The translations under genes and the position numbers were made by a program. This document shows positions 1 through 13,689 of a stretch of 13,689 bases of DNA, one piece after another (position 1 is the stretch's first letter; each line of letters begins with the position of its first letter). Source of the DNA: Candidatus Nanohaloarchaea archaeon (GTDB taxonomy: Archaea; Nanohalarchaeota; Nanosalinia; Nanosalinales; Nanosalinaceae); contig JBDGRE010000011.1 in NCBI GenBank assembly GCA_042218325.1, positions 1 through 13,689 of the forward strand, read 5' to 3'. The notes below the pieces were generated by a model. That model made no database searches. It was not told the DNA's origin and was given only the letters and a program-made list of their open reading frames with translations.

Positions 1-750
1 GACTTCGGGGATGCTGACCAGGTCATCAACGTTATCGGAGCACCGCAGAAATATCCGATGAAAGTAATCAAATACTCTCTGAAAGCTCTTGGATACGAGA
101 AAGAGGCGGAGAACTTTAGCCACTGCCACTTCAAGTTCGTCTACCTGCCAGGAAAAGTATCCTACTCAGGCCGGAAAGGAAACTGGGTAGGAAAACACGG
201 AGACGCAGTCCTGGAAAAATGCAAGGAACTCGCTTTGGAAGAGGTTGAGAAACGACATGAAGAGCTTTCCGATGAGAAGAAGCAGAAGATAGCTGATAAA
301 GTAGGAGTAGCGGCTGTACGATACTTCCTGCTGAAGTTCACTCGTGAGAAGGACATCGATTTCAGCTTTGAGAAGGCGTTAAGCTGGGAAGGTGACTCCG
401 GGCCGTACCTGCTTTACTCTACAGCACGTGCACATGGAATACTTGACAAGACAGAGATAGAGCCAGAGTTCACAGGGTATGAGGAAGATGTGGAGTTCGA
501 ACTGATTCGGGAACTTGACAAGTTTGAATCTGTAATGGAAAGCGGTTTCGTCTCTCAAGAGCCTGCCAAGTTGATCCATTATCTGAAAGGTTTGGCGGAG
601 AAGTTCAACAGCTTCTACCATAAATGTCCTGTGAAGGACGCAGAGACTGAAGAGCTTGCAAAATCACGAACGGCTATCACAGAAGCGTATGTGGAGGTTA
701 TGGAGGAAGGTTTGAACTTGCTTGGGATTGAGCCATTGGAGGAGATGTAA
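1..750 (+). CDS. argS: Arginine--tRNA ligase, C-terminal part (5'-truncated by window edge)
   Basis: Frame is open from base 1 (DFGDADQVINVIGAPQKYPMK...). Motifs: VINVIGxxQ, SGRKG (KMSKS-equivalent of ArgRS), AAVRYxxLK, FxFEKALSWEGDSGPYLLYxxAR, and DALR anticodon-binding domain ending FNSFYHKCPV...LNLLGIEPLEEM. Confidence 0.97.
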   Translation, partial: DFGDADQVINVIGAPQKYPMKVIKYSLKALGYEKEAENFSHCHFKFVYLPGKVSYSGRKGNWVGKHGDAVLEKCKELALEEVEKRHEELSDEKKQKIADKVGVAAVRYFLLKFTREKDIDFSFEKALSWEGDSGPYLLYSTARAHGILDKTEIEPEFTGYEEDVEFELIRELDKFESVMESGFVSQEPAKLIHYLKGLAEKFNSFYHKCPVKDAETEELAKSRTAITEAYVEVMEEGLNLLGIEPLEEM

Positions 751-763
751 TTTCTCTATTTTT

Positions 764-838
764 GGGTCTGTAGCTCAGTTGGGACAGAGCACCTCCCTTC
801 GGAGGAGGGTGTCGCAGGTTCAAATCCTGCCAGACTCG
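764..838 (+). tRNA. tRNA-Arg(UCG)
   Basis: Full cloverleaf: acceptor GGGTCTG/CAGACTC, D arm GCTC/GAGC with GGA (A20 Arg identity element), anticodon arm CCTCC-CT[TCG]GA-GGAGG (anticodon 799-801), T arm GCAGG-TTCAAAT-CCTGC, discriminator G. No intron, no encoded CCA. Confidence 0.97.
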
Positions 839-842
839 TCTT

Positions 843-917
843 GGGCTCGTAGCTCAGCTTGGACAGAGCGATCGGCTTCTAACCGATCGGTCGAGGGTTC
901 AAATCCCTCCGAGTCCG
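843..917 (+). tRNA. tRNA-Arg(UCU)
   Basis: Full cloverleaf: acceptor GGGCTCG/CGAGTCC, D arm GCTC/GAGC, anticodon arm ATCGG-CT[TCT]AA-CCGAT (anticodon 878-880), T arm GAGGG-TTCAAAT-CCCTC, discriminator G. Starts 4 nt after the first tRNA. Confidence 0.97.
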
Positions 918-1208
918 TTAATCCTGTAGTTTCCAGTGTTTTTCTTTGAGGTGGCTGCCTGAATCTTTTTCCTTTACTTCTACTTGGTTTTGTTGTTTCA
1001 TCCAGTTGAGGATTTCTGAGAGCAGTGTTCTGATGGTGTCTTCGGAGAGGTGTTCTACTTGTTCTTGCTTGCCTATGTGTTGCCGGATTTTTCGGTTGGA
1101 GACAAAGTCTTCGTCTTCCAGTTTATCTTTAATCAGTTTTCGCAACAGTGTAGGGGTTTCTGGTAAGTCTTTGTTTTCTTCGTAGTTGTTGAAGTTGTAG
1201 CCTGTCAT
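918..1208 (-). CDS. Small hypothetical protein, probable winged helix-turn-helix DNA-binding protein (96 aa)
   Basis: ATG start with TTTATAA about 30 nt upstream on the minus strand. Pattern helix-(FVSNRKIRQHI)-(LSEDTIRTLLSEILNWMKQQNQV)-beta hairpin ending KHWKL resembles a wHTH. Stop codon abuts the tRNA 3' end. Confidence 0.65.
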   Translation of the reverse strand: MTGYNFNNYEENKDLPETPTLLRKLIKDKLEDEDFVSNRKIRQHIGKQEQVEHLSEDTIRTLLSEILNWMKQQNQVEVKEKDSGSHLKEKHWKLQD

Positions 1209-1236
1209 TTGTAGCTGGAAAGGCCGGTATATCGGG

Positions 1237-1243
1237 TTATAAA
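1237..1243 (-). promoter_or_regulatory. Probable TATA box of the wHTH gene
   Basis: Minus strand reads GAAAACC-TTTATAA, about 30 nt upstream of the ATG at 1208; typical spacing for a leaderless or short-leader archaeal transcript. Confidence 0.55.
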
Positions 1244-1246
1244 GGT

Positions 1247-1292
1247 TTTCAAATTTGAAACGGTTCAGAAAACAGGTTTCAATATTGAAACC
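1247..1292. promoter_or_regulatory. Two palindromic operator-like boxes TTTCAA-WW-TTGAAA, 30 bp apart
   Basis: TTTCAAATTTGAAA at 1247-1260 (perfect 14-bp palindrome) and GGTTTCAATATTGAAACC at 1275-1292 (perfect 18-bp palindrome), located between divergent genes. Confidence 0.7.
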
Positions 1293-1364
1293 ATCCAGAT
1301 TTGTTTTCCGCCCATCTGTTGCTTACGGGTTAGCTTCTTAATGCGATATAGTACGGAGTGGTTT

Positions 1365-1718
1365 ATGTCTGAAGAACTTCCACGGTTCAAGATTTTCATC
1401 CGGCTCTTGCATCCTTTTCCTGAAGATTAGGCTGAGGAGTATCCGAACTTGGCTAAGAGCAGGGTTAGGTTGACTATCAAGCAGGTAGGTACTGAGAGGG
1501 ATGTCCGTGACTGGAGTGAAAGCCAGTATCGCCGTTTAGTGGAGAATACTTTGGATAAGGATATTAAGAGGAATCCTGACTATTTCCCTCTTGATCCTGA
1601 GTTAACAGGTGAAATGGGTTTTGATATTACTGTCTGGGATCGGAAGCAGGGAGAGATGACAGGCGTCCTGTTCAAAGATGAAGAAATGGATATACCTGAC
1701 AAATACCTGGATAACTAA
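1365..1718 (+). pseudogene. Hypothetical 117-codon gene interrupted by an in-frame TAG at 1428-1430 (ORF track shows only the 1449-1718 fragment)
   Basis: ATG at 1365 is in frame with the 1449 ORF: MSEELPRFKIFIRLLHPFPED*AEEYPNLAKSRVRL...KYLDN. A TATA-like CTTAAT lies about 25 nt upstream of 1365. The 1449 start is only a TTG. Confidence 0.6.
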
Positions 1719-1721
1719 AGA

Positions 1722-1887
1722 CTGTCAAACACCTACGCATAGGAGGTTTGCAGATATTGGTTACAAACACTGGTTTTGTGGATATGATCTGGTTATTTAG
1801 GGCTTAGTTTGCTTCGTGCACGCTCGTAGGCATATCACAGGGTGCTGTAACCACAAACCACCGGCATCTGTTTGAGATGGTGTTGGT
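1722..1887 (+). ncRNA. Candidate structured non-coding RNA (three consecutive stem-loop domains)
   Basis: Hairpin 1722-1753 (CTG.CAAAC.CCTA-cgca-TAGG..GTTTG.CAG). Long stem TGGTTACA(1758-65)/TGTAACCA(1846-53) encloses GATATG(1781-86)/CATATC(1831-36). Hairpin ACCGGCATC(1860-68)/GGTGTTGGT(1879-87). G-U pairs favour the + strand. No family recognised. Confidence 0.4.
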
Positions 1888-1940
1888 CAGGTTACTCGAG
1901 ATATGCTGTATAGTTCATCTGAATTGGTTTTCGCTGGGGC

Positions 1941-1971
1941 AAAAATACTTAACTGTTACTCTTAAGTAACA
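1941..1971 (+). promoter_or_regulatory. Probable promoter of the dikinase-like operon with downstream inverted repeat TGTTACT-N4-AGTAACA
   Basis: AAAAATACTTAA (1941-1952) about 25-30 nt upstream of ATG 1976, followed by a 7-bp inverted repeat at 1954-1971 between the TATA box and the start. Confidence 0.55.
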
Positions 1972-1975
1972 ATAT

Positions 1976-3382
1976 ATGGATGTCTACTGGATCGGGGAGC
2001 CTGAGACCGGTGTTTCTGTAGAAGATGTCGGCGGAAAGTCGATGAACGCTATCAGAGCGGCAAGGCTACTCAACGGTAGAGAAATCAACGGTCAGGAGAT
2101 AACTGTTCCTGACGGCTTTGCGGTCAACGGAGAACTCCAAGAAGAGTTCTTAGAAGAACAGAGATGGAAGCACGGATTTCTCGACAGACGTGATGCTATG
2201 AATGTTCTTAGACCTGAGGATGTTGATGACTGGAATTTGCCTCAGACTCATAAAGAAGAACTCCGTGAACACTATGAAAGACTAGAAGACCCTGTAGGAG
2301 TCAGAAGCTCAGGTGTAGCGGAGGACTCAGATGAGAACAACTTTGCAGGAAGATATGAAAGCGTAATTGGAATCACAGGTTCAGATGAACTGATGGAAGG
2401 AGTCTCCGAAGTGCTCGCTAGCCAGTTCAGTTCAAGAGTACAGCAGTACCAGATGGAAATCGGCGAAGAACAAGCTTCTGATCTCAGGCTTCTAATACAG
2501 GAGGCAAAGAACCCTGATGTTTCAGCAGTAGTAGACTCCCGTGCGGATAGCGAAGGCAGAGTAGGTTTTGACTTGAATGAAGGACTTCCTACGACTATCG
2601 TTGATGGTGAGTCCATAGATCAAGCTTTTGCAGATCTTGGAGGTTCGTTATTGGGAGGGTTCTTGGTTTATGATGAAGACGATGATTACTTCTCTAACCC
2701 TAACCGTGACACTAAACATGTTCTAGAAGACGGTGAATTGGTTGAGAGATCCACTGATGTAGAAGGATCTCTTGTTGAGAGCGAAGAGCTCGGAGCAGTC
2801 GTTGAGGTTGCCAGACTTCTTGAGGAGGTATCAGGAGAACCAGGAGACCGTTCAGCCAGAGATATGGAAGTAGGTTGGAATAAAGAAGATAATATAGTTT
2901 ATATTTTCCAAGATAGGCCTGTACCTGGTGAAGACGTGACTGAAGCCGAGGAATTGCCTGATATTGCTGAAGAGTATGTTGTCGCTGAGTCTCAGCAGGT
3001 TTCCGGAGGCCCTGAACTTGTCCACTACGAGGATATACCTGCGGTAGTTGTTGACGATTCGACTCCAAATCCTGGGCCGGATGAAGAGGCATACAACATC
3101 AAAGACTACGATCTAACAGAACTCGATGAGGAACTGGGAGAATACGTGCTGATAACGGAGAACTATAACGAGAGACTTCATGCTGACGCCGATCCTGAAG
3201 TTGTAGTTGGAACAGACTCTGGCTTTGGAGGACACCTGATAAACATACTTGGAAATGAGGGGGTCGATACAGAGTACATCAGCTTTCTGGGAGAAGATCT
3301 CAGCGAGATAGATACCTATGACGAAATCGGTGTAGCACTTAACGGCCTTGAAGGCCTTGTATACATGGAGGAAGATAACTGA
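1976..3382 (+). CDS. PEP synthase/PPDK-family dikinase-like protein: N-terminal ATP-grasp domain + degenerate swivelling phospho-His domain, no PEP/pyruvate-binding barrel (468 aa)
   Basis: PPDK_N motifs in order: VGGKSMN, VPDGFAV, VGVRSSGVAEDSDENNFAGRYES, LLIQE, GLPTTIVDG, RDMEVGW, IFQDRP. C-terminal GTDSGFGGH420LINILGNEG aligns to TxxGGxxSHAAIxARExG. Protein ends about 50 aa after the His. Confidence 0.85.
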   Translation: MDVYWIGEPETGVSVEDVGGKSMNAIRAARLLNGREINGQEITVPDGFAVNGELQEEFLEEQRWKHGFLDRRDAMNVLRPEDVDDWNLPQTHKEELREHYERLEDPVGVRSSGVAEDSDENNFAGRYESVIGITGSDELMEGVSEVLASQFSSRVQQYQMEIGEEQASDLRLLIQEAKNPDVSAVVDSRADSEGRVGFDLNEGLPTTIVDGESIDQAFADLGGSLLGGFLVYDEDDDYFSNPNRDTKHVLEDGELVERSTDVEGSLVESEELGAVVEVARLLEEVSGEPGDRSARDMEVGWNKEDNIVYIFQDRPVPGEDVTEAEELPDIAEEYVVAESQQVSGGPELVHYEDIPAVVVDDSTPNPGPDEEAYNIKDYDLTELDEELGEYVLITENYNERLHADADPEVVVGTDSGFGGHLINILGNEGVDTEYISFLGEDLSEIDTYDEIGVALNGLEGLVYMEEDN

Positions 3383-5559
3383 TGGTAGAGTTTGATTCCG
3401 TAACTATAAATGAAGATGAAAGAGATAGAGATCCTATAGCACACCCAGTAAGGGAGGAAGAAGAACTTGAGAGAGCTGTAGAGCAGATGAGTTCTGTCGA
3501 AGATGAGAATTTCGAGTCCGAGGTTCTGGCTCTTAGAAACAACTTAGACGAGTTCGTCAGAAGGCGTGTAGGCAACCACAACACGCATATTGGGCTGATG
3601 AATAATCCTACGGTCAACGAGGTAGAGATTGACGGAGAAAACTATCAAGTGGTCGGAGAGCGTTTCTTTGAGATGAACCAGTTCCCAGAGTTCGGTGATG
3701 TAGGTGAGATTAGATGGACTGCTCTCGCACCGCAGGACTCATGGGGCATGGAAACACCGATAAACAGAGGAGAACACGCAGTAGGAAGAGGAAGACAGAT
3801 CGAGGCCTACCAGGTCACACTTGATGGAGAACCTCTCAACCCCGGTGAAGTCGGAGCCCTCTCTCAGGATGTCAGGATTTCCCAGGAAACAGAACAGGAT
3901 TTTACACTGGACGCTCCTAGGATAATCGCTGAGTATGATTCGCTGACCGAGGCGGTCGAGAGCGAAAATATAACTCGGGAAGAGTTCGAGGAAGAGTTAA
4001 GATCTGCTCAGCATCGTGGCATGGTGACTGAAGACCTTGACATCACTTTGAAGGGCTGGATGTCCTTTATCGATACTAACGCAAGAGGTATTGCTGCTCT
4101 TGAACAGCTTGACGGGAGTCGGGAGACTGTCGACCTTGGAGGGTTCAGACCTTCTTATGTACCTCCTTTCGGTAGTTTGGAAGGTGCTGTGACTTCTTCA
4201 GGACGCCTGAGTTCCGCTATATTCAGTGATGGAGATGCTTTATTTGCTACAGGTTCAGATGCAGAGGTTGATTATGTTGAAGGAGTTCTGGATGTTGAAA
4301 ATGATGCTTACCGTGAAGAACTGGAAGCCATTATGGGCGATCTTGAGTCCGTAAATCTACATGACCAGCCTGGCGGCAGGATAGGACTGAGGGATGCTCT
4401 CGGTGTATTTATCGAGGGTTATGATGGCGGAGAGGCTGTCAGTATAGGAGAGAATGTTGAAAGAGGTAGCGACGAGGAGGACTATCTCCATGATCTCATA
4501 GATGAAGGACTTGCCGGTATAGAAGAGTCGAACCTGGAAGACATAACGATTTCTCTGGATGAGGAGTTGGAGCAGGAACTTCAGGAAATGGGTTACTCTG
4601 TAGAGGAGATTGAGCAACGTTTAGAAGAGGCATCCCAAGGCCTAACTGCTGCTGAAGATGATGGATTCATGTTCGGTGGTGGAGATTACAGTCTGAACTA
4701 TGAAGGTCTTGATGATCCTCTATACGAGCTCTTTGCTACTGAGCTTGAGGAGTTGAACAGAAGACAAGTCAATCCCGATGAAGACCGAGATATGGATGGC
4801 TCCGCTATAATGGTTCCTAATCTGATGCTCGTTGAATGCATGGATGAACTGGAGACTCACGGCTTTGACTGGGAAATGGTCTCCACATACAGACCAGATG
4901 GAGATGATGAGTTCTTCGGTGCCGACATAGAAGCCCAGTTTGAGGAAGAAAGAGAGGATCTCTGGGGAGATGTCGATTATTACGGTCATGAGGATATTTA
5001 CCAAGAGGGGAATATACGCAGTCCAAAGGAGATGAGCCGAGAGGTTCGGGGTCTCCTGAGAGCTATGGATGATGAAGATATTATACAGATAAATCAGAAA
5101 CAGATACCTGACGCTGTAAAGCTTCAGGTCGATACTTCAAGCGATCACTATGAACCGCTTCAGGAGGCACTGCCGGACTCAGGAGAAAGCTTTGAGAATG
5201 GCGAAGCCACCTACGAAGTAGGGCCTGAAGAGAGCCAAGCAGACTCCCTACTACTGACAGTTATGCAGGACAACGAAGCCGTTGAAGACTATGAAATCGA
5301 TGAAACAGAGGAATGGGAGTTAGAATACAACAGAGAAGCTATGGCTATGTTCGACTATGAAATAGATGCCAGCATCGACTCAGTTAGAATAGCAGACGAA
5401 CCAGTTGTCCTTGCATCACTTTACGTCACAGAAGAAATGGAATATGAATCCAACGAGGAATTGGAAAGAGCATCAGAAGCAATAAGTCCTTTCAACGGAG
5501 AAAATATTCCCTATGAATCAGACAGAGCGACATTTGAAACCGAATTTCAATTAGACTAA
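3382..5559 (+). CDS. Large, extremely acidic hypothetical protein (725 aa)
   Basis: Long ORF translationally coupled to the upstream gene (TGATG overlap, GGAGG upstream). Only 4 Lys by manual count. No signal peptide, TM segment or recognisable motif seen. Confidence 0.85.
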   Translation: MVEFDSVTINEDERDRDPIAHPVREEEELERAVEQMSSVEDENFESEVLALRNNLDEFVRRRVGNHNTHIGLMNNPTVNEVEIDGENYQVVGERFFEMNQFPEFGDVGEIRWTALAPQDSWGMETPINRGEHAVGRGRQIEAYQVTLDGEPLNPGEVGALSQDVRISQETEQDFTLDAPRIIAEYDSLTEAVESENITREEFEEELRSAQHRGMVTEDLDITLKGWMSFIDTNARGIAALEQLDGSRETVDLGGFRPSYVPPFGSLEGAVTSSGRLSSAIFSDGDALFATGSDAEVDYVEGVLDVENDAYREELEAIMGDLESVNLHDQPGGRIGLRDALGVFIEGYDGGEAVSIGENVERGSDEEDYLHDLIDEGLAGIEESNLEDITISLDEELEQELQEMGYSVEEIEQRLEEASQGLTAAEDDGFMFGGGDYSLNYEGLDDPLYELFATELEELNRRQVNPDEDRDMDGSAIMVPNLMLVECMDELETHGFDWEMVSTYRPDGDDEFFGADIEAQFEEEREDLWGDVDYYGHEDIYQEGNIRSPKEMSREVRGLLRAMDDEDIIQINQKQIPDAVKLQVDTSSDHYEPLQEALPDSGESFENGEATYEVGPEESQADSLLLTVMQDNEAVEDYEIDETEEWELEYNREAMAMFDYEIDASIDSVRIADEPVVLASLYVTEEMEYESNEELERASEAISPFNGENIPYESDRATFETEFQLD

Positions 5560-5589
5560 AATCTATCTATAAATATAATCTCTGAGACC

Positions 5590-6255
5590 ATGCGAAGAAA
5601 CACTGAGAAACCCGCAAATGTTCGAGACCAAAGTGAGAGAGCAGAAGAAATCGCAGGATTTATCGAAGAAGTCGAACATCCGCATATAGATGAATTTGTC
5701 GATAGAGTTGCTGAAGGCGGGAAAGTTCTTGACCTTGGCTGTGGACATGGCAAACACGTGGACTACTTCATCCAGCACGGACTCGAAGCAGAAGGCGTAG
5801 ACTTAGCGGAAGGTATGCTGGATGAAAGAGAAAGGAGAGGGAAGAAAGGTACTTACTACGAGCAGGACTTCAGAAACCTTCCAGAGGACAAATTCGGCGA
5901 TAATGAGTACGATGCTCTCTGGGCTAACGCCGCACTGAAATTCTACCCAAAGCAGGAGATGAAGAAAACTTTACAGGAGTGGGATCGAGTTCTCAAACCG
6001 GGTGGAGAGTTCTACACCTCATTCAAAGTAAAAGGAAGCCAAGAAGACTATGACTGGCTACAGGGAGATGAAGATAGTAACGAGTTCGTCCAGAGAGATG
6101 GTGAAGATTATCCGAGATACCTTCTTGACTCAGTAGAAGAAGCTGAACAGATGCTTGAAGACCAGGGCTATGAAGTCCAGGAAACCTATGTCAGCGACGA
6201 CCACACCGACTACGATATTCAGGTCGTTAACCTGTTCGCAAGGAAGGAGGAGTAA
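5590..6255 (+). CDS. Class I SAM-dependent methyltransferase (221 aa)
   Basis: Motif I KVLDLGCGHG, post-I GVDLAEGML, QDFRNL, YDALWANAAL, RVLKPGG. Confidence 0.92.
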   Translation: MRRNTEKPANVRDQSERAEEIAGFIEEVEHPHIDEFVDRVAEGGKVLDLGCGHGKHVDYFIQHGLEAEGVDLAEGMLDERERRGKKGTYYEQDFRNLPEDKFGDNEYDALWANAALKFYPKQEMKKTLQEWDRVLKPGGEFYTSFKVKGSQEDYDWLQGDEDSNEFVQRDGEDYPRYLLDSVEEAEQMLEDQGYEVQETYVSDDHTDYDIQVVNLFARKEE

Positions 6256-6258
6256 ATA

Positions 6259-7170
6259 ATGAGTTCTGAAGCTTACCCCGAAGATCTTGTAGAAAAGGCA
6301 GGAGAGCACGAGTTTGAAGATATTAGAGATGAAGCTGTCGAGGATCTAACGGAAATGCTCGAAGTAGACAGCGAAGCAGTACCTGAAATACCTGTTGAAA
6401 CTGAAGAAAGAGGAACTACAGGTGGTGCAAGTTACGAAAACGGCACTATGACCGTAGACCTCGCACCAGACCTCTCAGACGAACCAAGCTGGGTAGAAAC
6501 AGAACATCTACAAGCAGAAGGCGTCTATGAAGAAGTAAACCATATTCTCGCAGAAGACATAATTGAACACGAGACAGGACAGCAGAGAACAAGTAGAGAA
6601 GACCGGACTTACTGGGATAACGCAGCCAACGAACTGCTCGGAACAATCTACAAATGGGGAGATAACTGGGGATTCAATCGACCTTTAGAGAAAGCAGATA
6701 CAAGACTTTCGAAAGCATCAGAAAGACTCGACCAATCCCTGGCAGCTATAAACAGAGACTTTGAAGACCGAGACCTATCCGAAGACGAGAACCTTGACGA
6801 ATACTGTAACAGACACGGAAAAGTAGAACAGGAACTCCTAGGAGACATAATACACTTCATAGGTTACAAGGTCTCAGAAGAGGCAAAGGATCAGGATTAT
6901 GATCCTGCTGAAGTAGTCAGGATGAGCTACGACCAGCTGAGAGAAGAATTTTCGGAAGAAGTAGAACAAGCAGAAGAACAACTCAGAGAAGAATACGGAG
7001 TCCTTGTAGACCTTGATAGAAAAATACAGAGTGAAGAAGGATTCGGATTCTTCGTACAGACCGGTGAAAACGAATACAAGTCCAGAGGAGTTCTCGAAGG
7101 CTACGAACAACACGGCAGACAATTCTACACCTGGGGAGAAGACGAACTGCCTGAAAGGGGGAGGAACTAA
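6259..7170 (+). CDS. Acidic hypothetical protein, possible zincin/gluzincin-like fold with EExxH variant motif (303 aa)
   Basis: GGASYENGTMTVDL strand pair, then VYEEVNHIL (E91-E92-x-x-H95, HExxH with first H as E), then a helix with AANE125LLG as candidate third ligand. Starts 3 nt after the MTase stop, preceded by AGGAGG. Confidence 0.55.
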   Translation: MSSEAYPEDLVEKAGEHEFEDIRDEAVEDLTEMLEVDSEAVPEIPVETEERGTTGGASYENGTMTVDLAPDLSDEPSWVETEHLQAEGVYEEVNHILAEDIIEHETGQQRTSREDRTYWDNAANELLGTIYKWGDNWGFNRPLEKADTRLSKASERLDQSLAAINRDFEDRDLSEDENLDEYCNRHGKVEQELLGDIIHFIGYKVSEEAKDQDYDPAEVVRMSYDQLREEFSEEVEQAEEQLREEYGVLVDLDRKIQSEEGFGFFVQTGENEYKSRGVLEGYEQHGRQFYTWGEDELPERGRN

Positions 7171-7886
7171 TGGCTCTTGATGAGCATGCTCGACAGGAAT
7201 GGCCTGAAACTATAGAAATAGATGGTGAAACCTACGAAGAAGAATCTCTGGGAGCATACAAAAGAGTCTACAGAAGCCTTGATGAGGAAAATGTTGGAGT
7301 AGTTTCAAGTCGAGGAGCTACTTTTGAAGAACAGGCACTACACACAGCAGGGATAATCCAAAACGAGCAAGTTCAGAGAAACAACGGAATAACCACCGCA
7401 ACCACTTATACGCCAGCTAAAGCCGAGGTTGACGGGCAGGCTTATCCTGCTCTTGTCGGAAGTTTCAGAGATGATCTTGTAACTCACGACGAACTGGACG
7501 AAATGCTTGAAGACAAAGGTTTTCAGGAAAGAGTTTACAGGGAAATCTTCCAACCTGTCAAAGAACTTGCGGAAGAAGGCAAGACTACTGCTTCGCCGCT
7601 TGACTTCATAAACATCGATAACAGAAATAGCTCCAATCTGATATTTGACACTCGAAATTTTGGATATAACCCTGCTACAGACGGTTTAGAAGTATTGGAT
7701 AATGGCGAACTTGAACCAAACGGCTACAACGCCTCAGCTACTGTTCCTGAAGCAGACCTCTCCGATCTCCCTTACGCCGAGCCAGAAGACTTCGCATACC
7801 AACGACCACACGATTCACTGGAAGAATTTATCGAAGACAACAAGGTCGACCAGAAAGCCCAGCAAATGATGTCAGACTTGTTTTAG
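7170..7886 (+). CDS. Acidic hypothetical protein, probable degenerate protein-kinase-like (PKL) fold (238 aa)
   Basis: SLGAYKRVYRS (Gly-loop/beta2-like), DTRNFGY (catalytic-loop Asn) and LEVLDNG (DFG-like) in correct order. Beta3 Lys and canonical DxxxxN spacing not evident. TAATG coupling to upstream gene. Confidence 0.55.
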   Translation: MALDEHARQEWPETIEIDGETYEEESLGAYKRVYRSLDEENVGVVSSRGATFEEQALHTAGIIQNEQVQRNNGITTATTYTPAKAEVDGQAYPALVGSFRDDLVTHDELDEMLEDKGFQERVYREIFQPVKELAEEGKTTASPLDFINIDNRNSSNLIFDTRNFGYNPATDGLEVLDNGELEPNGYNASATVPEADLSDLPYAEPEDFAYQRPHDSLEEFIEDNKVDQKAQQMMSDLF

Positions 7887-7934
7887 TATGTAATGTGGTT
7901 TTCCAGAAATTCTTTCTGAAGATTACAGGTTATC

Positions 7935-7942
7935 TTATTAAA
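7935..7942 (+). promoter_or_regulatory. Probable TATA box of the TA-like operon
   Basis: TTATTAAA about 25 nt upstream of ATG 7967. Confidence 0.5.
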
Positions 7943-7966
7943 GTGAAGAGGTAATTTTCAGGTGTT

Positions 7967-8788
7967 ATGACTTCAGCAGTTGAGGCAGGAATGCCGGAGG
8001 AAAATCCTTTTGGATCGGTTAGAAGCGAGTACGAGAAGCTGAAGAAGATGTATCCAGAAGGAGAGGAGCTAATAGAGGAAGCTGTAAATGTAGTAGCAGA
8101 GGAAAATAGGGAGGAGCTGTTTCAGAACTCCGAAGAATACGTCATAGAACTTCTAAACAGTAATGAAGAGTTCATTAAAAAGATGGACGAGGTCTATGGA
8201 GTTTCCGAAGCCAGTCAATCAGAACTTGTAAGCATACTAAACCAGCTATACTTCGTAGTCAGAAACTCCGTAAGAGGGATGAAAGAGAACCTAGATGACT
8301 ACATTCTCGAACAAGAAGCAAGTTCCGATGCAGTACTTGTAGAGAAAATATTGGATATTTTCGGCAGAGTATTCCACTATGCCTTTGATGAGAGAAACCA
8401 GGAGCCGGTAGAAAGCGTCTCCAAAGCATTTCTGCTATTTGTAAGGCTTATCGCTGCAAGTGAAGGAAAGCTTGATAGAAAAGAACTTTGGAAGGATGCG
8501 GTTCATGTCTCGAAAATGGTGTTAGATGATTTACAGGATGTCAACTTTTTGGTCAGACTCTATAGTTCGGTAGACCAAGTGGCTGCTGAGGAGGCTGAGA
8601 GAGTTGTACGTATCGAGAGGTCTGCCGATCTTTACTTGGAGAGGAAGATGACTGTCTCGAAGGCCGCTGAAGTAGCACAACTTCCTTCTTCAGAACTTCG
8701 GAGTATTTACCAGGATATTGGAGTACCTCTGGAGAGTATTTCTATGAACAAGCAAATGTTGAAGGATGGAATAGATGTCTTACCGTAG
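7967..8788 (+). CDS. Putative antitoxin: long helical N-terminal region + C-terminal UPF0175-like HTH (273 aa)
   Basis: C-terminal ADLYLERKMTVSKAAEVAQLPSSELRSIYQDIGVP fits the UPF0175 pattern (LY..G.IS..KAAE.AG.S..EF...L...GV). Overlaps the downstream PIN gene by 14 nt. Confidence 0.75.
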   Translation: MTSAVEAGMPEENPFGSVRSEYEKLKKMYPEGEELIEEAVNVVAEENREELFQNSEEYVIELLNSNEEFIKKMDEVYGVSEASQSELVSILNQLYFVVRNSVRGMKENLDDYILEQEASSDAVLVEKILDIFGRVFHYAFDERNQEPVESVSKAFLLFVRLIAASEGKLDRKELWKDAVHVSKMVLDDLQDVNFLVRLYSSVDQVAAEEAERVVRIERSADLYLERKMTVSKAAEVAQLPSSELRSIYQDIGVPLESISMNKQMLKDGIDVLP

Positions 8789-9272
8789 CCATATAGTAGC
8801 TGATGCCTCGTTCCTCATAGCATTCGACAAGTGTGATGCTTTCAAGCACTTGAAGAAATATGCGGAGCAGAAGAACTTGCAGATACATACAACGGAGAGA
8901 ATCAAATCTGAGCTTCAGACCGTTGATGAAGATAATATAGATTTTCTGGAAGTAGAGAAGGTACATCTAACCAACTACAAGTACGATAAATCCAAGCTCA
9001 GTAAATCAGATGCATCAGTTCTGAAGATTGCGGAAGAGAACGACTGGATTATAGCAGAAGATGAACGCTACCTCTACATGGCTGCGAAAGAAAAAGACCT
9101 GGAAATAACTCGATCTGCGTCCATGCTAATGAAACTACTATCTGAGGGAATCATAAACAAGAAAGAATACGGCCAGATCGCCGAATGCTTCATTAAAGAC
9201 CTCAACCTCGAAAAGGAAATAGAAGAGGAGATTAAGAACTACCCTGAGAAAATAGAAAAACAAGAGGTCTGA
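8775..9272 (+). CDS. PIN-domain protein, VapC/DUF3368-like putative ribonuclease toxin (165 aa)
   Basis: IVADASFLI (first catalytic Asp), TTERIKSEL (Glu), LSKSDASVLKIA, IIAEDER, and a C-terminal LMKLLSEGII helix typical of DUF3368-type PINs paired with UPF0175. Confidence 0.85.
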   Translation: MSYRSHIVADASFLIAFDKCDAFKHLKKYAEQKNLQIHTTERIKSELQTVDEDNIDFLEVEKVHLTNYKYDKSKLSKSDASVLKIAEENDWIIAEDERYLYMAAKEKDLEITRSASMLMKLLSEGIINKKEYGQIAECFIKDLNLEKEIEEEIKNYPEKIEKQEV

Positions 9273-9521
9273 GAAATAAATTATCAAGCTGAAGCACCGA
9301 ACTGTTTACAGTAAACCGTGGTTCTATTAGGTCTGGAGCTTTGGCAGGTATTAGGTTCGCCGTTTTTCACCTTACTTCTTCGTGTCTGCCCTGGTAAGCT
9401 GCGGTGATTTCGACCGTTCTATTACGGTTTTTCTTGGTGTCTGGAGTAAACGAGTTTCTTGAACTCAGAATTTATCGGAGAACCCATTAGGTTTATAGTG
9501 TGATATAGTGCCCGAATTTCT

Positions 9522-9755
9522 ATGGGCTTTGACACTGGCACAACGAGTATTCATATTACGAAGCAGGATAAGAAGCTGCTGGAACGGAACAACCTGGGTA
9601 ACAAGCAGGTGGGAGAGGCTTACCACACTGCTGTCGAGGAGATGGACAGGCACAGACAGCTTCGACAAGAAAAGAAGAAAGAACTCCGTAAACAGGTGAC
9701 GGAACTGAAGAAAGAATGCGAGAAGTGGGGAATAGACATCTACGACCTGGTTTAG
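9522..9755 (+). CDS. Small ribbon-helix-helix-like protein with C-terminal coiled coil (77 aa)
   Basis: TTSIHITKQDKKLLE...GEAYHTAV resembles archaeal RHH/antitoxin N-termini (TTI.I..E....L......GESY..V). TTTATAG at 9492-9498 lies about 25 nt upstream of the ATG. Confidence 0.6.
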   Translation: MGFDTGTTSIHITKQDKKLLERNNLGNKQVGEAYHTAVEEMDRHRQLRQEKKKELRKQVTELKKECEKWGIDIYDLV

Positions 9756-10600
9756 ATAAACTGTCCTGCAACTGCGTAGCTGATTATGAATATCACAAGT
9801 AGTAGGGCTGCTTGAAGTGAAAGTTTCAGAATCTTTCCGATTATTTTGAGTTTCCAGGAGATCAGCTTCTTGATTTTCCGGTAGGCTGATTTTACTGGTT
9901 TCTTGATGCTTATGCTAGGCAAGGATACAGAAGGGCTAGAGTTTTCTGCTTTATCTGTTTCTTCTTTTTCTGGTATCTGAAACTGTTCTTCATCAAACTC
10001 GAAATGTATGGACTTGTCGCCTTCTATTTCTACCATTCTCTGCTTGACCTGTTCACCTGTAGATACTTTGACTTGGTAGCTTCCTTCGGGTACAAGCTGG
10101 TTGAATTCTCCTGAGCTACTGGCGACAGTTTCATCGTTTTCCTCGTCAACTACCGCTATTTTAGGGTTGAATCCTAATTCGGTTAGGTTCGTGGTTATTT
10201 CAAGGTTTACGAGACTTTCTCGGTATTCTCTGACTTGTTTACCTACAGTAAGAGATTCAAATGAGTCATCGAGTTTGTCCAAGTCTCCCTGTATGTCTTC
10301 AGCTTTTCCCTTATAGTCTTCTTCGAGCAGGTATTTTGTGGTCTGTTTGAAGGCGTCTGCGAGCACTTGATTTACGTCTTCCGACTCAAGGTTTTCTTGG
10401 TCTTTGAGTTGTTGTACTGCTGCTTTTAGCCATCTGTTAGCGGGGTGGCTGGAAATCTGGACTTTTCTCATCTGCTTGGTCTTGCCGTACATAGAGACCT
10501 TGAAGGTTGTTCTCTGCTTCGATCCTAGATCCTTGAGCCTGTTTTCTATATGGTTCAGGTGCTTCGTGCGGAGTTCGTGTAGATTAATGTCTTCTCCCAA
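9752..10600 (-). CDS. Hypothetical C-terminally membrane-anchored protein (282 aa)
   Basis: TTG start preceded by GGTGA. Helical N-terminal region, a PEGA/CarboxypepD_reg-like beta stretch (VPEGSYQVKVSTG...VEIEGDKSIHFEF), a Ser/Pro linker, a basic amphipathic segment and a terminal TM helix (AALLLVIFIISYAVAG). Confidence 0.75.
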   Translation of the reverse strand: MGEDINLHELRTKHLNHIENRLKDLGSKQRTTFKVSMYGKTKQMRKVQISSHPANRWLKAAVQQLKDQENLESEDVNQVLADAFKQTTKYLLEEDYKGKAEDIQGDLDKLDDSFESLTVGKQVREYRESLVNLEITTNLTELGFNPKIAVVDEENDETVASSSGEFNQLVPEGSYQVKVSTGEQVKQRMVEIEGDKSIHFEFDEEQFQIPEKEETDKAENSSPSVSLPSISIKKPVKSAYRKIKKLISWKLKIIGKILKLSLQAALLLVIFIISYAVAGQFI

Positions 10601-10606
10601 GTGTCT

Positions 10607-11467
10607 TCACCTGTCAAATTCGATTCTATCTCCTGTGGCTGTTGGCGGTTTTGTGCATTTGAGGTAAGTTCCGTAGTAGAGGTCGAACTGGTCTGACTTC
10701 GGTTTCTTTTCTACTTCTCCTGTTACAGTGTATTCGTTGGCGTGTTGGAAACTCATCGCATCAGAGTACTGATCGCATTCCAGTTTGATCTTGTAGCCTC
10801 CTCTGGTCTGTAGAAGCGGTTCAAGTGAAAGTGTATTGTAGTAGCCTGTTACAGTTACTTCTTCTCCCTCGTAGTCGTTTGGATTAAGTGCTACCTGTTT
10901 GAGTGTGGTCTTTGTCGGCCCTATGCTTTCGCCTTCTTTGGCCCAGTCTTCACACTGGATACTTGCTACTTCTTCAGCTGTATCGGGTACGCAGCTTCCT
11001 CCAGCGTCTTGTAGGCATTTTCCTACAGGCACTTTCTGGTCGAATCCGTAGTAGTATTCGTTTCCATCTACCTGACATTCACATCGCTTGTACGTTCCTA
11101 CTTCTCCCTTGACCTTGATTTCTTCGTTGTGGGGTACTCGGCAGCTCTTGATGTAAACTCTGGAATCGTTTTCGCCTTTAAGGTAGCTTTCTCCTACGCC
11201 TCTGGCGAGATTTATTGTTCCTGTTGTTCCTTTAACCGTCATCTTCTGTCCGTCGTATTGTTCTATATTTGATGTGATCTGTTCTGGAGTCTTGACAGGG
11301 TTAAGTGCGTCTGTCAGCTGTGACAGGTCGTACTGGTATTCGGAAGGCTGGAATATATCGGAGAAGTTATCTGTTGGTGTTGCTGCTTGTAGCCCGATTC
11401 CGAGTAGTATTACGGCTAATATCCATTTGTATGGTATCCCGAAGAATTGATTTTTCCGCCTCCCCAT
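10607..11467 (-). CDS. Secreted or membrane-anchored protein with two OB-fold-like repeats and 8 Cys (286 aa)
   Basis: Basic N-terminus plus hydrophobic segment (WILAVILLGIGLQAA). Internal repeats TPEQITSNIEQYDGQKMTVKGT and TTLKQVALNPNDYEGEEVTVTGY are typical starts of extracellular OB-fold domains. Confidence 0.75.
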   Translation of the reverse strand: MGRRKNQFFGIPYKWILAVILLGIGLQAATPTDNFSDIFQPSEYQYDLSQLTDALNPVKTPEQITSNIEQYDGQKMTVKGTTGTINLARGVGESYLKGENDSRVYIKSCRVPHNEEIKVKGEVGTYKRCECQVDGNEYYYGFDQKVPVGKCLQDAGGSCVPDTAEEVASIQCEDWAKEGESIGPTKTTLKQVALNPNDYEGEEVTVTGYYNTLSLEPLLQTRGGYKIKLECDQYSDAMSFQHANEYTVTGEVEKKPKSDQFDLYYGTYLKCTKPPTATGDRIEFDR

Positions 11468-11562
11468 ATGCGTTCATTACAGAGTTTTTCAGGCATCTTT
11501 TTGATGGTTTTTGAGCAAGACTTCAGATTAACTATTTTAGAATGGCTAAGAAAACTCTGTTT

Positions 11563-12087
11563 ATGCCTGGCACAGTTTTTCTTGAAGGAGAAAACATCAA
11601 CCTCAGAACGGTTGAAGAAGAGGACATAGAGTTCCTGAGAGATGGAGTTAACCATCCAGATGTACGTGTTCACATGGGTAATAGGACTCCTCAAAATCTG
11701 GAGAACGAAGAAGAGTTCTTCGAAGATCAAGTTTGCGGAGATGATACTCTTGATCTCCTTATCTGTAAAGATAACGAAGCCAAAGGGATTATAACCTTGA
11801 TGCTTAATGACACGGAGAGAGTAGCTGAGATCGGTATCTGGCTACATCCTGACTATCACGGAAATGGTTATGGTACAGAAGCATCTGAAATACTGATTGA
11901 TCACGCTTTTTACCAGTTAAACTACCACAAAATTTGGGCTTATGTACATGCCGATAACGAACCCTCACAAAACATTTGGAAAAAGCTTGGTTTCCAGAAA
12001 GAAGGAAAACTCCGCAAACACACCTATACAGAAGGGGAATACAAGGACGTAATCCCCTTCGGTCTTCTAAAAGGTGAGTGGGAATGA
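11563..12087 (+). CDS. RimJ/RimL-family GNAT N-acetyltransferase
   Basis: INLRTVEEED, AEIGIWLHPDYHGNGYGTEA (motif A), LNYHKIWA, NEPSQNIWKKLGFQKEGKLRKH. Start placed at ATG 11563 (MPGTVFLEG, typical haloarchaeal N-terminus); 11542 is the alternative. Confidence 0.93.
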   Translation: MPGTVFLEGENINLRTVEEEDIEFLRDGVNHPDVRVHMGNRTPQNLENEEEFFEDQVCGDDTLDLLICKDNEAKGIITLMLNDTERVAEIGIWLHPDYHGNGYGTEASEILIDHAFYQLNYHKIWAYVHADNEPSQNIWKKLGFQKEGKLRKHTYTEGEYKDVIPFGLLKGEWE

Positions 12088-12617
12088 CCGAAACCAAATT
12101 TATGGAATGGGATGGCGTACTACTCAGACCGGTAGAAAAAGAAGACAAACAGTTTCTTCGTGATCTCGTACAGCATCCTGAAGTACGGAATACTATCGGA
12201 AGAGCACCTAAACCAGCGAATCTTAAGGAACAAGAGAACTATGTAGAAGAGATAAGCGAAGATGAGGACGCAGCCTACTTCCTAATAGAATATGAAGGTG
12301 AGAAAGCTGGGACAATTTCAATCCACGGGCTGGAAAACGACTATAGGAGAGGCGAATTCGGAATCTCGATCCATCCCGACTTTCATAACAAAGGAATAGG
12401 TACAAAATCAGTTCAGATGATAGTCCAGTATGCCTTCGACACCTTGAATGTGCACAAGGTAAGAGGCGGATACCTCGAACACAATCCGCCTTCGAAGAGG
12501 ATAATGGAGAAAGCAGGTATGCAGGAAGAAGGACAGGAACGTCACTACAAGTATGTAGACGGCGAATGGAAAAACGTCACCTGGATGAGCATACTGGAGG
12601 ACGAATACTATGACTAA
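12084..12617 (+). CDS. RimJ/RimL-family GNAT N-acetyltransferase (second paralogue)
   Basis: LLRPVEKED, GEFGISIHPDFHNKGIGTK, LNVHKV, NPPSKRIMEKAGMQEEG, WMSILEDEY. ATG 12084 overlaps the upstream TGA (ATGA) with AGGTGA at 12072-12077. Confidence 0.93.
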   Translation: MTETKFMEWDGVLLRPVEKEDKQFLRDLVQHPEVRNTIGRAPKPANLKEQENYVEEISEDEDAAYFLIEYEGEKAGTISIHGLENDYRRGEFGISIHPDFHNKGIGTKSVQMIVQYAFDTLNVHKVRGGYLEHNPPSKRIMEKAGMQEEGQERHYKYVDGEWKNVTWMSILEDEYYD

Positions 12618-13668
12618 AGAATTTACACTTCCGCCAACTTTAGAAAAAGGCGACAAAGTGGCTGTTATGGCGACATCAGCAGGAATTAAGGATAGATTTC
12701 CAGCAGCGTTCGAAAAAGGAATAGAAAGATTAGAAGAAAGATTCGAACTTGAACCAGTAGTTTATGATACTGCCGAGAAAGATACTGAACACCTGAATGC
12801 TAATCCTGAAGAGAAAGCGGAAGAGTTCATGGAGGCATTTGAAGACTCTGAAATCAAAGGAGTAATACCTGTATCAGGGGGAGATGAAGAACTAAGAGTC
12901 CTAAAACATCTTGATCCAGAGAGGTTGAAAGATAGTCCAACTCGTTTCTACGGAATAAGCGACAACACTAACCTGCACATGTATCTCTGGAACTTGGGAA
13001 TACAGAGCTTCTACGCAGGGCAAATACTGCCAGACCTCATGAGCGAAGGGGAAATCGGAGAATACACCTACAAACACCTAGAAAGAGCCTTCTTTGAAGA
13101 TAGCTTAGGTAAAGTCGAAGCGTCCAATCAATTCACAGATGAGTTCGTTGATATTGAAGCAGATGAAATAACAGATGATAGGAAGAGATACGAAAGTTCT
13201 GGCTGGGAGTTCTGGAACTTCAACGATGAAATAGTTGAAGGTAGACTGTTCGGAGGTTGTTTCGAGATAATGGACTGGCAGATGGCAACTCAGAAATACC
13301 TTCCAGACCAAGAAGAACTTGAAGGAACAATTCTTGCCTTAGAAACCTCTGAAGAAGCACCAAGCGAAACTACAGTAAAGCGGTGGCTCATGTGTCTTGG
13401 AGAAAATGGAATACTTGACAAATTCTCAGCTATACTGGTAGGAAGACCGATAAGAAAGCCATTACACGGAGAAGAAAGAACTGAGGAAGAAAAACAGGAG
13501 TACCACGAAGACCAGAAAGAACGCATTAAGGAAGAAATCAAGCGATACAGTCCTGAAACTCCTGTTGTCTTCGATGTAGACTTCGGACATACCGATCCAA
13601 AGCTTCCGCTACAGCTTGGAGGCAAGGTAGAACTGAAACCGGCGGAAGAACAGATAGAGTTTGAGTGA
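12610..13668 (+). CDS. S66 family peptidase (LD-carboxypeptidase / MccF-like) (352 aa)
   Basis: PPTLEKGDKVAVMATS N-terminus, SGGD, nucleophile motif FYGISDNT, EGRLFGGC, LALETSEE (Glu), DVDFGHTDP (His). 8-nt overlap with the upstream GNAT. Confidence 0.93.
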   Translation: MTKEFTLPPTLEKGDKVAVMATSAGIKDRFPAAFEKGIERLEERFELEPVVYDTAEKDTEHLNANPEEKAEEFMEAFEDSEIKGVIPVSGGDEELRVLKHLDPERLKDSPTRFYGISDNTNLHMYLWNLGIQSFYAGQILPDLMSEGEIGEYTYKHLERAFFEDSLGKVEASNQFTDEFVDIEADEITDDRKRYESSGWEFWNFNDEIVEGRLFGGCFEIMDWQMATQKYLPDQEELEGTILALETSEEAPSETTVKRWLMCLGENGILDKFSAILVGRPIRKPLHGEERTEEEKQEYHEDQKERIKEEIKRYSPETPVVFDVDFGHTDPKLPLQLGGKVELKPAEEQIEFE

Positions 13669-13672
13669 AATA

Positions 13673-13689
13673 ATGGAAATAAGACGCTA
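13673..13689 (+). CDS. Probable start of next gene (MEIRR...), truncated by window edge
   Basis: ATG 4 nt after the S66 stop. MEIRR is a common GNAT-type N-terminus, but only 5 full codons are visible. Confidence 0.3.

Follow-up and report, generated by a model that had tools for sequence, protein, structure and literature searches.

Among the closest described systems to the one reported here is VadK (Rv1127c) of M. tuberculosis, a truncated pyruvate phosphate dikinase (PPDK) described as autophosphorylating His422 with ATP and Mg2+. Its solubility is reported to improve on co-expression with Rv1126c, its partner in the operon, from which it had to be freed by washing with 2 M NaCl (10.1101/2025.10.30.685616; PMC13400623). 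Phenylphosphate synthase, described from Thauera aromatica and Desulfatiglans anilini, has separately encoded subunits and passes a phosphate of ATP via a conserved histidine to an acceptor other than pyruvate (PMC7500099). Rifampin phosphotransferase (RPH) has been described as an ATP-grasp and swivel-histidine dikinase with a non-metabolic acceptor (PMC4844700).

The locus lies in a 13,689-nt stretch of DNA from a Candidatus Nanohaloarchaea archaeon (the window, meaning the whole stretch analysed) and comprises five genes, g1 to g5 (Table 1). A preliminary description presented these as co-directional, tightly packed genes behind one operator-bearing promoter, and the reading frames and junctions were confirmed throughout. 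The promoter claim held in part: a TATA-like stretch and a palindrome are present, but a palindrome of such size is roughly what chance would give in 800 nt (about 0.5 by our estimate). About 40 nt before the g1 start codon align with a relative (L020), sequence farther upstream does not, and this relative keeps only the left half of the palindrome and not its right arm. An operator role for the palindrome is one that we only infer from the sequence.

Table 1. Coordinates of the cluster genes, their domains and the stretch upstream of g1 in the window
Feature	Position	Strand	Length	Description
Promoter-proximal stretch of g1	1941-1971	+		Read from sequence
TATA-like box	1941-1952	+		A/T-rich; region directly upstream of the g1 ATG
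Imperfect palindrome	1954-1971	+	18 nt	TGTTACT-CTTA-AGTAACA, 7-bp arms; just before the g1 ATG
g1	1976-3382	+	468 aa	Truncated PEP-synthase-type dikinase
g1 ATP-grasp	residues 16-330			PPDK_N (Pfam)
g1 swivel				C-terminal phosphohistidine swivel region; His420 in GFGGH
g2	3382-5559	+	725 aa	TGATG, 1-nt overlap with g1
g2 N-terminal domain (g2N)	3382-4116	+	residues 1 to about 245	Conserved partner domain
g2 remainder	4117-5559	+		Very acidic, poorly conserved middle and short conserved C-terminal motif
g3	5590-6255	+	221 aa	Generic class I SAM-dependent methyltransferase; 30-nt gap after g2
g4	6259-7170	+	303 aa	Rare; weakly zincin-like in a low-confidence model; 3-nt gap after g3
g5	7170-7886	+	238 aa	Small, protein-kinase-like fold; TAATG overlap with g4

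The PPDK_N match of g1 (2.6e-25) passes the Pfam cut-off, and PEP synthases are what it matches best in NCBIfam and the PDB, in every case far under the equivalog cut-offs. PPDK models are not listed for g1 itself at E values up to 0.1; in its DPANN relatives PEP-synthase models give the best scores, and PPDK models reach only about 1e-7. The swivel domain of g1 is assigned by alignment: Pfam calls the PEP-utilizers mobile domain in three of four family relatives and does not call it in the window's own g1 at E values up to 0.1, and His420 aligns with the TSH catalytic histidine of a true PEP synthase. His420, G19, K21, R110 and Q175 are invariant in all aligned sequences (7/7 and 10/10), and G20 and R110-S112 are also among the invariant positions of the alignment. 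The PEP-utilizers_C domain, the PEP/pyruvate-binding barrel, is absent from both g1 and g2, and a complete PEP synthase of 835 aa is encoded elsewhere in the same genome (C1:151837-154029).

No Pfam, NCBIfam or PADLOC family matched g2. Its N-terminal domain, g2N, is conserved in all relatives aligned and consists of a helical start, an antiparallel beta-sheet core (residues about 70-147), a long helix spanning residues 154-170 and, at its end, a winged-helix-like module (172-231), as modelled with AlphaFold2 at a pLDDT of 83.8 and a pTM of 0.82 (pLDDT 87.3 for the core alone). Neither a catalytic fold nor a catalytic motif is recognisable in it, and PDB searches gave no clear match to any solved chain. 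Residues 172-231 resemble winged-helix regulators (Z 5.0-5.8, rmsd 1.9-2.8 A, 54-60 residues aligned), a weak match given that Z scores under 8 are commonplace according to the search tool's own note. Alignments of 22 and 25 sequences show His66, in an NH..AIR..N.P motif, to be nearly invariant. Very acidic beyond g2N, the protein has a D+E fraction of 0.26 and a pI of 4.05, and its conserved C-terminal motif covers about the last 45 residues; Woesearchaeota relatives lack both the acidic middle and the C-terminal part.

Gene-neighbourhood comparison revealed that g1 and g2 are linked across DPANN archaea. Within the window's phylum, g1-like and g2-like genes were linked in all six assessable loci, being adjacent in five (L006, L008, L009, L020 and L023) and separated by one reading frame in L007; a further locus of 1270 nt (L024) was too short to judge and was left out of the count. 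Among metagenome-assembled genomes (MAGs) titled Woesearchaeota or Nanoarchaeota, a g2N homologue of 324-372 aa stands beside a PPDK_N and swivel gene of 450-482 aa in four of five loci, with the gene order reversed and with one reading frame between the two in L015, while the fifth locus (L018) has no g1-like gene on its visible side. The surroundings of these MAG loci are housekeeping genes, with enolase and exosome genes in L017 and ribosomal proteins in L016. The two parts also occur fused: P0051, a protein of 839 aa, has a PPDK-type front half with the swivel histidine, followed at residues 588-832 by a g2N domain (hhalign probability 99.95%, E 1.7e-37) that is 57% identical to the free-standing P0050. 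The family is rare and patchy, with 48 matches in 1.84 billion proteins, and occurs in 7 of 70 genomes of the window's phylum, often in one of several species per genus, and in 2 of 251 genomes of the other phylum.

Modelling of the g1-g2 complex supports, rather than shows, binding. The median score was 0.68 (three runs: 0.73, 0.30 and 0.68) against 0.01 for the best of three controls. Of 80 solved complexes 58 attained the mark of 0.68, as did 2 of 110 mismatched pairs, counts that hold only roughly here because we used our own alignments. At least 63% of contacts agreed between runs, with a partner pLDDT of at least 71. The predicted interface joins residues 5-35 and 281-289 of g1, in the N-terminal part of the ATP-grasp domain, with residues 104-107, 147-174 and 208-212 of g2; neither the swivel domain nor His66 is involved, and the model is therefore silent on where His420 would dock.

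We consider it probable that g1 and g2 are the two subunits of a truncated dikinase resembling VadK, in which a phosphate of ATP would pass via His420 to an acceptor on, or bound by, g2, within a cluster that is otherwise a mosaic. In the scheme that we infer for autophosphorylation, for transfer and for the nature of the acceptor, ATP would be bound in the ATP-grasp domain of g1, the front half of a PEP-synthase-type dikinase, and its beta-phosphate would be moved to His420 on the swivel domain with release of AMP and phosphate, which is the established chemistry of the family. Partner docking would occur through g2N, which most likely supplies the acceptor site because in the fused form it occupies the place that the PEP/pyruvate barrel has in PEP synthase. 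The phosphohistidine would then swing to g2N and phosphorylate the putative acceptor.

This proposed dikinase shares with PpsA and pyruvate phosphate dikinase the ATP-grasp (PPDK_N) domain, the swivel histidine and presumably the ATP-to-phosphohistidine chemistry, and their domain order is that of the fused P0051 (ATP-grasp, swivel, third domain). Unlike these enzymes, the pair has no PEP-utilizers_C barrel; its third domain is unrelated and is carried by a chain of its own. The histidine of phenylphosphate synthase was reportedly placed by Schmeling et al. 2004 on the substrate-binding alpha subunit (His569), the other subunit being said to bind ATP. In g1 the histidine is instead on the ATP-grasp chain, and g2 has no swivel domain, although split subunits, as described for phenylphosphate synthase, would be common to both. 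VadK, as it has been described, is like g1 in several respects: both proteins are about 470-490 aa long and combine ATP-grasp and phosphohistidine domains without a PEP/pyruvate barrel, their catalytic histidines almost coincide in position (His422 and His420), and each is encoded beside a small or medium-sized partner, with Rv1126c sticking to VadK and g2 joining g1 in a predicted complex. However, VadK is described as derived from PPDK, whereas PEP-synthase models give the best scores for g1 and its DPANN relatives, and the host of VadK is an actinobacterium rather than a halophilic DPANN archaeon. The PPDK-type fusion P0051 suggests that g2N may be homologous to Rv1126c.

The same VadK comparison allows g1 to be read as a regulatory histidine kinase, with g2 as its protein target or phosphorelay partner and not a catalytic subunit, which we regard as unlikely. 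VadK has been described as a histidine kinase that works via protein partners and not on pyruvate (10.1101/2025.10.30.685616), and the near-invariance of His66, the winged-helix-like module at the end of g2N and the stable binding supported by the complex model would all suit such a partner. Under this reading His420 would pass its phosphate to a residue of g2, with His66 as the candidate, and so alter binding by the winged-helix part and long acidic tail. Against this reading, the winged-helix match is weak and the predicted interface bypasses both the swivel domain and His66. Moreover, g2N in the fusion sits at the exact place of the PEP synthase substrate domain, a position equally in keeping with a catalytic subunit. 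The two-subunit dikinase could, as a special case, be an accessory small-molecule enzyme of the rifampin-phosphotransferase kind, and this is improbable in our estimation. The pair is patchily distributed, as accessory genes are, its ATP-grasp and swivel-histidine chemistry is described as common to RPH (PMC4844700), and g1 matches NCBIfam models of rifamycin-inactivating phosphotransferase (1.5e-10) and of the PigC/RedH ligases (about 1e-19), all far below the cut-offs. However, RPH differs in domain order and carries a RIF-binding domain within its one chain; g1 has no such domain, g2N resembled neither it nor any solved chain in PDB searches, and the Woesearchaeota and Nanoarchaeota loci lie in housekeeping surroundings and not in resistance islands. 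On this improbable reading, g2N would be the binding site for a xenobiotic, such as an antibiotic or toxin, made in the hypersaline community, which the enzyme would inactivate by phosphorylation.

The preliminary description had instead taken all five genes as one macromolecule-modification system that phosphorylates, methylates and cleaves, or as a bank of effectors used against the host, a reading to which we give very little credence. Tight packing with two one-base overlaps and a single plausible promoter speaks for it, as does the co-occurrence of all five genes in near-identical strains from other samples, the only place where they were found together: in contigs of run X3, record 13 spans the g2/g3 junction, and in run X4 g1-g2 and g3-g5 lie on two different contigs of similar depth. 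Co-transcription and co-operation may therefore occur in this species. Yet none of the 11 other loci of the pair has a homologue of g3, g4 or g5, and this includes the locus of a relative with 88% identity in g1 and 67% in g2, which carries none of them within 8 kb on either side. The linkage expected of a single system thus failed for three of the five genes. The five proteins have no visible signal peptide or membrane segment and no hydrophobic stretch (maximum 19-residue Kyte-Doolittle mean at most 1.02), as had been stated, and no supporting evidence was found for secretion or action on a host. PADLOC returned one generic methyltransferase-domain match for the five genes and nothing else, and no relatives were found in the viral contigs searched.

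The enzyme-like assignments made earlier hold in outline; g2 and g4 belong to no matched family. In g3, matches to Methyltransf_25 (7.7e-18) and Methyltransf_11 (1.9e-17) accompany a GCGHG motif at residue 50, and no NCBIfam equivalog was reached. No family matched g4; its ESM Atlas model, of low confidence (pLDDT 0.53), aligned weakly to zincin-type clusters (TM 0.28-0.48), and its sequence contains neither HEXXH nor HXXEH, the invariant residues being E92, H95, E99 and H199. Searches recovered four g4 relatives from 5.8 billion clusters and a single one from 40 related genomes, the latter adjoining an integrase, a restriction-modification pair and a HEPN gene. The Atlas structure of g5 aligned with APH, HipA_C and Pkinase clusters (TM 0.50-0.58; feature score 0.96 to unnamed clusters), and D177 is invariant among the aligned relatives, with L012, on the wrong strand, left out. 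A Guanylate_kin match (7e-4) was below cut-off and had no P-loop to back it. A g5 homologue (60% identity) in G019:C19 is grouped with other genes, being directly followed by GNAT-GNAT-S66 (LD-carboxypeptidase) homologues of the window genes at 11542-13668. A relative of g4 (P0054) and one of g5 (P0062) were each found on a single contig of 5598 nt, both from the same source, which hints that g4 and g5 may be a separate pair of their own and that these relatives may lie on one contig in a more remote organism. In G001, a genome of the same genus, synteny stops right after argS.

The cluster is probably a mosaic and not a five-gene system, in which g3, g4 and g5 each have a separate history and may function independently of the pair; what stands of the undescribed system proposed earlier is the conserved g1-g2 pair, which is undescribed. 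Genes annotated as 'phenylphosphate synthase', with no carboxylase beside them in the annotation, are described in a metagenome paper on DPANN archaea (PMC8091004), and these genes may be of the g1-g2 kind. The conserved unit, across tiny symbiotic archaea, is the g1-g2 pair only.

Conserved linkage within the five-gene cluster is confined to its first two genes, which encode a truncated dikinase (g1) and a partner protein (g2). Together with a methyltransferase gene (g3), a weakly zincin-like gene (g4) and a kinase-like gene (g5), they form a co-directional, tightly packed run whose coordinates and junctions agree with the preliminary description. All five products are very acidic (pI 4.05-4.46, D+E 0.22-0.27) and none has a hydrophobic segment, a composition that, judged from sequence, fits a salt-in halophile; the source genome comprises 1.07 Mb in 35 contigs. 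The same description had read the five genes as one macromolecule-modification system or effector bank. This failed the neighbourhood comparison for g3, g4 and g5, homologues of which were found in none of 11 other loci with the g1-g2 pair, and in two DPANN phyla the comparison recovered conserved linkage for g1-g2 alone. All five genes occur together solely in near-identical strains. The five-gene cluster is a strain-level mosaic, so experiments are better directed at two genes than at five.

Coordinates of the cluster genes and flanking features in the window
Feature	Position	Strand	Remarks
argS (arginyl-tRNA synthetase) 3' end	1-750		
tRNA-Arg	763-840		anticodon TCG
tRNA-Arg	842-918		anticodon TCT
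Small ORF	918-1208	-	
Two 16-bp palindromes	1246-1291		30 nt apart
Small ORF	1449-1718		
g1	1976-3382	+	ORF
g2	3382-5559	+	ORF; TGATG, 1-nt overlap with g1
g3	5590-6255	+	ORF; gap to g2 30 nt
g4	6259-7170	+	ORF; gap to g3 3 nt
g5	7170-7886	+	ORF; TAATG overlap with g4
Two overlapping genes	7967-9272		products of 273 and 165 aa
Two genes	9752-11467	-	products of 282 and 286 aa

The dikinase-like character assigned to g1 was borne out, minus the barrel. Residues 16-330 match the PPDK_N ATP-grasp domain in Pfam (E 2.6e-25, 89.9 bits vs a cut-off of 27), the conserved GGK, RSS and VQE motifs show no variation across all 10 aligned sequences, and the invariant ATP-site residues are G19, G20, K21, R110-S112 and Q175. 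The last 90 residues align with the phosphohistidine swivel domain, where the invariant His420 (GFGGH) falls in the same column as the TSH histidine of true PEP synthase and of P0051, a library protein discussed below. Pfam gives no match to the swivel domain (PEP-utilizers) on the window g1 at E up to 0.1, although it finds this domain in three of four family relatives and likewise in three of the four from Woesearchaeota/Nanoarchaeota. The PEP/pyruvate TIM barrel (PEP-utilizers_C) has no Pfam match in g1 or g2, and the sole PF02896 match of the genome is on contig C1, where the normal PEP synthase lies. Both NCBIfam and the PDB place g1 closest to PEP synthases, with every equivalog cut-off unreached; at E up to 0.1, the NCBIfam models matched are those for PEP synthase, PigC/RedH and rifampin phosphotransferase (RPH), and neither PPDK model is among them. 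Relatives at two other loci (L006 and L017) match PPDK models at 1e-7 to 1e-8 vs 1e-43 to 1e-63 for PEP synthase models. PADLOC returned no match for g1, g2 or g5.

No Pfam, NCBIfam or PADLOC family was found for g2. Its N-terminal domain of about 245 residues (g2N) is confidently modelled: AlphaFold2, with 22 aligned sequences, gave pLDDT 83.8 and pTM 0.82 for residues 1-265, and a 172-residue core modelled by itself reached pLDDT 87.3. The modelled fold opens with two helices and continues through a seven-stranded antiparallel sheet and a long helix to an end resembling a winged helix, and the conserved residues include His66, Pro76, Gln89, Gly92, Phe96, Asp106 and Glu131. Comparison in Foldseek, as suggested in the preliminary description, yielded no clear PDB relative: neither the 265-residue model nor the 172-residue core had a match within the E limit of 0.001, and the top rows had E of about 0.1 and TM of 0.2 or less. 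Profile searching of PDB sequences gave a best E of 0.49. In VIA-align (48,161 chains), counterparts emerged only for residues 172-231, among winged-helix regulators of the MntR, ScaR and MarR types (Z 5.0-5.8), and the core by itself reached a best Z of 5.0 (rmsd 3.7 A, 64 aligned residues, helices only). These fold-search misses do not establish a new fold.

With g2 as query, homologues were found in 4 of 40 related genomes, with conservation confined to the first 250-380 residues. At all four loci a gene for a 440-486-aa PPDK_N protein lies upstream of the g2-like gene, directly so except in G015, where one 238-aa ORF unrelated to g4 or g5 separates the two. The overlapping pair also occurs on a metagenome contig (identity 88% for g1, 67% for g2) in wholly different surroundings, and in G056 it sits at a contig start; the G062 contig is too short for linkage to be judged. 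Searching 1.84 billion representative proteins with the g2N profile recovered 48 relatives, some of them short and non-halophilic; the profile included the full length of P0006 and so spanned 742 positions instead of about 265, which leaves the N-domain matches clear but may have altered the count of 48. When species genomes were scanned with the short non-halophilic relatives, five MAG records emerged whose titles give Woesearchaeota or Nanoarchaeota, and at four of the five loci the g2N homologue (324-372 aa) adjoins a gene of 450-482 aa encoding PPDK_N plus swivel domain, in reversed order. Housekeeping genes flank these pairs, namely enolase and exosome subunits at L017 and ribosomal proteins at L016. 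In P0051 the two halves are fused: a PPDK-type front half (TIGR01828, 1e-117) and the swivel histidine are followed by g2N at residues 588-832 (hhalign 99.95%). Within the window's phylum the g2N profile matched 7 of 70 genomes, the source genome counted, often in a single species per genus, and within the Woesearchaeota/Nanoarchaeota phylum it matched 2 of 251 genomes sampled, G070 counted; the pair is therefore rare, patchy and accessory. No tblastn match for P0050, a free-standing g2N relative, was found on plasmids, and viral contigs held no relatives of g4, g5 or g2N.

Several further arrangements were observed around members of the family. At L017 (6363-7505; MAG title Nanoarchaeota) the pair directly follows the gene for PEP-making enolase and those for the exosome RNase PH subunits, an adjacency that could be fortuitous or the trace of a former link to PEP metabolism. 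Locus L008 (G019:C18, 4077-6608) encodes a complete PEP synthase that ends in an additional winged-helix domain (DUF2582, 2.7e-13); its gene lies immediately upstream of those for the truncated dikinase and its partner, and thus two dikinases are here each associated with a winged helix. The g2N-like library protein P0046 (427 aa) has a C-terminal fragment of a metallo-beta-lactamase-fold domain, and at L007 (12289-13062, G015) a metallo-beta-lactamase-fold gene lies beside, and divergent to, the g1-like gene; this weak second association might point to a hydrolase step. Two tandem g2N-like matches in a genome of the Woesearchaeota/Nanoarchaeota phylum (G149:C10:101565-103371) contain in-frame TAA codons, two and one respectively, and could be broken copies or reflect another reading of TAA.

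Structure prediction supports, but does not show, binding of g1 to g2. The complex model scored 0.68 (runs 0.73, 0.30 and 0.68) against 0.01 for the best of three controls; one of the three g1-g2 runs was thus low, and no control reached the score mark. Among solved complexes 58 of 80 attained that mark, against 2 of 110 mismatched pairs (rough counts, because own alignments were used). Runs share at least 63% of contacts, and partner pLDDT is at least 71. The modelled interface joins g1 residues 5-35, a segment holding the subfamily-specific IGxP motif, and 281-289 with g2 residues 104-107, 147-174 and 208-212. We know of no similar complex, and memory of a solved structure is therefore an unlikely source of the model.

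Taken with the architecture and the linkage, these results support g1-g2 as a conserved, undescribed two-gene phosphotransfer module whose partner domain is recognised by no library. Following the established chemistry of the family, g1 would autophosphorylate by placing the beta-phosphate of ATP onto His420. In the fused P0051, g2N occupies the place of the substrate barrel of PEP synthase, and because of this position the simplest reading is a two-subunit dikinase whose acceptor site is provided by g2N and, we infer, receives the phosphate. The g1 protein shares its ATP-grasp domain with the PEP-utilising dikinases PpsA and PPDK, but their C-terminal PEP/pyruvate barrel is absent from both g1 and g2. 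In the two-component dikinases of the phenylphosphate-synthase type (Schmeling et al. 2004), the histidine is reportedly on the substrate-binding subunit and the separate ATP-grasp subunit has none. Here, by contrast, g1 carries both the ATP-grasp and His420, and g2 has no PEP-utilizers match. Rifampin phosphotransferase differs as well, being a single chain rather than split into two like g1 and g2 (PMC4844700).

The closest described case is VadK (Rv1127c) of M. tuberculosis with its operon partner Rv1126c. VadK is reported to be a truncated PPDK that autophosphorylates His422 (10.1101/2025.10.30.685616) and interacts with methylcitrate-cycle enzymes, and co-expression of Rv1126c raised its solubility, with 2 M NaCl needed to separate the two (10.1101/2025.10.30.685616, PMC13400623). 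As VadK is described there, g1 shares its two-domain build (ATP-grasp plus phospho-His, barrel absent) and retained catalytic histidine (10.1101/2025.10.30.685616), but it is of PEP-synthase type and not of PPDK descent (NF004531/TIGR01828 type). In the main rival reading, a VadK-like regulatory kinase would act on g2 itself, with the conserved His66 as candidate acceptor; the barrel position of g2N in P0051 fits g2N as the acceptor site as well. Truncated dikinases with a partner were already known, and the novelty here lies in a partner domain unrecognised by any library. More speculatively, and at long odds, g1-g2 might represent, on the archaeal side, an ancient and undescribed two-part phosphotransfer machine, in which a barrel-less dikinase front half (PpsA-type in DPANN archaea; PPDK-type in P0051-like proteins and perhaps VadK-Rv1126c) works with a winged-helix partner as a new acceptor domain, phosphorylating, or phosphate-switched to bind, nucleic acid or protein and not a metabolite.

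The remaining cluster genes differ in how far their preliminary assignments stood. As proposed, g3 is a methyltransferase, with a SAM-binding domain and its motif present: it is a generic class I SAM-dependent enzyme (Methyltransf_25, 7.7e-18, over cut-off; GCGHG, of GxGxG form, at residue 50) that reaches no specific NCBIfam equivalog, and in PADLOC it matches solely the methyltransferase part of mad2 (1.1e-14). The zincin likeness of g4 is weak: its low-confidence Atlas model (pLDDT 0.53) gives TM by query of 0.28-0.48 to M48, SprT-like, M1, M61, M78 and MATCAP clusters, all below the bar for naming a family, and neither an HEXXH nor an HXXEH motif is present. Its invariant residues are E92, H95, E99 and H199, it belongs to no family, and its PADLOC score to a restriction-enzyme model is 0.013. 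Relatives of g4 number 4 in 5.8 billion clusters, with one in 40 related genomes, where it adjoins an integrase, a restriction-modification pair and a HEPN gene. For g5, the Atlas model (pTM 0.78) has a protein-kinase-like fold, with TM 0.50-0.58 to APH, HipA_C and Pkinase clusters, but no Pfam kinase family was matched; candidate catalytic residues are K31 (AYKRVY) and the invariant D177 (DNGE). Assignment of g5 as a P-loop guanylate kinase was rejected as spurious (no GxxxxGK[ST]; Pfam 7.2e-4, 19.7 bits, below the cut-off of 25.2). By PADLOC, the component proteins match no known anti-phage defence system.

The genomic context of g5 varies. Its homologue in G019 (60% identity) follows LemA and an M48 peptidase, the latter without similarity to g4, and directly precedes homologues of the GNAT-GNAT-LD-carboxypeptidase (S66) genes; in the window these genes lie 3.6 kb beyond g5, past four other genes (7967-11467), and G023 keeps the GNAT-GNAT-S66 block with g5 missing. 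Sequencing runs with near-identical strains include one contig that spans the g2/g3 junction (X3), and in X4 one contig over 1939-5537 and another over 5673-7873 (93% identity) that carries 427 further non-window nt. Runs X3, X4 and X5 have no contig over 8227-9140 and little or nothing over 10055-11425, which is lack of cover only. One g4-like (P0054) and one g5-like (P0062) protein both trace to one source, each to a single contig of 5598 nt, which hints at g4 and g5 as a pair of their own.

Upstream of the cluster, the argS 3' end is followed immediately by two tRNA-Arg genes, placing an enzyme beside its own substrates. A genome of the same genus (G001) has argS in common and lacks the window beyond position 752, so synteny ends right after argS. 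A search of 700-11600 for att-like repeats, direct repeats of the tRNA-Arg 3' end among them, gave none. The promoter proposed to bear an operator is represented by an A/T-rich box together with an imperfect palindrome (18 nt, arms of 7 bp) immediately 5' of the g1 ATG; since a relative retains the left arm alone and, by our estimate, such a palindrome is not rare by chance, an operator here is a possibility and not a finding. Scanning for bacterial-type promoters and terminators, a scan type unsuited to archaea, gave results at shuffle level. Farther upstream, two near-identical palindromes, GTTTCAAATTTGAAAC and GTTTCAATATTGAAAC, lie in a long non-coding stretch between two small ORFs for which no Pfam family was found, and resemble a pair of sites bound by a dimeric regulator. 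The two overlapping genes after g5 possibly constitute an insertion of toxin-antitoxin-like kind that separates g5 from the GNAT-GNAT-S66 block, the 273-aa product having a weakly antitoxin-like C-terminus (UPF0175, 0.007; PADLOC PDC-S70, 0.0038). Beyond them, two minus-strand products with one hydrophobic segment apiece are probable symbiont surface proteins: the 282-aa protein has an anchor at its C-terminus, and the Cys-rich 286-aa protein a signal or anchor at its N-terminus.

To our knowledge, the recognition of truncated dikinases as regulators is very recent (VadK, 2025-2026), and study of their partner proteins has yet to begin. The g1-g2 pair offers a clear and testable archaeal example, conserved in two DPANN phyla with the gene order flipped between them, and brings a natural fusion, a confident model of a partner domain for which no relative is recognisable and a predicted interface. 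The acceptor, if found, would give a function to a protein family without annotation, and could reveal how genome-reduced symbionts use a histidine-phosphate carrier beyond central metabolism.

Follow-up and report, generated by a model that had tools for sequence, protein, structure and literature searches.

Why should a few adjacent genes in an archaeal genome encode proteins that are almost devoid of lysine, when the genes that flank them do not? This question is raised by a 13,689-nt contig of Candidatus Nanohaloarchaea archaeon (GCA_042218325.1, JBDGRE010000011.1:1-13689), the whole of which is referred to as the window in the following. Two overlapping genes at 1976..5559, encoding proteins of 468 and 725 aa, are followed in it by genes for proteins of 221, 303 and 238 aa. 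The lysine counts that the earlier note had given for these five proteins were reproduced exactly, namely 7/468 (1.5%), 4/725 (0.55%), 14/221 (6.3%), 9/303 (3.0%) and 7/238 (2.9%), as was that of the ArgS fragment at the left end, with 26/230 counted from the first Met (27/249 in full). In the 725-aa protein, lysine is found only at residues 224, 549, 573 and 580, leaving lysine-free runs of 324 aa (the longest) and 223 aa; at the lysine frequency of the genome, a run of 324 aa has a chance of about 3e-10. The remainder of the window (7967..13689, both strands; ORFs and Pfam) is lysine-normal to lysine-rich (5.9-14.3%) and encodes a 273-aa ORF, a PIN-like 165-aa ORF, two GNAT acetyltransferases, an S66 LD-carboxypeptidase and two minus-strand ORFs whose products look membrane-anchored or secreted. 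Among these, the GNAT, PIN and S66 proteins had been described as lysine-rich, which is true of the PIN-like ORF (13.3%), whereas the GNATs (6.6% and 7.3%) and the S66 carboxypeptidase (6.8%) have the usual content for such genomes.

How unusual these values are depends on the genome with which they are compared, and the MAG under which the contig is filed does not fit: the contig has a GC3 of 0.44, against 0.73 in the MAG (57% GC), and its composition instead agrees with that of G006, a relative of about 47% GC. Furthermore, the MAG contains ArgS twice, as the partial copy of the window (1..750, plus strand; Pfam DALR_1 and tRNA-synt_1d), which is the 3' part of the gene, clipped by the contig end, and as a full-length copy on contig C24. 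At the amino acid level, the window copy is 96% identical to its counterpart in G006 (C16) and 97% to that in G027 (C121), but only 41% to the MAG's own full-length ArgS. With a composition foreign to its MAG, the contig must at least have been binned faultily; it is probably misfiled and derives from an organism of about 45-47% GC close to G006, rather than from the 57% GC MAG. If so, genome-wide comparisons made within that MAG rest on the wrong background. Our preferred background is therefore G006, represented by 743.5 kb (about 74% of the genome) with ORFs from our own ORF-scoring script, and the MAG itself (G000 without C3) serves as a second one.

Among the 511 soluble G006 proteins of at least 100 aa, the median lysine content is 6.5%, the 1st percentile 1.76% and the 0.5th percentile 0.96%; the 468-aa protein falls below the former percentile and the 725-aa protein below the latter. 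Pooled, the five genes have 2.10% lysine, which none of 469 windows of five adjacent G006 genes reaches (minimum 3.08%), and the 468/725-aa pair has 0.92%, equalled by one of 631 two-gene windows. Against G000 without C3, the values are less extreme, with 6 of 808 five-gene and 7 of 899 two-gene windows equally low. The earlier note had envisaged a bimodal class of lysine-poor, signal-less, lineage-specific proteins. Such proteins are indeed enriched in the lineage-specific fraction, but they do not constitute a second mode, since the distribution is unimodal with a low tail in both G006 and G000. A lysine content of at most 3% is found in 26 of 169 soluble G006 proteins without a G000 homolog, a class that may include spurious ORFs from our script, and in 4 of the 309 that have one (Fisher p 3e-9), which amounts to an about 12-fold enrichment of lysine-poor proteins among the accessory genes of G006; after filtering for at least 200 aa and at least 15% D+E, the numbers are 11 of 84 and 3 of 193. 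However, a content of 0.55% lies far beyond this accessory trend, which may thus not be the whole cause. Likewise, acidity alone does not predict the loss of lysine, as K and D+E are almost uncorrelated across soluble proteins (r -0.16 in G006 and -0.03 in G000).

The lysine-poor genes lie in a stretch of DNA that varies between strains. ArgS is followed by two tRNA-Arg genes on the plus strand (TCG at 763-840 and TCT at 842-918; ARAGORN), and the similarity to contigs of G006 (C16, 90% nt) and G027 (C97, 99% nt) stops at 919-921 (blastn, tblastx), so that the loss of synteny with these close relatives falls precisely on the 3' end of the TCT gene. Behind 917/918, contigs from other samples continue with at least three different sequences, with loose ends in runs X2, X4 and X5. 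A further contig from another sample begins to match the window only at 7926, its 203 preceding letters being different, which identifies the right edge of the lysine-poor block as a strain-variable junction. In G006, the same tRNA is followed by a different insert, which encodes a tyrosine integrase and the two most lysine-poor long soluble proteins (1/320 and 1/220) of the G006 DNA read. No integrase family was found among the 15 ORFs of the window, and no direct repeat of at least 12 nt of the tRNA 3' end was found downstream within the contig; given that the contig stops at 13689, the far end of a putative insert may be missing.

In their nucleotide make-up, the genes of the block are at home. 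As had been estimated by eye, the GC content of the core pair (0.467) is similar to that of the flanks (0.438), but this similarity conceals opposed shifts in GC1 (0.646 vs 0.553) and GC3 (0.414 vs 0.457). Synonymous usage in the cluster resembles that of the flanks (GAA 0.66 vs 0.68; AAA 0.61 vs 0.57) and lies inside the G006 range, and its arginine codons are 74% AGR and 60% AGA, the latter being one step from the lysine codon AAA. Compared with soluble G006 proteins, the cluster departs strongly only in lysine (z -2.3), with similar values for Ala (5.95 vs 5.71%), Arg (5.20 vs 5.38%) and FYMIN without K (18.4 vs 19.7%). A halobacterial donor would be expected to contribute CGN arginine codons and Ala-rich proteins; of such a composition, GC-rich third positions included, the Ala content, GC3 and AGR share just given bear no trace. 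Lysine aside, the proteins are Glu-rich (15.9%) and Ala-poor, as are all homologs found, and this corresponds to what has been described for nanohaloarchaeal proteomes, in distinction from Ala-rich haloarchaeal ones (10.1101/2025.02.15.638363). The proposal that these are resident genes, and not a fresh import from a high-GC haloarchaeon, is thus borne out by flank-like synonymous codons, AGR arginine codons and a composition that is native except for lysine.

The first gene of the core pair (1976..3382, plus strand) encodes a protein of net charge -88, which from its domain content is predicted to be an ATP-dependent, PEP-synthase-like enzyme of the dikinase type. Residues 16-330 match the ATP-grasp nucleotide-binding domain PF01326 (89.9 bits; cut-off 27), and a profile of the family matches the PEP synthase 8a8e in the PDB (E 2.8e-43). 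A second stretch (18 bits, independent E 0.011) corresponds to the swivel domain of 8a8e (residues 400-482) and places the invariant H420 opposite the His of the ‘GGrtSH’ motif, while the phospho-His swivel family PF00391 is not reported for the protein at E <=0.01. GGK21, RSS110-112 and D296/E298 are likewise invariant in the family. The PEP/pyruvate-binding barrel PF02896 was found neither in this protein, which stops at residue 468, nor in its 725-aa partner; by contrast, a full-length PpsA that adjoins the homologous genes in G019 carries it with 201.8 bits.

The partner gene (3382..5559, plus strand) has a start that overlaps the stop of its predecessor and encodes a hyperacidic protein (net charge -148) that has no match in Pfam, NCBIfam, PADLOC or PHROG. 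Its family, with 46 representatives among 1.84 billion proteins, shares an N-terminal domain of about 250 aa with invariant R60, H69, G92-E93, E131-H132 and T222-L223, and a C-terminal region of about 60 aa; fold searches yielded only a weak winged-helix-like patch. A homolog of the partner follows a homolog of the 468-aa protein in all five other loci, in one of them (L029) with one ORF in between, and low lysine is a property of both families: it ranges from 0.5 to 2.3% in 468-aa homologs of 50-99% identity, from 0.55 to 1.8% in 725-aa homologs of 32-96% identity, and from 0.6 to 5.3% (median 2.2%; D+E about 23-28%) in the strongest 24 of the 46 representatives. In contrast, the content is 8.6-10.6% in five distant members (790-900 aa), which are not acidic. 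In four relatives with a local GC of 0.44-0.575, the pair has 1.9/3.2, 1.5/2.0, 2.9/2.2 and 3.0/4.4% lysine, and on an unrelated metagenome contig 0.8/0.7%, next to neighbors of 4.9% and 11.0%. The depletion accordingly holds across unrelated chromosomal contexts between 0.44 and 0.58 GC. The module demonstrates that individual gene families can have an amino acid composition of their own, stably maintained by selection whatever the GC content. Its distribution is patchy (5 of 60 relatives, G014 and G015 among them), and its neighbors elsewhere include MetRS, a class I aaRS of the Ile/Leu/Met/Val kind, eRF1, FttA, the PpsA of G019 and, in G023, a proteasome subunit.

The three genes downstream, all on the plus strand, are more heterogeneous. 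The 221-aa protein (5590..6255) is a class I SAM-dependent methyltransferase (Methyltransf_25/11), and the ordinary lysine content of this member of the block runs counter to the reading that we favor below. For the 303-aa protein (6259..7170), an AF2 model (pLDDT 88.6) predicts a zincin-like fold: the best Foldseek match is IRAP (E 0.025), and VIA-align reports zinc peptidases or zincin-type folds in 28 of its 30 top rows (Z 5.7-8.5), with the M1 puromycin-sensitive aminopeptidase as the best (Z 8.5, rmsd 4.2, 179 aligned). Neither an HExxH nor an HxxEH motif was found in the protein; its family has invariant H95, E99, E103 and E105 on one helix, and four homologs contain 1.3-3.9% lysine. The 238-aa protein (7170..7886) has no assigned family, and the label ‘kinase-like’ that it had been given is not supported, as its Guanylate_kin match is sub-threshold (19.7 bits; cut-off 25.2) and it has no P-loop.

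What, then, removed the lysines? The position of the block, behind a tRNA that marks the end of synteny with relatives of 90-99% identity and at which G006 carries an integrase together with its own most lysine-poor proteins, would suit an old horizontal transfer from a lysine-poor donor (Halobacteria, possibly of low GC, or a halovirus), in which the nucleotides were ameliorated while the protein composition was kept. The patchy occurrence of the module and the family member P0038, with D>E, 9.1% Thr and 0.6% K, point in the same direction, and transfer between halophilic archaeal groups has been reported (10.1101/2023.07.03.547478). We nevertheless consider this unlikely: the 725-aa protein has no tblastn match in 72,556 plasmids, 50,697 phage records and the IMG/VR contigs, the 468-aa protein matches generic PpsA-type proteins at 25-29% identity, with those of Haloarcula and Natrinema no closer than those of Listeria and Rhodococcus, the Ala-poor, Glu-rich composition and AGA-type arginine codons are nanohaloarchaeal, and the trait persists within the lineage down to 32% identity. 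The module's close homologs all come from relatives of the genome to which the window belongs or from metagenome proteins, and with a native make-up and no halobacterial, plasmid or virus relative in the sets searched, a recent import, too, appears unlikely. That the contrast was produced by chimeric assembly of DNA from lysine-poor and lysine-rich organisms, or by wrong frames, is extremely improbable; in composition, the contig does stand apart from its MAG, but cluster and flanks share their synonymous usage, the frames are long, open and have family matches, independent collections contain these proteins at 96-99% identity, and in contigs from four runs of three studies the cluster is present with at most a few differences.

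If the genes are resident, lysine could have been stripped by selection because the module is needed when lysine is scarce, for example in a symbiont that lives on the lysine-poor amino acid pool of a haloarchaeal host, and this we regard as possible, if doubtful. Low cognate bias of this type is described for biosynthetic pathways across >1,800 microbial proteomes (Fasani and Savageau 2014, PMC4209129), and in this lineage, class II LysRS is almost lysine-free in 7 of 11 orthologs read (5/479, 8/479, 4/479, 3/484, 3/482, 1/486 and 3/481; 2.9-10.4% in those further away), as are its neighbors DapF (1/283) and DapA-like (3/336, 4/330 and 3/313). Strong, protein-specific purging of lysine by selection hence does occur here, and these proteins hint at lysine as a limiting resource for the Nanosalinaceae, symbionts of lysine-poor hosts, which would provide a sequence-only marker for starvation-proof genes and is directly testable in existing co-cultures. 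The depletion of the module is likewise conserved across orthologs; however, no lysine-pathway family is found in the cluster domains or beside the module elsewhere, LysRS swaps Lys for Arg (7.7-10.0%) whereas the module keeps Arg at background (5.2%) and gains Asp and Glu, LysA is not depleted (3.7-5.1%) despite adjoining LysRS, and in G014 and G015, which have the module, this LysRS was not found. Quite unlikely, in our view, is an avoidance of lysine-directed modification in the cell of action, be it SAMP-type ubiquitin-like tagging for the proteasome, GNAT acetylation or modification of the enzyme by its own reaction. The long lysine-free runs, ThiF/E1-like genes above the Pfam cut-off in five of six nanohaloarchaeal genomes searched and the proteasome subunit near the module in G023 would agree with it, but ThiF-type E1s also serve sulfur transfer and so do not by themselves establish conjugation here, and the depletion extends over entire proteins, in three or four families, rather than over local stretches. 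The earlier note had proposed export by a signal-independent route, with the proteins tuned for host cytoplasm or brine. In a crude hydropathy scan, none of the five proteins has a signal or membrane segment (no 19-residue hydrophobic window above threshold; acidic N-termini), so that the classical route is not used; their K/(K+R) of 0.09-0.24 resembles that reported for lysine-depleted haloarchaeal proteomes (10.1101/2023.07.03.547478), and one of two 1194-aa proteins of G000 with 1.2% lysine has, judged by eye, a signal-peptide-like N-terminal segment. Still, export finds no support here and is very unlikely: brine is no place in which a dikinase-type enzyme that depends on ATP can function, the only window protein with a hydrophobic, signal-peptide-like N-terminus (10607-11467; by eye) has 7.7% lysine, the neighbors of the module elsewhere are housekeeping genes without secretion or contact apparatus, both symbiosis partners are described as using a salt-in strategy (10.1101/2025.02.15.638363), so that the symbiont's own cytoplasm demands the same adaptation, and the remaining residues bear the signature of the symbiont, not of the host. 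A variant in which the split dikinase and its partner are delivered into the haloarchaeal host, where ATP is available, and lack lysine to evade its ubiquitin-like tagging and proteasome, seems far-fetched; if true, lysine-poor accessory proteins of these symbionts would mark an effector repertoire.

We therefore favor, with a probability of about one half, the view that the block is native nanohaloarchaeal accessory DNA in the strain-variable stretch behind the tRNA-Arg pair, and that its heritable lysine depletion was selected in the high-salt cytoplasm of the symbiont itself. Of this, the loss of lysine and its conservation are shown, as are the domains and the native character of codons and residues; why selection acted, that the proteins work in the cytoplasm and what the partner does are inferred. 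The core would be a translationally coupled pair of a truncated PEP-synthase-like dikinase and a novel hyperacidic protein, in which the predicted swivel domain of the former may take a phosphoryl group from ATP, and the latter may supply the missing acceptor-binding part or be itself the target. Low lysine would be a trait of these protein families held by selection, an extreme of salt-in acidification in which Lys is lost, Asp, Glu and Gly increase and Arg stays at genome level, and which weakly constrained accessory proteins might reach most easily. DPANN halophiles possess in this pair a small, undescribed module that combines a PEP-synthase-like enzyme lacking an acceptor domain with a partner of no known family.

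Several known systems share features with this module. With PEP synthase, pyruvate phosphate dikinase and rifampicin phosphotransferase, the 468-aa protein has in common the PF01326 ATP-grasp domain and a putative swivel domain, a short stretch with an invariant His that aligns with the catalytic one; unlike them, it ends after this stretch, without the PF02896 barrel or a rifampicin-type substrate domain, and is always paired with a separate 500-900 aa protein of an undescribed family. The long, conserved lysine-free stretches recall the lysine deserts described for eukaryotes, ubiquitin/proteasome components and pupylating bacteria (PMC10665810, PMC10169902), but here the depletion is protein-wide rather than regional, and a link to a tagging system would be hypothetical. 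The near-absence of a single amino acid, protein-specific and conserved, is also characteristic of low cognate bias genes, such as LysRS, DapF and DapA-like of this lineage, whereas the module has no recognizable lysine-supply role and no Arg compensation. Finally, it exhibits the salt-in signature of Halobacteria, with 25-27% D+E, very low Lys, retained Arg, less Ile and Phe and more Gly and Val, in keeping with the depletion of K and I and the enrichment of D and E described for haloarchaea (10.1101/2023.07.03.547478); in contrast to Halobacteria, it does so in a few families only, in a genome whose soluble proteins have a median of about 6.5% lysine, and on a Glu-rich, Ala-poor background rather than an Ala-rich one.

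The lysine depletion noted for this contig (C3, which the window spans over all of its 13,689 bp, one of 35 contigs in a MAG of 1.07 Mb) is confirmed and statistically robust. An ORF listing and recount reproduced every count of the earlier note: 7 lysines in the 468-aa PEP-synthase-like protein (1976-3382), 4 in its 725-aa hyperacidic partner (3382-5559), 14 in the 221-aa methyltransferase (5590-6255), 9 in the 303-aa protein (6259-7170) and 7 in the 238-aa protein (7170-7886), versus 26 in the 230 residues of the ArgS fragment. In the 725-aa protein, lysine occurs only at residues 224, 549, 573 and 580, which leaves lysine-free runs of 223 and 324 residues. Among the neighbours described as lysine-rich, the PIN-like ORF deserves the term (13.3%), whereas the GNATs and the S66 peptidase are average (6.6-7.3%). 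The first two proteins, referred to as the core pair in the following, have a net charge per residue of -0.19 and -0.20, while the flanking ORFs range from -0.02 to -0.12. The claim that GC does not shift holds for total GC (0.467 versus 0.438 in the flanks), but two opposite shifts lie beneath it: GC1 of the core pair is raised (0.646 versus 0.553), because AAR codons give way to GAN and GGN, and GC3 is slightly lowered (0.414 versus 0.457).

The contig is compositionally foreign to the MAG in which it is filed (G000), and ArgS is duplicated there. Its GC is 0.446 and its GC3 0.44, as against 0.55-0.58 and about 0.73 in most other contigs of the MAG; 12 of its 13 genes of at least 150 aa have a GC3 below 0.5, compared with 27 of 727 across the remaining MAG, where contig C24 bears a full-length ArgS of native composition that is just 41% identical to the fragment. 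We therefore read the relative G006 (GC 0.472), which belongs to a different genus, as the better background. The ArgS fragment shares 96% of its residues with the G006 enzyme and 97% with a piece found in a further relative, G027, while best matches between G006 and G000 typically reach 61% identity (95th percentile 81%), and the synonymous codon usage of all 15 ORFs of the contig is closer to G006 than to G000. The contig is nevertheless distinct from G006 itself (GAA share 0.66-0.68 versus 0.46). Because MAGs from two further genera (G006 and G027) contain near-identical ArgS/tRNA stretches, at least some such contigs must be misbinned. Other contigs of low GC (C20, C21, C26, C27 and C33; 0.42-0.47) are also filed in G000. 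The Nanosalinaceae have two ArgS types of about 610-625 and 550-560 aa with a mutual identity of about 40%; both occur in G006, G013, G033, G052 and G054, the long type alone in G001, and the native copy of G000 is of the short type.

Our background covers 743.5 kb, about 74% of the G006 genome, and comprises 511 soluble proteins of at least 100 aa, with ORFs called by us and solubility judged by a rough hydropathy filter. Their median lysine content is 6.5%, with the 5th, 1st and 0.5th percentiles at 2.78, 1.76 and 0.96%. On this scale, the 725-aa protein falls below the 0.5th and the 468-aa protein below the 1st percentile, the 303-aa and 238-aa proteins lie near the 5th, and the methyltransferase sits at the median. 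The pooled lysine content of the five genes (2.10%) is reached in none of 469 windows of five adjacent G006 genes (lowest 3.08%), and that of the core pair (0.92%) in one of 631 two-gene windows; against G000, which has a lower median (4.7%), equally low values occur in 6 of 808 and 7 of 899 windows, respectively. The earlier note had suggested a test for a bimodal class of lysine-poor proteins and would have taken a content within the normal unimodal distribution as evidence to the contrary. The outcome lies half-way, because a second mode is absent and both G006 and G000 show a unimodal distribution with a low tail, yet the core pair is an extreme outlier. Acidity alone was considered as the cause of low lysine and rejected, the correlation between D+E and lysine content being just -0.16 in G006 and -0.03 in G000.

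The core pair recurs as a module. A homologue of the 468-aa protein lies just upstream of one of the 725-aa protein in the genomes G015 (with one ORF between them), G023, G019 and G014 and on a metagenome contig of 37.5 kb; a related-locus search with the single partner protein led to one metagenome locus. Elsewhere, the module neighbours housekeeping genes, namely those for MetRS, a class I aminoacyl-tRNA synthetase of the Ile/Leu/Met/Val kind, eRF1, a proteasome subunit, FttA, Mre11/Rad50-like proteins and a Mur ligase, while the methyltransferase, 303-aa and 238-aa genes do not co-occur with it. Immediately upstream of the module in G019 (L031, G019:C18, 4077-6608) lies a full-length PEP synthase (PpsA) that carries an additional winged-helix domain (DUF2582) at its C-terminus, and a PEBP-family gene adjoins or is near the module in G014 and metagenome contig L053.

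The lysine poverty is likewise shared. Lysine makes up 0.55-1.8% of six 725-aa homologues (identity 32-96%), 0.5-2.3% of nine 468-aa homologues (50-99%) and 1.3-3.9% of four 303-aa homologues. In four relatives, in which the local GC of the pair ranges from 0.44 to 0.575, the 468-aa and 725-aa homologues contain 1.9/3.2, 1.5/2.0, 2.9/2.2 and 3.0/4.4%, mostly less than their neighbours; in the metagenome contig, the values are 0.8/0.7%, with 4.9 and 11.0% in the genes on either side. Hyperacidity (D+E about 23-28%) marks every one of the 24 strongest among 46 representatives of the 725-aa family, and their lysine content is 0.6-5.3% (median 2.2%), whereas five distant long members have ordinary acidity (14.6-16.4%) and 8.6-10.6% lysine. 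This pattern indicates that lysine was lost as the family turned halophilic, furthest in the branch of the window.

The 468-aa protein contains PF01326, and a profile built from 11 members of its family hits PEP synthase structures at E 2.8e-43. Along these structures, the profile covers the ATP-grasp domain first and, in a weak alignment, the phospho-histidine swivel domain, where the invariant H420 stands opposite the catalytic histidine; GGK21, RSS110-112, QE175-176 and D296/E298 are also invariant, and the PEP/pyruvate barrel is absent. The start of the 725-aa gene overlaps the stop codon of the 468-aa gene. Its product, for which Pfam, NCBIfam, PADLOC and PHROG offer no family, is conserved over an N-terminal domain (about 250 aa) and over some 60 aa at the C-terminus, with a variable, acidic middle between them. 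An exhaustive HMMER search with the N-domain profile against 1.84 billion representatives returned only 46 proteins at E <=0.001, and a Pfam scan of 14 of these found no family in 13 and a sub-threshold Lactamase_B_2 match in the remaining one, P0057. The N-domain model (AF2, pLDDT 71) has no Foldseek match in the PDB at E <=0.001, and VIA-align detects just a winged-helix-like patch, a common arrangement (residues 174-232, Z ~7, rmsd ~2, 59 aligned). The ESM Atlas contains the query sequence and no usable matches, and a complex prediction for the 468-aa family and the partner N-domain (score 0.00) was uninformative either way.

The module lies in a variable locus. ArgS and the two tRNA-Arg genes share 90% DNA identity with G006:C16 and 99% with G027:C97, and the similarity to both, tblastx included, breaks off at 919-921, where tRNA-Arg(TCT) ends. 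Contigs from other hypersaline samples carry at least three different sequences behind 917/918; another such contig fits the window only from 7926, just past the last lysine-poor gene, and yet another only from 6247. The insert that G006 has at this tRNA-Arg is a different one of about 10 kb (L026, G006:C16, 3000-13262). Its genes include those for a GNAT, an ABC ATPase and permease, a glyoxalase, an MFS transporter and a zinc-ribbon tyrosine integrase. Two further products, with one lysine in 320 residues (and an RNxxxH-like motif) and one in 220 (GC3 0.70), are the most lysine-poor of all long soluble proteins in the part of G006 read. We found neither an integrase nor an att-like repeat of the tRNA end in direct orientation within the window, which stops at 13,689. 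The tRNA-Arg(TCT) of the window (842-918) is intronless; the copies in G006 (L026:2890-2998) and G027 (L027:~330-430), 90-99% identical to it, have about 36 and 58 nt inserted at the anticodon loop; in a contig from another sequencing run (X3), 35 nt are inserted there.

As to the other genes of the block, the label zincin-like for the 303-aa protein is in keeping with its best structural matches, almost all of which are zinc peptidases or zincin-type folds (model pLDDT 88.6; Z 5.7-8.5, about 170-208 residues aligned), but HExxH is absent. The label kinase-like for the 238-aa protein finds no support, its basis being a sub-threshold Pfam match in a protein that lacks a P-loop. PADLOC matched only the methyltransferase, to a methyltransferase model (mad2), and PHROGs gave nothing specific. 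Since the module is equally lysine-poor where the 303-aa gene is missing, we dropped the idea of protease self-protection, in which a lysine-specific peptidase selects for lysine-free neighbours. At the edge of the block (7967-9272), a 273-aa ORF, whose C-terminal part gives a weak UPF0175/antitoxin-like match, overlaps the start of the 165-aa PIN-like ORF, and the two may form a toxin-antitoxin pair.

The earlier note proposed that these are resident genes whose products leave the cell through a signal-independent route for the host cytoplasm or brine. Residence, as opposed to recent import, is supported by residue make-up, codon choice and database searches. Relative to soluble G006 proteins, lysine alone lies far off (z -2.3); there is more Asp, Glu and Gly and slightly less Ile and Phe, and Ala (5.95 versus 5.71%), Arg (5.20 versus 5.38%), Asn, Ser and Thr are at native levels. 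Haloarchaeal proteomes are described as Ala-rich and nanohaloarchaeal ones as Glu-rich (10.1101/2025.02.15.638363); the cluster is of the Glu-rich, nanohaloarchaeal type, and the strong family members all share this make-up (Ala 3.5-6.1%). Its Arg codons are 60% AGA and 14% AGG, and its synonymous choices are those of the flanks. The 725-aa protein had no tblastn match in 72,556 plasmids, 50,697 phage records or IMG/VR, a search that left named halobacterial chromosomes outside its scope, and the 468-aa protein had generic PpsA-type matches alone (25-29%), haloarchaeal ones no better than bacterial ones. A related-locus scan yielded one spurious 28% match among genome contigs (a Curtobacterium record) and none among viral contigs. 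An old transfer from a lysine-poor donor appears improbable. Four sequencing runs, drawn from three studies, yielded contigs that cover the cluster at high identity, and we see next to no chance of an artefact. Export to the host found no support and is very improbable; avoidance of lysine-directed tagging, for which ThiF/E1-like genes and a proteasome are at hand, strikes us as quite improbable.

Low lysine content also follows a trend across the genome. Among soluble G006 proteins, lysine contents of 3% or less occur in 4 of 309 with a homologue in G000 (E <1e-10, coverage >=60%) and in 26 of 169 without (no match at 1e-5; 33 weak or partial cases excluded from both; Fisher p 3e-9), a comparison between related, non-independent genomes that uses our own gene calls and in which spurious ORFs may swell the second class; restricted to at least 200 aa and D+E >=15%, the counts are 3 of 193 and 11 of 84. 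Together with the correlation between orthologues (Spearman 0.66, n=309), this split indicates that lysine content is stable per protein and that the lysine-poor tail is mostly accessory. A Pfam scan of 12 short acidic lysine-poor ORFs of G000 found no family in 11. Large surface-type proteins of G000 are lysine-poor as well, judging from two 1194-aa ORFs (G000:C2:70363-78270) with no Pfam family and 14 lysines each (1.2%), one with an N-terminus that resembles a signal peptide by eye.

Among the most lysine-poor long soluble proteins of G000 are those of one operon (L057, G000:C32:553-3864): class II LysRS (5 lysines in 479 residues; NF001756, 594.8 bits versus a cut-off of 468), DapF (1 in 283; TIGR00652, 265 versus 115) and a 344-aa ORF with one lysine and no family match. 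LysRS orthologues from six more Nanosalinaceae genomes (L113-L120) have 1-8 lysines per 479-486 residues and adjoining DapA-like genes 0.9-1.2%, whereas four more distant orthologues have 2.9-10.4%; the proteins of this group are likewise Glu-rich, Ala-poor and AGR-using. This lineage, then, does purge lysine from particular proteins, a pattern that corresponds to low cognate bias as outlined in PMC4209129 and gives a hint that lysine limits these symbionts. For the module, these near lysine-free proteins lend lysine sparing some appeal, but Arg rises to 7.7-10.0% in LysRS and stays at background in the module, and we regard this explanation as rather unlikely.

The reading we prefer, at a probability of roughly 0.5, is that of a split dikinase and its partner in the cytoplasm of the symbiont, with lysine loss as the extreme of salt-in adaptation. 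The 468-aa enzyme would accept a phosphoryl group from ATP on His420 in the manner of PEP synthase and pass it to a substrate that is held by the partner or forms part of it. Both proteins would act in the symbiont's own KCl-rich cytoplasm, and the loss of lysine would represent an extreme attained by weakly constrained accessory proteins. Compared with known PEP-utilising enzymes, the 468-aa protein shares the ATP-grasp domain and probably, judging from the weak alignment, the swivel histidine, but differs in its missing acceptor domain and in always being accompanied by a separate partner of an undescribed family. Taken as a whole, the module combines a split PEP-utilising enzyme and its undescribed partner with a halophilic or lysine-sparing composition that is specific to these families.
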